NCBI GenBank assembly: GCA_031379235.1 | Contig: JANNEY010000083.1 | Location: 19,693 to 83,692, forward strand | Direction: 5' to 3' | Origin: Opitutaceae bacterium | Lineage (GTDB): Bacteria; Verrucomicrobiota; Verrucomicrobiia; Opitutales; Opitutaceae | Length of the DNA: 64,000 bases | Shown: positions 1-64,000 of the stretch, in pieces | Position numbering within the stretch: position 1 is the first letter of the stretch | Layout: the number at the start of each line of letters is the position of its first letter | The notes under the pieces: generated by a model | Database searches by the model: none | Told to the model about the DNA's origin: nothing | What the model saw: the letters and a program-made list of their open reading frames with translations, nothing else | Translations under genes and position numbers: made by a program

Positions 1-2645
1 ATGTCGTCTCGACCGATGAATTCGGTGCGGTCGCCGAGGGCAACGTCACCGAGTTCCTCAAGTATCTTCCCGGTGTCACCGTCGATCAGAGCGGCGGCGA
101 CGGCCGCTGGATTTCCATCGAGGGCGCGCCCGCCGCCAACACCCCCATCACGCTCGGCGGCATCGGCCTCCCCACGCCCACCGGCACCACGCGCTCCATC
201 GAGGTTGGTTTTTTCAACCTCAACAACATCTCGCGCATCGAGGTCTCGCACTCGCCCACGCCCGACACGCCCGGCAAATCCCTTGCCGGCGCGATCAACC
301 TCGTGCCGCGCTCCTCCTTCGAGCGCTCACGCCCGATCTTCAACGGCTCACTCTACCTCCTCATGCGCGACGATTATCGCGAGCTCGGCAAGGGCGCCAC
401 GATGTATCGCGACCGCCGCGAGAAGGTCTGGCCCGGCACCGACTTTTCCTGGATCGTCCCGGTGAACAAAAATTTCGGCTTCTCGATCGCCGCCGGCGCC
501 TCGACGCAATACTCCAGCCAGGACCGCTCCGTGAACACATGGCGCGGGAACAGCGCCGTCACCAACGGCACCGCCACCGCCGTCGGCGCGTTTCCCAACA
601 CCGTCCCCGGCCGCCCCTACCTCTCGGCCTACCAGCTCAACGACGCGCCGAAGGAATCCGACCGCGATTCCCTCGGCCTCACGCTCGACTTCCGCCTCTC
701 CCCGCGCGATCGCGTCTCCCTCTCCTACCAATACTCCTCCTTCGACGGCTGGATCTCGTCGCGCCAGATTCTCTTCGCGCCGACGCAGATCGTCGCCTCC
801 TCGATCTCGCCGACTTCGGTGCAAGGTGTCGCGGGCGTCGGCGTCGTCACGCTCACCAATGGCGGCAACCGCGTCCGCGAAAACCGCACCTACCTGCCGA
901 CGTTCTCGTGGCGCCACGACGGCCCGGTCTGGAAACTCGATTTCGCCACCGGCCGCGGCTACGGCAAAAACGCGATCCGCGACATGGACAAGGAGCGCTT
1001 CCTCACCAACACCGCGCGCCGCACCAACGTCACGATCGGTTTCAACGACACCGGCTACCTCCGCCCCGGCGAAATCACCGTCGTCGACAACACCACCAAG
1101 GCCCCGATCAATCCCTATCTCCTCTCCAACTACGCGCTCAACACCCTCGTCTCCACGCCGCAGCGCGCCTCCGACATCAACTTCACCGCGACCGGCAATG
1201 CGCGCCGCGATTTCCTCTGGCGCGTGCCGTTCACGCTGCGCACCGGCCTCGACTACCGGCAGACGCGCCGCGACAGCCGCACCTGGACCTCCACTTACAC
1301 CTACCGCAACAACACCGTCAACGGCACCGCCGCGCCCTTCCTCGATCCGCTCTTCTCGACGCGTTTCGCGCCCTTCGGCTTCCCGCAAATCCAGCACCTC
1401 GATCCCAAGGAAGTCTTCGCCTACTGGCGCACGCACCCCGGCGAATTTACCCTCAACGAGGACAATCTCTACCGCACCAACGTCACCAACTCGAAGTTCG
1501 CCGAGGAGTCCGTGGCCGCCACCTACCTCCGCGGCGACGTCGCGCTCCTAGACCGCCGCCTGCTCCTCGTCGGCGGCGTGCGCGTCGAGCAGACCAACAT
1601 CCGTGCCGACGGCCCGCTCACCGACCTCGCGCGCAACGTCCAGCGCGACGCCCAGGGTCGGCCGCTCCGCAACGCCGCCGGCGCCGTCCTCCCGATCACG
1701 ACCGATGCGCTCGCGACCTCGCGGCTCACGTTTCTCGAGCGCGAATCGCACGTGCAAAAGGAGTATCTGCGCCTCTTCCCCTCGCTCAACGCCACCTACC
1801 ACCTCCGCGAAAATCTCCTCCTCCGCGGGGCCGTCTCGACGAGCCTCGGCCCGCCCGACTTCAATCAATACTCCGGTGGCCTCACGCTCCCCAACACCGA
1901 CAATCTCCCGGCCGCCAACAATCGCATCACCGTCAACAACGCCGCCATCAAACCCTGGACCGCCAACACCGTGAAGGTGCGCCTTGAGTATTATTTCGAG
2001 GGCGTCGGCCAGATCTCCGTCGGGGCCTACCGCCGTCACTTCAAAAACTTTTTCGGCGCGACCGTCTTCCGCGCCACGCCCGAATTCCTCGCGCTCTACG
2101 GCCTCGATGACGGCGAGTATGGCGCCTACGACGTGAGCACGCAGCGCAACCTCACCAACACCGTGCGCATGGAAGGCCTCGACCTCAGCTACCGGCAGTC
2201 GCTCACGTTCCTGCCGCACTGGGCGCGCGGCCTCCAAGTCTTCGCCAACGGCAGCCTCCAACGCTCCAACGTCGCCCGCGGCGAACTCGCCGGCAACGAT
2301 TTCAACGAAATCCCGCGCAATGCTGCGTGGGGCTTCAGCTTCACGCGCCCCCGCTACAACCTCCGCCTCAACTGGACGTGGCGCGCCGATCAAAACCAAG
2401 GCGCGGTGACGGGCCTCGGCATCGAACCCGGCACCTACAACTACACGCCCGGCTACACGAAGCTCGACGTGCTCGGCGAATTCGCCGTGTGGAAACGCCT
2501 CACCCTCTTCGCGAATCTCCGCAACGTCGGCGACATCCCCGACAAAGGCACGACGGTCGGCCCGAACACGCCCAAGCACGCCACCCTCCGCTTCGTCGAA
2601 CGCTACGGCTCGCTGTGGACCTTCGGCGTCAAAGGCACATTCTGA
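1..2645 (+). CDS. TonB-dependent receptor, 5'-truncated by the window edge
   Basis: The frame starting at nt 3 is open (VVSTDEFGAVAEGNVTEFLKYLPGV..., plug-like NNISRIEVSHSP) and continues in frame into ORF 303..2645. It ends ...TFGVKGTF with a terminal Phe typical of outer-membrane barrels. Clear paralog of 43377..46499. Confidence 0.9.
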   Translation, partial: VVSTDEFGAVAEGNVTEFLKYLPGVTVDQSGGDGRWISIEGAPAANTPITLGGIGLPTPTGTTRSIEVGFFNLNNISRIEVSHSPTPDTPGKSLAGAINLVPRSSFERSRPIFNGSLYLLMRDDYRELGKGATMYRDRREKVWPGTDFSWIVPVNKNFGFSIAAGASTQYSSQDRSVNTWRGNSAVTNGTATAVGAFPNTVPGRPYLSAYQLNDAPKESDRDSLGLTLDFRLSPRDRVSLSYQYSSFDGWISSRQILFAPTQIVASSISPTSVQGVAGVGVVTLTNGGNRVRENRTYLPTFSWRHDGPVWKLDFATGRGYGKNAIRDMDKERFLTNTARRTNVTIGFNDTGYLRPGEITVVDNTTKAPINPYLLSNYALNTLVSTPQRASDINFTATGNARRDFLWRVPFTLRTGLDYRQTRRDSRTWTSTYTYRNNTVNGTAAPFLDPLFSTRFAPFGFPQIQHLDPKEVFAYWRTHPGEFTLNEDNLYRTNVTNSKFAEESVAATYLRGDVALLDRRLLLVGGVRVEQTNIRADGPLTDLARNVQRDAQGRPLRNAAGAVLPITTDALATSRLTFLERESHVQKEYLRLFPSLNATYHLRENLLLRGAVSTSLGPPDFNQYSGGLTLPNTDNLPAANNRITVNNAAIKPWTANTVKVRLEYYFEGVGQISVGAYRRHFKNFFGATVFRATPEFLALYGLDDGEYGAYDVSTQRNLTNTVRMEGLDLSYRQSLTFLPHWARGLQVFANGSLQRSNVARGELAGNDFNEIPRNAAWGFSFTRPRYNLRLNWTWRADQNQGAVTGLGIEPGTYNYTPGYTKLDVLGEFAVWKRLTLFANLRNVGDIPDKGTTVGPNTPKHATLRFVERYGSLWTFGVKGTF

Positions 2646-2677
2646 GTCCGCACCCATCACGCCAAAATTTTTTCCTC

Positions 2678-4129
2678 ATGAACCAATCCCGTCTGCTCGG
2701 CTTTCTATTTTTGCTCTGCGCCTCGCTCGCAACCGCCACTGCCGCCGCGCCCGCGCGACCGAACATCCTCTTCATCCTCACCGACGACCAGGCGCCGTGG
2801 GCCTTCGGACCTTCGGGTTACAAGCAGGTCAAGACGCCGAACATGGATCGGCTCGCGCGGGAGGGCGCCTATTTCCCCCATGCCTTCACGCCCACGCCGG
2901 TGTGCAGTCCTGCGCGCGCCGGCATCATGACGAGCCGCTACGGCACCGAGCTCGGCATCTTCGACTGGATCAATCCGCAGGTCGACAAGGGCCTCGGCCT
3001 CGATTCGAAAATCGCGACGTGGCCGCGGCTGCTCCAGCAATCCGGCTACGCCACCGCGCTTTTTGGCAAATGGCATCTCGGCGATCTGCCCGAACAACAC
3101 CCGACGAAACGCGGCTACGATACCTTTGTCGGGTTTCTCGGCGGCGGCTCGCCGCCAAAAAATCCCACGCTGGAGAAAAATGGCGCCCTCGAGAAGCGCG
3201 AGGGCTTCATCGTCGATGTCGTCGCCGACGAAGCGATCGCGTGGCTCCGGCAGCGCGATGCGGCGAAGCCGTTTGCCGTGAGCCTGCACTTCCGCGAGCC
3301 GCACTCCGCTTACCTCCCCGTGCGCGAGGAAGACTGGGCCAAGGTGAAGGATCTCGATCCGGTCATCCCAAATCCCGACTACCCCGGCCTCGACGTCGAG
3401 CGCGTGAAACGGCTCACGCGCGAATACCTCGCGTCCGTCACCGCCGTCGATCGCAACCTCGGCAATGTTCTCGCCACGCTCGACGAACTAAAGCTCACGG
3501 AAAACACGCTCGTGGTTTTCACCTCCGACCATGGCTACAACATGGGCCACCACGCGCTGCAGCACAAAGGCAACGCCTCGTGGATGCTGAAGAAGGAGTT
3601 TGTCCCGCCCGCCACGCCCACCATCAGCGCCGGCCGCCGGCCCAACATGTTCGACACGTCGGTCCACATCCCCCTCGCGATTCGCTGGCCCGGCGTGATC
3701 AAACCCGGCACCGTCAATTCGCACACGCTCTCGCACCTCGATTGGTTTCCGACGTTCGCCGCCATCGCCGGTGCGACGATCCCCGCCGGCACGATTATCC
3801 GTGGGCGCGACGTGCGGCCGCTCCTGCGGGGCGACGCGAAAAACTGGAACGACGATTTCTACGCCGAGTATTCCATGCGCCACGGCGCACAGGTCCACAT
3901 GCGCATGTATCGCACCCCCGAGTGGAAACTGATCCGCGACTTCAACCACGAGGGTCGCGACGAGCTCTACCACCTCGCCGTCGATCCCGACGAGACACGC
4001 AACCTCATCGCCGATCCCAGCCCCGCCACGAAAAAAATCGTCGCCGACCTCGATGCCCGTATTCTCGCGAAGATGGAGGAGCTGAAAGACCCCGCACTCC
4101 CCCAAGCCCGCGCCCGCCGCCCGCGCTAA
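2678..4129 (+). CDS. Sulfatase (Cys-type, exported)
   Basis: ATG at 2678, signal peptide, PNILFILTDD, CSPARAGIMTSRY (CxPxR), GKWHLG, SDHG. Confidence 0.93.
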   Translation: MNQSRLLGFLFLLCASLATATAAAPARPNILFILTDDQAPWAFGPSGYKQVKTPNMDRLAREGAYFPHAFTPTPVCSPARAGIMTSRYGTELGIFDWINPQVDKGLGLDSKIATWPRLLQQSGYATALFGKWHLGDLPEQHPTKRGYDTFVGFLGGGSPPKNPTLEKNGALEKREGFIVDVVADEAIAWLRQRDAAKPFAVSLHFREPHSAYLPVREEDWAKVKDLDPVIPNPDYPGLDVERVKRLTREYLASVTAVDRNLGNVLATLDELKLTENTLVVFTSDHGYNMGHHALQHKGNASWMLKKEFVPPATPTISAGRRPNMFDTSVHIPLAIRWPGVIKPGTVNSHTLSHLDWFPTFAAIAGATIPAGTIIRGRDVRPLLRGDAKNWNDDFYAEYSMRHGAQVHMRMYRTPEWKLIRDFNHEGRDELYHLAVDPDETRNLIADPSPATKKIVADLDARILAKMEELKDPALPQARARRPR

Positions 4130-4280
4130 CCCGTGTTTTCAAATTCTGTCATTGCGAGAAGCCGCGCCCTGCGCGGCGCCGAAGCAATCCAGCTGGATCG
4201 CGACGAGTGCGTCAGCCTCGGCGGCCACGGTGCGCTGCGCGCACCTCGCGATGACAACCACCTTTGAAAACAGGCGCTAG
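4126..4280. repeat. REP/MITE-like palindromic element, copy 1
   Basis: GTGTTTTCAAA...TTTGAAAACA outer inverted repeat around a TGTCATTGCGAG...GAAGCAATCCAGCTGGAT...CTCGCGATGACAA core. Near-identical copy at 22907..23030. Confidence 0.85.
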
Positions 4281-4328
4281 CCGGCATTTTTCTGTCACAG
4301 TTATCCCCATCCCTACGTCCATCCCGTC

Positions 4329-5015
4329 ATGAAGCCCCATCCGTTACCCCGCTCCTTCGAAATCTACGCTCCCCGTCGCCAGTTTCTCCGCCAGCTCGCG
4401 GTCGGCTCGGCGATGTTTGCCGTGCCTGGCCTGTTCGCCCAACAGCTCACCCGCACGCCGGCCCAGACCGAGGGACCATTTTATCCCGACAAGCTCCCGC
4501 TCGACACCGACAACGATCTCATCGTCGTCAACGATGCGCTCACACCCGCCGTCGGTGAAATCACCTGGCTCGGCGGCCGGCTACTCACCGCCGCCGGCAG
4601 CCCGATCCGCAACGCCACGATCGAAATCTGGCAGTGCGACAGCACGGGCGTCTACCTGCACTCGAAGGACAGCGGCACGGGAAAAAAGCGCGACACGAAC
4701 TTCCAGTGTTTCGGCCGCTTCGTCACCAGCACGACGGGCGAATATGTTTTCCGCACCATCAAACCCGTGCCCTATCCGGGCCGCACGCCGCACATTCACG
4801 TCGCGGTGAAGCTGAAGGGCAAAAAGGAACTCGTCTCGCAGTGCTATATCAAGGGCCATGCCGGTAACGAGAAGGACGGGGTGTGGAAAGGCATCAAAGA
4901 CCAGCGGCAGCGCGACTCCGTGACGGTCGACTTCGCGCCCCTCGCCGGCTCGAAAGCAGGCGAACTCTCCGCCCGCTGGGATCTGGTCATGGGCCTCACG
5001 CCTGAGCTGACCTGA
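4329..5015 (+). CDS. Intradiol ring-cleavage dioxygenase-like protein (protocatechuate 3,4-dioxygenase family) with Tat signal
   Basis: RRQFL twin-arginine motif, TEGPFYP, WQCDSTGVY, PVPYPGRTPHIH. Both Tyr and both His iron ligands are in the expected positions. Confidence 0.88.
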   Translation: MKPHPLPRSFEIYAPRRQFLRQLAVGSAMFAVPGLFAQQLTRTPAQTEGPFYPDKLPLDTDNDLIVVNDALTPAVGEITWLGGRLLTAAGSPIRNATIEIWQCDSTGVYLHSKDSGTGKKRDTNFQCFGRFVTSTTGEYVFRTIKPVPYPGRTPHIHVAVKLKGKKELVSQCYIKGHAGNEKDGVWKGIKDQRQRDSVTVDFAPLAGSKAGELSARWDLVMGLTPELT

Positions 5016-5084
5016 GGCGGGCGGAACTGCGCTGCGAAAAAATCCTCGGCGGGGCCTCAGCCTTCCAGCCGAGGTCGCATCACT

Positions 5085-5669
5085 CTACTTCTTGGCCTGG
5101 GCGCCGTGGGTTTTGCAGTAACGGTTCGATGCGGCTACCGGCTCTTTGTTCTCAAGGTCGACGTCGTTCAGCGAGGCCTTCGCGCCCCACGAAAAAATCT
5201 TCTCGAACCACGGCAGCCAGCGGCTGTGGCGGATCTGCTCGAGGAAGTAGACCTCGTGCTCCTTTTCCTTGATGCCCATTTCATAGAGCACGTCGTCATG
5301 CTCGCGGATGCCGAGCGCCTGGAAATAGCGCATCATGACGAAGTATTCGCAGACGTTCCCGCTCTCCAGCTTGCCCGCGAAAAAATACGGCATGAACCAG
5401 CCAATCACATGGCAGCTCGCCGAAATTATTTTCCCGATCAGGAAAAACCGCACCTCGTAATAACGCGACACCGGCACGTCGTAGCGCCGCATCAGCCCGA
5501 GCACGTTCTCACGGTGATGCCACTCGTCGTCTTCGATCTGCTTTACCGCCTGCTTCGCGGCCGGATCTTTGAGCGAACTCGCGTGGCCGACGTAGGCGAA
5601 CGCCGCCGCTCGCTCCGCCGAGTAAGCCCGTTGCAAGAGATCGACGAGCGCCGGGTGGTTGAGTTTCAT
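5085..5669 (-). CDS. Ferritin-like diiron protein (Coq7/demethoxyubiquinone hydroxylase-like family)
   Basis: Start MKLNHP at 5669. Carboxylate/His pattern SAERAA, EDDEWHH, LESGN, KEKEHE fits a four-helix diiron bundle. Confidence 0.7.
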   Translation of the reverse strand: MKLNHPALVDLLQRAYSAERAAAFAYVGHASSLKDPAAKQAVKQIEDDEWHHRENVLGLMRRYDVPVSRYYEVRFFLIGKIISASCHVIGWFMPYFFAGKLESGNVCEYFVMMRYFQALGIREHDDVLYEMGIKEKEHEVYFLEQIRHSRWLPWFEKIFSWGAKASLNDVDLENKEPVAASNRYCKTHGAQAKK

Positions 5670-5826
5670 GCGGGAAAAAGTGAGCGAAAGGCAATCGCCG
5701 CGCACGGGCGAGGCTGATTCGGGCGGTGCTTTGCCTCGTTGTGCGTTGCCTTCGCGGAATTTCGTCGTGCGCTCGCCCCTCACGCGCCCCATGGTGCGCC
5801 GTGCTGGCCAACCCCTCGCCATTCTC

Positions 5827-7746
5827 ATGCTTATCGTCCGCCCTCTGATTCGGTTCGCGGTTGCTTCCGCCGCCCTCGCTTCGCCCTCGTTCGCCGACCC
5901 GGCCGCCCTCACCGCCCTGCTCTCGCGTCCGATCCTTGAAACAGGCACGCCGCTCGCCGAGGTGCAGGCGTTCACCGAGTCGCGCGTGCCGGCGATGCCC
6001 GCGGTCACCACGCTCGCCGAATGGAAAACTTTTGCCGAGCGCACGCGGCGCGAGGTGCTGGAGAAAATCGTTTTCCGCGGCGCACTCGCCCGCGCGTGGC
6101 GCGATGCCAAGACCAAGGTCGAGTGGCTCGACCCCATTCCCGGCGGCCCGGGCTATTCGATTCGCAAGCTGCGCTACGAGGCGCTGCCCGGCCTCTGGAT
6201 TCCCGCACTGCTTTATTTACCCGACAACGTCCCGGGAAAAATCCCGGTCCACCTCGCCGTCAACGGCCACGACAAGGACGGCAAGGCCGCACCCTACAAA
6301 CAGCTTCGCTGCATCAATCTCGCCAAGCGCGGCATCGCCTCGCTCAACGTCGAGTGGTTCGCGCAGGGCCAGCTCCGCACCGATGGCTTCGGGCACTACC
6401 GGATGAACCAACTCGATCTCTGCGGGGTGAGCGGGCTCGCGCCGTTCTACCTCGCGATGTCGCGCGGGCTCGATGCGTTGCTCGCCTTGCCGTTCGCCGA
6501 TGCGACCCGCGTCGCTGTCAGCGGCCTTTCCGGCGGCGGCTGGCAGACGATTATCATCAGCTCCCTCGATCCCCGCGTGACGCTCGCGAATCCCGTCGCC
6601 GGCTACTCGAGCTACCGCACGCGCGCGCGCCACCTCTCCGATCTCGGCGACTCGGAGCAGACGCCCAACGATCTCGCCACCGTCGCCGACTACACTCACC
6701 TCACCGCCCTCCTCGCCGGCCGCAACGCGCTCCTCACCTACAACGCCAAGGACAATTGCTGCTTCGCCACCGACCACGCGCTGCCTCCGCTCCTCGACGC
6801 GGCCGAGCCTATCTTCAAGCTCTACGGCCAGCCGCAGCGCCTCCGCTCGCACAACAACTCCGATCCCGGCACGCACAATTTCGAGGTCGATAACCGGCAG
6901 GCGTTCTACCGCATCGTCGGCGCCACGTTTTTCCCGGGCGATGCAGGGTTCAACGCGCAGGAAATTCCCTCGCAGCCCGAGGTAAAAACCGCCGCGCAGC
7001 TCGAAGTCCCGCTCCCGCCCGGCAACCTCGACTTCAACCAGCTCGCGCTCGCCGCCGCAAAAAATCTCCCGCGTGCCGGCACTGCGACGCGCGAGAAACT
7101 CGCTGAACTCGTGAAGTTCAAATCGATCGCCGTCACCGCGACGCGCACCGGCACCGAGGCGCGCGACGGCGTGCAGGCTACCTTCTGGAAACTCCGCCTT
7201 GGCGGCACGTGGACCGTGCCCGTCACCGAGCTTTTTCCCGCCAGCACCACCGCGCCCACCGGCACCACGCTCCTCGTCGCCGACGCCGGCCGCAAATCCA
7301 CGGCCGCGCGCGCCGCAGCTCTCCTCGCTACCGGCCAGCGCGTGCTCGCCCTCGATCCATTTTATTTCGGTGAATCGAAAATCTCGCAGCGTGATTTTCT
7401 CTACGCGCTCCTCGTCGCCGCCGTCGGGGAGCGGTCGCTCGGGCTTCAGGCGAGCCAGCTCGCCGCCGTCGCGCGGTGGGCCGGCAGCGAATTCAAGATT
7501 TCCCCCGCGACCATCACGCTCGAGTCTTCCGGCCCGCGCCTCGGCCTCGCCGCGCTCGTCGCCGCCGCGCTCGAGCCGCGCGCCATCGGCCGGCTGCATC
7601 AAACCGACGCCCTCGCCAGCCTGCATGAAATTCTCCGCCAAGACTGGTCCGTCGATCAAAAGCCCGAACTATTCTGCTTCGGCCTGCTCGAGTCATTCGA
7701 CGTGCCGCAGCTCCACGCCCTCGTCGGTGCCGCGCGACTTAAGTAG
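5827..7746 (+). CDS. Exported alpha/beta hydrolase (acetyl xylan esterase/dienelactone hydrolase-like, two-domain)
   Basis: Signal peptide, LAVNGH, GLSGGG nucleophile elbow, KDNCCF, PGTHNF. Confidence 0.8.
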   Translation: MLIVRPLIRFAVASAALASPSFADPAALTALLSRPILETGTPLAEVQAFTESRVPAMPAVTTLAEWKTFAERTRREVLEKIVFRGALARAWRDAKTKVEWLDPIPGGPGYSIRKLRYEALPGLWIPALLYLPDNVPGKIPVHLAVNGHDKDGKAAPYKQLRCINLAKRGIASLNVEWFAQGQLRTDGFGHYRMNQLDLCGVSGLAPFYLAMSRGLDALLALPFADATRVAVSGLSGGGWQTIIISSLDPRVTLANPVAGYSSYRTRARHLSDLGDSEQTPNDLATVADYTHLTALLAGRNALLTYNAKDNCCFATDHALPPLLDAAEPIFKLYGQPQRLRSHNNSDPGTHNFEVDNRQAFYRIVGATFFPGDAGFNAQEIPSQPEVKTAAQLEVPLPPGNLDFNQLALAAAKNLPRAGTATREKLAELVKFKSIAVTATRTGTEARDGVQATFWKLRLGGTWTVPVTELFPASTTAPTGTTLLVADAGRKSTAARAAALLATGQRVLALDPFYFGESKISQRDFLYALLVAAVGERSLGLQASQLAAVARWAGSEFKISPATITLESSGPRLGLAALVAAALEPRAIGRLHQTDALASLHEILRQDWSVDQKPELFCFGLLESFDVPQLHALVGAARLK

Positions 7747-7830
7747 CCTGAAGCCCTCGGAGGACGAGGTCTGGTTGACCGCCGCTACTGCACGCCCGAC
7801 CGCCGACATGTGCCTTGGGCGATGGCTAAC

Positions 7831-7879
7831 AAGAACTGGCGGTTCTTCACCACCTCCATCCTTGCGTCACATCGCAAGG
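7831..7879. promoter_or_regulatory. Two short inverted repeats upstream of the TA operon, possible autoregulatory operators
   Basis: AAGAAC-N5-GTTCTT (7831..7847) and CCTTGCG-N6-CGCAAGG (7860..7879), ending about 20 nt before the ATG at 7898. Confidence 0.4.
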
Positions 7880-7897
7880 CCCTGCACTTTGCGAATC

Positions 7898-8578
7898 ATG
7901 GAGCTGCGCACGATGCCCGCCTACAGCTTGACCGATGCCGCCCGCTGCATTGGCGCGCATCCCGCCACGCTGCGCTCATGGTTCAAAGGCCGCTCCTACC
8001 CCACCAAGGACGGACCACGGCGCTCGCCAAATTTGCTGGTTCCGGCGGCACCGGATGCGCTTTCGTTTCAAAATCTAATCCAAGCCCACGTCGTTCAGGG
8101 CATCCGCAAGCGCTACCACATTCCCATGCATCGGGTCCGCGATGCGCTGAAGTATCTGTCTGAGAGCGTCGGCAATCTCGACCTCCTCGCCTCGGAAAAA
8201 TTCTACCACGATACCGAGCACCTGCTGCTGAAGGTCGAGGATCGGCTGATTTCGCTTTCGGAACGCGGGCAGACGGTGAGCGAGACGGTTCTCGCGCAAT
8301 ACCTGCACCGGATCGACTACGGCAAGGACGGTTTCGCGTCGCGCCTCCATCCGTTTCTCTACACGGCGACAGGCCAGCTCTACGAACCGCAACATATCAT
8401 GATCGATCCGACGATCGGTTTCGGCAAACCCTGCATCGAGCGACTGGGGGTCAAGACGGACATCATCGCCGAACGCTTTCTCGCCGGAGAACCCATCGAG
8501 GAACTCACGGCGGACTATGGAGCCAAGCCCGAGGAAATCCAGGAAGCCATCCGCTGGTCCGCCCGCAAGGCCGCCTGA
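7898..8578 (+). CDS. DUF433-domain antitoxin with N-terminal HTH (VapB45-like)
   Basis: PAYSLTDAARCIGAHPATLRSW (HTH) and IDPTIGFGKPCI...IAERFLAGEPIEELTADYG...IQEAIRW (DUF433). Confidence 0.85.
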   Translation: MELRTMPAYSLTDAARCIGAHPATLRSWFKGRSYPTKDGPRRSPNLLVPAAPDALSFQNLIQAHVVQGIRKRYHIPMHRVRDALKYLSESVGNLDLLASEKFYHDTEHLLLKVEDRLISLSERGQTVSETVLAQYLHRIDYGKDGFASRLHPFLYTATGQLYEPQHIMIDPTIGFGKPCIERLGVKTDIIAERFLAGEPIEELTADYGAKPEEIQEAIRWSARKAA

Positions 8579-8996
8579 GGCTCCGGTCTTTTTCATCGAC
8601 CGCGACACCGGCGGTCGGTTGTTGGCCGCTGCGTTGCGGACCGGAGGTTACCGGATCGAGCTGCACGACGAACATTTCGCGCAGGACACGAAGGATCCGT
8701 TTTGGATTCGCAGCGTCGCCGAGCGGCGCTGGGTCATCCTGACCTGCGACCGCAACATCGCGCGCAAGGAGCCGGAACGCTCACTCTTCTCCGCGGCGCC
8801 GACGCACACGTTCATCCTCTACGCGCTCTCGCACGTTCAACGGGAGCAGCGCGTGCCGCTCGTGCTGGTGGTGTTGCCGAAACTCTCCGCGCTGGTGGCG
8901 TCGGGCGCGGCCCACGGCATCTACCGCGTCCACACGGACGGGAAGATCGAGCACCTGGCGAACATCAAGGCGAGGTTTCGGCTGGAAGATTTTTAG
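8517..8996 (+). CDS. PIN-like toxin (VapC45-like); start uncertain
   Basis: FFIDRDTG...HDEHFAQDTKD..W....AERRWVILTCDRNI pattern; overlaps the DUF433 gene. Confidence 0.78.
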   Translation: MEPSPRKSRKPSAGPPARPPEAPVFFIDRDTGGRLLAAALRTGGYRIELHDEHFAQDTKDPFWIRSVAERRWVILTCDRNIARKEPERSLFSAAPTHTFILYALSHVQREQRVPLVLVVLPKLSALVASGAAHGIYRVHTDGKIEHLANIKARFRLEDF

Positions 8997-11900
8997 ACTC
9001 CGGCGGCTGGAGGAAATCGGCCCAACTGATCCAGCCTTGATGCTTATAGACTGTGGCTGGATTGCGTGGAATGTCCTGCGGTAGATTGCCGCGGATATGG
9101 CACCACTCGGTCCAAGCGGTTCCGGTTTTCAAACCGAGTGTTCGCGCAAGAGCGCGAGCTTCGTCAAATGGGCGAAAGACTTTCTCGAATGGCGCGATGG
9201 TTCCTGTGCCCAGCCAATCCCCCCATCCGCGCCACACATCTCCGTAAACATTTTTCGGATTTCTCGGGATATCGGAAGGACGCGACGGTTTATCGGGGAC
9301 TTCGCCGTTAATGTAACGAGACCAATGAGTCGAACTGGTAAGTTCGAGGCTTTGCACAAAGGCTCGGGCAGAGGAGAATTCTCTGAAGCGGCTAGCTCGG
9401 GTCGCCCGGCGCGGTAATTCGATTCCCAGCCAATCACCCCAGGTAAATCCGGAGGCGGCGTAAGTCTGATTGGGGTTGCGAGGAATGCCGACCGGCATCG
9501 GTGATTGACCCTTGAGTTGGCCTCGGGCGTAACGAGCCCATTCACCGTGAAATCGTAGCCCGAGCGCGCGAACAAAGGCACGGGCCTCAGGATAAGGTAG
9601 ATAAGACCGTTGCTTTCCTGCTGTCTGTCCGTTCCCGAGCCAATCACCATATCCCTCCCACCCCATCCCTTTGTAGTAGTGTTCCGGCCCAGCAGGAACT
9701 CCTGCAAGACGTGGAGGGAGGTGGGGCATCTTTCCTGTGCAGTATCGTCGCCATGCACGTTGGCCAGATAGTTTTAGGCTTCGTGCGAACTCACGTGCCT
9801 TGTCGAAGGCCATCAATGTAAACTCGCCATATTCACCATTTCCACGCCCAACCCAATGGGCCCAATTGATCCAGCCTTTGCCACGATATCCGTGCATTGG
9901 GTTGCGCGGAATATCAGGCGGCAACGGTGGTTTGCCCTCAATTCCTCTCCGGGCGTAAATGCGCCATTCGGTGCCGTCTTTTATTCCTAGTGCTGCAACG
10001 AAAGCACGGGCCTCGTCGTGAGGCCGAAGTTGCTTTCGTGTTGCGGGACGGCGATGGCCGAGAAAGTCACCCCAATCGATCCAACCATTCTTTTCGTAAA
10101 CGCTCGGTGGCGTCTGAGGAATATCGCGAGGAATTTGGCCGGCTTTCCACCGCCTTATCCACTCAGGTTGTTTTGTGATTCCGCTTTGCCGCGCCCACTC
10201 CCGCGCCTCATTGAAGGTGCGATAGTCGAGCTTCGCCATGGTCTCCCAGCATTTGACCTCGATCTTGCTGGCGAATTCATCGGCGTTCACGCCGAGCGGC
10301 GAGACGACATTCGCGAAGTCGAAGTCGACCAAGCCACCCACTTCCGGCGTGCGGCCCGCAGCTATGCCACGGAACCATTCGATGATGCGTTCGTCGTGGG
10401 CCGCCAGCGCGCGCAGAACGAAAAGCACAAATTTAAAGGCACTCGTCGCGGTGACTTCGTCGAGCGTCGCGCCGTCGGGGACGACGAGGGGGAGCAAAAT
10501 GTAGCCACGCGTTTTTCCCGACGCGAGGCGGAGGGCGCGGCCGGCCGCTTGCACAATTTCGATCGTGCTCCCTTTCGGGTCGGCGAAGAAGACGCAGTCG
10601 ATACGGGGCACGTCTACGCCTTCGGTGAGGCAGCGGGCGTTGGTGATCAGTGAAGGCGCAACGGCGAGGAAGTGTTTGATCTCCCGCTGTCGGGCGCCGC
10701 TGCCGAGTTTGCCTGAAACGTGAAAAGCGGGGATCGGCGTCTCGCTTGCGAGGTGCGCGTTCAGATCATTGCAAAGAGCGGTGAAACGGGCCGCGCGAGC
10801 GATGCTGCTGTGGAAGGAAACGGTGTGCCGCACGCCATGGACGGCAGTCGCTCGTCGCAGCGCGATGAGACTGGCGAGGGCCAGCGCGGTGATTTCGTCG
10901 GGACCGTCGGGGCCAAGGTCGAGCCAGCGGTTGGCGGCGACGAGCGCGGCGACATCCGACTGGCGCACGCCGATGGTGAGGATGCGGTAGTCGCAGAGGA
11001 TGGCGGGCTCGGCGGCGATGGCGGCTTTGAACGAGAGCTTGTAGAATTCCTCACCGTAAAGCGCGGGGTCCTCCATCGACACGATGTCGTCAGAGGTGCC
11101 CGCGAAACGTCGCTCGGTGGCCGTCATGAAGAGGCGACGCGGGAGTGGGAGATTGGCGTCGTCGAGGAGATGGGCGAAGACGCCGGCAGCTTTGCCCGTG
11201 GTCTTGTGGGCCTCGTCGAGGACGGCGAAATCGAAGGCGAAGCCGGCGGTGCGCGCGGCGGCGGCGAGGACGGGCGAGCTTTGGTAGGTCGTCAGGACAA
11301 CGAATAGGCTGGGCGTGGCGCTCAGCGTCGTGAGGTGCGCGGCGAGGGCGGCGGGTGCGGTGTCGCACGGGATGCCGAGTTCGTGGACATGGGCGACGGT
11401 TTCCGCGCTTTCGACGCGGGTGACTTCGTCGTCGCTGCAGACGCAGAGCCAGTCGACTGGGCGGTTGTCAGCGAGGGCTTCGCGCATCCATGTCTCAAGC
11501 GTCTGGCGGACGAGGGCGAGGCTGGGGACGGCGATGAGCACGCGCGTCACTGCAAGTTCGCGGGCGATCCAGTATGCGGTGAGACTTTTTCCCGAGCCGC
11601 AGGGGCTGATGAGTTTGCCGCGGGCTTCGTTGCGGTCGCGGTAGTGAACGAGCGCGGCGGCGATGGCGGCGTGTTGGTGGGCTTGAGGAACGCGCAGCAA
11701 CGGGCGCGCGGGCGGGGCGGTGGCGGCGAAAGAATCGCGGAGCGAAGCGAAGAAATCGGGGCCAAGTTCGCTCCACGTTTCCGCGGTGAGATCGCCGAGT
11801 TTTGGGAGGTCCTCGAGGATTCCTGGAATGCGCGCGGTCGTCGTGCAGACGAGGGCGAAGACGATCTCACGGCAGACGGTGAAAGTGAGCGAGGTGAACG

Positions 11901-12225
11901 TCGCCAGCTCGCGGTGAGTGAGTGTGGCGTTGGCGTTGCTCCGATATTTCGCCTGAATGCCCCAGAATTCACCGCTGTGTGTGCGGGCGAGAAGGTCGAT
12001 GCCCTCATCGCGAGGCGGGAAATTCAGGCGGGCACGGAGGTCGGCGGGGACTTCGTGGTGAAACCAGACTTCGGCGAGCTTCGTGCGGTATTTCGGGTCG
12101 AAGCGCAGGTAATGGCGAACGACATGCTCGAAAGCGGTGCCGCGGTCACGCTCGGTGAGCGTGCTGGCGACGGCGATAAAGTCGTCCCATGAATTGATGC
12201 GTTTGAAAATCGGGAGCGGCTGCAT
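8965..12225 (-). CDS. Mrr-like restriction nuclease + SF2 DEAH helicase + six C-terminal tandem repeats
   Basis: FE..V...GIDLL...GIQAKY nuclease motif, SPCGSGKS, LDEAHK, MTATER, LTEGVDVP, QAAGRALR, then six F.EAR.F...LG...W...P..IP.NP..Y...GW..WGDWLG units. Confidence 0.88.
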   Translation of the reverse strand: MQPLPIFKRINSWDDFIAVASTLTERDRGTAFEHVVRHYLRFDPKYRTKLAEVWFHHEVPADLRARLNFPPRDEGIDLLARTHSGEFWGIQAKYRSNANATLTHRELATFTSLTFTVCREIVFALVCTTTARIPGILEDLPKLGDLTAETWSELGPDFFASLRDSFAATAPPARPLLRVPQAHQHAAIAAALVHYRDRNEARGKLISPCGSGKSLTAYWIARELAVTRVLIAVPSLALVRQTLETWMREALADNRPVDWLCVCSDDEVTRVESAETVAHVHELGIPCDTAPAALAAHLTTLSATPSLFVVLTTYQSSPVLAAAARTAGFAFDFAVLDEAHKTTGKAAGVFAHLLDDANLPLPRRLFMTATERRFAGTSDDIVSMEDPALYGEEFYKLSFKAAIAAEPAILCDYRILTIGVRQSDVAALVAANRWLDLGPDGPDEITALALASLIALRRATAVHGVRHTVSFHSSIARAARFTALCNDLNAHLASETPIPAFHVSGKLGSGARQREIKHFLAVAPSLITNARCLTEGVDVPRIDCVFFADPKGSTIEIVQAAGRALRLASGKTRGYILLPLVVPDGATLDEVTATSAFKFVLFVLRALAAHDERIIEWFRGIAAGRTPEVGGLVDFDFANVVSPLGVNADEFASKIEVKCWETMAKLDYRTFNEAREWARQSGITKQPEWIRRWKAGQIPRDIPQTPPSVYEKNGWIDWGDFLGHRRPATRKQLRPHDEARAFVAALGIKDGTEWRIYARRGIEGKPPLPPDIPRNPMHGYRGKGWINWAHWVGRGNGEYGEFTLMAFDKAREFARSLKLSGQRAWRRYCTGKMPHLPPRLAGVPAGPEHYYKGMGWEGYGDWLGNGQTAGKQRSYLPYPEARAFVRALGLRFHGEWARYARGQLKGQSPMPVGIPRNPNQTYAASGFTWGDWLGIELPRRATRASRFREFSSARAFVQSLELTSSTHWSRYINGEVPDKPSRPSDIPRNPKNVYGDVWRGWGDWLGTGTIAPFEKVFRPFDEARALARTLGLKTGTAWTEWCHIRGNLPQDIPRNPATVYKHQGWISWADFLQPPESKNLPAETSP
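9000..10240 (-). repeat. Six ~65-72 aa protein repeats (resemble the phage-integrase repeat unit)
   Basis: Units begin YRTFNEAR, LRPHDEAR, MAFDKAR, LPYPEAR, REFSSAR and RPFDEAR, and each ends in a W..W.D/H-F/W-L/V motif. Confidence 0.8.
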
Positions 12226-12385
12226 CGCGACGGGATTCCTTGGGTGCGGAACAGACTACGGCAAGCCCGCTCGCGAGATCAGCTCAAGGCAACTCCCTCG
12301 CGCGGCCGAGAAATTCGCCCGCTTCTCCAAACCCTCCTCACGCCGCCATTGCCGCCGCTCCCATTCCCGCGCACAACTTCCGTGC

Positions 12386-12991
12386 GTGAACCCCACCCCT
12401 TCAAAACTGATCCGCCGCACGCACATGTATCTGGCGCTGTTTCTCACGCCGTGGATGCTCATCTACGCGCTGAGCGGATTGGTGCTGAATCACGGGCCGG
12501 CTGTGCGCGCCTTCTACGGCGCCGCGTGGGGTCAGTTTGAAAAGGTCGAAGAGCGACCCTACACCGCCGCGTTTTCCGAGGGCGCCGACAATCGCATGAT
12601 CGGCGCGCAGGTGCTCGAACACCTGGGGCTCTCGGGCACGTTCAACGTCCAAGGCCAGCCCAACCAACCGCGGCTGGTCATCACGCGCAACGCCGCGTTC
12701 TCCGCGCATCGCGTCACGTATTTCCGCACCGAGAATCGGCTGCTCGTCGAGAAGCAGGCGTTCTCCGCGCCGGTCTTCCTAAATCGCGCGCACTTCCGGC
12801 ACGGCTACGAGCAGCCGTTCTTGGCGGCGAAAATCTGGGCGGTGATCGTGGACCTCGCCGTGGTCGGGATGCTGTTCTGGATTCTGTCGGGCCTCTGGAT
12901 GTGGTGGGAAATCAAACCCGCCCGGCTCACCGGCGCGGCCTTCGCGCTGGTCGGCGTCGCGATGTTCGGCGTCGTGCTCGCGACCATCTGA
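12386..12991 (+). CDS. PepSY-associated TM helix membrane protein
   Basis: RRTHMYLALF...LSGLVLNH and LNRAHFRHGY...WAVIVD...LSGLWMWW motifs. Confidence 0.75.
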   Translation: MNPTPSKLIRRTHMYLALFLTPWMLIYALSGLVLNHGPAVRAFYGAAWGQFEKVEERPYTAAFSEGADNRMIGAQVLEHLGLSGTFNVQGQPNQPRLVITRNAAFSAHRVTYFRTENRLLVEKQAFSAPVFLNRAHFRHGYEQPFLAAKIWAVIVDLAVVGMLFWILSGLWMWWEIKPARLTGAAFALVGVAMFGVVLATI

Positions 12992-13005
12992 CGGAGACCA
13001 CCCCG

Positions 13006-13599
13006 ATGAAAAACTGGAATCTCCTCTTCCGCCGGACGCACCTCTACCTCGGAATGATCATGCTGCCGTGGATGGCGATGTATGCCGTGTCCACGTTTCT
13101 GCTCAATCACGGCGAACACTTCCGGCCCCGCCCCGCCGATCTGCAGTGGCGGCTGCTCTGGGAAAAGGACTACGCGCTCGACGTGCCGCCGGGGACCGAC
13201 GCCCTCCGCGCCACCGCGCAACGCGTGCTGACCGACAGCGGCGTGAGCGGCGGCTTCGGCGTCCAGCGCCAGGGCCAGCGGCTCAACATCAACGTGCTGA
13301 ATTTCTTCGCGCCCACGCGGCTCACCTACGACATCGCCGGAAAAAAACTGCGCGCCGAAACGCGCAATCACACCTGGGCCGAAGTCCTGATCCGTCTCCA
13401 TGAACGCACGGGCTATGGCCGCGGCGGATTTCTCCACGATCTCTGGGCGCTCATCGTCGATTTCTTTTGCCTCGGCCTGCTGGCCTGGATCGCCACCGGC
13501 CTCTATCTCTGGTGGAAACTCTCCGCCGCGCGCCGTTGGGGTTTCATCGCCATCGGCGGCGGCGGCGCCACGATCGTCACGCTGGTCCTCACCCTCTGA
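13006..13599 (+). CDS. PepSY-associated TM helix membrane protein (paralog of upstream gene)
   Basis: RRTHLYLG...LLNH and LIRLHERTGY...WALIVD...TGLYLWW motifs. Confidence 0.75.
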   Translation: MKNWNLLFRRTHLYLGMIMLPWMAMYAVSTFLLNHGEHFRPRPADLQWRLLWEKDYALDVPPGTDALRATAQRVLTDSGVSGGFGVQRQGQRLNINVLNFFAPTRLTYDIAGKKLRAETRNHTWAEVLIRLHERTGYGRGGFLHDLWALIVDFFCLGLLAWIATGLYLWWKLSAARRWGFIAIGGGGATIVTLVLTL

Positions 13600-13654
13600 A
13601 CTGGGCGCGATTTTTTCGTCTTCGGCTGAAATCTTCCGTCCCGCGCTTCTCCGT

Positions 13655-15274
13655 ATGAAAACATTCATCCCCTTCTCCGGCCTCGCCGTCCTCGTCGCCT
13701 TCGTCTCGCTCGTCGCCGGCTCCGGCCCCGCTCTCGCACAAGCCGATCCTGCGCCCGGCTACAAGCAGCGCGTCGCCACCGACGTCGAGGCGATGCGCAA
13801 GCAGACGCAGGTCATGATCGACATGGTGTTCAGTTTCGCGGAGCTCGGCTTCCAGGAATTCGAGACCTCGAAATACCTCACCGGCATCCTCGAGCAAGAG
13901 GGTTTCAAAATCGAGCGCGGCATCGCCGGCATGCCGACCGCCTGGGTCGCCACGTGGGGCTCGGGCCATCCCGTCATCGCCCTCGGCTCCGACATCGACT
14001 GCATCCCGCAAGCTTCGCAGAAACCCGGCGTCGCCTACCGCGATCCGATTGTCGTCGGCGCGCCCGGCCACGGCGAGGGCCACAATTCCGGTCAGCCGCT
14101 CAACCTCACCGCGGCCCTCGCCGTGAAGCGTCTGATGCAGCGCGAGCAGCTCCCCGGCACCCTCAAGCTCTGGCCCGGCGTCGCCGAGGAGCAGCTCGGC
14201 GGCAAGGCCCACCTCGTGCGCGCCGGTGTGTTTCGCGACGCCGACGCCGTGATCTTCAGCCACGTCTCAAACGAGTTTCGCACCACGTGGGGCACCGGCC
14301 CCAACACCGGTCTCGTCTCCGTCGAGTATGCGTTCGCCGGCGAGAGCGCGCACGCCGCCGGCTCCCCGTGGCGCGGGCGCAGTGCGCTCGATGCCGTCGA
14401 GCTCATGAACGTCGGTTGGAACTACCGCCGCGAGCACCTCCGCCTCCAGCACCGCTCGCACTACGTCATCACCAACGGCGGCGACCAACCCAACGTCGTC
14501 CCGCAAAACGCGAGCGTCTGGTATTTTTTCCGTGAGCTCGACTACGAGCATATCAAGGAACTCCACGCCATCGGCGACACGATGGCGCGCGCCGCCGCCC
14601 TGATGAGCAACACCACCATGACCACGCGCGTGCTCGGCTCCGCCTGGCCCGGCCATTTCAACCGGCCTATCGCCGAAGCCATGCACGCAAACATCAAGGC
14701 CGTCGGCCTGCCCGCTTGGAGCGAGGCCGACCTCAAGCTCGCGCGCGCCCTCCAAGCCGAGCTCAAGGCCCCGATCACCGGCCTGCCCCTCGCGCTGAAA
14801 AATCTCCAAGGCCCCGCCACCGAAGAGACGCGCACCGGCGGCTCCGACGACATCGGCGACGTTTCGTGGACCGTCCCCACCATCGTCCTCAACTACCCCG
14901 CCAACATCCCCGGCCTGCCCGGCCACAACTGGGCCAACGCGATCGCGATGGCCACGCCCATCGCGCACCAAGGCACCACCGCCGGCGCCAAGGCTCTCGC
15001 AATGACACTCGTCGATCTGCTCACCAAGCCCGCCCTCGTCGCCCAAGCCCGGGAGTATTTCGAGAAGGAGCAGACGAAAGGGAAAAAATACCAGCCCCTC
15101 ATCGGCCCCGAGGACAAACCGGCCACGTGGCTCAACACCCGCATCATGGCCGACCACCGCGAGGCGATGAAGAAATTCTATTTCGATCCCGCGAAACACG
15201 ACACCTACCTCGAGCAACTCGGCATCGCCTACCCCACCGTGCGCACGGGCGCGGGAGAGCCGGCAAAAAAGTAA
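13655..15274 (+). CDS. M20-family amidohydrolase (AbgB-like), exported
   Basis: Signal peptide, ELGFQEFETS, GSDIDCIP, GHGEGHN, GVAEE, HAAGSPWRGRSALDAVE, GGSDDIGDVSW. Confidence 0.88.
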   Translation: MKTFIPFSGLAVLVAFVSLVAGSGPALAQADPAPGYKQRVATDVEAMRKQTQVMIDMVFSFAELGFQEFETSKYLTGILEQEGFKIERGIAGMPTAWVATWGSGHPVIALGSDIDCIPQASQKPGVAYRDPIVVGAPGHGEGHNSGQPLNLTAALAVKRLMQREQLPGTLKLWPGVAEEQLGGKAHLVRAGVFRDADAVIFSHVSNEFRTTWGTGPNTGLVSVEYAFAGESAHAAGSPWRGRSALDAVELMNVGWNYRREHLRLQHRSHYVITNGGDQPNVVPQNASVWYFFRELDYEHIKELHAIGDTMARAAALMSNTTMTTRVLGSAWPGHFNRPIAEAMHANIKAVGLPAWSEADLKLARALQAELKAPITGLPLALKNLQGPATEETRTGGSDDIGDVSWTVPTIVLNYPANIPGLPGHNWANAIAMATPIAHQGTTAGAKALAMTLVDLLTKPALVAQAREYFEKEQTKGKKYQPLIGPEDKPATWLNTRIMADHREAMKKFYFDPAKHDTYLEQLGIAYPTVRTGAGEPAKK

Positions 15275-15292
15275 ACCTCACCTCCACCCTCC

Positions 15293-16759
15293 GTGATCCC
15301 AACAACACCCCGCTCCCTCACCCTCCTCACCGCGCTGCTGGCCTTCGCGTCCCTTCCGTCGCTTTCTTTCGCCGCAACCGCCCGCCCCCCGAACATCCTC
15401 CATCTCCACGCCGACGATCATCGCGCCGATGGCCTACGTGGGCTCGGCCATCCGCTGCTCGAGACGCCCCACCTCGACACGCTCGTCGCGCGCGGCACGA
15501 CCTTCACGCACTGCTACACGCAGGGCTCGATGGTCGGCGCCGTCTGCCTCCCGAGCCGCACGATGCTGCTCACCGGCAAATCCTGGCGCCGCATCCCCAA
15601 CGGCCGCGACGCCAGCGCCGACGCCTCGCAATCGCTCCCGAAAGTCCTCAGCCGCGCGGGCTACACGACCTTTCACGTCGGCAAGGGCGGCAACGAATTC
15701 ACCGCCGGGCTCAACGCCTTCGACACGAATCTCGTCATGAATGACGGCGGCGCCGAACTGCGCCGCGGCTCGAGCGAGCGGCACGCCGATGCCGCGATCA
15801 AGTTTCTCAAGGAGCGTCCGTCTTCCACTGCCGCCACGCCCGCGAAACCGTTCTACATCTATTTCGCCCCGCCTGTGCCGCACGACCCGCGCGTCGCCGC
15901 GCCCGAATTTCACGGCCGCTACGATCCCAAAAAAATTCCGCTCTCGCCCGCCTTTCTCCCGCAGCACCCGTGGGACAACGGCGACATGGCCGTGCGTGAC
16001 GAACAGCTTGCCCCGTGGCCCCGCACGCCCGAGGACACCAAGCAGCAACTTGCCGACTATTACGCGTGCATCACCGGCCTCGATCACCACATCGGCCGCG
16101 TGTTCGCCGCGCTCAAGGCCGCGGGCGAATGGGACAACACGATCATCATCTTCACCGGCGACAACGGCCTCTCGCTCGGCGAGCACGGCCTCTTCGGCAA
16201 ACAAAACCTCTACGAGTTTGGCGGCATGCACGTCCCGTGCGTCATCGCCGGCCCCGGCATCCCGCACGGCCGCCGCGATGCGCTCGTTTACCTGATGGAT
16301 TTGTTTCCGACGTTTTGCGATTTCGCCGGCGCTAAAATCCCCGCCGGCGTCGAGGCCCACAGCCTCGCCCCGATCATTTACGGCCGCGTGCAAAAAGTCC
16401 GCGACGTCCTCTACACCGGCTACCAAGCCGGCCAGCGCGCGCTCCGCGACGATCGCTGGAAACTCATCCGCTATCCGCTCGTCGACCGCACGCAGCTCTT
16501 CGATCTCGCCGCCGATCCGCTCGAGTTGAAAAACCTCGCCACCGATCCCGCGCACGCCCCGCGCGTCGTGGCCATGACCGCGCTCCTCCAGCGAGAAATG
16601 AAAAATTACGCCGACGACGCGCCGCTCACCGTTGCGAATCCCAAACCCGCCGCATGGACCCCGCCCGCACCCGGCCAAATTCCTGCCGACGCCTCCGCCC
16701 CGAAAAAAGGCAAAGGCAAGGCGGCGCCCAACGCCGCGGGACCAGACCGGCCACGATAA
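15293..16759 (+). CDS. Sulfatase (choline-sulfatase-like)
   Basis: PNILHLHADD, CLPSRTMLLTG, GDNG, HGLFGKQNLY. Confidence 0.92.
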   Translation: MIPTTPRSLTLLTALLAFASLPSLSFAATARPPNILHLHADDHRADGLRGLGHPLLETPHLDTLVARGTTFTHCYTQGSMVGAVCLPSRTMLLTGKSWRRIPNGRDASADASQSLPKVLSRAGYTTFHVGKGGNEFTAGLNAFDTNLVMNDGGAELRRGSSERHADAAIKFLKERPSSTAATPAKPFYIYFAPPVPHDPRVAAPEFHGRYDPKKIPLSPAFLPQHPWDNGDMAVRDEQLAPWPRTPEDTKQQLADYYACITGLDHHIGRVFAALKAAGEWDNTIIIFTGDNGLSLGEHGLFGKQNLYEFGGMHVPCVIAGPGIPHGRRDALVYLMDLFPTFCDFAGAKIPAGVEAHSLAPIIYGRVQKVRDVLYTGYQAGQRALRDDRWKLIRYPLVDRTQLFDLAADPLELKNLATDPAHAPRVVAMTALLQREMKNYADDAPLTVANPKPAAWTPPAPGQIPADASAPKKGKGKAAPNAAGPDRPR

Positions 16760-16875
16760 AACCCCGTTGCCCCACTCCACCTGCCGGTCTATTTTTTCCG
16801 GCAGTCACCAGCGCCAGTGCGCGATTGTGAAGCGTTGCGCCCCCCTTTTCTTTCCACCGTTGCCCACCGCCTCCC

Positions 16876-17916
16876 ATGATCCGGCCGCTGCATTTTTTCA
16901 CCCTCCTCCTCGCGGTCGCCGCGGCGCTGCCGGCGCGCGCCGATGAAGCCGCCTGCCGTGAGGCCGCACGGCGCGGACTCGCGCTCGTCACGCGGGCCGC
17001 GACCAACTGGCAGAAAAACAAAACCTGTTTCTCCTGCCACCACCAGACCCTGCCGATGCTCGCGATGGTCGAGTCCGCGCGCGCCGGTTTCGCCCCGGAC
17101 GCCGCCTGGCTCAAGTCGCAGGCCGACACCACGCACCGGTATTTCGCTACTCGCATCGAGGAGATGGATGGGGGCGATCACGTGCCCGGTGGCGCGGCCA
17201 CGACCGCGTTTGGTTTCTGGGCGCTCCAGCTCGACCACCGGCCGGCCGACGCAACCACCACGGCGATGGTGGCCTATCTGCTCCAGATTCAGGGCGTCGC
17301 TCGCACGCGTGACCGCAAAGCCAGCCCTCTGCCCAAACTTGAGGACGGCCGCTGGCAGGCCTCCTGCCGCCGCGCGCCGATGCAGGCGTCGTTCGTCGGC
17401 GACACCGCTCTCGTCCTGATGGGCTTGGAACACTACGCGACGCCGGCCCAACGCCCGCGGGTAGCGCAGGCGCGCGCCGCGGCGGAGAAGTGGCTGGCTG
17501 CGGTGCCGTTGAAAGATCAGCAAGATCGCGTCTGGCGTCTCTGGGGGCTGCATCATCTCGGCGGCGACGAGCAAATGAAGACGCGTGTGCGCGCCGCCAT
17601 CCTCACGGCGCAGCGCGACGACGGCGGCTGGGCCGAGGGCGACGGCCGGACGAGCGACGCCTACTCGACCGCCCAAACCATGTTCATGTTGTGCAAGACC
17701 GGCACTGCGCTCGATTCCGCGGCGATCATCCGCGCTCGCGACTACCTGCTGCGCACGCAGCAGGCCGACGGATCGTGGCTCGCCGAGTCGCATGTGAAGG
17801 TCAAGGCGCAGCCCTATTTCGAAAACGGCGATCCGCACGGCGAACACCAGTTTCTTTCCACCGCCGCCACCGCGTGGGCGACGGCGGCGCTGGTGCAATT
17901 GTTGCCGCCCAAATGA
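16876..17916 (+). CDS. Exported prenyltransferase/squalene-cyclase-like alpha-toroid repeat protein with CxxCH
   Basis: Signal peptide, CFSCHH, QW-type repeats (EDGRW, QRDDGGW, QQADGSW). No DxDD cyclase motif. Confidence 0.7.
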   Translation: MIRPLHFFTLLLAVAAALPARADEAACREAARRGLALVTRAATNWQKNKTCFSCHHQTLPMLAMVESARAGFAPDAAWLKSQADTTHRYFATRIEEMDGGDHVPGGAATTAFGFWALQLDHRPADATTTAMVAYLLQIQGVARTRDRKASPLPKLEDGRWQASCRRAPMQASFVGDTALVLMGLEHYATPAQRPRVAQARAAAEKWLAAVPLKDQQDRVWRLWGLHHLGGDEQMKTRVRAAILTAQRDDGGWAEGDGRTSDAYSTAQTMFMLCKTGTALDSAAIIRARDYLLRTQQADGSWLAESHVKVKAQPYFENGDPHGEHQFLSTAATAWATAALVQLLPPK

Positions 17917-18670
17917 AACGCGCTCTCGGCGCGCTCGCCCTCACCGCCCTGCTGCTGGCTCGGCCGATTAGGCTCCACGCCGCCGCTGCGCTCAATTCGG
18001 CGGACGTCCGATCCGCGTTCAAATCAAACCTGCAGACGACCCTGCACCGACACTTGAACCTATTGCTCCGCGCCGACGGGTCTCTCGCCGCGCTCAAGGG
18101 CAAGACCGCCGCGATGGCCATGGCCGCCGGGATGGTCAGCGCCTACGGGCGCGCCTTTGCCCCCAGCTCTCCGCGCGCCTGAAGCAAAAGGCGGACAAGT
18201 GCATCTACGCCCAGATTCTTCCCGCGCAGGAGGCGGATGGCTTCTGGCACTACGGCCTAACGGGCAATGACCCGAAGGACAAGGACGTGCTCGGCTACTT
18301 CACGCTCACGACGAAGGTGCTGATGGCCCTGTAGCGTTTCAACCCCGCGTATCGCGAGGAGTGCTTGAACGCCGCCCTGAAAAAAGCCCAGGCTTTCGCG
18401 CTTGAGGTCATCGCGTCCACGACCGAGCCGAACCACGGGTCCGCGATTCGGGAGCACGCCACCCGCGGCGCGCCGTCGCACTACTCGGTAAACGAGGATT
18501 CCAAGCGCAGTTTCCAGCTCGGCCTGATCTTGATCGGCGGCGGGCACATGGAAGAGGGCACAAAGATCATGAACGCCGCCCTCGCCCATTTCCCTTTCGG
18601 CCACGCCGGCCAGGACGGCGCCCACGCGGCCGAGCCGTCTGCGCTCATTCTTTCCGGATTGGGAAAGTGA
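17913..18670 (+). pseudogene. Disrupted exported protein with a QW-type repeat
   Basis: ATGA overlap with the upstream stop, signal peptide MKRALGALAL, frameshift near 18150, then QLSARLK...QEADGFWHY...LMAL, an in-frame TAG at 18332, and continuation into ORF 18365..18670. Confidence 0.7.
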
Positions 18671-18731
18671 CGCGCTCCCGGAAACTCGCGGCTTTTCCCC
18701 ACGGGCAGATTGGTCCATCGATGAACCACCG

Positions 18732-20105
18732 ATGAAGCTTTACCCCGCACTTGCCACCCTCGTCGCGTTGTCCGCGACCGTTCCCGCCCTCCCCGCAGCT
18801 GCCGCCCAGCCCAACATCGTTTTCATCCTCGCCGACGACATGGGCTACGGCGACCTCGGCTGCATGGGCGCGCCCGACATCAAGACGCCGAACATCGACC
18901 GCCTCGCCGCCGAGGGCGTGAAGTTCACCGATTTCTACGCCAACGCCCCTGTGTGCTCGCCCACGCGCACCGGCTTCATGACCGGCCGCTGGCAGCAGCG
19001 CGTTGGCCTCGAGTTCGCGTTTGGCTATCAGGTGGAGCAATCGCGTCGCGTAAATGGCGCGTGGGTGCCCGAGCCCGACATCCACGGCCTCGGCCTGCCG
19101 CTCGGCGAGGTCACCGTCGCCGACCGCCTCAAGGCCGCGGGCTACGCCACCGGCGCGTTTGGCAAATGGCACCTCGGCTACCGCGACGAATACAATCCCA
19201 CCAAGCGCGGCTTCGACGAATATTTCGGCGTCCTCACCGGCCACGCCGATTACTACCGGCACAACTACTACGACGGCACGGCCGTCCTCCGCGAAGGGAT
19301 GAAGCCCGTGAAACGCGAGGGCTACTTCACCGACCTCGTCAACGAGTGCGCGGTGAAATTCATCCGCGACCACGCGCAGCATCCGTTCTTCCTCTACGTG
19401 CCGCACCTCGCGGTGCACGGGCCCTTCCAGCCGCCCGACGCGCCCGGCACCCCGCCCGTCACGAAGGAGAACATGCTCCTTGGCACCCGCGCGATCTACC
19501 AGGCGATGCTCGAGCGCCTCGACCGCGGCGTGGGTGAAATCCTCGCCGAGCTCGATCGCCAGGGCCTCGCGGAAAACACCCTTGTCGTTTTCTCCAGCGA
19601 CAACGGCGGGGAGCGCTGGTCGCGCAACACCCCGCTCTTCCACCACAAGGCTACGCTTTGGGAGGGCGGCATCCGCGTCCCCTGCCTCATGCGCTGGCCC
19701 GCGAAACTCCCGCGCGGCGTCACCACCGCGCAGCCTGCGATCACAATGGATCTGCACGCGACATTCCTCGCCATGGCCGGCGTCGCCGCGCCGAAGGAAA
19801 AACCGCTCGACGGCCTCGACCTCCTGCCGCTGCTCACCGCGCCCGCCGGCACCGCGCCGCGCGAGCGCACATTTTTCTGGCGCATCGATCGCTCCAACCG
19901 CAAGCAGCGCGCGATCCGCGAGGGCCAGTGGAAATATCTCAACGACGGCAACACGATGGACCTCCTCTTCGACCTCGCCGCTGACATCGGCGAGCGCACC
20001 AACCTCAACTCCCGCCACCCCGAAATCGCCGCGCGCCTGAAAAAATCCCTCGCCGCGTGGGAAGCCGAGATGGACGCCACGCCGCGCGAGATCCTCGTGC
20101 GCTAA
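18732..20105 (+). CDS. Arylsulfatase-like sulfatase
   Basis: PNIVFILADDMGYGD, CSPTRTGFMTG, GKWHLG, SDNG. Confidence 0.93.
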   Translation: MKLYPALATLVALSATVPALPAAAAQPNIVFILADDMGYGDLGCMGAPDIKTPNIDRLAAEGVKFTDFYANAPVCSPTRTGFMTGRWQQRVGLEFAFGYQVEQSRRVNGAWVPEPDIHGLGLPLGEVTVADRLKAAGYATGAFGKWHLGYRDEYNPTKRGFDEYFGVLTGHADYYRHNYYDGTAVLREGMKPVKREGYFTDLVNECAVKFIRDHAQHPFFLYVPHLAVHGPFQPPDAPGTPPVTKENMLLGTRAIYQAMLERLDRGVGEILAELDRQGLAENTLVVFSSDNGGERWSRNTPLFHHKATLWEGGIRVPCLMRWPAKLPRGVTTAQPAITMDLHATFLAMAGVAAPKEKPLDGLDLLPLLTAPAGTAPRERTFFWRIDRSNRKQRAIREGQWKYLNDGNTMDLLFDLAADIGERTNLNSRHPEIAARLKKSLAAWEAEMDATPREILVR

Positions 20106-20159
20106 AAACGCCCAGCGCCTCAGTCAGTTGCTGGCGCCGCATCAGTTTCGTTTTTCGTG

Positions 20160-20288
20160 GTCATGGCGAGGGGCGGAGCGACGAAGCAATCCAGCCATTC
20201 GATAAGCCCACGGCCCCGAGCTCGGTCGAGGAAGTGAATAATTTCAGCTGGATTGCCGCGCCCGCCGGGCCGGGCTCGCAATGCCAAA
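20160..20288. repeat. Composite REP: core element split by a second palindromic repeat
   Basis: Left half GTCATGGCGAGG...GAAGCAATCCAGC and right half CAGCTGGATTGCC...CTCGCAATGCCA are separated by about 50 bp containing TTCGATAAGCCCACGGCCCCGAGCTCGGTCGAGG. Confidence 0.7.
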
Positions 20289-20359
20289 TCAAACTGCCCC
20301 GCGCCTCGTTTCAGGATTGTCCGCGGGTCGGCCCATGATTCGTATGCCAGGCAATCCCC

Positions 20360-21652
20360 ATGCCCGCCGCCTCTTCGCTCCACCCTACCTTCCTTGCTGT
20401 CGCAGTCCTCAGCATTGCACTGCTCAGCTCGGCTGCCCACGCCGCCGAAAACTGGCCGCAGTTCCGCGGACCGACCGGCGACGGGCACTCCGACGCCAAA
20501 AAACTGCCTCTGACTTTCAGCGAGACCGAGCACGTCAAGTGGGCGACCGAGATTCATGGCAAGGCCTGGTCGTCGCCCGTGATTTGGAAAAACCAAATCT
20601 GGCTCACCACCGCGACGCTCGACGGCAAGGAGCTCTCCGTCGTCTGCCTCGACAAGGCGACGGGCAAGATCATCCGCGACACCGTGCTCTTCCGCATCGC
20701 CGAGCCCCAGTTCTGCCACGCGTTCAACTCCTACGCCTCGCCCACGCCGGTGATTGAGGAAGGCCGGGTTTATGTGACCTTCGGCTCACCCGGCACGGCG
20801 TGCCTCGACACCAAGACCGGGAAGGTGCTCTGGCAGCGCACCGATTTTGTCTGCAACCATTTCCGCGCCGCCGGCTCCTCGCCGATTCTCCACGGCAATC
20901 TCCTGCTGATGCACTTTGACGGGAGCGACTTTCAATACGTCGTTGGCCTCGACAAGAAGACCGGCCGCACCGTCTGGAAGACCGACCGCTCCATCGACTT
21001 CAAGGATCTCGACGCCGAGGGCAAGCCGGCCATGCAGGGCGATCTGCGCAAGGGATTCTCCACGCCGCAGATCATCGTGCAGGACGGCAAGCCCGTGATG
21101 CTGAGCAGCGGGGCCAAGGCGCACTACGTCTACGATCCGTTGACGGGAAAAGAGATCTCCCGGCTCGAAGAGCGCGCGCAGCACAGCGCCAGCAGCCGGC
21201 CGGTCGTCGCGCACGGCATGGTTTTCCTCCAGACCGGCTTTGCCAAGAGCCAGCTCCTCGCCGTCAAGCTCGGTGGCCAAGGTCTGCTCGACGAGACGCA
21301 GGCTGTCGTCTGGCGGGAAAAGAAAAATATCCCCAACAAACCCTCGATCCTCGCCGTCGGCGATCTGCTCTTCCTCGTCGACGACACCGGCGTGGCGGCC
21401 TGCCTCGAGGCCAAGACCGGCGTCGAAGTGTGGCGCGAGCGCCTGCCCGGCGGCTACTCCGCCTCGCCGATCTACGCGGCGGGGCATATCTACTTTTTCA
21501 GCGAGGCGGGTCATGTGACGGTGCTCGCGCCGAGCCGCACCTTCACCAAGGTCGCAGAAAATAAATTTTCGGTCGGCTTCATGGCTTCGCCGGCCGTCTC
21601 CGGCAACGCGCTCTTCGTGCGCACGCGCACGCATCTCTACCGCGTGGAGTAG
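20360..21652 (+). CDS. PQQ-binding-like beta-propeller repeat protein, exported
   Basis: ENWPQFRGPTGDG, WSSPVI, GKVLW, GVEVW and YSASP repeats. Confidence 0.88.
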   Translation: MPAASSLHPTFLAVAVLSIALLSSAAHAAENWPQFRGPTGDGHSDAKKLPLTFSETEHVKWATEIHGKAWSSPVIWKNQIWLTTATLDGKELSVVCLDKATGKIIRDTVLFRIAEPQFCHAFNSYASPTPVIEEGRVYVTFGSPGTACLDTKTGKVLWQRTDFVCNHFRAAGSSPILHGNLLLMHFDGSDFQYVVGLDKKTGRTVWKTDRSIDFKDLDAEGKPAMQGDLRKGFSTPQIIVQDGKPVMLSSGAKAHYVYDPLTGKEISRLEERAQHSASSRPVVAHGMVFLQTGFAKSQLLAVKLGGQGLLDETQAVVWREKKNIPNKPSILAVGDLLFLVDDTGVAACLEAKTGVEVWRERLPGGYSASPIYAAGHIYFFSEAGHVTVLAPSRTFTKVAENKFSVGFMASPAVSGNALFVRTRTHLYRVE

Positions 21653-21660
21653 ATTTGTTG

Positions 21661-21748
21661 GAGGTGGAGCATGTTGCCCCCAACGCGCTGGCTCGTAAAG
21701 CATGGCTCGATTCGATTAAAGCGCGTTGGAGGCAACGCGCTCCACCTC
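21661..21748. repeat. Inverted REP doublet between convergent genes
   Basis: GAGGTGGAGCATGTTGCCCCCAACGCGCT ... AGCGCGTTGGAGGCAACGCGCTCCACCTC, inverted and each arm internally palindromic. Confidence 0.75.
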
Positions 21749-21790
21749 AAGGCGGGGTTCGGCGACCCCTCCCTTCATCAATCGGGGCAC

Positions 21791-22783
21791 TCAGCCCGTC
21801 CGCGGCCCAAAATCCTCCAGATACTGCGCGACGATCGTTTTGAGCGGCGGTGGTGGCGGGAGACCGAGCGCGAGCGCCCGCGCGCCATCCACGCTTACCG
21901 GCCAGTTGCTGACAATACCCTGGATGCGCGCGTCGAACGCGTCGGTGATCAGCCCGGCTTTGATCCCGCGCTCGACGGCGACTTCGCGCACGATCGCCTC
22001 AGCGAGTTTTGGCGTCACGCGATGCGCGGGCAAAACGTAGCCGCGATCATCGCCGAGCTTTGCCTCGGGCACCTCGTGCAACGCGACGAACGAATCGATC
22101 ACGGTGCGGTAGCCGGTCATCGGATGGCACTGGTCGCGGCGCACCGGGAGCGCGCAGGTCTCGCCATTGAGCGGCTCGCGAAACATTCCGCTCGCCCAGC
22201 TCGACGCCGCGGCGTTGGGCTTGCCCGGCCGCACGATCACGGTCGGCAGGCGCGCGGAACGGCCGTCGAAGAAGCCCTTGCGCGAATAGTCGTTCACCAT
22301 CAGTTCGCAAATCGCCTTGGTCATCCCGTAGGTGGTGCGCGGCGTGAGTTTCGTGCGATCGGTGTTCGGGTCCTGCATCGCCTCACCACCGTAGCACGCG
22401 ATGCTGCTCGCGAAGACCACGCGCGGCCGGCCCACCGCGGCGCGCGCCGCTTCGAAGACATTGCGCCCGCCGTCGAGATTCACGCGCAGCGCATCGTCGA
22501 AGCGTTCCTCACACTCCCCGCTCACCATCGAGGCCAGGTGGAAAATCGAGGTCGCCGCCTCGCTGCCAATCGCGGCCAAGACCGTCGCGCGATCGCCGAT
22601 ATCGCCCTTGACCTGGCGCACGCGCGGATCAGTCGCGGGCCGGTGAAACGCCGCATCAAGCAGCACAATTTCGCGAATCCGCTCGGGCTTGCCCCAGGGG
22701 CCGGTGAGTTCTCCGCGCTGGAGAAGTTTCTGACAAAGCTGCGAGCCGAGGAAGCCGCCGCCGCCGGTGATGATGACTTTCAT
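21791..22783 (-). CDS. NAD-dependent epimerase/dehydratase (extended SDR; D-erythronate dehydrogenase-like)
   Basis: ITGGGGFLG, FASSIACYG, TYGMTK (YxxxK), RLPTVIVRPGKPNAAASS. Confidence 0.85.
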   Translation of the reverse strand: MKVIITGGGGFLGSQLCQKLLQRGELTGPWGKPERIREIVLLDAAFHRPATDPRVRQVKGDIGDRATVLAAIGSEAATSIFHLASMVSGECEERFDDALRVNLDGGRNVFEAARAAVGRPRVVFASSIACYGGEAMQDPNTDRTKLTPRTTYGMTKAICELMVNDYSRKGFFDGRSARLPTVIVRPGKPNAAASSWASGMFREPLNGETCALPVRRDQCHPMTGYRTVIDSFVALHEVPEAKLGDDRGYVLPAHRVTPKLAEAIVREVAVERGIKAGLITDAFDARIQGIVSNWPVSVDGARALALGLPPPPPLKTIVAQYLEDFGPRTG

Positions 22784-22906
22784 GCGAGGTGCTGAGTTGG
22801 GTGAGAGAAGGGGCGCCCATTCACGACCAACATCGCGGCGGGCCGCAATGCTTGTCCTCGGCGTGGGTCCGAGACTCTGGTCGGGAAAGCAATCCGATGG
22901 GATCGA

Positions 22907-23030
22907 GTGTTTTCAAATTCTGCCATTGCGAGAAGCCACGCTCTGCGCGGCGCCGTGGTAATCCAGCTGGATCGCCACGGCGCACTTCGCGCACCTCGCG
23001 ATGACAATACATTTTGAAAACACGCCTTAG
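22907..23030. repeat. REP/MITE-like palindromic element, copy 2
   Basis: GTGTTTTCAAA...TTTGAAAACAC termini and the same core as 4126..4280. The right end overlaps the TAA stop of the M20 peptidase. Confidence 0.85.
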
Positions 23031-24319
23031 TCGACGAGTCCGACAATCTCGAGCAGGGCGAGAAACGCGCGCTGCGTGCCACGGTAGCTGTCCTTCGAAT
23101 CAAACTGCTCGTCGAGCGCATGATTCCCCGTGCCATCACCGCCGCTGCGCAGGGTGACGGCGGGAATGCCGAGGCTGATCGGGATGTTGGAATCGGTGCT
23201 GCTCGCGTCGAATCGCGACTGGATGCCGAGCGCGTTATCGGCCCGGCGCACCGCCTGCAGGATCGGGGCATCGTCCGAGACCCGTCCCGTGGGCCGTCGG
23301 CCCACGGTCTCGATCTTGGCTGAGACGGGCGTGCGGTTGTTAGTCACGCGCGCGAGAGGGTTGCGGCCGTGCGCCGCCCAGAATTCGTTTTCCTCCTTCA
23401 CCGCTGCTGCCACCGCGGCGCGAAACGCCGCATCGATCTTCTCGAGTTCGGCCGCGCTCACCGAGCGCATATCAATCTCCATCGTCGCCGTGCGCGCGAT
23501 CGAATTCACCGATGTGCCGCCGCCAATCATGCCGACGTTGAAGGTGGTCTTCGGCGTCTCCGGCACCTCAAAGCGCGCGATTTTTTCCATTGCCCGGCCG
23601 AGCGCGTGGATGGGATTCACGAGTCCGAACTGGCCATAGCTGTGGCCGCCCGCCGCCTCGAACGTCACACGGTAGCGATTGCTGCCCACGGCACCGCTGG
23701 CCGCACCGAGGCCCGTCCCGTCGAGCGAAACAAAATGCGTGATCTGCCCCTTGAGCTCTTTCTCGAAAAGATGCCGCACGCCCCGCAAGTCACCGAGCCC
23801 CTCCTCGCCGACCGTGGCGACAAAGACCACGGTGCCCTCGGTCGCAAATTTTCCCGCCTGCAGCACCCGAATCACCGCGAGCATCACCGCGAGTCCACGG
23901 CAATCGTCCGCGATCCCCGGGGCTTTCAAAATCGTGCCGATGCGCTTCACCTTCGTGTCCGTGCCGGCGGGAAAGACCGTGTCGAGGTGCGCGGAGAAGA
24001 CGAGCCGGGTCGTCGTATTCCGACCCGGGCGTTCGCCGAGCACGTTGCCCTCGGCATCAACGCGCACGTTTAGGAGGCCGAGCTCGAGAAATTTTTTTCG
24101 GAAATATTCTCCGCGCACCTTCTCCTCAAAGGGCGGTGCCGGAATCTCGCAAATCCGCACCTGCTCATCGAGCGTCTCCGGCTCGCTGATTTGGATCGAT
24201 TGGAGGGCCGACCGCACCGCCGAGCGATCCGCGACGGACGCCGCCTGGACGGCGACCGCCAAGCAGGCGGTGACGATGAACGTGAGCCGGACGAAAAACG
24301 AATGCGAGTGGTGCGACAT
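23027..24319 (-). CDS. M20/M25/M40 metallopeptidase (peptidase T/carboxypeptidase G2-like), exported
   Basis: SAHLDTVF, PGIADD, VGEEGLGD, GGHSYG, SSTDSN, GNHALDE. Likely start MSHHSH at 24319. Confidence 0.87.
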   Translation of the reverse strand: MSHHSHSFFVRLTFIVTACLAVAVQAASVADRSAVRSALQSIQISEPETLDEQVRICEIPAPPFEEKVRGEYFRKKFLELGLLNVRVDAEGNVLGERPGRNTTTRLVFSAHLDTVFPAGTDTKVKRIGTILKAPGIADDCRGLAVMLAVIRVLQAGKFATEGTVVFVATVGEEGLGDLRGVRHLFEKELKGQITHFVSLDGTGLGAASGAVGSNRYRVTFEAAGGHSYGQFGLVNPIHALGRAMEKIARFEVPETPKTTFNVGMIGGGTSVNSIARTATMEIDMRSVSAAELEKIDAAFRAAVAAAVKEENEFWAAHGRNPLARVTNNRTPVSAKIETVGRRPTGRVSDDAPILQAVRRADNALGIQSRFDASSTDSNIPISLGIPAVTLRSGGDGTGNHALDEQFDSKDSYRGTQRAFLALLEIVGLVD

Positions 24320-24355
24320 ACCACGAGCGTGAAGGAGTCGGCCTGAAGGTCGCAA

Positions 24356-24493
24356 GCCCGCCGCGGAGTCGGCGTGCTCGTGCTCTCAGGCGAGGCAACG
24401 GCGGCCGACGCCGCGCGCGCCACGCCCCCGCCCGAGCTCGTGCTCCCAAGTCTCGCCGAGCTCGGCGATTTGCTAGCTACGGCGCGTGCGTAA
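24356..24493 (+). pseudogene. Orphan C-terminal fragment of a HAD-IIA (NagD-like) hydrolase
   Basis: Reads GVGVLVLSGEATAADAARATPPPELVLPSLAELGDLLATARA*, like the C-terminus of NagD-family proteins. No upstream part is present. Confidence 0.5.
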
Positions 24494-24522
24494 CGCGACG
24501 CGCGCGGCCGCGCCCGCGCTCC

Positions 24523-26655
24523 TCAGTTGCCTGTCACCCAAGATTTCGCGGCAGCGTAGTCGAGCAAGGTGGCCATCAAGGGGCCGCGGCCCGAGTTATC
24601 CACGTCGTGCAAGCACTGGCAGGCCGCGATGACCCGGCCTTGGCCATGCGAATATTCGACAAAGGTCGGGCGGTCGTTGAACCGCTCGGTCCCCTTTGAT
24701 TCCACGGCGAGGACGAGCGCTTCGCTCGGCACGCCGGAAAGGTAACCGTGGCTCGCCGCGTTGGCGCGAATCGCCCGCTGGCTACCGAACGGCGCGAAGA
24801 TCGGATGGTTCGGGGCGATGATCGCGTTTTCGAGGCCGCCATGCGGTATCATCGTCACGCCGCGCGGCAGAACCACGGACGTGCCTTCGGCACCGTTGAG
24901 CTCGAGCAGCAAGGTGCCGCCCTTCGCGACGTAATCGTCGAACCGGGCCGCGTGGCGGATGTAGTCGGGATAAAATTCATTCTTTGGCTGCGCACCCGGC
25001 ACGATGATCGCGGTGTAGCGCGACAGATCCGCGTCCGCCATCGCGCTCGATCCTTTCAACTCGACCTCGTGGCCGACCGCTCGGAGCACATGCTCGAAAT
25101 CGGTCGGGCGTCCCCACGAGGGTGTGTTGCGAAAAACCAGAAAGGCGCCGGCCGGCCGCGGCTCAGGCTTCGCCGTCGCTGGCGGCGGCTGACCCGCCTT
25201 CGCCTGCACCATCGTCCAGAATCGGTTTTGCGCCCACACCGCCTTTTGGCCGTTGACGGTCAAGAATGTGACCATCGATTCGTCGTCGACGACGCGGAAG
25301 CGCTGCGCCCCCTCGGCGAGCAGGTTGACGCGCTTGCCGTCAACGTCGACTGCAAGGGCATTTTGATCGACGCGCACGTTGACGGTCGGGCCGCCATTGA
25401 GTGTCCGATACGAGCCGACATACCCCGCCTGCACCTGCGGATCGATCGACACGGATTTTCGCGCCACCGGCCGGAAATCGGGCCACTCGTATTCGTTGGC
25501 GATCGCGTGCTCGATCTCCTTGATCAAGGCCGCGCCGTTGTCCCCGTTCGTCATGACGACACAGCCGAGCCCGGAGGCGTAGGCGAAGAGGTGACACTTG
25601 AAACCCTCGTTGGCGCCACCGTGGTCGAAGCGGAGCGTGGCGTCCGCTCCCGTGACCCTGATGCCCAGTCCCATCGAATCGAGTTGTCGCGTCAGCATCT
25701 GCTGGGTCATCGCCGCCGAAATCACCTTGTTCGACTCACCGCGCAGCGACTGCTGCAGCTCGATCGCGAAGCGCGCGAGATCGGTGGGCGTCGTCCAAAG
25801 CCCGTCGGGCGCGAGCTCAGGATAAGCGTGCCATTTGCCGGCGATCGGCTTGCCGTCGCCGCGATGCGCGCGGGCGGCATTCGCCGTCCACGCAGCCGGC
25901 AACGGTTGCGCGAAGGTGCTGCGCGTCATGCCGAGCGGCTTTAGAACCGACGATTGCAGGAGCACCTCGAACGACTCTCCCGTGACATCGCGGACCATCT
26001 GGTGCATCACCACATACCCGCCGCCGGAGTAGCGCTCCAGCGTGCCGGGTTTTACGTCCACGCGAATGGCGCCGGAATTCGCCGGCCGCGCGCCATCGAG
26101 AATCTGCGCCAAGCTCGGGAGCGCTTCGCCTTCGGCGTAACCGCGAAATCCGTGGACGGTGAGCCCGGCCGTATGACTCAGCATCCGGCGTAGAGTCACC
26201 TTTTCCTCCGCCGTGAAAGCATTCGCCGGGACCTTCCACGTCTTGAGCACCTCATTGATATCCTGATCGAGCGAGAGCTGGCCCGCTTCGACCAAGCGCA
26301 GGAGCGCGAGCGCACTGACGGGTTTGCTGATCGAGGCCGCCTGAAACACCGTCTCGGCGTTCACCGGCACCGCGCCGCCGGCTTCCAGCGTGCCGTAGCC
26401 TTTGGCCCATTCGATCTTCCCGTCGTTGATCACGGCAATGCTCACGCCCGGCACGCGATGGTGCGCCATCCGCTCCGGCAGCGTCCACTTAATCGGGTGG
26501 CCCTCGGCAAAGACGCGGGGCGCAAGGCCTGCTTCGACGCGCGCGATGCGCTCAAGGTCCGCGGCGTGGCTTGCCGTCGCCAGCAGGCCGACGGCGCAAA
26601 ACACCGCGAAGGATCGAAATGAAGTCAGGGACGCGAAACGAAACGAATGATTCAT
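24523..26655 (-). CDS. Serine hydrolase (class C beta-lactamase fold) fused to a C-terminal class-I GATase-like domain
   Basis: PGVSIAVI, AASISKPV (SxxK), RYSGGGY, FDHGGANEGF. C-terminal domain: DLSRYTAIIVPG...YVAKGGTLL. Confidence 0.8.
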   Translation of the reverse strand: MNHSFRFASLTSFRSFAVFCAVGLLATASHAADLERIARVEAGLAPRVFAEGHPIKWTLPERMAHHRVPGVSIAVINDGKIEWAKGYGTLEAGGAVPVNAETVFQAASISKPVSALALLRLVEAGQLSLDQDINEVLKTWKVPANAFTAEEKVTLRRMLSHTAGLTVHGFRGYAEGEALPSLAQILDGARPANSGAIRVDVKPGTLERYSGGGYVVMHQMVRDVTGESFEVLLQSSVLKPLGMTRSTFAQPLPAAWTANAARAHRGDGKPIAGKWHAYPELAPDGLWTTPTDLARFAIELQQSLRGESNKVISAAMTQQMLTRQLDSMGLGIRVTGADATLRFDHGGANEGFKCHLFAYASGLGCVVMTNGDNGAALIKEIEHAIANEYEWPDFRPVARKSVSIDPQVQAGYVGSYRTLNGGPTVNVRVDQNALAVDVDGKRVNLLAEGAQRFRVVDDESMVTFLTVNGQKAVWAQNRFWTMVQAKAGQPPPATAKPEPRPAGAFLVFRNTPSWGRPTDFEHVLRAVGHEVELKGSSAMADADLSRYTAIIVPGAQPKNEFYPDYIRHAARFDDYVAKGGTLLLELNGAEGTSVVLPRGVTMIPHGGLENAIIAPNHPIFAPFGSQRAIRANAASHGYLSGVPSEALVLAVESKGTERFNDRPTFVEYSHGQGRVIAACQCLHDVDNSGRGPLMATLLDYAAAKSWVTGN

Positions 26656-27011
26656 GGCGGGCGGAGTGAGGTCGCGGCAAACGGGGCGGTTCGGCGGCAC
26701 GGGCCACACGAATCCGCGTTAAACATTAGCAGGCCATAGGAAGACCGAGGCCACGCGAACTTTGTTCGATCTTTATTTGGGCGTCATTAGAACGTGACGG
26801 ACGGCAGCGCCCCACCGTCGGCCCTAACAAGCCGCAGCCCTTCCCCTTCTGGCGCTCGTGGTTCACGACCCTGCGATCGTCGAGCGGCCCCTGGGGCGGA
26901 TTGGTCGTGCCGTGGGAGAAAAAGTGATCGCCGGTCGAGCCTCGGTAAGTAGGCAGAGGCGAACGTTTATTTTGGGCCTGCCTCGGTCGGCCTCAACTGC
27001 ACACTACTCCC

Positions 27012-28196
27012 ATGAGCCTCCGTCTGCGCACCCTACGCTTCGCGGTGGCAAGCGCTGCGGCGTTGCTCGTTTCCGGTGCAGTCGGGGACGCTGCGGACCC
27101 CAAAGCAGACTACGCGGCCCTAAAAAAACTCTACGACACGCAATCGCTGCCCAACGTTGAACGTGGCAGCGACGCGCATCTTGAGTGGGTGCAAGGCAAG
27201 TTTCGCGCGTTGCACGACCGCGGACTGGAATTCATCTCCACCTATCCGCAAAACCCGCTGCGCTGGGACGTGCTGGTGCTGCTGCAGTATGAGCGCGACA
27301 ACGATATCGTCCTCCGGGCTGACGGATCGAAAGCGGTCATGCCTCGTCCCATGGAAAGCGCCCTTTGGCGACAGAAGTATTTCACGAGGCTCTACGAGTT
27401 GCTTGAGGCGCCGGACGCCAGCAGCGCGGCGCGGCAGGAGGCACTGATTCAACTCATCGACTACTATTCCTACGCGGTGCGGAGCGGGAGCGTGGACGAC
27501 CCGAAAAACGGCATCGTGCCGTCGCTCTTGGAGTGGGTGCAGGCATTTCACGCGCTGAATCCCCGCTCGGGCAGGCTCGCCACCCTCTATCTCCGCGTTG
27601 CCCGCATGCTCGACGCCCTCGATCCCGTCCGATGCCGGCAATTCCTATCGGAGAAAAAGGCATTGCACACTTCCGAGCAGCACCCGGACCCCACCGTCCG
27701 CCGTTACGTCGAGAACTTCCAGCGCCTCATGCGCAACGAAGACCAACCCGCCACTGAGTTATGGGAACATCTGAGGCAATTCGACCCGACATTCACCGAT
27801 CTCTCGCCGTATCGCGACAAAGTCGTGCTCATCGCCTACCTTGCCGTCGACTGGACGAGCCATACGATGGTGCTGGAGGACCTCTATCGGAAATATCACG
27901 ACGCGGGTTTGGAGATAATTCAGATTGCCTATCACAACCGGAACGACGGCGCCCCGCTGGTCCAGCGGGACGAAGCGGCGATGAAGCGTCACGTGGCGGA
28001 AAAAAAGTGGCCATGGCGGGTGTTATGGGCCGTGACGCAATCTCCCAACGAATTCTACAGTTATTGGGGCCTGAACACCGTGCCCGCCTACCTCGTTGTC
28101 GGGCGCGATGGTCGTCTCGCGCGCGAAATTCCGGGCGAGTTGAAATGGGACATCAGACTCTCTCGGGAACTGTTTGGCTCTGAGCCCAAGCGCTAA
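27012..28196 (+). CDS. Exported protein with a C-terminal TlpA-like thioredoxin fold lacking CxxC
   Basis: DLSPYRDKVVLIAY...LEDLYRKYHDAGLEII...WPW...YWGLNTVPAYLVVGRDG matches TlpA/AhpC-TSA spacing, but the motif site reads AVDWTSH. Confidence 0.65.
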   Translation: MSLRLRTLRFAVASAAALLVSGAVGDAADPKADYAALKKLYDTQSLPNVERGSDAHLEWVQGKFRALHDRGLEFISTYPQNPLRWDVLVLLQYERDNDIVLRADGSKAVMPRPMESALWRQKYFTRLYELLEAPDASSAARQEALIQLIDYYSYAVRSGSVDDPKNGIVPSLLEWVQAFHALNPRSGRLATLYLRVARMLDALDPVRCRQFLSEKKALHTSEQHPDPTVRRYVENFQRLMRNEDQPATELWEHLRQFDPTFTDLSPYRDKVVLIAYLAVDWTSHTMVLEDLYRKYHDAGLEIIQIAYHNRNDGAPLVQRDEAAMKRHVAEKKWPWRVLWAVTQSPNEFYSYWGLNTVPAYLVVGRDGRLAREIPGELKWDIRLSRELFGSEPKR

Positions 28197-28318
28197 GGCA
28201 TCGAAAAGGATAGGAGCCGCCTGCTTTTATCCGGAACCCGTGCAAGGGCCAAGGTTCACACCTCTGCCCCATGCCTGCCGTGTTGCGTAGCCCGATCCGC
28301 GTTTAAGCGAGTGCCCCT

Positions 28319-28879
28319 ATGCCGTCGGCGCTCCTCGCTCTTAGCCTCACGGTGGTGATCACATCCGCCCTTTCCGCGCAGTCGGAGGAACGGCCGGCGA
28401 TTTTCGCGCCGCGCCCGATCGCGCCGGAAACGACCGGGCCCGGGGCGGCGGCGCCGGAGCGGCCCGTCGCGCGCGCAGCGACGTCGGATCGCATGCGCCT
28501 CCTCCTGACCGAACGGGTGCTCGCCGCGGCGAAGGCATTCGATGCTCCGCAACCGGCGGCCGGTTCCGAGACGGCGGCTCAGCCGCCGACCACCGCAGGC
28601 CCCGACGGCGCCGTTTTGATGCGCCAATTCTTCGTGCGGGCGCTACCGCTCCGCCGGGACCAAGTCGAGCCGCGCGCGGTTCCGTTGTTCGACTTCGCGC
28701 CGGCCGCACGCGCGGACCGTCGCGCACAGGGTTACTCGGCCACGCTGCTCCGCCTCTTCGAGGGCAATGCCTTCATCAATTTCAACGTCGTGAAGGGAGC
28801 CGGACAGGGCGCGGACAGCCGCCGGGAATTCACCCGGTTCGAGCTCGAATTCTCCCTCAAGCCCGGTGGCCGGAGGTAA
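28319..28879 (+). CDS. Hypothetical exported protein
   Basis: Signal peptide, Pro/Ala-rich linker, host-like codon usage. Confidence 0.55.
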   Translation: MPSALLALSLTVVITSALSAQSEERPAIFAPRPIAPETTGPGAAAPERPVARAATSDRMRLLLTERVLAAAKAFDAPQPAAGSETAAQPPTTAGPDGAVLMRQFFVRALPLRRDQVEPRAVPLFDFAPAARADRRAQGYSATLLRLFEGNAFINFNVVKGAGQGADSRREFTRFELEFSLKPGGRR

Positions 28880-28969
28880 TGGCGCGGGCGGAGTCGAAAG
28901 GGTCAGGTCGGACTCCGGTGGCGGTAGCGTTTGCCTTGTCACCGCGAGCCCCGCAAAGCCGGGCCAGTA

Positions 28970-29488
28970 TCACGGCGTCACAATCCGCTCGCGCAGCGTC
29001 GCGACCAAGTCACCGAGGCCGCGGAGGCCGGCGAAAAAATTCAGCGCGCGCGGGCGTTGCTTCGTCGCGGGATCCGCGCGCAGGCGCACGGTGACGGAGA
29101 GGCCGAGCACCGCCACCGACTCGATCTGTGCAAGCGCGATCGTGCGCTCGCCGATCAGGGTCCGTGACGTGAGCTGGTGCTCGTCGATCGTGACCGAGGC
29201 CAGGCGCAGAATCAGCGCGGCTCCGACGCAGAGCGCCGCGGCGCCGGCGGAACACCAGGCGGCGGTGATTTTGTCGGCGGGCGCGGCCGTCGTCGTCGCC
29301 AACGCGAAAATCGCGACGAGCAGCCCGCCGCCCAGCGCACAAAAAACATACCAAGCCGGGTGCGCCCGATAAACCCGCCGGCCCGTCACCGCCACGCCGG
29401 GACGCGGCGAGCGCAGACAGAGCCCCAGCATGCCCGCAATCACGAGCCCCGACAGCAGATGAACCAACACGTGCTGGATGACGTTCAC
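28970..29488 (-). CDS. Hypothetical membrane protein (three TM helices plus soluble beta-rich tail)
   Basis: Hydrophobic segments followed by VTIDEHQLTSRTLIGERTIALAQI (PH-like). Confidence 0.6.
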   Translation of the reverse strand: MNVIQHVLVHLLSGLVIAGMLGLCLRSPRPGVAVTGRRVYRAHPAWYVFCALGGGLLVAIFALATTTAAPADKITAAWCSAGAAALCVGAALILRLASVTIDEHQLTSRTLIGERTIALAQIESVAVLGLSVTVRLRADPATKQRPRALNFFAGLRGLGDLVATLRERIVTP

Positions 29489-29637
29489 GGTGCGTTTTCC
29501 TTCAAGCTCACCCGCCGCAGCACCGGCGGCACCACCTCGTCCGTTGAACCAAAATAAAGGGGCGCCCCAATTTCATCCGCGGTGCTTGTGCCGGCCACCG
29601 CCACCGCGAGCCACAACCACCAAAATAGCGTGCGCAT
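29485..29637 (-). CDS. 50-aa small protein with signal peptide, not in the ORF track
   Basis: MRTLFWWLWLAVAVAGTSTADEIG...KENAP*, preceded by AGAGGAGGG. Its stop overlaps the GTG of 28970..29488 (GTGA). Confidence 0.45.
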   Translation of the reverse strand: MRTLFWWLWLAVAVAGTSTADEIGAPLYFGSTDEVVPPVLRRVSLKENAP

Positions 29638-29718
29638 GATCCCTCCTCTAATCCCGAGCGCGCCGCGTTGCCAAGACCGGTTTTGCCTGCGCCGCAGGCT
29701 TGAACTCACCTCCGCCTC

Positions 29719-30969
29719 GTGTGTGCTCCGCGCGTGCTGACCACTCTCCGCCGCGCGGAATATGCGGAACTCATCGGGCTGTTTTTGCTGCAAGGGGCGG
29801 CGCTGAGCATGTGGTTTGTGCCGTTGAGTTCGGTATTGGAGGCGCACGGGCTGGCCCACATCCGGCCGTGGGCATTTGCGACGTCGGGCGTGGCGGCGTT
29901 TGTCTCGCCGCTGTTGTTCGGGGCCATGGCGGATCGGCATGCGTCGCCGGTAAAGGTGTTGCGCTGGCTCGCGCTCGCGACGGCCATCGCGATGGCCTTG
30001 GCGAGCACGGCGATTCGCGCCGGAGCGAGTCCGTGGGTGACGCTCGCGTTGATTCAGCTGCACGCATTCTGCTCGTCGCCCACGTGGAGCATTGCGTCGA
30101 CGATCGTCTTTGCGCGGCTGGCCGACGCGAAGAAGGAGTTCGGCCCGATCCGCGCGATGGCGACCATCGGGTGGATGGGCGGCTGCCTGCTGGTGAGCGC
30201 GGTCGGCGCCGATCAATCCACCCTCTCGGGCTACGGCGGGGCGGTGATGTGGCTGGTCGTCTGCGCCATGACGTTTTGGCTGCCGGCCCTGGAAACGCCC
30301 AAGGCCGTCGCGGGCCTCACCTGGACCCAGCGGTTCGGCCTCGACGCCCTCACCCTGCTGCGCAATCCCGACCACCGGGTCGTGTTTGTGACGACAGCGC
30401 TCTTCACCATTCCGCTCGCGGGATTTTATCCGTATACGCCGCCGCACCTGCGGGAGCTGGGGCTCGTGCACACGACGGCGTGGATGAGTCTTGGCCAAAT
30501 CACCGAGATTATTGCGATGCTGGCGCTCGGTTCGCTGCTGCTGCGGTGGCGCTTGAAGTGGATCATCGCCGCCGGGCTCGTGTTTGGCGTCGTGCGCTAT
30601 GTGCTCTGCGCGACCGGGACGCCGTGGGGGCTGCTCACCGGCGTGCTCGTGCACGGTGCGTCGTTCACGCTCGTGCTCATCACCGCGCAAATCTACCTCG
30701 ACCAACGCGTCGATCCCGCCTGGCGCGCGCGGGCGCAGGCCTTGATGGCGCTGACGAACAGCGGCGCCGGCAACATGATCGGCTATCTGGGCACGGGCGC
30801 GTGGTTCGCCGCGTGCGCGAGGGATGGGGCGACGCGGTGGCCGTTGTTTTGGAGCGGGCTCGCGGTCGCGTCGGCGGCGGTGCTGATTTTTTTCCTCGCG
30901 ACGTATCGCGGCCGGGGCGCGGGCCTGCTCCAGCACGAGGGCGCGGGCGCGCCGGCCGCGGCGAAGTGA
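29719..30969 (+). CDS. MFS transporter (nucleoside:H+ symporter, NupG/XapB-like)
   Basis: About 12 TM segments, GAMADRH, FGPIRAMATIGW, SLGQITEI. Confidence 0.85.
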   Translation: MCAPRVLTTLRRAEYAELIGLFLLQGAALSMWFVPLSSVLEAHGLAHIRPWAFATSGVAAFVSPLLFGAMADRHASPVKVLRWLALATAIAMALASTAIRAGASPWVTLALIQLHAFCSSPTWSIASTIVFARLADAKKEFGPIRAMATIGWMGGCLLVSAVGADQSTLSGYGGAVMWLVVCAMTFWLPALETPKAVAGLTWTQRFGLDALTLLRNPDHRVVFVTTALFTIPLAGFYPYTPPHLRELGLVHTTAWMSLGQITEIIAMLALGSLLLRWRLKWIIAAGLVFGVVRYVLCATGTPWGLLTGVLVHGASFTLVLITAQIYLDQRVDPAWRARAQALMALTNSGAGNMIGYLGTGAWFAACARDGATRWPLFWSGLAVASAAVLIFFLATYRGRGAGLLQHEGAGAPAAAK

Positions 30970-31047
30970 AGGCCCGGCCCAAAGCGGCGATCCGAAACGT
31001 TGCCCAAATCTTCGGTTCAGTTTTGAAAATGCCCGGAAGCAAATCCC

Positions 31048-31593
31048 GTGACCCTCACCTATCGCCTCGCCGCCCTCGCTGACATATCGGCGCTGGAGGA
31101 ATTGATTCCGCTCTCCGCCCGGAAACTTCAGACGGGCTTTTATTCCGCGGCGCAGATCGAGGGCGCCATCGGCACCGTCTTCGGCGTCGACAGCCAGCTC
31201 ATCCGCGACGGCACCTACTTTGTCGCGCTCGACGGCGAACGCGTGGTGGGCTGCGGCGGCTGGAGCAAACGCAAGACCCTCTATGGCGGCGACCGTGCGA
31301 AAACCGGCGTCGATCCGCTGCGCGATGCTGCGACCGAGCCCGCCATGATCCGCGCGTTTTTCATTCATCCCGACTATGCCCGCCGTGGCATCGGCCGGAA
31401 AATCATGGAGCTGTCCGAGTCCGCCACGCTGGCAGCCGGCTTTCGGCAAATCGACATCGTGGCCACGCTCGCCGGCGCGCCGCTCTACGCCGCGTTCGCC
31501 TATGAAACCGCGGAGCGTTTCGAGATTCCTTTGCCCAACGGCGCGGCGATGCCGGTCGTGCGCATGCGGAAGAAACCCGCGATCACCCGCTGA
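31048..31593 (+). CDS. GNAT N-acetyltransferase
   Basis: IRAFFIHPDYARRGIGRKI acetyl-CoA motif, ATLAGAPLY. Confidence 0.88.
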   Translation: MTLTYRLAALADISALEELIPLSARKLQTGFYSAAQIEGAIGTVFGVDSQLIRDGTYFVALDGERVVGCGGWSKRKTLYGGDRAKTGVDPLRDAATEPAMIRAFFIHPDYARRGIGRKIMELSESATLAAGFRQIDIVATLAGAPLYAAFAYETAERFEIPLPNGAAMPVVRMRKKPAITR

Positions 31594-31707
31594 ACGGCCA
31601 CCACGACCGGCGCGCACAAGGCAAAATGCCCGCGGTGCCGAAAACTCCCGCTCCACGATGCTTGTGTCGCGCGGCGCCACGCCTATCCCTACCTGACCAA
31701 ACGCACC

Positions 31708-32586
31708 ATGTCACCCAACGGAATCGCCAAGCTCGTCGGCATCGCCCTGATAATTTTTTGCGGCATCATTATGGCCTTCTCTGGGACCTACGTGGTGAAG
31801 CCCGGCTACCGCGGCGTGGAGGTCACGATGGGGAAAGTCTCCCCCACCTACAAACCCGAGGGCTTCGGCCTCAAGGCGCCGTTTATCACCAGCATCACGC
31901 AAATCTCCATCCGCCAGCAGACGGCCGAGGACAAGGCCGAGTGCTACTCTGCCGATCTCCAGCAGATCACCGTCGATCTCAAGGTGCTCTTTCGCGTGCC
32001 GGAGTCCTCCGTCGTGAAGCTGTTTCAGGAATACTACGGCGACCCGTTTCAGAGTCTCGTCGCGCCCCGCGTGCAGGAGGCGCTGAAGGAGGTCGCAGCC
32101 TTGCAGAGTGCCGAGCAAATCGTGAAGAACCGCGAGACGATCAAAACGCGCTCGCTCGAGATCGCCCGACGTAAGCTTGGCACCCTGCTCGTCATCGAAG
32201 ACATCGTGATCCAAAACATCGCGCTCACCAAGGAGCTCGAGCACGCCATTGAGGCCAAGATGGTGCAGGAGCAGGAGGCCTCGAAATCCAAATACCTCCA
32301 GCAACGCGTGCAGATCGAGGCCGACACCGCCGTCATCCGCGCCAAGGGCGAGGCCGAGTCGATCATGATCCGCGGCAATGCCCTCAAGAAAAACCCCGCC
32401 TTCGTCGATCTCCAGATCGTGGACAAGTGGGACGGCATCGCGCCCGTCATCATCGGCGGCGGTGACAAGGTGATGATGTCCCTCGCCGACATCGAACGTC
32501 TCCGCAGCCAAAAGGCGTCGGCCAGCCCAACTTCCGCTCCCGCTCAACCGCAACCCACCAAGGCTGCCGCCCCGGTCCGCCGCTGA
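31708..32586 (+). CDS. Prohibitin/SPFH-domain membrane protein 1
   Basis: N-terminal TM, VKPGYRGV, SADLQQITVD, EHAIEAKMVQEQ, AKGEAES. Confidence 0.88.
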   Translation: MSPNGIAKLVGIALIIFCGIIMAFSGTYVVKPGYRGVEVTMGKVSPTYKPEGFGLKAPFITSITQISIRQQTAEDKAECYSADLQQITVDLKVLFRVPESSVVKLFQEYYGDPFQSLVAPRVQEALKEVAALQSAEQIVKNRETIKTRSLEIARRKLGTLLVIEDIVIQNIALTKELEHAIEAKMVQEQEASKSKYLQQRVQIEADTAVIRAKGEAESIMIRGNALKKNPAFVDLQIVDKWDGIAPVIIGGGDKVMMSLADIERLRSQKASASPTSAPAQPQPTKAAAPVRR

Positions 32587-32593
32587 TCCGAAC

Positions 32594-33415
32594 ATGAACC
32601 CTCTCTTCCTTCCCAAACTCATCGGTGCGGCGGTGGTCTTCTTTTTGCTCCTGATCCTCGCGACCGCCACCAGCTACATTATCGAGCCCGGCACGCGGGG
32701 CCTCAAGGTGACGCTCGGCAAGACCGACGACAGTTTCCTGCCCGAGGGCTTCGGCTTCAAGGCGCCGTTCATCACCAACATCGTCGCGGTCAACATCCGC
32801 CAGCGGACCCAGCCCGTGCGCGCCGACTGTTTCTCCTCCGATCTCCAGCAGGTGAAAATCGATCTCCGCGTGCTCTACCGCGTGCCCGAGGCGGCCGTCG
32901 TGCAGATCTACCGCGAGTTCGCCGGCGATCCCTTCGACAGCTTGATCGCCCCGCGCGTGCAGGAAGCGATCAAGGAAGTGACCGCGCTCCTGACCGCCGA
33001 GCAAATCGTGAAGAGCCGCGAGGAGATCAAAAAGAACGCCCTCGCCGCCGCGTCCAAAAAAATCGGCTCGCTCCTCATCGTCGAGGACATCGTCGTGCGC
33101 GACATCAACCTCTCCAACGAGCTCGAAAAAGCGATCGAGGGGAAAATGGTCGCCGAGCAGCAGGCCAATCAAGCGCGCTTCACCCAAGTTCAGACGCAGG
33201 TGGAGGCCGAGACCGCCGTCATCAGCGCCAAGGGCGAAGCCGAAGCCATCCGCGTGCGCGGCGAAGCGCTGCGGCAGAGCCCCGCTTTTCTCCGCTGGAA
33301 AATCGTGGAGCGCTGGAACGGCCGCTCCCCGATGGTCGTCCCCTCCGGTCCGGAAAATTCCGGTGCCGCCCTGCTCCTGCCCGTCGGTCCCGTCGAAAAT
33401 CCTGCGAGCCCATGA
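32594..33415 (+). CDS. Prohibitin/SPFH-domain membrane protein 2
   Basis: IEPGTRGL, SSDLQQVKID, EKAIEGKMVAEQ, AKGEAEA; paralog of the upstream gene. Confidence 0.88.
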   Translation: MNPLFLPKLIGAAVVFFLLLILATATSYIIEPGTRGLKVTLGKTDDSFLPEGFGFKAPFITNIVAVNIRQRTQPVRADCFSSDLQQVKIDLRVLYRVPEAAVVQIYREFAGDPFDSLIAPRVQEAIKEVTALLTAEQIVKSREEIKKNALAAASKKIGSLLIVEDIVVRDINLSNELEKAIEGKMVAEQQANQARFTQVQTQVEAETAVISAKGEAEAIRVRGEALRQSPAFLRWKIVERWNGRSPMVVPSGPENSGAALLLPVGPVENPASP

Positions 33416-33612
33416 TGACTCCGCGGCGGCGCGCCGTCTACCAGTTCGCCACGCTCGTCATCGTGGCGATTTTGCTGATTGTCCTCTTCAAGCCCGTCGC
33501 CGCCGTCGCCGAGATGGCCGCCCGTGAGCTGCGTTACCTCTGGTGGCTGGTATTGATCCTGGCATTGGCCGTCTGGCTCATCTGGGGTGTCGGCCGCCGG
33601 CCGAAGAAGTAA
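33412..33612 (+). CDS. Small two-TM membrane protein coupled to the SPFH operon
   Basis: 66 aa, two hydrophobic helices, ATGA overlap with the SPFH 2 stop. Confidence 0.65.
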   Translation: MMTPRRRAVYQFATLVIVAILLIVLFKPVAAVAEMAARELRYLWWLVLILALAVWLIWGVGRRPKK

Positions 33613-33744
33613 TACCACCGGCTGTTGTTTATTAGACTTTTGTCATCGCGCGGTGCGCGCAGCGCGCCGTGGCGATCCAGCTGGATGGCTTCGTCGCTTC
33701 GCTCCTCGCCATGACAATCCAAATATTAACAGACGTTGGTATTA
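33610..33744. repeat. REP/MITE-like element, copy 3 (different outer termini)
   Basis: Same TTGTCATCGCG...ATCCAGCTGGAT...CATGACAA core, flanked by TAATACCACCGGCTGTT / AACAGACGTTGGTATTA. Begins at the TAA stop of the upstream gene. Confidence 0.8.
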
Positions 33745-33920
33745 TCGGCGCATCGCCGCGCGCGCACTTACCTGGGGAGGTCGCGCGTCGTTAGGCCCGG
33801 CGCGCATATGCGCTGGAGTCGGCGGCAGCGGCGCTGCAAGTTTTCGTCGTAACCATCGTGAATTCGCACACTGACTTTCTGGACGGCGCCGGGCTGGTCG
33901 CAGTCTTGGGTCTGCCGACC

Positions 33921-34376
33921 ATGCCGGGCGCACAATACGGCGTGGCCGCGATCGCGGTGGTGCTGGTGATGGTCTGTGTGCTCCTGCACTACGAGGTGCT
34001 GCGCGCGCTTTCGGACTGGCTCGATCGCCTGCGGCAATTGCACCGCACGCGGGTGCTCGTGCTGATTCTCGGCCTGCTGATGACCCACATCCTGGAGATT
34101 TGGGTCTACGCCATCGGCTACGGTTTGCTGGATGGGGTCGCGGGTTTTGGCCACATCGTGGCGACGACGCCGCTCGCCCCCGAGCTCGGCTGGCTGGACT
34201 ACATTTATTTCTCGTTCGTGACCTTCACCACGGTGGGCTACGGCGACCTCGTGCCGGCGGGTCCGATTCGTTTCATCGCGGCAACGGAGGCGCTCAACGG
34301 CTGGGTTTTGCTCGGATGGTCCGCGTCGTTCACCTTTCTCGAGATGCAGCGGTTCTGGCGCGGGCATAACCAATAG
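33921..34376 (+). CDS. Small potassium-channel pore protein (Ion_trans_2 family); start uncertain
   Basis: YFSFVTFTTVGYGDL selectivity filter flanked by TM helices; no RCK domain. Confidence 0.85.
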   Translation: MPGAQYGVAAIAVVLVMVCVLLHYEVLRALSDWLDRLRQLHRTRVLVLILGLLMTHILEIWVYAIGYGLLDGVAGFGHIVATTPLAPELGWLDYIYFSFVTFTTVGYGDLVPAGPIRFIAATEALNGWVLLGWSASFTFLEMQRFWRGHNQ

Positions 34377-34497
34377 CGCGGCCGGGCCCACCTTCGCGGA
34401 ACGAACAACCACGCGTGCCCCGGATCGTCCGAATGCATCTTTGCTTGGCGGGAGCGCACCGTGCCATTTTTCCGCTCAACCTCATCCGCCCGCGCCC

Positions 34498-35412
34498 ATG
34501 ATCTCCTGCCGCTTCGCTGTTGTTACGCTCGGCGCGATCCTGTTCGGCCAGACTGATCGTGGTGGTGCGCAAACTTCCCCGGCACCGCCGGCCGCCCCGG
34601 CGGTTCGCACCAACTCGTGGGACGGAGTTCGCGCCGGCACCGAGCGCACGATTGCCGGCATCACGCTGTGCTGGTGCCCGCCGGGAAAATTTCTCATGGG
34701 CAGTCCGGTGGGCGAATCCGGCCGGCGCGCCGACGAGGCGCAGGTCGAAGTGACGCTCACGCGCGGATTCTGGCTGGGGAAATTCGAGGTTACGCAATCG
34801 CAGTGGCTGCGCTTCGGCCCGATTCCCGGCGAACTCATTGCGGGGCGCGGCGATGATTTTCCCGTTTACTGGGTGAGCTACGTGGCGGCCGAGGAGTTTT
34901 GCCGCTGGCTCACACGCGAGTCCCGCGCGAGCGGCGAGCTGCCGCCCGGCTGGGAATTCCGCATACCTACCGAGGCGCAGTGGGAATACGCCTGCCGCGC
35001 GGGCACGACGACCGCGTTTGCCTTCGGCGATCAACTCACCGACCGGCAAGCCAACATCGGCCGGCCCTACCGCGGTGCGCCGCCGGGATTTCCCGATGGC
35101 TCCGCGACTGCGGTCGGGAATTATCCGCCCAACGCGTGGGGCCTGCACGACATGCACGGCAACGAATTCGAGTGGTGCCGCGACTGGTATCACGCGCGAC
35201 TCCCCGGCGGCATCGACCCTGACGTCTACGATCGCAAGGGACCGCCCAATCGCGACGGCTCGTTCTCCCGTGTGCGTCGCGGCGGCGCGTGGATGGACGG
35301 GCCGGAGTTCTGCCGCTCCGCGCTGCGCCTGCGCTACGAACCCGAGCGCAACGCCGACCACATCGGCCTCCGGGTCGCGGCGGTGCGCGTGCCCTCTCAC
35401 CGCGCCGAATAA
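34498..35412 (+). CDS. Formylglycine-generating-enzyme (SUMF1) domain protein
   Basis: GKFLMGS, FEVTQSQW, FPVYWVSY, PTEAQWEYACRAG, NAWGLHDMHGN..EW, RGGAW, IGLRV. Confidence 0.88.
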   Translation: MISCRFAVVTLGAILFGQTDRGGAQTSPAPPAAPAVRTNSWDGVRAGTERTIAGITLCWCPPGKFLMGSPVGESGRRADEAQVEVTLTRGFWLGKFEVTQSQWLRFGPIPGELIAGRGDDFPVYWVSYVAAEEFCRWLTRESRASGELPPGWEFRIPTEAQWEYACRAGTTTAFAFGDQLTDRQANIGRPYRGAPPGFPDGSATAVGNYPPNAWGLHDMHGNEFEWCRDWYHARLPGGIDPDVYDRKGPPNRDGSFSRVRRGGAWMDGPEFCRSALRLRYEPERNADHIGLRVAAVRVPSHRAE

Positions 35413-35565
35413 GCCACGCACGAATTCCACCACGGCGGGTCAGTCTGAGGTTGGAACGACGACATTACCGCCGCGCATCACTCAATTCGCCGACGGCATC
35501 GTGTCTCTCGAGCTCGTTCCCCTGCTAACAAGGTGAAGATAGTTTTGCGAGCCAAGTGACTAAAT

Positions 35566-35997
35566 TCATCCCACTCGCTGAACCAACTCCGGGCGGAAAC
35601 CATCCGGCAACTCGTGGTAGGCCAGAGCGCGGACGATTACAGTGCCGAGGCCGGCAGAAATATTTTCCGGGATAATGGCGTGCGCCTCGTTGGCGGAAAG
35701 CGCGTCTGCGACGACTGAAAGAGCAACCGGCATAGGGGTGCCATTGGCGACATAGTCGTGGCCAAGGTCCGCCAGACGTCCGACGCCGATCTCCCCGAGG
35801 CGCTCAAGCTTGCGGCCGGGCAGTTTCTGGACGGTGGCGGCGAGTTTGCGCCATTGGAGGGACAGCGGAATGATCGTCAGTCGGCTAACGGAGGTGTTGG
35901 GACCTTTGAACAGACTGGGCGACACACGACCGTTGGTTCGATCAAATTTGTCGGAGCAGACGGCCCGCACAATCTGCTCTTCTCGCGGCAAGCGCAT
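35566..35997 (-). CDS. Putative ADP-ribosyltransferase-fold toxin
   Basis: 143 aa with beta1 Arg (IVRAV), S-x-S (TSVSR) and distal NEAHAII. Last gene of a tight low-GC operon. The fold assignment is inference. Confidence 0.5.
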   Translation of the reverse strand: MRLPREEQIVRAVCSDKFDRTNGRVSPSLFKGPNTSVSRLTIIPLSLQWRKLAATVQKLPGRKLERLGEIGVGRLADLGHDYVANGTPMPVALSVVADALSANEAHAIIPENISAGLGTVIVRALAYHELPDGFRPELVQRVG

Positions 35998-36006
35998 GAC
36001 GTGCGA

Positions 36007-36507
36007 TTACACAGCGACTTGATGACAGCGTTCGGCAAGGTGAAAGAGGCCTTCCGATGTCACTTGGGCTTCCTCTCCTGAGGACTCGATAAAGTAAGTA
36101 GCGCCTTCTGGAGTTAGCGTCACGTTGATCGCCGATCCATCGCGGGCTTCCCACGAGAGTTCAAGGAGACCGTCGTCGGTGACGAAGAGGCTAGGTGGCG
36201 TGTGACTGATCACGAAACGCGCGGCTTCCAGAAATTTTCCGAAATTGTGATAGGTGCCCCAGGCGATCGCCCGGCTGTTCGGGCCGGCCCAACCGTCGGG
36301 CCAGCGGCTGAAATCATGGAACCGCTGCCAAGCCGCATCTCCCAATTTGGCGTAGACGAGGCCGGGGAGTTCGGGTGGCACGCTGCTTTCCATCCACGAA
36401 GTGACATGCGGGATGGTCCATAGTAACGCCGCCTGCGGTGCCAACCATTGGACAACCGAGCCGCGGGTTTGAGGAATTTCAGCAAGGGTGGTCATGGCGG
36501 GAATCAA
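36007..36507 (-). CDS. Hypothetical protein, putative antitoxin
   Basis: Low-structure N-terminus, then W.DGWAG...I...FL...PSLFVTDDGLLELSW. TTGA overlap with the upstream gene; alternative ATG at 36495. Confidence 0.6.
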   Translation of the reverse strand: MIPAMTTLAEIPQTRGSVVQWLAPQAALLWTIPHVTSWMESSVPPELPGLVYAKLGDAAWQRFHDFSRWPDGWAGPNSRAIAWGTYHNFGKFLEAARFVISHTPPSLFVTDDGLLELSWEARDGSAINVTLTPEGATYFIESSGEEAQVTSEGLFHLAERCHQVAV

Positions 36508-37250
36508 TACTCGGGATTAAGAGTGGCGAGGAAAGCCGGTTTTAACAGCTCGCGGAAGAACATTTCTTTTTGAACTTGATGCGCTTGGTCGAAGCGCGGG
36601 ACCGCTTGTTCCCAAAATAATTGAGGGTTCACGGTAAACCCCATGTCCACATCCAGCAGGCAACCTTGTTTGGTGCCTTGGGCTGATTCCAGCAGAGCGG
36701 GAGTGGTAACCTGAACCTGGCAGACATGATTCTGACGTTTCAAATGACTCGTAACCTGCAGCGGTTGATCGACCTCGCTCCGACCGCCGATGAGAAGGTC
36801 AACTTGCAGGCAGGTTTGCAGCGGGTGGCTGAAGAAGTCGGAGTAGCGCAGGCCGAGGCGCTCGGCCACTTTGATCAATTTCAGCGGGCGCAGTTGTCCA
36901 AGCACCCACGTCAGCATTTCGCGATAGACCGTCCAGCCGGGATATTCGCCGGAACCCATCCCGAGGAAGAAACCACGTGGGCCGACGTGGAGCGACAAAT
37001 GTTCGCCGTGCATCACAACGGTGGGGGCGTAACGCAATTCGGGCATTTTGGCACGGGCGGCGTCGGGAATCTGTGCCTGACCCAGTTCCGCCTGCTTCGG
37101 GAAACGGTCACGCACGGCGCTATAAATCAGGCCGGGCACCACGGTCGGACTCTGATCGGTCTGGAAGCGAACCTCGGTGATCGCGTTCACAATCGAGCAC
37201 GGATTGATGCGAGTCGGCAGAGGGGACAACGTGGAGGCGAACTCGGGCAT
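36504..37250 (-). CDS. TIGR04255-family protein
   Basis: IVNAITEVRF, YPGW..Y, RLGLRYSDFF and LLDVD are the characteristic blocks of this family. Confidence 0.75.
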   Translation of the reverse strand: MPEFASTLSPLPTRINPCSIVNAITEVRFQTDQSPTVVPGLIYSAVRDRFPKQAELGQAQIPDAARAKMPELRYAPTVVMHGEHLSLHVGPRGFFLGMGSGEYPGWTVYREMLTWVLGQLRPLKLIKVAERLGLRYSDFFSHPLQTCLQVDLLIGGRSEVDQPLQVTSHLKRQNHVCQVQVTTPALLESAQGTKQGCLLDVDMGFTVNPQLFWEQAVPRFDQAHQVQKEMFFRELLKPAFLATLNPEY

Positions 37251-37282
37251 GACGGGAATGGCGGATGATTAAGCGGAGGCGT

Positions 37283-37582
37283 GGACTAAGCCAAGCCGCT
37301 TGTCGTGGTCGGCTGCGAGGCAGGTTCGGCGTCGGGGGGGTGGAGGGACGAGTGTGCCGGAGAAGGCGCGGGCGAGGAGCGACTGGTTGAGGCCGGTCGA
37401 GCTCGGTCATCGGGGATCTGAAGCGCAGGACACTATGAGCCGCCGGCTTGGCGAAAGCGACCCTCGGGGTCGTGGATGAAGCGCTCGCGGGGGGACGTTG
37501 AGTTTGGCGCGGATTCAGCGAGCAGCGGCCGGATGCAGTCGGCGAACTTCCGGGTGCGATTATCGATGATATCGTGCTGCAT
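37283..37582 (-). pseudogene. Collapsed remnants of a restriction-modification locus (helicase N-terminus + HsdS-like C-terminus)
   Basis: MQHDIIDNRTRKFADCIRPLL (37582 down to a stop at 37433), then frameshifted ELDR/LNQSLLARAFSGTLVP.../DAEPAS (about 37405-37315). Confidence 0.5.
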
Positions 37583-37818
37583 CGGTGCCAATGGAAATGA
37601 TATCGGTGTTCGGTCTCAGTCAAATACTTGGCCAATCGATTCGTTGATTGGACTGCTGTTATTCAAACCCGCTTCGGCGCTCGCCGTTAGAACATCGGGA
37701 CAGCATGGTGCAAACTATCATAAACCAAAACTGTCTGGCCGAGCCACCGCAGTTTGCGTTCACGAACTCGTTTGGATCTTAATAAAAGGAGTCGCGGGCC
37801 GATCCTTCTACTTCCCAA

Positions 37819-39423
37819 CTATCTTACAGTTGTTGCCGCCGCCGCCGCGAGCGGCAGGCGCAGGCCAACCGCTTCGAGATCGTTACGGACGATCAGCAGA
37901 TCGCCGGCGAGCGCGGGAGGATTCCAGGTCTTCGAGGAGAACACGCGGAAGCGGTGCAATTCGTTCGGCCCGGTGGGCGTGGGACGCAGCAAGACGAGTT
38001 CGCCGTTCTCCGCCATCAGTAGAAACAAGTCCCCGACGAGCAATCCCTGGCCGTGGCCGTAGCGGCCTTCTTTCCATTTTTGCGCGCCGTCGCTCAGGTC
38101 GAGACAGACGAACATGCCGTCGTCGAGGCCGTAGAGAAAGCCATCGCGCGCCACCGGATTCGCAAACTTGGCCTTGAGTTTCAACGACTGCCAAACGCGC
38201 TCCGCCGTCAGACGCCCGTCCGTCGCCGCTTTGATCTCGAGCAGCTCGCTGCCGACCCCGTAGCCAGCGGAAAACACCACGCGATCCGGCCCGACCACTA
38301 CGGGCACCGCCACATGCGGATAGCCCCGGCCCCACGGATACTCCCACAGCACGGCGCCGTCCGCAGCGTCATGCGCCGAGATGTGGCGATGGTTGTAGGC
38401 GAGAATCTGGCGGCGGCCGCCGAGCGTGGCGACGAAAGGTGAACCGTAGCCGGCCGCCGCCGTGCCCGCAGCCCAAACGCGTTCGCCTGTGTCGTCGCGG
38501 AATGCGAGCAGGGACTGGTTCGCCGTGCCGCCGGCACTCACGATCACGCGCCCAGCGAGCACCAGCGGCGCGCCCGCGAAGCCCCACTCGGGAACTTTGG
38601 CGCCCGTCTCCGCAACGAGATCGTGCGTCCACTGCACCCGGCCCGTCACGAGATCGAGGGCGTTGAGCCGGCCCGTCGAGCCGAGCGTAAACACGCGATC
38701 GCCGACGACGGTGGGCGTGGCCCGCGGTCCCTCGCCGCCGATGGGATTGTCGTAGCGCGCCGCATCGCCATGCGACCAGAGCGGCCGGCCACTGAGTAGA
38801 TCGTAGCACGTCACGAGCTCGCTCGCTCCGTTCTGTTCCTGCGTCAACGCCCGTCCACCCACGATGGCAAAGCCAGACCAACCGGGGCCAATCTTGTTGC
38901 GCCAGAGTTCGCGCGGTGGGCGCGCGGTCCAGTCGGGATCAAGCGCCGGACCAGTCAGCACCGCATTGCGATCCGGCCCGAGGAATTGCGGGAAGTCCGG
39001 CCGGATGCCAGCCGCGGACAGCGGATCGGGCAGCGGTGCGACGGGGCCAACGCCGAGCGGAGGCGCCGTCACGGGCCGGTCAGATTTCACCCAGCGCGGC
39101 TCGAGGATTGGCACCAAATCGCCGCTGACGCCGCGGACGCGAAACATCCCCGCACCCAACCCCAGCACGCCGAGGACGCCGAGCGTCACGCCCAGCCGCA
39201 GCCGCCACCGCGCACGCGAAAAGCACGTCCACCAAATCAGCAGCAGTCCGAACGCGCCGAGCAAGATGCCCATCGACGTCATGTTTTTCTGCTGAAATGT
39301 CGTCGTGTCGCGGAGCCGCACGACCGCGAGCGCGACCGTCGCGGCCGCCAGCAGCAGCCCCGCCGGCCACAGGCGAAGTGGCGGCCGCGAAGGTAAGTGG
39401 GAACGGCCGTGGTCGTCGGTCAT
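37819..39423 (-). CDS. Membrane-anchored PQQ-binding-like beta-propeller protein
   Basis: Three N-terminal TMs, DFPQFLGPDRN, GWSGFAI, GPRATP, GYGSP. Confidence 0.85.
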   Translation of the reverse strand: MTDDHGRSHLPSRPPLRLWPAGLLLAAATVALAVVRLRDTTTFQQKNMTSMGILLGAFGLLLIWWTCFSRARWRLRLGVTLGVLGVLGLGAGMFRVRGVSGDLVPILEPRWVKSDRPVTAPPLGVGPVAPLPDPLSAAGIRPDFPQFLGPDRNAVLTGPALDPDWTARPPRELWRNKIGPGWSGFAIVGGRALTQEQNGASELVTCYDLLSGRPLWSHGDAARYDNPIGGEGPRATPTVVGDRVFTLGSTGRLNALDLVTGRVQWTHDLVAETGAKVPEWGFAGAPLVLAGRVIVSAGGTANQSLLAFRDDTGERVWAAGTAAAGYGSPFVATLGGRRQILAYNHRHISAHDAADGAVLWEYPWGRGYPHVAVPVVVGPDRVVFSAGYGVGSELLEIKAATDGRLTAERVWQSLKLKAKFANPVARDGFLYGLDDGMFVCLDLSDGAQKWKEGRYGHGQGLLVGDLFLLMAENGELVLLRPTPTGPNELHRFRVFSSKTWNPPALAGDLLIVRNDLEAVGLRLPLAAAAATTVR

Positions 39424-39530
39424 GCCAGCGAGCGAACGCCCAACGCCGGCCCGGCGCAATCTTCGGCGCAGGGGGGACCGGGTGCTCGCTCCCGCGTTGC
39501 CAAGCGGCATGGCGAAGGTTTTCGTCGCCC

Positions 39531-40304
39531 ATGCGCCGTTTGATTTTTTTCGCCGCCGGGCTCCTGGCCTGGCTGGTGTGCGCCGCGGCGCAGAAGCCCG
39601 AGGGGCCGGAGGTCCTCGTCGTCTCCGATGTGCGCAGCAAGGAGTCGATCGCGCTCCGCCCGACCAAGGAACACCCGATCAATTTCATCGTGCTCGGGGG
39701 CGGCGAGCGCACGCTCGGCGATTCTATCGCCGGCGAACCGATGCCGAATCGCGCGGCGCTGACGCGGGAGATTGAGACGGCGCTCGTGTCGCAGGGCTTC
39801 ACGCTCACGCAGCTCGGCGGGCCAGTCCCGCACATCGCGATCCTGTTCAGCTACGGGTCCGCGAATCTCGCCACCGCCGAAATCAACGACACGGATCCGG
39901 CGACGGGCGAGACGAGCACGTCGACCATCACGTTTAACCGCCGGGAAATCGCGGCGCTGGTGGGCGCGTTCAAGGCGGAGCGCCACCTGCTGATGTCGAG
40001 CGAGGCCGACCGGATCAACGAGGCCGCGCGCGATGATCGGGTCTATATTTTTCTCGCGGCCTTCGGCGTTGAGGCGCTCCGGAAAAAGGAAAGGAAAGTG
40101 CTCTGGAGCACCCGTATCTCGATCCCGTCGCGCCGGAGCACGCTGCCGGAATCGATGCACGTGATGCTCACGAGTGCGGCGCCCTATTTTGCCACCGAAA
40201 CCGATCTGCCCAAGTTCATCGAGGATGCGGACCGGCGCAAAACCGAGGTGCGCGTCGGCACGCCCACCGTAGTCGAAGAACCGCCGGCCAAGGCGAAGCC
40301 CTGA
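39531..40304 (+). CDS. Hypothetical exported protein
   Basis: Signal peptide MRRLIFFAAGLLAWLVCAAA, host-like codon usage. Confidence 0.65.
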   Translation: MRRLIFFAAGLLAWLVCAAAQKPEGPEVLVVSDVRSKESIALRPTKEHPINFIVLGGGERTLGDSIAGEPMPNRAALTREIETALVSQGFTLTQLGGPVPHIAILFSYGSANLATAEINDTDPATGETSTSTITFNRREIAALVGAFKAERHLLMSSEADRINEAARDDRVYIFLAAFGVEALRKKERKVLWSTRISIPSRRSTLPESMHVMLTSAAPYFATETDLPKFIEDADRRKTEVRVGTPTVVEEPPAKAKP

Positions 40305-40327
40305 ACGACGGTGCCCCTCAGCATCGC

Positions 40328-40386
40328 GTAAGGGCGTGCCTCGTGCGCGCCTTTCCCCGCCGGGCGCGGACGAGCCGCGCCCCTAC
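40328..40386. repeat. GTAG-type inverted REP doublet
   Basis: GTAAGGGCGTGCCTCGTGCGCGCC ... GGCGCGGACGAGCCGCGCCCCTAC; the second arm's reverse complement starts GTAGGGGCG. Confidence 0.7.
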
Positions 40387-40485
40387 GAAAACCCGCCGCG
40401 CCGGCAGCGATCGCAGGAATCGGACACGCTTCGCGCTTGGGAAACGGGCTGGCCATCCGCACTCGCACGCCTTCCACTCCGCGGC

Positions 40486-41379
40486 ATGAGCCGCCCCACC
40501 CTCTGTCTCGTCGCTTTGCTCTCGTTGGTCTCCGTTTCGTTCGCCGCCCCCGCCTACCCGCCGTCCTTCGAGGGCGCGCGCGCCGAAGTCTTCAAGACCG
40601 TCGGCGACACCAAGCTCTCGCTCTGGATCTTCGAGCCGCCCGCGTCCGCCGGCAGCGCGAAAACGAACCGCCCCGCCGTCGTGTTCTTCTTCGGCGGCGG
40701 CTGGACGGGCGGCTCGCCCGGGCAATTTGAGCAGCACTGCCGCGCCCTCGCCGCCCGCGGGATGGTCGCGATCACGGCGGACTACCGCGTCGCTTCGCGG
40801 CACCAGGTTAAGCCCACCGCGTGCGTGGCCGACGCCAAGTCCGCGCTCCGCTACGTGCGCGCCCACGCCGCGCGCCTCGGCGTCGATCCCAAGCGGATCG
40901 CCGCGGGCGGCGGCTCCGCCGGCGGCCACCTTGCGGCCGCCATCGCGACCGTGCCTGGCTTCGAGGACCCCGGCGAGGACACGAAGATCAGCTCCTTGCC
41001 CAACGCCCTCTTGCTCTTCAATCCCGCGCTCGTGCTCGCCGCGATGGACGGCCTCGACCCCAAGGGCTTCGGCACGCAGGTGCCCGCCGAGCGCATGGGC
41101 ACCGATCCGAAAAATCTCTCGCCCGCGCACCACGTCAAAAAAGGCACGCCGCCCACGATCATCTTCCACGGCAAAGCCGACACCACCGTGCCCTACGCGA
41201 CCGCCGAGACGTTCACGCGCGTGATGCAGGCCGCGGGCAACCGCTGCGAGCTGGTCGGCGCCGAGGGCCAGGTCCACGGCTACTTCAACTACGGCCGCGG
41301 CGACGGCACCGCCTACAAGGACACTCTCGCGCGCACCGACGCGTTTCTCGTGTCGCTCGGCTGGCTCGCGGCGAAGTAG
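40486..41379 (+). CDS. Exported alpha/beta hydrolase (HSL-like esterase)
   Basis: FFGGGW oxyanion motif, GGSAGGHL, FHGKAD..VP, VHGYFN. Confidence 0.88.
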   Translation: MSRPTLCLVALLSLVSVSFAAPAYPPSFEGARAEVFKTVGDTKLSLWIFEPPASAGSAKTNRPAVVFFFGGGWTGGSPGQFEQHCRALAARGMVAITADYRVASRHQVKPTACVADAKSALRYVRAHAARLGVDPKRIAAGGGSAGGHLAAAIATVPGFEDPGEDTKISSLPNALLLFNPALVLAAMDGLDPKGFGTQVPAERMGTDPKNLSPAHHVKKGTPPTIIFHGKADTTVPYATAETFTRVMQAAGNRCELVGAEGQVHGYFNYGRGDGTAYKDTLARTDAFLVSLGWLAAK

Positions 41380-41474
41380 GATTTGATTCTTTTCGTAACC
41401 CGGGGCGACCGCCGCGGGTAAGCCATCCGACCGCCGCTCGCCCATTCCGGCGGCCGCGGCTCTCCCCCCTTCCG

Positions 41475-42308
41475 GTGAAATCCAGCCAAACCTTCCTTGG
41501 TGCGCTCACTGCGCTCGTCGTCCTCGCGGTGATTTTCCTGATCGTCGAACGGCTCGCCGCGCGCGGCCGGCCGCAGCCGGTGATCCGGCGCGGATGGTGG
41601 ACCGATGTCGCGTATTTTTTTGTGACGGCCCTGGTCACCAAGCCGCTCGTGCGCCTGCTGCTGATCGTGCCCGCCGCCCTGCTCGTGATCGCGCAGATCG
41701 TGCCGGCCGAGACCTTCAAGCTCGGGGAGTATCGCGGCTTCGGCCCGCTCAGCCGCCAGCCGCTCTGGCTCCAGACGATCCAGATTTACCTCGTCGTGGA
41801 TCTCATCGGCTACTGGACGCACCGCCTCTTTCACCGCGGGCGCTGGTGGCCGTTTCACGCCGTGCATCACAGCTCCGAGGAGCTCGACTGGCTCGGCAGC
41901 GTCCGCGTCCACCCGGTCAATGACCTCTTCAACAAATTCGCGCAGGTCACGCCGGTCCTGCTCCTCGGCTACAATCCCCTCGTCACGATCAGCACCGCGC
42001 CCGTGCTCACGTTCTACGCGATTTTCCTGCACGCGAACGTCAACTGGGACTTCGGCCCGCTGCGCGCCGTGATCGCGACGCCGGTCTTTCACCGCTGGCA
42101 TCACTCGCGCGACCGCGAGGCGTGGGACAAAAACTTCGCCGGCCTCCTGCCGCTCTGGGACATCGTCTTCGGCACCTACTACATGCCGCGCGGCCGCTGG
42201 CCGGAAAACTTCGGCATCCACGAACCCATGCCCAAGGGCTATCTCGGCCAGCTCTGGGAACCCTTCGCCGCCCTCGGCCGCGACGGCAAGAAAGTAGATC
42301 CGAAGTGA
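41475..42308 (+). CDS. Sterol desaturase / fatty acid hydroxylase family membrane diiron enzyme
   Basis: His boxes YWTHRLFH, FHAVHHS, FLHAN and FHRWHHS, plus KNFA...WD..FGT. Confidence 0.88.
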   Translation: MKSSQTFLGALTALVVLAVIFLIVERLAARGRPQPVIRRGWWTDVAYFFVTALVTKPLVRLLLIVPAALLVIAQIVPAETFKLGEYRGFGPLSRQPLWLQTIQIYLVVDLIGYWTHRLFHRGRWWPFHAVHHSSEELDWLGSVRVHPVNDLFNKFAQVTPVLLLGYNPLVTISTAPVLTFYAIFLHANVNWDFGPLRAVIATPVFHRWHHSRDREAWDKNFAGLLPLWDIVFGTYYMPRGRWPENFGIHEPMPKGYLGQLWEPFAALGRDGKKVDPK

Positions 42309-42433
42309 AGGCTCAGGCGGCTCGCACTACGGGCTGATGCGGGCGGCCCACTTCGAACCGACCGAAGCGGCGCCCGGAAAATGAGCGTTGAGCGTGCGGC
42401 GCGGAGCGTTGAGCGTTCTCTCCTTTCCTCCCC

Positions 42434-43114
42434 ATGCCAACCCCGTCCAAATCCAAACTAGCCCTCGTTTCCGCTCTCGCGTTCGCCGTCGCCGTCGCCA
42501 CTCCGCTCGCCGCCGCGCCCAAGGCCCATCCCGACACCACCGGTTGGCAGAAAGTTCTTGCCGAGGATTTTTCCGATGCGGTCACGAAGCTCGGCGACTG
42601 GAGCTTCGAAAACGGCGTGCTCGTCGCGAAAAACAAAGAGACCCTCTGGACGAAAAAGTCCTACGCCAACTTCACGCTCGATCTCGAATTCAAGGTGGCG
42701 AAGGAGTCCAACAGCGGCGTGTTCTTGCGCTCGGGCGACACCAAGAGCGTCCTCGCTGCGCTGGAGATTCAGGTGCACGAAAATCAGGACAGCGCGCACT
42801 ACGGCATGGTCGGTGCCATCTACAACGCCCAGCCTCCCTCCAAGCCCGTGGCCAAGCCGGTCGGCGAGTGGAACCACTTCACGATCACCTGCCACGACAG
42901 CCACGTGGCGCTCATTTTCAACGGCGAGGAAGTCTGGAACGTTGACCTCAACAATTGGACCGAGCCGAAGAAAAACCCCGACGGCACGCCGAACAAGTTC
43001 GCGAAGGCACTGAAAGATTTCAGCCGTAGCGGTCCCCTCGGCCTGCAAGGCCTCCACGGTAAGGCGCAGGCGCCCGTGTGGTATCGCAACATCCGCATCA
43101 AGGAGCTGAAGTAA
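42434..43114 (+). CDS. DUF1080 / 3-keto-disaccharide hydrolase family protein, exported
   Basis: NFTLDLEFK, NSGVF, EIQV, GEWNH, LGLQG.H and WYRNIRIKEL. Confidence 0.88.
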   Translation: MPTPSKSKLALVSALAFAVAVATPLAAAPKAHPDTTGWQKVLAEDFSDAVTKLGDWSFENGVLVAKNKETLWTKKSYANFTLDLEFKVAKESNSGVFLRSGDTKSVLAALEIQVHENQDSAHYGMVGAIYNAQPPSKPVAKPVGEWNHFTITCHDSHVALIFNGEEVWNVDLNNWTEPKKNPDGTPNKFAKALKDFSRSGPLGLQGLHGKAQAPVWYRNIRIKELK

Positions 43115-43221
43115 CGCGCGCCGCGCGGCCGAGCTTGAGTCCTCGCCGCGCAATCGGGGTTGCGCTCGCCGAAGCGACCACCTGATGCCTCGGCGCTTTC
43201 GCCGGAGCAATTGCACCGACT

Positions 43222-43253
43222 CCTCCTGCGCCTCGATCCCGTGGCGCAGGAGG
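43222..43253. other. Perfect 11-bp GC-rich hairpin between the DUF1080 and TBDR genes
   Basis: CCTCCTGCGCC-N10-GGCGCAGGAGG; no U-tract, so the role is uncertain. Confidence 0.4.
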
Positions 43254-43376
43254 CGCGCGCGAGGCAGCGGCAAATCAAGGCACCGCCCACTGCGGAACTG
43301 CACTCGGCTTCCGCCGTTTTCCTGTTACTTCACCACCGACGTCGGTAACCCCGCCGACGCCGACCCCACAATACCC

Positions 43377-46300
43377 ATGCCTCGCCCATTTCTCGCCCTC
43401 TTCTTTGCCACCGCCCTCGCCGCATTCGCGGCCGATCCGGCGGCCACTGCGTCCATCACCGGTCGCGTTCAGCACGCCGCCACCGGTTCCTCGCTCAACA
43501 ACGCCCGCGTCACCCTCCGCGGCACCGATCTCGTCGCGTTCACCGACGAGACCGGCTCCTACCGCCTCCCGCACGTGCCCGCGGGCGCGGTCACGCTCGA
43601 GGTGTTTTACACCGGCATGGTGCCGGAGCGCATTCCGCTCACCGTCGCGGCCGGCGGCGCGATCGAACGCGATGTCTCGCTCACCTCGTCGTCCGCCGCG
43701 GCCGGCGGTGCGCGTGCGGGCGAGGTCGTGAAGCTCGACTCGTTCGTCATCTCCACCTCGCGCGAGATGGATGGTGCCGCCATCGCGATTAACGAGCAGC
43801 GTTTCGCACCCAACATCGTCAACGTCGTCTCCGCCGACGAATTCGGCGTCGTGCCCGACGGCAACATCGGCGAGTTCCTGAAAATGCTCCCCGGGATCAC
43901 GATGAGCTACCGCGGCGGTGATCCGCGCGAGGTCTCGATGAACGGCGTGGGCTCCGACTACGTGCCGATCACCATCGGCGGTTTCGCGCTCGCGACCTCC
44001 GAGGTCTCCGGCACCGGTCGCAACGTCGAACTCAACGCCGTCTCGATCAACAATGTCTCCCGCATCGAGGCCGTTTACTCGCCCACGCCCGAGTCACCCG
44101 GCTCCGCGCTCGCCGGCTCGATCAACATGGTGCCGCGCTCGGCCTTCGAGCGCGCGCGGCCCGTCTTCAACGGCTCTGTCTACCTCGCCGCGCGCGACAG
44201 CACCATCGAGGGCCGCACGCCCGGCCCCGCGCGCACGCCTACGTGGAAGGTCCGCCCCGGCTTCGAGTTTTCCTGGCTCGTCCCGGTGAACAAGCGCTTT
44301 GGATTCACCGTCTCCGCCGGCGCCTCCACCCAATACGTCGAGGGCCCGCTCCTCACCAACACTTGGCGCGGCGCCGGCACGGCGACCAACGGCACGACCT
44401 TTCCCGACACCACGCCCGACCGCCCTTACCTCACCGACTTCCTCGTGCGCATCGAATCCAAGATCGCCGACCGCACGTCCTTCGCCACCACCGTGGACTA
44501 CAAGCTCGGCCCCAGCGACCGCCTCTCGTTTTCGTTTTCCTACGGCACCTTCCACACCGATTTTAACCAGCGCGCGATCACCTTCTCCGTCGGCGGCACG
44601 ACGGCTGGAAATTTCTCGCCGACGTTCACGCGCGGCAACACCGGCGCGGGCGAGGTGCGCATCGCCAACAACGGCAACCACCGCTACTCGCGCACCTTCA
44701 TGCCCACGCTCGCCTGGCGGCACGATGGCCCGATCTGGAAAGCCGAGGCGGGCCTCGGCTCGTCGCACGCGCAGAACCAGTTTCGCAACGTGGACAAGGG
44801 CCGCTTCGCCGGCACCCTCTCACGCCGCACCGGCGTCACGGTTTCGTTCGCCGACAATTTCTACCTGCGCCCGCGCACGATCACCGTCACCGACGGCACG
44901 ACCGGCGCGCCCGTCGATCCGTTCAATATCGCGACCTACGCACTGAGCACGGCGTCCGGCAGCCCGCAGCTCTCGCGCAACGTCCACCGCACCGCGTTCG
45001 CCAACCTCCGCCGCGATCTTGACCTGAATTTTCCGCTCACACTCAAGGGCGGCCTCGACGTTCGCTCCTCGCGCAGCGACAATCGCACCGAGAACATCGC
45101 GCTCAACTTCGTCGGCCCCGACGGCCGCGCCTCGCTCACGCCGGCCGGCAGCGACGACGGCGCGGCGGGCGTCTTCGACCAATATTATTACCAGCGCGCC
45201 GGCCTCTTCGGCATCCCGCGCGTCCAGTGGGCGAGCAACGAGACTGTGCTCGACGTCTATCGCGCGAAGCCCGCGTGGTTCACCTCCGACGAGAATGCGA
45301 AATACCGCGCTGAGGTGAACGCCTCGAAGCTCTCCACCGAGACCATTTCCTCCGCCTACCTGCGCGCCGATGCGCAGTTTCTCGATCGCCGCCTCAAGCT
45401 CACCGGCGGCGTGCGCGCCGAGCAGACCAACGTCACCGCCCGCGGCCCGCTCAACGATCCCACGCTCAACTACCGCCGCGACGCCTCCGGCAAGGTTCTC
45501 ACCGTCGCCAGCCCCACCGCCGCCGATCCCAACCGCCGCGTGCCCGATCTGATTTTCCCCACGAGCAACGCCCTCGCCGTCTCGCGCCTCACGCTCCTCG
45601 ACCGCGCCGGCCACGCCGAGAAGGAATACTTCCGCTGGTTCCCGAGCCTCAACGCCGGCTACAACCTCCGCGAAAATCTGATCGTCCGCGCCGCCGCCTA
45701 CACCTCCGTCGGCCGGCCCAATTACAACCAATACTCCGGCGGCGTCACGCTCCCGGATCCCGAGGCGGCGCCAAGCAACACGAACCGCATCGTCGTCAAT
45801 AACGCTGGCATCAAGCCGTGGTCCGCGCATTCCACCAAGGTTTCGCTCGAGTATTATTTCGAGCGGGTCGGCCAGATTTCCGTTGGCGCGTTCCGCCGCG
45901 ACATCCGCAATTTTTTTGGCGCCACGACCTTTGATGCCACGCCGGAATTCCTCGCGCTCTACGGCCTCGACCCGTCCCTCTACGATCCCTTCCAAGTCGC
46001 GACGCAGCAAAACCTCGCGACCAGCGTCCGCATGGAAGGCATCGACGTGAACTACAAGCAGGCGCTCACGTTTCTCCCGCGTTGGGCGCGCGGCCTTCAG
46101 CTCTTCGCCAACGGCAGCGCCCAGCGCGCCACCGGTGACGGCGCCACCAACTTCACCGGCTACATCCCGCGCACCGGCAGCTGGGGTCTCAGCCTCTCGC
46201 GCGAAAAATACAATCTCCGCATGAACTGGAACTACCTCGGCCGTCAGCGCCGCGGCATCGTCACCGGCCGCAGCATCGAGGCGAGCACCTACAACTGGGG

Positions 46301-46499
46301 CAGCAAGCGCAGCTACATCGACGTCACGGGCGAGTATTCGCTCACGCGCCGCCTCGCGCTTTTCGCGAATCTCCGCAACGTCAACGACCCGACCGACGAC
46401 GTGGAGATCGCCGGCCCCAACACGCCCGCCGCCGCTCAGTTCCGCCAACGCGCCGAATTCGGCTCACTGTGGACGCTCGGGATCAAAGGCACGTTCTGA
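43377..46499 (+). CDS. TonB-dependent receptor with N-terminal carboxypeptidase-regulatory-like domain
   Basis: Signal peptide, ITGRV...TDETGSY, VKLDSFVI, DEFGVVPDGNIGEFLK, terminal IKGTF. Confidence 0.92.
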   Translation: MPRPFLALFFATALAAFAADPAATASITGRVQHAATGSSLNNARVTLRGTDLVAFTDETGSYRLPHVPAGAVTLEVFYTGMVPERIPLTVAAGGAIERDVSLTSSSAAAGGARAGEVVKLDSFVISTSREMDGAAIAINEQRFAPNIVNVVSADEFGVVPDGNIGEFLKMLPGITMSYRGGDPREVSMNGVGSDYVPITIGGFALATSEVSGTGRNVELNAVSINNVSRIEAVYSPTPESPGSALAGSINMVPRSAFERARPVFNGSVYLAARDSTIEGRTPGPARTPTWKVRPGFEFSWLVPVNKRFGFTVSAGASTQYVEGPLLTNTWRGAGTATNGTTFPDTTPDRPYLTDFLVRIESKIADRTSFATTVDYKLGPSDRLSFSFSYGTFHTDFNQRAITFSVGGTTAGNFSPTFTRGNTGAGEVRIANNGNHRYSRTFMPTLAWRHDGPIWKAEAGLGSSHAQNQFRNVDKGRFAGTLSRRTGVTVSFADNFYLRPRTITVTDGTTGAPVDPFNIATYALSTASGSPQLSRNVHRTAFANLRRDLDLNFPLTLKGGLDVRSSRSDNRTENIALNFVGPDGRASLTPAGSDDGAAGVFDQYYYQRAGLFGIPRVQWASNETVLDVYRAKPAWFTSDENAKYRAEVNASKLSTETISSAYLRADAQFLDRRLKLTGGVRAEQTNVTARGPLNDPTLNYRRDASGKVLTVASPTAADPNRRVPDLIFPTSNALAVSRLTLLDRAGHAEKEYFRWFPSLNAGYNLRENLIVRAAAYTSVGRPNYNQYSGGVTLPDPEAAPSNTNRIVVNNAGIKPWSAHSTKVSLEYYFERVGQISVGAFRRDIRNFFGATTFDATPEFLALYGLDPSLYDPFQVATQQNLATSVRMEGIDVNYKQALTFLPRWARGLQLFANGSAQRATGDGATNFTGYIPRTGSWGLSLSREKYNLRMNWNYLGRQRRGIVTGRSIEASTYNWGSKRSYIDVTGEYSLTRRLALFANLRNVNDPTDDVEIAGPNTPAAAQFRQRAEFGSLWTLGIKGTF

Positions 46500-46565
46500 G
46501 CCCGCGCCATCGCGTCCGTTGAACGGCATCGTCCGCAACCCTCGCATCCACGCGGAAGAAATACC

Positions 46566-48080
46566 ATGAAAGCACTCGGCCTGATTCTCACCTCGGTTGC
46601 ATTTTTCAGCATCGCCCGTGGTGCCGAGCCCGCCCGGCCCAACATCGTCTACCTCCTCGCCGACGATCTCGGTTACGGCGATGTGCAGGCGCTCAATCCC
46701 GTGCGCGGAAAAATCAAGACGCCCCATCTCGACCGGCTCGCGGCGCAAGGGATGACGTTCACCGATGCCCACAGCGGTTCCTCCGTCTGCACGCCCACGC
46801 GCTACGGTTTGCTCACCGGCCGCTACGCGTGGCGCAGCCGTCTGCAAAAAGGCGTGCTCGACGGCACCGACGATCCGCCGCTCATCGCCGAAAGCCGTCT
46901 TACGGTGCCGGCCTTCCTCAAGCAGCACGGCTACGCCACCGCGGCGATCGGCAAGTGGCATCTGGGTTTTCTCTCCGAACGTCCGCCCACCGCCGCCGCG
47001 ACCAAGGCCACTTCCGCCGGCACGAAGAAAAACAAAACCAAGATGGGCGAGAACGGCCTGCCCGTCGGCGCACGCATCATCGGTGGTCCGACCACGCGCG
47101 GCTTCGATTATTTCTGGGGCTGCTCCAACGCCCGCACCATGTCCGGCCTGATCGAAAATGATCACGTGGTCGAAAACCTCCCGCCCATCGAGATGCTCCC
47201 GCGTCTCGAACGGCAGGCCGTCAACTACCTCGCCGAACACGCCGCCGCCGCAAAATCAGGGAAACCGTTTTTCCTCTACGTCCCGCTCACGTCGCCGCAC
47301 ACGCCCATCCTCCCCTCGGCCGAGTGGCAGGGAAAAAGTGGCCTCGGTGCCTATGGCGATTTCGTGATGCAAACCGACGCCGTCGTCGGAAAAATCCTCG
47401 CCGCTCTCGACAAGCACGGCCTCACCGCCAACACCCTCGTCATCTTCACCGCCGACAACGGTTGCTCGCCGGCCGCCGGCACGCCCGCCCTAGAAAAACA
47501 CGGCCACTTCGCCAGCGCGCAGTTCCGAGGCTACAAGGCCGACATCTGGGACGGTGGCCATCGCGTGCCGTTTTTCGCCCGCTGGCCTGGCCGCATCGCG
47601 CCCGCCACCACGAGCGCCCAGCTCATCTGCCATGTCGATCTCCTCGCCACCTGCGCCGAACTTCTCGGCGCCGCTCTCCCCGCCAATACCGCCGAAGACA
47701 GCGTAAGCATTTTGCCCGCGCTCCTCGGCACCGACCGCGCGCCGCTGCGCGAAGCCGTCGTGCACCATTCGATCCACGGCATGTTCTCCATTCGCCAAGG
47801 CCCGTGGAAACTCGAGCTCTGCCCCGGCTCCGGCGGTTGGGCCGCACCCCTCGATGCCGCCGCGCGCCAAGCCGGCCTCCCCGAGATTCAGCTCTACGAT
47901 CTCGCCGCCGATCCCGCCGAAATGAAAAACGTCCACGTCGAAAATCCTGCCATCGTCGCGCGCCTCCGAACGCTCCTCGAACGCTACGTTGCCGACGGTC
48001 GCAGCACCCCCGGCCCTCGCCAATCCAACGACGTCGCCATCGATCTTCTGAAAACCAAAACGTCCGCCATCACTCCATGA
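46566..48080 (+). CDS. Arylsulfatase-like sulfatase
   Basis: PNIVYLLADDLGYGD, CTPTRYGLLTG, GKWHLG, ADNG. Confidence 0.93.
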   Translation: MKALGLILTSVAFFSIARGAEPARPNIVYLLADDLGYGDVQALNPVRGKIKTPHLDRLAAQGMTFTDAHSGSSVCTPTRYGLLTGRYAWRSRLQKGVLDGTDDPPLIAESRLTVPAFLKQHGYATAAIGKWHLGFLSERPPTAAATKATSAGTKKNKTKMGENGLPVGARIIGGPTTRGFDYFWGCSNARTMSGLIENDHVVENLPPIEMLPRLERQAVNYLAEHAAAAKSGKPFFLYVPLTSPHTPILPSAEWQGKSGLGAYGDFVMQTDAVVGKILAALDKHGLTANTLVIFTADNGCSPAAGTPALEKHGHFASAQFRGYKADIWDGGHRVPFFARWPGRIAPATTSAQLICHVDLLATCAELLGAALPANTAEDSVSILPALLGTDRAPLREAVVHHSIHGMFSIRQGPWKLELCPGSGGWAAPLDAAARQAGLPEIQLYDLAADPAEMKNVHVENPAIVARLRTLLERYVADGRSTPGPRQSNDVAIDLLKTKTSAITP

Positions 48081-49738
48081 ACGTTCTCCCCACACTCCTT
48101 TTCCTTTCGCGGCTCGCGCTCGCTCCGTCGCGCCTTCTCCTCCTTCTCTCCCTCTTCGCCGCCGCGGCCGCCGCGGCCGCCACCGCTCCCAACGCCGCGA
48201 AACCCAACATCCTCGTCATCCTCGCCGACGACCTCGGCTACGGCGATGTGCAGTGCTACAATCCCTCGCGCGGAAAAATCCCCACGCCGCACATTGACCG
48301 GCTCGCGGCGCAAGGCATGCGCTTCACCGATGGGCATTCCTCGTCCGGCGTATGCTCGCCGACGCGCTACACTTTGCTCACCGGGCGCTATCACTGGCGC
48401 ACGAAATTGCAGAGCGGCATCGTCGGTGTGTTTGGCGAGCCGTTGATCGCGCCGGACCGCATGACCATTGGCACGCTCGCGAAAAAGCACGGCTATCGCA
48501 CCGCGACGATTGGCAAGTGGCACCTCGGCTGGGATTGGCCCATCGCGCCGGCGCAGCGCAAGTTGTTCCAAGTGCCGCGCCAGGTGGCCAAAGACGACGA
48601 GGCCGCGCCGGCCACCTCTGCCCTCACGGCCACCCCCGAGCACGTTGCCGCGTGGCACGAAGTCTTCACCAAGCCCATCGCGGGCGGCCCGACCACGCGC
48701 GGCTTCGACACCTACTTCGGCACCGACATTCCCAATTGGCCGCCGTTTTGCTTTATCGAGAATGATCGCACGCTCGGCATCCCCTCTGAATTTCCCTCGG
48801 CCCGCGCTATGGTGAAAAACCAAGCCAGCTTGCCCGGTCCCGCGCTCAAGGACTGGAAGCTCGAAGGCATTTTGCCCGCACTGGGCGACCGCGCCTCCGC
48901 CTTCATCACCGATGCCGCCACGCGGCCCGAGCCCTTCCTCCTCTACCTTCCGCTCACCTCGCCCCACACGCCCCTCGCCGTGAACGCGGAATGGAAAGAT
49001 AAGAGCCGCCTCAATCTCTACGCCGACTTCGTGATGGAGACGGACGCCGTCGTCGGCCGCGTGCTCGCTGCGCTGGAGAAGAGCGGCGCCGCCGCCAACA
49101 CGCTCGTTATCTTCACGTCCGACAACGGCTGCGCGCCCTACATCGACGTCGCGGGCCTCGAAGCGAAGGGCCATTTCCCCAGCGGGCCCTTGCGCGGCTA
49201 CAAGGCCGATGCGTGGGAAGGCGGCCATCGCGTGCCGTTTATCGTGCGCTGGCCCGGGCACGTGAAATCCGGCAGCGTGAGCGACCAACTCGTCCAGCAG
49301 TCCGATCTCATGGCCACCTTCGCCGCCGTGCTCGGCACCAAACTGCCCGCCAACGCCGGCGAAGACAGCGTGAGTCTCCTGCCCTTGCTCAAAGGCGACA
49401 ACCGCCCCGTGCGCGAGCACGCCGTCAGCGCCTCCGCCCAAGGCACGCCGGCAGTCCGCCACGGTTCGTGGAAATACATTCCCTCACCGGGCTCCGGCGG
49501 CTGGGGCAAAGGCGGCGATCAATCGCAACCCGTGCAGCTCTACAATCTCGCGGATGACCTCGGTGAGTCCAAAAACCTCGCCGCCGCACTGCCCGACAAA
49601 GTCGCCGAGATGACAGTGCTGTTGGAAAAACTCATCACCGCCGGTCGCAGCACCCCCGGCGCGTCGCAGCCAAACGACGTCGAAGTGAAGCGGTATCCCG
49701 TCAAGGCCGCCACCGCACCGAAGAAGAAAGCGAAGTAA
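48077..49738 (+). CDS. Arylsulfatase-like sulfatase (close paralog of the upstream gene)
   Basis: ATGA overlap, PNILVILADDLGYGD, CSPTRYTLLTG, SDNG. Confidence 0.93.
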   Translation: MNVLPTLLFLSRLALAPSRLLLLLSLFAAAAAAAATAPNAAKPNILVILADDLGYGDVQCYNPSRGKIPTPHIDRLAAQGMRFTDGHSSSGVCSPTRYTLLTGRYHWRTKLQSGIVGVFGEPLIAPDRMTIGTLAKKHGYRTATIGKWHLGWDWPIAPAQRKLFQVPRQVAKDDEAAPATSALTATPEHVAAWHEVFTKPIAGGPTTRGFDTYFGTDIPNWPPFCFIENDRTLGIPSEFPSARAMVKNQASLPGPALKDWKLEGILPALGDRASAFITDAATRPEPFLLYLPLTSPHTPLAVNAEWKDKSRLNLYADFVMETDAVVGRVLAALEKSGAAANTLVIFTSDNGCAPYIDVAGLEAKGHFPSGPLRGYKADAWEGGHRVPFIVRWPGHVKSGSVSDQLVQQSDLMATFAAVLGTKLPANAGEDSVSLLPLLKGDNRPVREHAVSASAQGTPAVRHGSWKYIPSPGSGGWGKGGDQSQPVQLYNLADDLGESKNLAAALPDKVAEMTVLLEKLITAGRSTPGASQPNDVEVKRYPVKAATAPKKKAK

Positions 49739-49780
49739 TCCGTCGCGGCTGCGAGAACCCACACTCGCCACTGCCCCCGC

Positions 49781-50668
49781 TCACTTTTTCCGCACCGCCA
49801 GCGTCCATTCCCGCCCCGAGTCGATGTTGTAGGCATTGGCAAAATTGCCCTGGTTGACCGCCATCGCCACAAAACCGCTGCTGTTGATGAACAGTAAATT
49901 CTTCCCCACCGGCACATCGCCAAACGTGCGCACGTAGGGCACCGCTTCTTCCCAGACGACTTGGTCGCCTTTCCGAATTTTCACCACCACCCACGCACCC
50001 TCCTTCACGCCGAGTTGCTCAAACGTGCGGCGGTCGATTAGGCAGGTGGTGTTACCCAGGTGTCCGCGCGAGCTGTCGATCATTCCCGTGGCGACGCCCT
50101 CTTTGACGACCGGCTTCGGCATTTCCAAGACCACGACGGTCGGTGCGAGCAACGGCCCGACCTGCTCGTAAGTGATCACTCCCGCCGCGAGTCGGCCCGC
50201 CGTGTAGGCGTAGACATCGCGCCCGTGAAACGTGTGCGACCACTCCGAGCCTGGCCGACGGTTGATTTTTTCATCGATCTCGCGCACCGCCTCGATGCCG
50301 AGTTCCTTCGCCACGTAGCTCAAGGTGCCGTTGTCGGGGCTCACGAAATATTGTCCATTCTTGGTTTTGAGCACGACGGACTTGCGCTTCGTGCCGACGC
50401 CCGGATCCACCACGGAAATAAACACCGTTCCGGCCGGCCAGACGGGCGCGGTGTAGATCAGATTCCGCGCGGCGGCGTCGATGTTGTAGAGTTCGATCAA
50501 TGGCTGGACCGTGAAAATCGGAATCTCTTTATCCACCGCGAAGACGACGCCCGGCATCACGGCGCCGCCGAAATCGGCCTGGATCACAACCGCGTTGCGC
50601 TCCTTGGCCACGACCCCGGTCGACGAAAACATTACGATCAGGGCAAAGCGGGAAATCAATTTCGTCAT
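49781..50668 (-). CDS. SAM hydroxide adenosyltransferase (DUF62; fluorinase/chlorinase superfamily) with signal peptide
   Basis: ADFG, VVDPGVGTKR, SPDNG, TFHGRDVY. Confidence 0.87.
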   Translation of the reverse strand: MTKLISRFALIVMFSSTGVVAKERNAVVIQADFGGAVMPGVVFAVDKEIPIFTVQPLIELYNIDAAARNLIYTAPVWPAGTVFISVVDPGVGTKRKSVVLKTKNGQYFVSPDNGTLSYVAKELGIEAVREIDEKINRRPGSEWSHTFHGRDVYAYTAGRLAAGVITYEQVGPLLAPTVVVLEMPKPVVKEGVATGMIDSSRGHLGNTTCLIDRRTFEQLGVKEGAWVVVKIRKGDQVVWEEAVPYVRTFGDVPVGKNLLFINSSGFVAMAVNQGNFANAYNIDSGREWTLAVRKK

Positions 50669-50848
50669 AGATGGAGACGGGTAAAACCATCGGGCAAGGG
50701 TCAACGAGAACGCAAACTGGATTTGCAATTTTCACCTCACCGGCCCGTTTCAGACGTGTCAGCCAACGCGGGTTCGTCTCCACTTCAACCCCGTAGCCTA
50801 TCCCGACTCCCCGGTGCCAGCGGCTACCGCCAGCTTTCCCTAAACCTC

Positions 50849-52324
<1,476 letters not shown>

Positions 52325-52348
52325 CCGTTTTGCTGGGCCGTGCAAACC

Positions 52349-52972
52349 ATGACCGTCGCCACTCCCGTTCTTTTGCGTCTCGCCTCCGGCCTCGCGCTGC
52401 TTGCCCTCGTCGGCTGTGGCGGCTCGGACCGCGCCGCCGGCAGTTCGGGCTCACCCGCCGCTCGCGCGACCCCCACGTTCGCCGTCATCGAAACCAGCGC
52501 GGGCGTGATTGAATTCGAGCTGCTGGCCAGCGACGCGCCGAAGACCACGGAAAATTTCCGGCTGCTCGCCGAACGCGGTTATTTCAACGGACTCACGTTT
52601 CACCGCATCGTGAAAGGCTTCATGATTCAGGGCGGCGATCCGCTCGGCGACGGCCGCGGGGGTGAGAGCGCATGGGGCGGGAAATTCGAGGATGAGATCA
52701 AGCGCGATTCTCTGCTCTATCTGCGCGGCGCCGGCTACAAGCGCGGCATCGTCGCGATGGCCAACGCCGGACCGAACACCAACGGCAGCCAGTTTTTCAT
52801 TCTGCACCAGGACCATCCGATGGCACCGAACTACACCATCTTCGGCCGCGTGACGAAAGGACAGGAGGTCGTCGACGCGCTCGCTGAGCTGCCCACCGAA
52901 CGCGGTCGCGACGGCGGGATGAGCAAACCAAAGCAGCCTCCGGCGATGAAGAAGGTCACGATTCGGCAGTAA
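52349..52972 (+). CDS. Cyclophilin-type peptidyl-prolyl isomerase, probable lipoprotein
   Basis: LALVGC lipobox, FHRIVKGFMIQGGD, AMANAGPNTNGSQFF. Confidence 0.92.
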   Translation: MTVATPVLLRLASGLALLALVGCGGSDRAAGSSGSPAARATPTFAVIETSAGVIEFELLASDAPKTTENFRLLAERGYFNGLTFHRIVKGFMIQGGDPLGDGRGGESAWGGKFEDEIKRDSLLYLRGAGYKRGIVAMANAGPNTNGSQFFILHQDHPMAPNYTIFGRVTKGQEVVDALAELPTERGRDGGMSKPKQPPAMKKVTIRQ

Positions 52973-52999
52973 CCCGCCAACCGCAGACGACGCGCTCGC

Positions 53000-54460
53000 T
53001 CACCCCGACACCGAAATATCTTTCAGGTCCGCCCGCGCCGCGGCGTAGCTCGTAGCGTAGGCGAGAGCGCGGGGGTCGGGTTGTTTTTTCCAGTGTTCGC
53101 AGGCGGTGCGGTAGAGTTCCGGCCACCAGTTGTGGTGCGCGGTGCGGCCGTCGGCCTTGTAGGCGTTCCAATCGATGAGCACCTGCGACCAGTGGCGGTC
53201 GCCGTAATCGCTCGCGGCTTTCGGCGAGTCGAAGTTGACGACATACCAGTCGCGGCCGATGCGGGCGTGCAGCACCTCGTCGGCCCAGTCGAAATCCTGG
53301 CAGAGCGCGGCAAACGGATCGCCCGACTGCGTGGCGATTTCCCATTCGTAGCGTTTGCCGGTTTTGGGCATGAGGCCCTGTTCGATAAAGTAGAGCACGG
53401 CGTGCCGCTCGAGCGGGCCGAGCTGGGTATTGAGCGCGAGCGACCACGTGAAGTTCACCCGCACGAGCCGACTCCAGTCGATGCCCTGCCGCACGAAGCC
53501 CACCTCGCCCATCAGCGCGTGCCGCGCCTCGTCCCAAAGCTGGCGCGTCATGTCGAGCATGTAGCCCCAGGGCTTGCCGCGCGTCTCGGTGATGATCGAC
53601 GCCATCATTTCCGGCACGTCGATTTCGCGGAGCCGTTTGTAGAACATCATGAGCGTCTTGTCCTGCGGCGAAAATTCCTCGTCATAGAGAAACACCTCAG
53701 CGTGCACGCCCATGTTATAGGGATCAGGAAAGCGTTCGTCGCGCCGGGGCTTCGGGTCGTAGACGAAAGGTTTTGCCGAGTGCAGGCGGCGCGCGGCTGG
53801 CGACGACGTGGCTGAGGATGGTGCTGGCTGTGAACCATCGAGCCGGCCGGCGGCGACAAGGCATTCGTCGAGCAGTGCAAGCCACGGCGCCTGCTCCGTC
53901 CGAATCGGCGCGGGCACGATCGCGCTCATGGCACCGCGTCCGTAGGACACCATGTCGTCGACTTCGAGCGCAGCGAAGCGGCAGAGCCGCACGCTCGGCG
54001 CATCGGTCAGGCGGTTAGTGTCGGCACGATAGCGCGCGAGCGCCTCGGCGAGAGCAGGCATCGCCTTTGCGTAAAGTCCGAGCACGAGCGCCTCAGTCGT
54101 CGGCGCGGCGCGAATCTCGTCGAAGAAAATTTCGAGCGCGGGATCGGGCACGGCGTCGAGGCCGAGCGGCGGCTCGCGCATCTCACCCACGCGCTTCCGC
54201 AGCGCCGCCACATGCTCGGCCGCATAGTAGCTGTGGAGGCTGAACGCCATTTTCAGTTCGTAGATCGGCTCCGCGGTGAGCCGCGCGATCCAGATCTCGT
54301 GCAAGCGGCGGAACGCGTAGTGCAAGCGCTTCAGGCGCGCGACGCAGTCCTCTACGGACATTCCGGGCGCCATGGCTTCACGCAGGGAACAGAGCCCGGC
54401 AATCACGGGCAGGTTGCGGTGCGAGCGATAAGTCTCAGGGGTGACAGGGGCGGGGTGCAT
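53000..54460 (-). CDS. Tandem ferritin-like (DUF455-like) diiron protein
   Basis: C-terminal LREID...QLWDEARH...FIEQG...DWADEVLH ligand set. The N-terminal helical domain has a partial AAEH motif. Confidence 0.65.
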   Translation of the reverse strand: MHPAPVTPETYRSHRNLPVIAGLCSLREAMAPGMSVEDCVARLKRLHYAFRRLHEIWIARLTAEPIYELKMAFSLHSYYAAEHVAALRKRVGEMREPPLGLDAVPDPALEIFFDEIRAAPTTEALVLGLYAKAMPALAEALARYRADTNRLTDAPSVRLCRFAALEVDDMVSYGRGAMSAIVPAPIRTEQAPWLALLDECLVAAGRLDGSQPAPSSATSSPAARRLHSAKPFVYDPKPRRDERFPDPYNMGVHAEVFLYDEEFSPQDKTLMMFYKRLREIDVPEMMASIITETRGKPWGYMLDMTRQLWDEARHALMGEVGFVRQGIDWSRLVRVNFTWSLALNTQLGPLERHAVLYFIEQGLMPKTGKRYEWEIATQSGDPFAALCQDFDWADEVLHARIGRDWYVVNFDSPKAASDYGDRHWSQVLIDWNAYKADGRTAHHNWWPELYRTACEHWKKQPDPRALAYATSYAAARADLKDISVSG

Positions 54461-54639
54461 GGCGGGAGGAATCGGCCGCGAGACTGGCCGTGGGCACGCG
54501 GGCGCACAACGCCGTTTCGCGCAACCTGCGGGGACTATCTCGTCGCCCTCCTCCGTCCGCACCGACAAACTCCGTGCCGGTGCCCCGCCGCAAATCGCGG
54601 GTCCGGTTTTTGAAGTTCCCGGACTGCGTCTCCCGGCGC

Positions 54640-55395
54640 TTACAGCCGGCCGATTTGGCCGAGGGTCAGCCCGCCATCGACCACAATGATCTGGCCCGTA
54701 ATGTAGGCGGCGGCTGGGGAGAGGAGAAACGCGACCGCGCCGGCGCAATCCTCGGGTTCGCCGATCCGTTGGAGCAAAATCTTTTTTTCATAGTGCGCGC
54801 GCTTGCCCGGCTGCGCCGCGAGTCCGGGCGTCGTGAGCGGCGTGCGGATGAAGCCGGGGGCGAGGCCGTTCACCCGGATGCCGTGCGGCGCGAGCGAGAG
54901 CGCAAGGGTGCGCGTCATCATGACAATGGCGCCTTTCGAAACATCGTAGGCCGCTGAGTCCTCCTCGGGCTGGAAGCCGTTGGTCGACGAGACGATCACG
55001 ATGGCACCGGGTCGCCGGCGGGCCACGAGCGCGCGGGCAAAAGCCTGGGCGAGGAAGAAAGTGGCGCGCACATTCAGGTTCATCGTGCGTTCCCAGACCT
55101 CGTCGCCCACGTCGAAGAACGGGCCGTCGAAGAAACCCCCGGCGTTGCACACCAACAAATCCAGTTTGGGCTGCGCGGCGAAGGCGGCGACGAGCAGCTT
55201 TTCGGGTGCACCCTTTTTCAGTAAATCTGCCCGGATGTAGGCTGCGCCCTGCGGCAGCCTTGCCGGCCGCTGGCCGAGGCCATGATGCACGACTCGCGCC
55301 CCAGCTCGGCGTAGCCCCGCCGCGATCGCATGGCCAATACCCTGAGAGGAACCGGTGACGAGCGCCGCGCTCGCTTTGAGGGAGAAGGTATTCAT
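54640..55395 (-). CDS. Classical SDR oxidoreductase
   Basis: [21 protein letters not shown] (YxxxK), VNGLAPG. Confidence 0.92.
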
Positions 55396-55600
55396 TTTTC
55401 CGCCGAAGAAATGCGCGCGGATTGGGCCGCACCGCAAGCGCGCGATGCGGGGACCCGCCGCCCCCGCACCGCACGGCCGGCCAAGAACCGCTTCACGGCT
55501 TTTACGCGTCGCCATTTGCACCCCCGGCCTGTGCACTCCAAGCCCAACCTGTCCCGATCCAAATCGTGCGCCCGGTCGCACCACTGAAATATTTTCCCCG

Positions 55601-56485
55601 ATGATCACGCATCCCGCGACCCTCCTCTACGCCGCTGCCGCCGGTCTGGCCGAGGGGCCGGTTTGGCATGACGGTGCGCTTTGGTGGGTCGATATCAACG
55701 GCGGCACTTTTAATCGGCTCGACCCCGTCACGCTCCACAACGAGGCGCGCGCTACTGGCGCCTACACCGCCGATGCGGTGCTGTGTGTCGACGGCCGCTG
55801 GCTCATCGCGCAGCATCAGGCGCTCTTCTTCTACGATTGGTCCACCGGCAAACGTGTGCCCCTCGCCTCCGGGCAGCATCCGGTGCTCGGCGCCCGCCAC
55901 CGCTTTAACGACGGCAAATGCGATCCCACCGGCCGCCTCTGGCTCGGCACGCTCAGTCTCGAATCCGCGCCGGCGGAGTGCGCCCTCTTTTCGCTTTCTC
56001 CCGCGGCGCCGACTCGCACGGAGGTCACCGGCGTATCTCTCTCCAATGGCCTGGGTTGGTCGCCTGACGGGCGGACGTTCTACTACATCGACACGCCCAC
56101 GCGGCGAGTCGACCGCTTCGACTACGATCGCGCGACTGGCAGCATCTCGGGTCGACGGCCCTTTCATATTTTTTCCGAAAATGACGGCTGGCCCGACGGC
56201 CTGGCGATTGACGCGCGCGGCCACGTCTGGGTGGCGCTTTATGGAGGCAGCCGCGTGGTGCAGCTCGACGCCGTCGACGGCACGCCGCGCGCGGCGATTC
56301 CCCTCCCAGTTTCACAGGTAACGTCCTGCGCTTTCGGCGGGGCCGACTTGGCGACGCTCTACATTACCACGGCGGCGCAGGAGCTTACCGCTGCGCAACA
56401 CGCTCGCGAGCCCCTCGCCGGCGCACTTTTTTCCGCGCGCCCTGATGTGGCGGGCCAACCCATCGCCAAGTGTCGGATCGGGTAA
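55601..56485 (+). CDS. SMP-30/gluconolactonase/LRE family protein
   Basis: [39 protein letters not shown]. Confidence 0.92.
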
Positions 56486-56519
56486 CCTCGGGTTTCCCCG
56501 CACGCTAAAATTCCAACGC

Positions 56520-56544
56520 TGGCGTCCCCACGGGGATTCGAACC
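56520..56544 (-). mobile_element. att site: displaced 3' end of tRNA-Glu marking the boundary of an integrative island to the right
   Basis: Minus strand GGTTCGAATCCCCGTGGGGACGCCA (T-loop, acceptor arm, G discriminator, CCA). The rest of the tRNA is absent and GC drops on the right side. Confidence 0.8.
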
Positions 56545-56748
56545 GCTAGCAAACTGACAACGGAAAGGCTTCGTTAATCGCGCTTTGAGTTGTTTGTTAG
56601 CGAATTAGAACAAGCGATACGATGCGGAGAGATGCAGCAAAAACAAGGTGGAAACGGAGTGGCTGGCAAATCCGTGGCAATTTTTTTGCCCCGCTTGAAT
56701 CGAATCGCTCCATCCTCGCATTTCACCGCGGGTGCAGTGCGGCCGATG

Positions 56749-57297
56749 TCAGCGTTTCTTGCCTCGAGGATGTTTACTCGCGAACAGCTTTCGCAGTGCA
56801 GCCAACTCTTCGAGGCGAGCTTTCCGGAACCGACGCTGGCGCTCAGCATTGTTTTTTCGTTTCTCTTCGAGCGATTTCGTGGGCCGTCCGGCGCGCAGAT
56901 GGAGCGGAAGATCCACGGATGGCGTGAAGATGTTCCGCCGCTTGAAGGCCGCGGGCGCATGCGCCAACGCCAAGACGCGCAGCGTCGGACTATCAGCGCT
57001 ATGGTCGAAGATCGGGTCCGGCGCTACGCGGTCGGGTGTGAAAGCCCATGCCGGCGCAGCGCGATGGACTTTTTGCGCCAAGTGCTCCGCATAGGCCGCC
57101 AGCCAGGCATCGGCAACGTAGCCCTGCGGGAATTTCTTTTGCAGCCGGGGCGGTTCGTCGGTGATGGCAGCCACGGCTTGGGTGCGCGAAGATGCTCGGC
57201 GTAACTCGTGGAGCCAGTCGCGCAGATTCAGGCCGAACTCGCTGAGCGAGGCGGACTGCTCGGCTACTTCCTTCAAGGATTTTGGGCGTGTGATCAT
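56749..57297 (-). CDS. Hypothetical partner of the DUF6036-like nucleotidyltransferase (putative antitoxin)
   Basis: DAWLAAYAEHLA...P.W...ALAHAPAAFKRRNIF block and ATGA coupling. Basic C-terminal tail GRP...NAERQRRFRK. Confidence 0.65.
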   Translation of the reverse strand: MITRPKSLKEVAEQSASLSEFGLNLRDWLHELRRASSRTQAVAAITDEPPRLQKKFPQGYVADAWLAAYAEHLAQKVHRAAPAWAFTPDRVAPDPIFDHSADSPTLRVLALAHAPAAFKRRNIFTPSVDLPLHLRAGRPTKSLEEKRKNNAERQRRFRKARLEELAALRKLFASKHPRGKKR

Positions 57298-57842
57298 GTT
57301 CGGGCCTGAATGGCACCTTTGACGACCTCCCGGGCTTCGGCCGTGAGCGCATCGTGCGGAAAGAATTTATCGTGGATGGCTTCAGCCTCCTCGGCCGATC
57401 CGATTCCCATTTTTTGCACCAAGAAACGAATGTCCCCGTAATCGCCAGCGTAACCGGGCAAGGGCGGGCGACAGGCGCGAAGTTTCATCGCGAGAAGATA
57501 AGCCGCCGTAGGAATGACGATCCGGATGCCCTCGCCGAAATCGCCCTCAGGCAGGCTGCGCTTAGCCTCCTTCTCGGCTAGAAATTGCTTCACGTCGTCA
57601 TTCAACCAATCTTCAGGCAGGCCGAGTTCAGCCGCCACTTTCGCGGCGAGCGTTTTGCCGATTTCGCTCGGTCGAACCACGGCATCCACATCCTTGGTCG
57701 CGTCGCGTGAGCCATAAACCAGCGTGAATACCGCCCCGCCATAGAGGGAGATTTCGAGCGTTACCTTTTGCTTGTGTGCCAGCTCGCCCAAGCGGCGGAG
57801 CGCTTGGACAATTCGGTTTCGGCTAAGCGGCTCGTAAGGCAC
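57294..57842 (-). CDS. DUF6036-like nucleotidyltransferase
   Basis: LYGGAV...SRDATKDVD (Pol-beta GG...DxD), WLND, LLAMKL.ACR, D..DI.FL. Confidence 0.78.
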   Translation of the reverse strand: MPYEPLSRNRIVQALRRLGELAHKQKVTLEISLYGGAVFTLVYGSRDATKDVDAVVRPSEIGKTLAAKVAAELGLPEDWLNDDVKQFLAEKEAKRSLPEGDFGEGIRIVIPTAAYLLAMKLRACRPPLPGYAGDYGDIRFLVQKMGIGSAEEAEAIHDKFFPHDALTAEAREVVKGAIQART

Positions 57843-58023
57843 AATAAAACGTTACGTAATCAACTATCACTTTCAAGATGATACTTTCACTATTCCTTGG
57901 ACCCCAAAATGCCTGCCAATTCTACGCGCTGGAATCTCTGGCCGATTTATTCGCCCTGCTCGCGGCTCCGGTTCGTTCGACCCATGTGATAATTTCGGCC
58001 TGAATCGCCTTTGGAATCAATAA

Positions 58024-58051
58024 ATTGATACCTTGCAAAGCTGGTATCAAT
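58024..58051. promoter_or_regulatory. 9-bp perfect inverted repeat upstream of the ATPase fragment
   Basis: ATTGATACC-N10-GGTATCAAT in an AT-rich divergent promoter region. Confidence 0.45.
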
Positions 58052-58067
58052 CGCCGTTTTTACAAGG

Positions 58068-58442
58068 ATGATAAGGCGCCGTATTCACGACATACTGGCA
58101 GAATCCATTGAGCAAAGCCCGGCAGTGGGGCTGCTGGGGCCGCGGCAGGTAGGCAAGACGACGCTGGCCTTGGAGATCGGGGAAACTCGCCCGTCCCTCT
58201 ACCTCGATCTCGAGTCGCCGGCCGATCGCGCGAAGTTGTCGGACGCCGGCCGTTACCTCGCTGAGCACGAAAACGAATTGGTCATCTTGGATGAAGTGCA
58301 TCGTGCACCGGAGATTTTCCAAACCCTGCGCGGCCTGATCGATCAGGGGCGTCGGCGCTCCGCAATCTGCCGGTGCTGGCCAAGTAGTTTTCGCCGCTTT
58401 ACAGCGGCTTTGCTCACTGCGAACGCAGCACAGGCTCTATGA
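58068..58442 (+). pseudogene. 3'-truncated AAA ATPase (AAA_14/DUF4143 family)
   Basis: GPRQVGKTT and ILDEVHRAPEIF..LRGLID. Similarity is lost near 58360, far short of the usual length of this family. Confidence 0.8.
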
Positions 58443-59271
58443 ACTTTCGGATCACGGCCACGACTTCGCTGAATTGATCGGTGATCCCGCTGAGACCGTT
58501 ACGCCGCAGGAATGCGGCCCACTGAGCCTGTTTGGTCGGATCGTTGGCGAACGCAGCGGTGAAGACTTCGGGCGATTGAGACAGGTTCGTTTGCCGGCGG
58601 GCAAACGTCGCCTCGATTGCTTTCCGAAGCGTCGGGCCATCGAACTCAAACCGATGCGCCAGGAACCAGACGTCGTGGAAATCTTTCATCCGAGTGTTGG
58701 CGATCCCGAGCTTTACCATCGCCTCGAACTTCTCGGCGACGACGGTGTAAGCCGGATACATGCGAACCTCCGGAGCCGGGAAATCCAAGAGCGCCGGGAA
58801 GGTCGCTATTTCGGGCGCGGGCGTGACGGCATCCCCGACGCCCACGTCGATTTGAACCGGAATCTCCGCTGTGCCGAGTTTGCCCATCAGCCGGACGCGG
58901 ACGCCGCCGTAAGCGTTGTCTTCCCTGATTTCGTCAGCCTGCACGGACTTTGGATCGAAGACGATTCCGTCGTCCACCACGGGCATGGCCACCACCTCTT
59001 GAAATACTCGGGCCAAATCCGCCTTTTCCGAAGGACCGAATTCGAGGAGATCGACATCGCGCGTGGGGCGATGGGTTTTCTCATCCCAAACGACAAATAG
59101 CATCGCCCCCTTGAGCAGGAACCGGTCGGCGTGGGGCGACTGACTCAGTCGGAATAGCAGGCGCTCGATGCCGTAGCGCAGGAGCAGCAGGTTAAAATCT
59201 TCACCGCGTTTACCCGTCACGTTTTGAAGGCGGGCCTTCACCGACGCCGCGATATCTTTCGGTGCGCTCAT
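58414..59271 (-). CDS. abiEii: AbiEii-family nucleotidyltransferase toxin (type IV TA)
   Basis: YGIERLLFRL, FLLKGA, RPTRDVDLL, QIDVGVGD, AEKFEAM, TRMKDFHD. Confidence 0.9.
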   Translation of the reverse strand: MSAPKDIAASVKARLQNVTGKRGEDFNLLLLRYGIERLLFRLSQSPHADRFLLKGAMLFVVWDEKTHRPTRDVDLLEFGPSEKADLARVFQEVVAMPVVDDGIVFDPKSVQADEIREDNAYGGVRVRLMGKLGTAEIPVQIDVGVGDAVTPAPEIATFPALLDFPAPEVRMYPAYTVVAEKFEAMVKLGIANTRMKDFHDVWFLAHRFEFDGPTLRKAIEATFARRQTNLSQSPEVFTAAFANDPTKQAQWAAFLRRNGLSGITDQFSEVVAVIRKFIEPVLRSQ

Positions 59272-59885
59272 GTCAGCATCTCAAGATAAGGTTGGAGAAC
59301 TCGGCTCACCCGGCAGACGGCAGCCGCTTTCGACAGTTCACTCATGGTGAATTTTTTCTCCCGCCAGCCCTCACGCAGCGCTTCGAGCGCCACATCGAGA
59401 CCATACTTGTGCCGATACTTAAAACAGTCGGCCACGGTCTTTGCGGGAGAGTAAATGCGCACGGTGCCACCCGGCAGTGAGTGATTTTGGACTCCGAAGG
59501 AATAAGACGCCGTCGAGAACTTGCAGAACCGAAACGGCAGATTCCCGCTGCTCGGGAAATTGGTGTCGCGCGGGAGAGCCAGCCAGACTTGATGCGGCGA
59601 CTGCGTCCCGATTCGGTGAAATTGGAGAGCTGAGATCAGGCAGACCACGCCGCGCGGCACTCGTTTGGCGGCCTCGACGAGAGAAAGGTTGTGGTCGCCG
59701 TCGAAGTTCACCGAGGCGTAGAGCCCGCGCCCGAGTTGACGCACGTGGTCTTGGCCGACGAGGCGGCGAAGATACTCCCGAGAGTAACCGGCCGCGACCA
59801 TGTCACGGGCACGGAAAACTCCGAGGCTGCGGACAAAGTTGCCAGCCTTCACGAGTTGAGTGCCTGTGTTACGTTTTGTGCTCAC
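59268..59885 (-). CDS. abiEi: AbiEi-family antitoxin / transcriptional regulator; start uncertain
   Basis: GVFRARD...YLRRLV...GRGLY wHTH, LISALQFH, YSPAKTVADCFKYR; ATGA overlap with abiEii. Confidence 0.88.
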   Translation of the reverse strand: MSTKRNTGTQLVKAGNFVRSLGVFRARDMVAAGYSREYLRRLVGQDHVRQLGRGLYASVNFDGDHNLSLVEAAKRVPRGVVCLISALQFHRIGTQSPHQVWLALPRDTNFPSSGNLPFRFCKFSTASYSFGVQNHSLPGGTVRIYSPAKTVADCFKYRHKYGLDVALEALREGWREKKFTMSELSKAAAVCRVSRVLQPYLEMLT

Positions 59886-59961
59886 TTCTAAATTTATGGT
59901 ATGATACCGTAACATCGTTTCAAGACCTATGTGAGGGGCGCTGTTCACGTTTTCGTGAACA
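59867..59961. promoter_or_regulatory. Inverted repeats at the abiE promoter, candidate AbiEi operators
   Basis: TGTTACG (59867) ... CGTAACA (59914), and perfect TGTTCACG-TTTT-CGTGAACA (59942..59961). Confidence 0.5.
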
Positions 59962-60176
59962 AGGCGGAGACCGTGAACGCTATGCCTAAAACTTTCCACG
60001 GGAGAAATTTCAGGCCAGCTCGGCTAAATAGTGCATGAGGCTATCATAACTGATGAGCCGAATGCCGCGCAGGGCTCCGCGCTTACGCAGCACCACGCTC
60101 TTTACTGGCGGTGAGCCATCATTAGCGGGACCGGCAATCGTCAGCTCGTTCAAGGTGCTCCGGGAAAGGCCAGTGA

Positions 60177-60620
60177 AACGCTGGCATCAACCGCGCCCTC
60201 GCGCTCCACCGCACGGTTTCAGTCACCGGCACCGACGTGTTCGGCGGCCAACAGACTTGTCCCATCAAAGTGTGCGAAGTCGGCCCGTTCCTCGTGCTCA
60301 AGCTGAATGCGTTTGCACACCGTCAGCAACCGAAGGACGCCTTCGATATCTATAAAACCGTCCTGCACTACGGCGGTGGCGTCGTAGAAGCGGTGAAAGG
60401 ATTTCGGTCGGAAGCGGGCATCAATTCCGGTTTCCATGTCGCGAGTGAAACGCCCGGCGCTCACTTCACCAAGATTGACGGAGCCGGCCCAACACGGTGC
60501 GCGGAATTCATGATGGGTGGACTCCAAGGCCAGATGCCGGTTGCCGACTTCGATATTCGGCGCGACCAAATCCGGGAGGAATTAGTCGGAGTCGCCGGTT
60601 TGCTGCGACACGACCGAGCT
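60177..60620 (+). pseudogene. 5'-truncated nucleotidyltransferase (C-terminal helical half)
   Basis: GINRALAL...VCEVGPFLVLKLNAFAHRQQPKDAFDIY resembles the K...KD.YD block of AbiEii/MenT-like toxins. An in-frame stop at 60174 precedes it and the GG..DxD half is missing. Confidence 0.6.
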
Positions 60621-60795
60621 GGAGGCGGACGTGAATCGTGGTTTGCCCGGTTGTTACGCCAATGTTGTTTCGGAAGACGCAGAACCGTGTCGGTCGGCGC
60701 ACAAACAGTCCTGCTCACGCTGACGCGTCGGACACGGTAGGGTTTTACCCCATCGCTATTTCTCCCCATCCGGCGTCTAATTCCAACTCTTCAGG

Positions 60796-63700
60796 ATGCC
60801 AGCCCCAACGACGAAGGCCCGCACGTCACGGTCCGCCGCTCAGCCTGCGTTGCCCCTTCGGCGCGCCGGGCCGGGGTGCCCTATTGTCGGCATCGGCGCC
60901 TCGGCGGGCGGCTTGGAGGCGTTCACGGAGCTGCTGCAACGGCTGCCGACCGACACCGGCCTGGGCTTCGTCCTGGTCCAGCATCTCGATCCGGATCACG
61001 CCAGTTCGCTTTCGCAAATTTTGTCGCGGGCGACGACGATGCCGGTGCGCGAAGTGACGAACAACCTGCGGGTGGAGCCGAACCACGTTTACATCATTCC
61101 GCCCGACACGAGCCTCGGCCTCGCGCACGGCGTGTTGAAACTGCAACCACGGTCGCGGCACCGCATCGCGCCCCGCTCCATCGATTTCTTTTTCGAGGCG
61201 CTGGCCCACGATCAGCACGAGCGGGCCATCGGCGTGATTCTTTCCGGCACCGCCAACGACGGCACGCTGGGACTGGAGGCCATCAAGGCGGAGGGCGGGA
61301 TCACCTTCGCGCAGGACGATTCGGCCAAATACGATTCGATGCCGCGCAGCGCGGTGGGCGCGGGCTGCGTGGATTTCGTGCTCGCGCCGGAAGGCATCGC
61401 GAAGGAGCTGGCGCGGATTGCCCGGCACCCCTACGTCGCGAATCAACCGCTCGGGGGCGAAGCCCCGCTCCCGGCCCGCGGGCGCGGTGCGAAGAAAGCC
61501 AAAGGCGGCGCTCCGCCTGCCCTCTTTCCGTCGCCGGAAGCCGGACCGCCCGGCCCCAAAGGTGATCACGGCTACCAAAAAATCCTGCTCCACCTCCGCA
61601 ATCATTCCGGGGTGGATTTCTCCCTCTACAAAATCCCCACCATCCACCGCCGCATCGCCCGGCGCATGGTGCTGAACAAGCAGGACACGCTGGGCCGCTA
61701 CGCCGATTTCCTGCGCGGCAACACCCGGGAACTCGACGCCCTTTACTCCGACGCGCTCATCAACGTCACGAGTTTCTTCCGCAACCCGGAGGCGTTCGCC
61801 GTCCTTCAGCGCAAGGTTTTTGCCCCGCTGCTGAAGCAGAAGGGCGACGATCCGCTGCGGGTCTGGGTGCTCGGCTGCTCCACCGGTCAGGAGGCCTACT
61901 CGCTCGCGATGGCGTTCACGGAGGCCGCGGAGAAATCCCGCCGCCCGCGCAAGCTCCAGGTATTCGCCACCGATCTCAATGACGCCAACTTGGAGAAAGC
62001 CCGGCACGGCCTCTACGCCAAGAGCATCGTGCAGGACGTCTCGCCGGAGCGGCTGCGGCGCTTTTTCACCGAGGAGGAGGGCGGCTACCGCGTCATCAAG
62101 GCCTTGCGCGAACTCGTCGTCTTCGCCCGGCAAAACTTGATCAGCGATCCGCCTTTCTCGCGGATGGACCTCATCAGTTGCCGCAACCTGATGATCTATC
62201 TCGAGCCGAGTTTGCAGAAAAAGGTGTTCCCCACCTTCCACTACGCGCTCAAGCCGGAGGGATTTTTGTTTCTCGGGTCGTCCGAATCCATCGGCACCTT
62301 CACCGACCTCTTTGCCCCCATGGACAAGAAGCAGAAAATCTACGCCAAGAAGTCGGCGCCGATCGCGGCGTTTCACCTCCCGGTCAAAAAAGATCGCCAC
62401 GAGCGCGCCTCGGCGGCCCAGCCGGCGCGCTCGGCCCTCACGGCGGCCCGCACGCCGGGCGACGCGGCGGACGCCTATCGCGTCGAGCTCAATGCCGAGC
62501 GCGAGGCGGACCGCGTGACCGTCAACCAGTTCGCGCCCCCCGGCGTGCTCATCAATGCCGACCTGCAAATCCTCCAGTTCCGCGGGCCGACCGGCGCGTA
62601 TCTCGAGCCTCCCTCCGGCAAGGCGAGTTTCGACGTGCTGAAGATGGCGCGCGAAGGCCTGATGCTCCCCCTGCGCACCGCGATCAACCGGGCGAAAAAA
62701 GAAAATCAAACCGCGCGCACGGAAAACGTGCCGGTCGGCCGGAATGGCAAAACTCACCGGGTCAACGTGGAGGTCGTGCCGTTGAAGAACCTGAAGGAGC
62801 GCTGCTTTTTGGTGCTGTTCGAGGAGGCGGAAAGCGCCGGGCGCCTCGCGCCCGATCCGTCGGAAGGCGCGACCGAAGTCCCCCGCCCCATCAGCAAGCG
62901 CGAAGAATCCCGCCGCATCGCCGAGCTGGAGCGCGATCTCGCCGAGACCCGCGATTATCTTCAGTCCGTCGAGGAACAGCAGGAAGCCGCCAACGAGGAA
63001 CTCCAGGCCGCCAACGAAGAGGGCCAGTCGGCCAACGAGGAGTTGCAGAGCCTCAACGAGGAACTCGAAACCTCCAAGGAAGAGCTGGAGTCCACCAACG
63101 AGGAACTCACCACCGTCAACGAGGAGATGCTCAACCGGAACGCCGAGCTCAGCCGGCTGAACAGCGATCTCACCAATCTCTCGGCTTCGACCAAGCTCGT
63201 CATCGTGCTGCTCGGGCGCGACCTCACCATCCGCCGCTTCAGCGCCCAGGCGGAAAAAAAGTTTCACCTCCACGCCTCCGACTTGGGCCGGCCCATCGGC
63301 AACATCCGGCTCAATCTCGACCTGATCGATTTGGAGGCCGTCATCACCGACGTCATCGCCAACGTGCGCGAGTGCGAGCGCGAGGTGCAGGACCGCGATG
63401 GGCGCTGGTATTCCCTGCACGTGCGCCCCTACCTGACCGTGGACAACAAGGTGGATGGCGCCGTCTTCGTGCTCGTGGACATCAGCGCCATCAAGGAGTC
63501 CCAGCAGGCGGTCGCCCATGCGCGCGATTTTGCCGAGGCCATCATCGACACCGTGCGCGACCCGTTCCTGATTCTGGACGCCGAGCTGCGCGTGCAAAAA
63601 GCCAACCCGGCCTTTTGCACCACCTTCAAGATTTCTCAGGCGAAGTTGACCGGCCGCCCGTTGCTCGAGCTCGACCACGGCCAATGGGCGGTCCCCAAGC

Positions 63701-64000
63701 TGCGCCAGCTCCTGCGCACGGTTTTGCCCCGGCACACCTCGTTCAACAACTTCGAGCTCACGCTCAACCTCGAACACCTCGGGCGCCGCAGCCTGCTCCT
63801 CAATGCCCGACGCCTGAGCCAGGACCCCGGACACCGCGAAAAAATTCTGCTCGGCATCCAGGACGTCACGGAAGCGCTGTCCCTCCAAGCCGACCTGCGG
63901 CGCTCGGAGAACCGCTTCCGCCGGCTCTTCGAGGCGGCCAAGGATGGCATCCTCATGCTCGACCCGGCGACGCGGAAAATCACCGATGCCAATCCGTTCA
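60796..64000 (+). CDS. CheB methylesterase / CheR methyltransferase / coiled-coil / PAS hybrid sensor, 3'-truncated by the window edge
   Basis: IVGIGASAGG, VQHLDP, SGTANDGT (CheB); INVTSFFR, VWVLGCSTGQEAYS, ISCRNLMIY (CheR); NEELQS..EELE repeats; PAS domains. The frame from ATG 60796 has no stop. Confidence 0.92.
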   Translation, partial: MPAPTTKARTSRSAAQPALPLRRAGPGCPIVGIGASAGGLEAFTELLQRLPTDTGLGFVLVQHLDPDHASSLSQILSRATTMPVREVTNNLRVEPNHVYIIPPDTSLGLAHGVLKLQPRSRHRIAPRSIDFFFEALAHDQHERAIGVILSGTANDGTLGLEAIKAEGGITFAQDDSAKYDSMPRSAVGAGCVDFVLAPEGIAKELARIARHPYVANQPLGGEAPLPARGRGAKKAKGGAPPALFPSPEAGPPGPKGDHGYQKILLHLRNHSGVDFSLYKIPTIHRRIARRMVLNKQDTLGRYADFLRGNTRELDALYSDALINVTSFFRNPEAFAVLQRKVFAPLLKQKGDDPLRVWVLGCSTGQEAYSLAMAFTEAAEKSRRPRKLQVFATDLNDANLEKARHGLYAKSIVQDVSPERLRRFFTEEEGGYRVIKALRELVVFARQNLISDPPFSRMDLISCRNLMIYLEPSLQKKVFPTFHYALKPEGFLFLGSSESIGTFTDLFAPMDKKQKIYAKKSAPIAAFHLPVKKDRHERASAAQPARSALTAARTPGDAADAYRVELNAEREADRVTVNQFAPPGVLINADLQILQFRGPTGAYLEPPSGKASFDVLKMAREGLMLPLRTAINRAKKENQTARTENVPVGRNGKTHRVNVEVVPLKNLKERCFLVLFEEAESAGRLAPDPSEGATEVPRPISKREESRRIAELERDLAETRDYLQSVEEQQEAANEELQAANEEGQSANEELQSLNEELETSKEELESTNEELTTVNEEMLNRNAELSRLNSDLTNLSASTKLVIVLLGRDLTIRRFSAQAEKKFHLHASDLGRPIGNIRLNLDLIDLEAVITDVIANVRECEREVQDRDGRWYSLHVRPYLTVDNKVDGAVFVLVDISAIKESQQAVAHARDFAEAIIDTVRDPFLILDAELRVQKANPAFCTTFKISQAKLTGRPLLELDHGQWAVPKLRQLLRTVLPRHTSFNNFELTLNLEHLGRRSLLLNARRLSQDPGHREKILLGIQDVTEALSLQADLRRSENRFRRLFEAAKDGILMLDPATRKITDANPF

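Follow-up and report, generated by a model that had tools for sequence, protein, structure and literature searches.

What would a restriction-type nuclease and motor be doing in a gene that encodes no methyltransferase and ends instead in a tandem array of tryptophan-rich repeats? The question is raised by the open reading frame at 8965 to 12225 on the minus strand of the 64,000-nt stretch of Opitutaceae DNA analyzed here (the window), which, from the ORF list and its translation, encodes a protein of 1,086 amino acids that was modeled at full length (AF2) with a mean pLDDT of 83.3. The original prediction described a nuclease, complete helicase motifs and six Trp-rich repeats, with no methyltransferase, and domain, motif and repeat analysis found this anatomy to be right. 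The gene, its parts and the island in which it lies are as follows.

7747..12375, no strand: 4.6-kb accessory island (DUF433 gene, PIN_10 gene and target gene), missing from the closest same-genus genome and lower in G+C
7898..8578, plus strand: DUF433-domain protein, putative antitoxin (Pfam DUF433, E = 5e-10, at the C terminus); start inferred, at an in-frame ATG (7898) inside the island
8517..8996, plus strand: PIN_10 (PIN-like) putative toxin (Pfam PIN_10, E = 2e-18)
8965..12225, minus strand: whole target gene (Mrr nuclease, SF2 motor, six-repeat array), 1,086 aa plus stop; from the ORF, domain matches and the full-length AF2 model
11716..12225, minus strand: Mrr-family PD-(D/E)xK nuclease domain, aa 1-170 (Pfam Mrr_cat_2, invariant residues, LlaGI motif mapping)
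10306..11715, minus strand: SF2 helicase-like ATPase/translocase, aa 171-640 (ResIII, Helicase_C, PADLOC REase_MTase_IIG, LlaBIII 4xqk, Foldseek)
10231..10305, minus strand: linker joining the motor to the array, aa 641-665, helical at 648-666 according to the AF2 model, with one recombination breakpoint within
10036..10230, minus strand: repeat 1, aa 666-730 (repeat alignment; pLDDT >90 in the C-terminal model)
9823..10035, minus strand: repeat 2, aa 731-801 (repeat alignment, C-terminal model)
9610..9822, minus strand: repeat 3, aa 802-872 (repeat alignment, C-terminal model)
9397..9609, minus strand: repeat 4, aa 873-943 (repeat alignment), the unit that differs most from the G016 ortholog
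9184..9396, minus strand: repeat 5, aa 944-1014 (repeat alignment, C-terminal model)
8968..9183, minus strand: repeat 6 and a short disordered tail, aa 1015-1086 (repeat alignment, C-terminal model)

A nuclease and motor related to Type ISP enzymes

Pfam profiles matched Mrr_cat_2 at aa 42 to 134 (E = 1e-12), ResIII at aa 180 to 370 (E = 1e-10) and Helicase_C at aa 479 to 567 (E = 2e-8), in agreement with the nuclease and helicase assignments first read from the letters. The nuclease motif residues of LlaGI were mapped by mutagenesis to E38, D74, D78, Q92 and K94 (PMC2790908); these align with E33, D73, D77, Q91 and K93 of the window protein, whose motifs are F32-E33, D73-x-G75-x-D77 and Q91-A-K93. 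The helicase motifs are complete and comprise Walker A G210-S-G-K213-S (210 to 214), DEAH (337 to 340), TAT (368 to 370) and motif VI Q559..G562-R563..R566 (559 to 566). Their key residues, like D77, Q91 and K93 of the nuclease, are invariant across 58 homologs. Judged by motif, the nuclease and a motor of the SF2 double-stranded DNA translocase type are both intact.

The proposed kinship of the N terminus with Type ISP enzymes proved to be true homology. It spans the N-terminal 612 residues, with LlaBIII (PDB 4xqk) matching over aa 12 to 612 at E = 5e-102 and LlaGI (PDB 5ffj) at E = 2e-80, and a Foldseek search with the model returned 4xqk_A at E = 1e-33. After the Type ISP enzymes, the next-best solved relatives of the motor are the repair helicases RadD (E = 2e-13) and XPB. 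The PADLOC model REase_MTase_IIG aligns from position 15 to position 643 of its 1646 positions (E = 1e-89), the match ending at 643, and Pfam, NCBIfam and PADLOC returned no methyltransferase in the gene product beyond aa 643.

Type ISP enzymes are defined as including an N-terminal Mrr-family endonuclease with PD-QxK-type motifs (PMC3874165). The window protein resembles LlaGI and LlaBIII in having such a nuclease (D-x-G-x-D...QxK) followed by an LlaGI/LlaBIII-like SF2 translocase, in the same order and on one polypeptide. Whereas those enzymes carry a gamma-class N6-adenine methyltransferase and a target recognition domain (TRD), however, the window protein has neither, and aa 666 to 1086 are six INT_rpt-like repeats. 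Domain matches and the repeat alignment thus agree with the initial suggestion that the array occupies the place of the Type ISP methyltransferase and TRD. On balance, the gene product appears to be a methyltransferase-less derivative of Type ISP restriction enzymes. Lacking a methyltransferase of its own, it has no means of shielding host DNA by methylation and therefore does not count as a restriction-modification enzyme.

The repeat array and its family

The six units start at aa 666, 731, 802, 873, 944 and 1015, are 65 to 72 aa long and, in the repeat alignment, are 33 to 41% identical to unit 1, with invariant A, R, W, P, P and Y columns. The array contains 24 tryptophans in 431 aa (5.6%) and has a pI of 10.06 and a net charge of +24, while the motor is near neutral. 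Among 2,793 unique units, basic residues are commonest at about nine unit positions. Conserved positions hold mostly core-type residues (A, L, W, P, Y, G), and many surface positions are hypervariable. In the AlphaFold model of the C-terminal part, the units form four-helix beads at pLDDT >90, the linkers are weakly predicted and the pTM is 0.43, a combination that points to independent beads on flexible linkers. No solved relative of the repeat fold was found by Foldseek with the C-terminal model (best E = 3.4) or by sequence search, and neither a Pfam-type search of the array nor Foldseek detected a known modified-base reader fold. Because the fold has no solved relative, the case for DNA binding by the array is drawn from its charge and its fusion partners. 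Faint matches of the repeats to the C-terminal region of exonuclease I (ExoI_C) were short, below threshold and probably compositional, and we set this relation aside.

Of 1.84 billion cluster representatives, 7,293 matched a profile of the six units at E ≤ 1e-3, and 1,837 did so at E ≤ 1e-30, far more than expected by chance; the repeats are real. By sequence, they are distantly related to Pfam INT_rpt (PF14882, formerly PHINT_rpt), a family with no known function, and we found no experimental data for family members. The suspected link to an integrase-repeat family held at the Pfam threshold for homologs but not for the window units themselves. The latter scored 13.5 bits (E = 0.089) in the isolated array and 16.3 bits in the genome search, short of the gathering threshold of 26.5, and repeat 6 is the sole stretch of the window protein with the weak match (13.5 bits). 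Homologs retrieved with the array of the window protein pass the threshold (P0002 at 49.6 bits, P0186 at 49.5 and P0207 at 53.1), and array homologs with E values as low as 0 carry PF14882. The Pfam model is 55 residues long and aligns at its positions 10 to 32 only, the real unit being 65 to 72 aa.

The repeat also occurs on integrase-like proteins, as foreseen: P0175 joins six units to Integrase_2, and such proteins share the repeat family although the window units fall below its Pfam cutoff. Outside the window protein, fusion partners of the repeat are thus Integrase_2 and also other SF2 helicases, some of them with Methyltransf_8 and some lacking it; the repeat is found as well in jumbo-phage proteins, including stand-alone ones, and weakly in giant-virus helicases. 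Relatives carry 4 to 14 units. Full-length enzymes are spread over Verrucomicrobiota, Lentisphaerae, Planctomycetes, Proteobacteria, Campylobacterota, Bacteroidota, Melainabacteria and other groups. The family, large and uncharacterized, is neither rare nor confined to the window genome, in whose 6.47-Mb assembly the window protein is the sole repeat carrier. Full-length members were absent from PLSDB plasmids and present on eight IMG/VR viral contigs, all short.

Exchange of the array

Identity between the window protein and L018 is about 90% over aa 26 to 625 and 40 to 48% from aa 650 on; the fall from ~90% to ~45% at aa 626 to 651 marks a sharp breakpoint at the junction of motor and array. 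Against the G016 ortholog, identity is 88 to 96% over aa 326 to 825 and 30 to 46% over aa 851 to 950, and between orthologs the array diverges more than the motor. Trees of motor and array are incongruent and reject each other (AU p = 2e-69 and 4e-49). With this breakpoint and these trees, the array is seen to be exchanged by recombination independently of the motor. In high-GC hosts, the GC3 of repeat-coding DNA lies far below that of the motor. A similar pattern of exchange is described for LlaGI and LlaBIII, whose first three domains share >95% similarity and which differ in the C-terminal TRD (PMC3553950), suggesting a swapped specificity part on a conserved motor there too. New here are the range of 4 to 14 copies, the independent exchange of the array, its low GC3 and the accessory 4.6-kb island.

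Genomic context and distribution

The gene is accessory, patchily distributed and solitary. An ortholog was found in 1 of the 24 other same-genus genomes searched (2 of 25 counting the window's own), and in the closest relative (G001:C241) the site is empty, with the esterase-like and PepSY_TM genes about 31 bp apart. The G+C content of the island is 0.59 at 8001 to 10000 against ~0.645 for the window. The PIN_10 and target genes converge, with a 32-nt overlap at the 3' end of the latter; toxin-antitoxin (TA) genes flank the target both in the window and at the ortholog in G016. GC3-supported ORFs from 2327 to 16759 encode sulfatases, a dioxygenase, an esterase-like protein, DUF433, PIN_10, PepSY_TM and M20-like proteins. 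None is a methyltransferase, as had been stated for the neighborhood, and the island contains no integrase or phage genes.

At 78 other loci, we found no conserved partner gene (the best neighbor cluster occurs in 6 loci), and no methyltransferase appeared beside relatives in the nearest-neighbor Pfam tally. About 13 of 137 nearest neighbors match PADLOC defense models (SoFic four times), a modest defense-island context; many loci lie amid ordinary housekeeping genes, several close orthologs as single genes there, and immediate neighbors are mostly unrelated to defense. One relative lies in an integrase/AlpA/AbiE island, another among IS21, resolvase and terminase-like genes, and a variant combining the repeat with a helicase and a methyltransferase adjoins phage tail genes. 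Mobile-element genes next to the gene are absent from the majority of the 80 genomic loci. The proposed defense role drew no call from PADLOC (PADLOC-DB v2), which did not recognize the window gene as a known anti-phage system; it returned partial matches to REase_MTase_IIG and REase_MTase_I and short matches to PbeA Helicase_C, with partner genes absent.

Putative function and alternatives

We favor, with modest confidence, the reading that the protein is a stand-alone ATP-dependent nuclease-translocase with a swappable DNA-targeting array, directed against foreign DNA, its DNA binding and restriction activity being presumptive. Its basicity, its 4 to 14 copies, the beads on linkers, the fusions and the swapping lend indirect support to the array as a modular recognition module, and the fusion partners of the repeat are all DNA-acting (Integrase_2, SF2 helicases, jumbo-phage proteins and giant-virus helicases). 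We propose that the array binds DNA and selects a target, and that ATP hydrolysis is licensed once the array engages target DNA. The motor would then move along double-stranded DNA, and the Mrr nuclease could nick or cut upon stalling or upon collision between enzymes, by analogy with Type ISP and SauUSI. In SauUSI, target recognition activates ATPase and translocation (PMC7913695). A methylase-free translocating nuclease needs a means to spare host DNA, which counts against the reading. As the cognate methylase is absent, discrimination of self from non-self would have to reside in the ligand of the array. This would most likely be something that marks DNA as foreign, for example a modified base or another non-host feature. 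If the array reads such a feature, the protein would be functionally a Type IV-like ATP-dependent restriction enzyme whose specificity could be retuned by recombinational swap of whole arrays or single repeats. It is improbable, in our estimate, that INT_rpt-type units form a new modular DNA-reading domain in which each bead reads a short DNA stretch or a modified base and arrays of 4 to 14 beads are shuffled for new specificities.

Among known systems, SauUSI (an ATP-dependent Type IV enzyme; PDB 7clg) likewise combines a nuclease, an SF2-like motor and a C-terminal recognition part (putative in the window protein) on one chain with no cognate methylase, and its motor is structurally similar to that of the window protein (Foldseek E = 4e-11). 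In contrast, its nuclease has another fold and a single TRD reads methylated sites, whereas the window protein has an Mrr-type nuclease and a repeat array (4 to 14 units in the family). HmaA, a Snf2 helicase with a PD-(D/E)xK nuclease, is also a helicase-nuclease fusion and has been shown experimentally to defend, its helicase domain and nuclease nickase activity both being required for anti-phage activity (PMC11232893), but its helicase belongs to another family, its nuclease is C-terminal, and it lies in a three-gene locus and has no repeat array.

The missing methylase, with no obvious sparing of self DNA, would also suit an abortive-infection or protein-sensing enzyme whose array binds a phage protein or other non-DNA ligand and so unleashes the nuclease and motor on any DNA, including that of the host. 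Arrays of repeats often serve as scaffolds for protein recognition, the rapid turnover of the array would be in keeping with an arms race against phage proteins, and the stand-alone repeat proteins of jumbo phages could be decoys. We nevertheless find this doubtful, as the array has a strongly basic character, is found joined to integrases and helicases, which need DNA-binding modules, and is predicted to form flexible beads, whereas protein-binding repeats typically present rigid solenoid surfaces. Vertical inheritance and conservation would be expected of a nuclease-helicase for DNA repair, recombination or replication restart, with repeats anchored to forks, gaps or a protein such as SSB and no role against foreign DNA, yet the gene is present in 2 of 25 same-genus genomes, in an indel island that also holds a TA pair, and its array is swapped by recombination and diverges more than the motor between orthologs. 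The kinship of the motor to RadD and XPB, the orthologs among housekeeping genes and the faint exonuclease I C-terminal matches would fit such a repair role, but LlaBIII is by far the stronger match (E = 5e-102, against E = 2e-13 for RadD) and the ExoI_C matches are weak, which leaves it rather doubtful.

A tool of mobile elements or phages, serving competition between elements, superinfection exclusion or degradation of host DNA with the array aimed at competitor or host DNA, would account for the full-length relatives on the eight IMG/VR contigs, the relatives in the integrase/AlpA island and among IS21, resolvase and terminase-like genes, and the variant beside phage tail genes; the low array GC3 in high-GC hosts could likewise mean a foreign gene pool. 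Those contigs are short, however, the window island is free of integrase and phage genes, and so are most of the 80 loci of adjoining mobile-element genes. We hold this to be distinctly doubtful, and its mechanism would overlap that of the favored nuclease-translocase, differing only in the beneficiary. Very improbable is a purely structural array, an oligomerization device or spacer with targeting left to the motor and nuclease: the mostly core-type conserved positions and the lack of a recognized DNA-binding fold agree with it, but 4 to 14 copies, recombination at the junction and re-use on unrelated enzymes are hard to square with a passive spacer, and many surface positions are hypervariable.

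If the array is a targeting module, it would represent a widespread and unstudied means of directing a well-understood restriction motor in the absence of a methylase, adding a class to the defense catalogue and giving the INT_rpt repeat its first function; a repair helicase would be of modest interest. Were the modular reading true, the family, with its thousands of members in many bacterial phyla, would be an unrecognized, Type ISP-derived class of methylase-free restriction enzymes programmable by shuffling, and integrases, other helicases, jumbo phages and giant viruses would draw on the same reader. A modular DNA reader of independent 70-aa beads would appeal to protein engineers. The natural chimeras, with ~90% identical motors and ~45% identical arrays, make the question of specificity directly approachable by array swapping.

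Nuclease and motor of a methyltransferase-free protein

The gene is a single open reading frame of 1086 codons, in which Pfam recognizes three domains ahead of a C-terminal repeat array.

Window 8965-12225 (-): nuclease-motor-array gene, 1086 codons
aa 42-134: Mrr_cat_2 (Pfam)
aa 180-370: ResIII (Pfam)
aa 479-567: Helicase_C (Pfam)

The first 643 of 1646 positions of the PADLOC Type IIG/ISP model were matched by the protein (E = 1e-89), with no match to the model positions past 643. For comparison with the PDB, a profile was built from 58 full-length homologs; it matched LlaBIII (4xqk; E = 5e-102, query profile positions 12-612) and LlaGI (5ffj; E = 2e-80), and an AlphaFold model of the whole protein (mean pLDDT 83.3) had 4xqk_A as its top Foldseek match (E = 1e-33). 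The original prediction of a Type ISP-like N terminus is upheld by these matches. NCBIfam returned sub-threshold helicase matches only.

The Mrr-family motifs of LlaGI described in a mutagenesis paper (E38, D74-x-G-x-D78, Q92-x-K94; PMC2790908) have equivalents here at E33, D73-E-G-I-D77 and Q91-A-K93; of these residues, D77, Q91 and K93 do not vary across the 58 aligned sequences. Key residues are likewise invariant in Walker A (G212, K213), the DEAH box (337-340), TAT (368-370) and motif VI (Q559, G562, R563, R566), so that both the Mrr-like nuclease and the complete set of SF2 motifs first read from the sequence were confirmed. Because these motif residues are invariant, the nuclease and motor activities are probably both conserved, consistent with purifying selection.

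The front half is homologous to that of Type ISP enzymes and may work in a similar way, but their definition includes a gamma-MTase and a TRD (PMC3874165). The protein has neither and is therefore not a Type ISP R-M enzyme. SauUSI-type Type IV enzymes are alike in outline, but differ in both nuclease and recognition part, and PADLOC v2 did not recognize the protein as a system. No methyltransferase was found among its window neighbors, which, with the early end of the PADLOC match, agrees with the earlier observation that an MTase is lacking in the gene and nearby. The array occupies the position that the MTase-TRD has in Type ISP enzymes.

Sequence and predicted fold of the repeat array

The array consists of six units, beginning at aa 666, 731, 802, 873, 944 and 1015 and ending with the C terminus; its 431 aa include 24 Trp, matching the six Trp-rich repeats of ~70 aa originally described. 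The units share 33-41% identity with the first. With a pI of 10.06 and a net charge of +24, the array is basic, while nuclease and motor are near neutral. Against Pfam INT_rpt (PF14882) the isolated array scored 13.5 bits (cutoff 26.5). Because homologs retrieved with the array pass the PF14882 threshold, the units appear to be diverged members of the INT_rpt family, for which the Pfam model is a poor representation.

A six-unit profile retrieved 7,293 representatives at E<=1e-3 from the 1.84 billion searched. Among 2,793 unique units, conservation is seen at A9, R10, L16, L18, W24, P39, I42, P43, P46, Y50, G54, W55, D60, W61, L62 and G63; a basic residue is the most frequent at about nine others, and there is hypervariability at many positions. 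When aa 645-1086 were modeled separately by AlphaFold with 47 arrays (mean pLDDT 88.7, pTM 0.43), each unit was predicted to consist of two ~10-residue helices, a loop rich in proline and a pair of short helices. Since units score >90 while linkers score about 58-72, the model indicates independent beads on a flexible string and not a solenoid.

A PDB sequence-profile search with the array gave chance-level matches only, and PDB Foldseek of the C-terminal model gave none below E 3.4. Topoisomerase V was considered as a structural relative and set aside, the match being marginal and not significant. In a viral structure library, the best match was a 309-residue protein (UniProt A0A292GIR6; E = 7e-6), equal in length to phage XacN1 ORF338 and possibly that protein, followed by weak matches to giant-virus SF2 helicases. 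Faint Pfam matches of the repeats to Exonuc_X-T_C/ExoI_C, DUF6058, DUF7336 and GIDA_C_1st were short, with no stretch passing alone, and were treated as compositional. A literature search found no functional work on PF14882 or on the nuclease-motor-array architecture. The protein belongs to a large uncharacterized family, and its repeat fold is without a solved relative.

Exchange of the array independently of the motor

Comparison of related sequences clearly points to a swappable array. Between pairs of six-repeat proteins, motor identity and array identity do not run in parallel (e.g., 96%/63%, 88%/48% and 75%/39%), and sliding-window identity has sharp breakpoints. The window protein shares ~90% identity with the relative at locus L018 across aa 26-625 and 40-48% starting at aa 650. 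With the same-genus ortholog in genome G016, the values are 56-60% for aa 1-300, 88-96% for aa 326-825 and 30-46% for aa 851-950. For 16 proteins, maximum-likelihood trees were built separately for motor (aa 20-640) and array (aa 656-1075); the two are in highly supported conflict, and the tree from one data set is rejected by the other in both directions (Delta lnL 635 and 622; AU p 2e-69 and 4e-49). Array branches are generally longer.

Within the close clade, a unit's best matches lie at the same ordinal position, and the closest relative differs by unit, a pattern that fits block-wise homologous exchange. This correspondence of positions largely disappears among distant six-repeat proteins, where positional orthology of units was not found (same-index 0.31 vs 0.167 by chance), and the six positions are not anciently specialized. 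The array thus seems to evolve as a specificity module does. Its exchange can be likened to LlaGI and LlaBIII, whose first three domains stay >95% similar (PMC3553950).

Motor and array also differ in GC3 (0.79 and 0.53, respectively, in the window gene). The array drop is shared by all five orthologous genes first examined (window and four loci) and, in a comparison extended beyond the window to loci L016-L095, by 70/79 loci, and a recent chimera in the source genome was rejected on these grounds. On average, motor GC3 exceeds array GC3 by 0.23 in 47 high-GC loci and by ~0.03 in 13 low-GC loci; in high-GC genomes, the repeat part (window 8968-10230) stays near 0.45-0.65 while the motor (10306-12225) follows the host at 0.75-0.90. 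Amino-acid composition was rejected as the cause, as it predicts 0.817 against the observed 0.529 and the drop occurs at nearly every amino acid. Nucleotide identity between units is 0.462, compared with 0.504 +/- 0.008 expected from host codon usage (0/500 simulations reached the observed value), and the longest nucleotide repeat shared between units is 24 nt. The drop could stem from selection against recombination between the tandem repeats, from a common pool of lower-G+C arrays that circulates horizontally, or from slow-translation codons aiding the folding of each bead.

Genomic context and accessory status

In the window, a DUF433 and PIN_10 pair converges on the gene; the other neighbors are sulfatases, an esterase-like protein, PepSY_TM and an M20-like protein. 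Genome G001, the closest of the same genus, has the flanking esterase-like and PepSY_TM genes ~31 bp apart; therefore, window 7747-12375 is a 4.6-kb indel island comprising exactly the TA pair and the nuclease-motor-array gene. Flanking direct repeats or att-like sites were absent from the island ends, as was an integrase from the island. In same-genus genomes the flanking genes were mostly on different contigs, and the clean empty site comes from G001 only. A second indel relative to G001 spans window 13592-15366, with 88 nt in its place there, and the M20_dimer-containing gene (13400-15274), between PepSY_TM and a sulfatase, is missing in G001. Further low-G+C stretches at window 36001-38000 and 56001-60000 (0.58-0.60 vs ~0.645 for the window) suggest other accessory insertions.

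An ortholog was found in 1/24 other same-genus genomes searched (G016; 73% identity), flanked by PIN-domain genes, DUF6978 and DUF1828/1829. Two further loci, G017:C23:461855-463732 (L004, same genus) and G029:C319:15318-17198 (L003, same order), match aa 24-616 only, at 34% identity, and their ORFs (1666 and 1855 aa) presumably encode true Type ISP enzymes. Elsewhere, close orthologs are single genes amid housekeeping genes, one adjoining Fic, and more distant members occur amid IS21/resolvase/terminase-like genes, in stretches of small hypothetical genes, or near Fic/MazE.

Clustering of 823 neighbor ORFs from 79 loci gave no neighbor family recurring in >6 loci. Among the 137 nearest neighbors, Pfam identified Fic (3), Phage_integrase (2) and no methylase, and PADLOC identified SoFic (4), PDC-S24 (3) and single cases of IetA, UzuA, pAgo/SIR2, PDC-M32A, PDC-S05 and Type IIG. 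The PADLOC-matching share, ~13/137, is a modest signal and a raw fraction without a matched background. Fic/SoFic-type proteins are the commonest single neighbor family (3/137 by Pfam, 4/137 by PADLOC; e.g., L010 8792-9943). A conserved partner (methylase, split TRD or immunity protein) was sought in these tallies, and no recurrent one was found; nor does the genome encode a repeat, helicase and Methyltransf_8 protein that could serve as an M-half, the protein studied here being its only repeat protein. Given this locus context, the patchy orthologs and the lack of a recurrent neighbor, the gene is an accessory, horizontally mobile unit that stands alone, with no obligate partner.

Proposed function

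An intact Type ISP-type nuclease-motor, with the MTase-TRD replaced by the array and with no methylase partner, is encoded by an accessory and mobile gene whose array undergoes recombinational turnover. We infer that the array binds DNA and picks the target, because of its charge, architectural position, fusion partners and module-like evolution. By analogy with Type ISP enzymes (PMC4666363, PMC3553950) and SauUSI, binding would license ATP-driven translocation, and the Mrr nuclease would cut upon stalling or collision. The biological role may be restriction of foreign DNA, with discrimination probably through recognition of something that host DNA lacks, since there is no methylase. We lean only slightly towards this statement in its entirety; we are more confident that the protein is an ATP-dependent DNA nuclease-translocase and less so about the nature of the ligand.

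The same nuclease-motor could alternatively belong to a repair helicase-nuclease, or to a mobile-element weapon. The array, for its part, might sense a protein and make the enzyme an abortive-infection system, or might be purely structural. These are the rivals to a DNA-targeting array that directs restriction.

Distribution of the repeat and other architectures

At least 1,490 proteins matched in the array search, and Mrr, ResIII, Helicase_C and repeats is the architecture of most among the 120 matches listed. Of 398 confirmed relatives in a set limited to a single genome for each species, 80 loci had full-length matches and were retained. Their hosts include Verrucomicrobiota (among them the Opitutales/Opitutaceae of the window), Lentisphaerae, Planctomycetes, several proteobacterial orders, Campylobacterota, Bacteroidota, Melainabacteria, Desulfobacterota and Leptospirales, and repeat copies range from 4 to 14, six being commonest.

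The INT_rpt-like unit also occurs with Integrase_2, as had been noted for integrases, with DEAD and no nuclease, and in repeat-only proteins. A second architecture has N-terminal repeats followed by ResIII and Helicase_C and then Methyltransf_8, without a nuclease (proteins P0089, P0240 and P0261); P0089 (L100 8001-12866) adjoins phage tail genes. In Lentisphaerae, a 12-unit repeat-only protein (L098 1829-6769) lies ~1.8 kb from a DUF433 and DUF5615 pair, the same kind of TA pair as in the window, which may be coincidence. The "repeat-only" protein of Candidatus Rubidus massiliensis is the 3' half of an IS-split nuclease-motor-array gene (L099 4119-9926), an ~11-repeat member with a DDE_Tnp_1 insertion within its second repeat, located in an island that also carries a tyrosine integrase, AlpA and AbiEi/AbiEii.

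Repeat proteins without a motor are encoded by jumbo phages XacN1, Xoo-sp13, CM1 and RAS14 and by a 485-kb uncultured phage. XacN1 ORF338 (L012 2782-3711), between RNase H/DNA polymerase genes and a NUDIX gene, comprises a Lys/Arg-rich tail, two repeats and a ~100-aa C-terminal domain for which no PDB relative was found. Full-length relatives were present on eight IMG/VR contigs, and PLSDB plasmids gave only Type ISP-like N-terminal matches. One Rhodococcus ruber conjugative plasmid (L097 97-8920) encodes a 1655-aa DEAD/DEAH helicase with a Type ISP-like N terminus, directly downstream of SIR2-family and ATP-binding genes.
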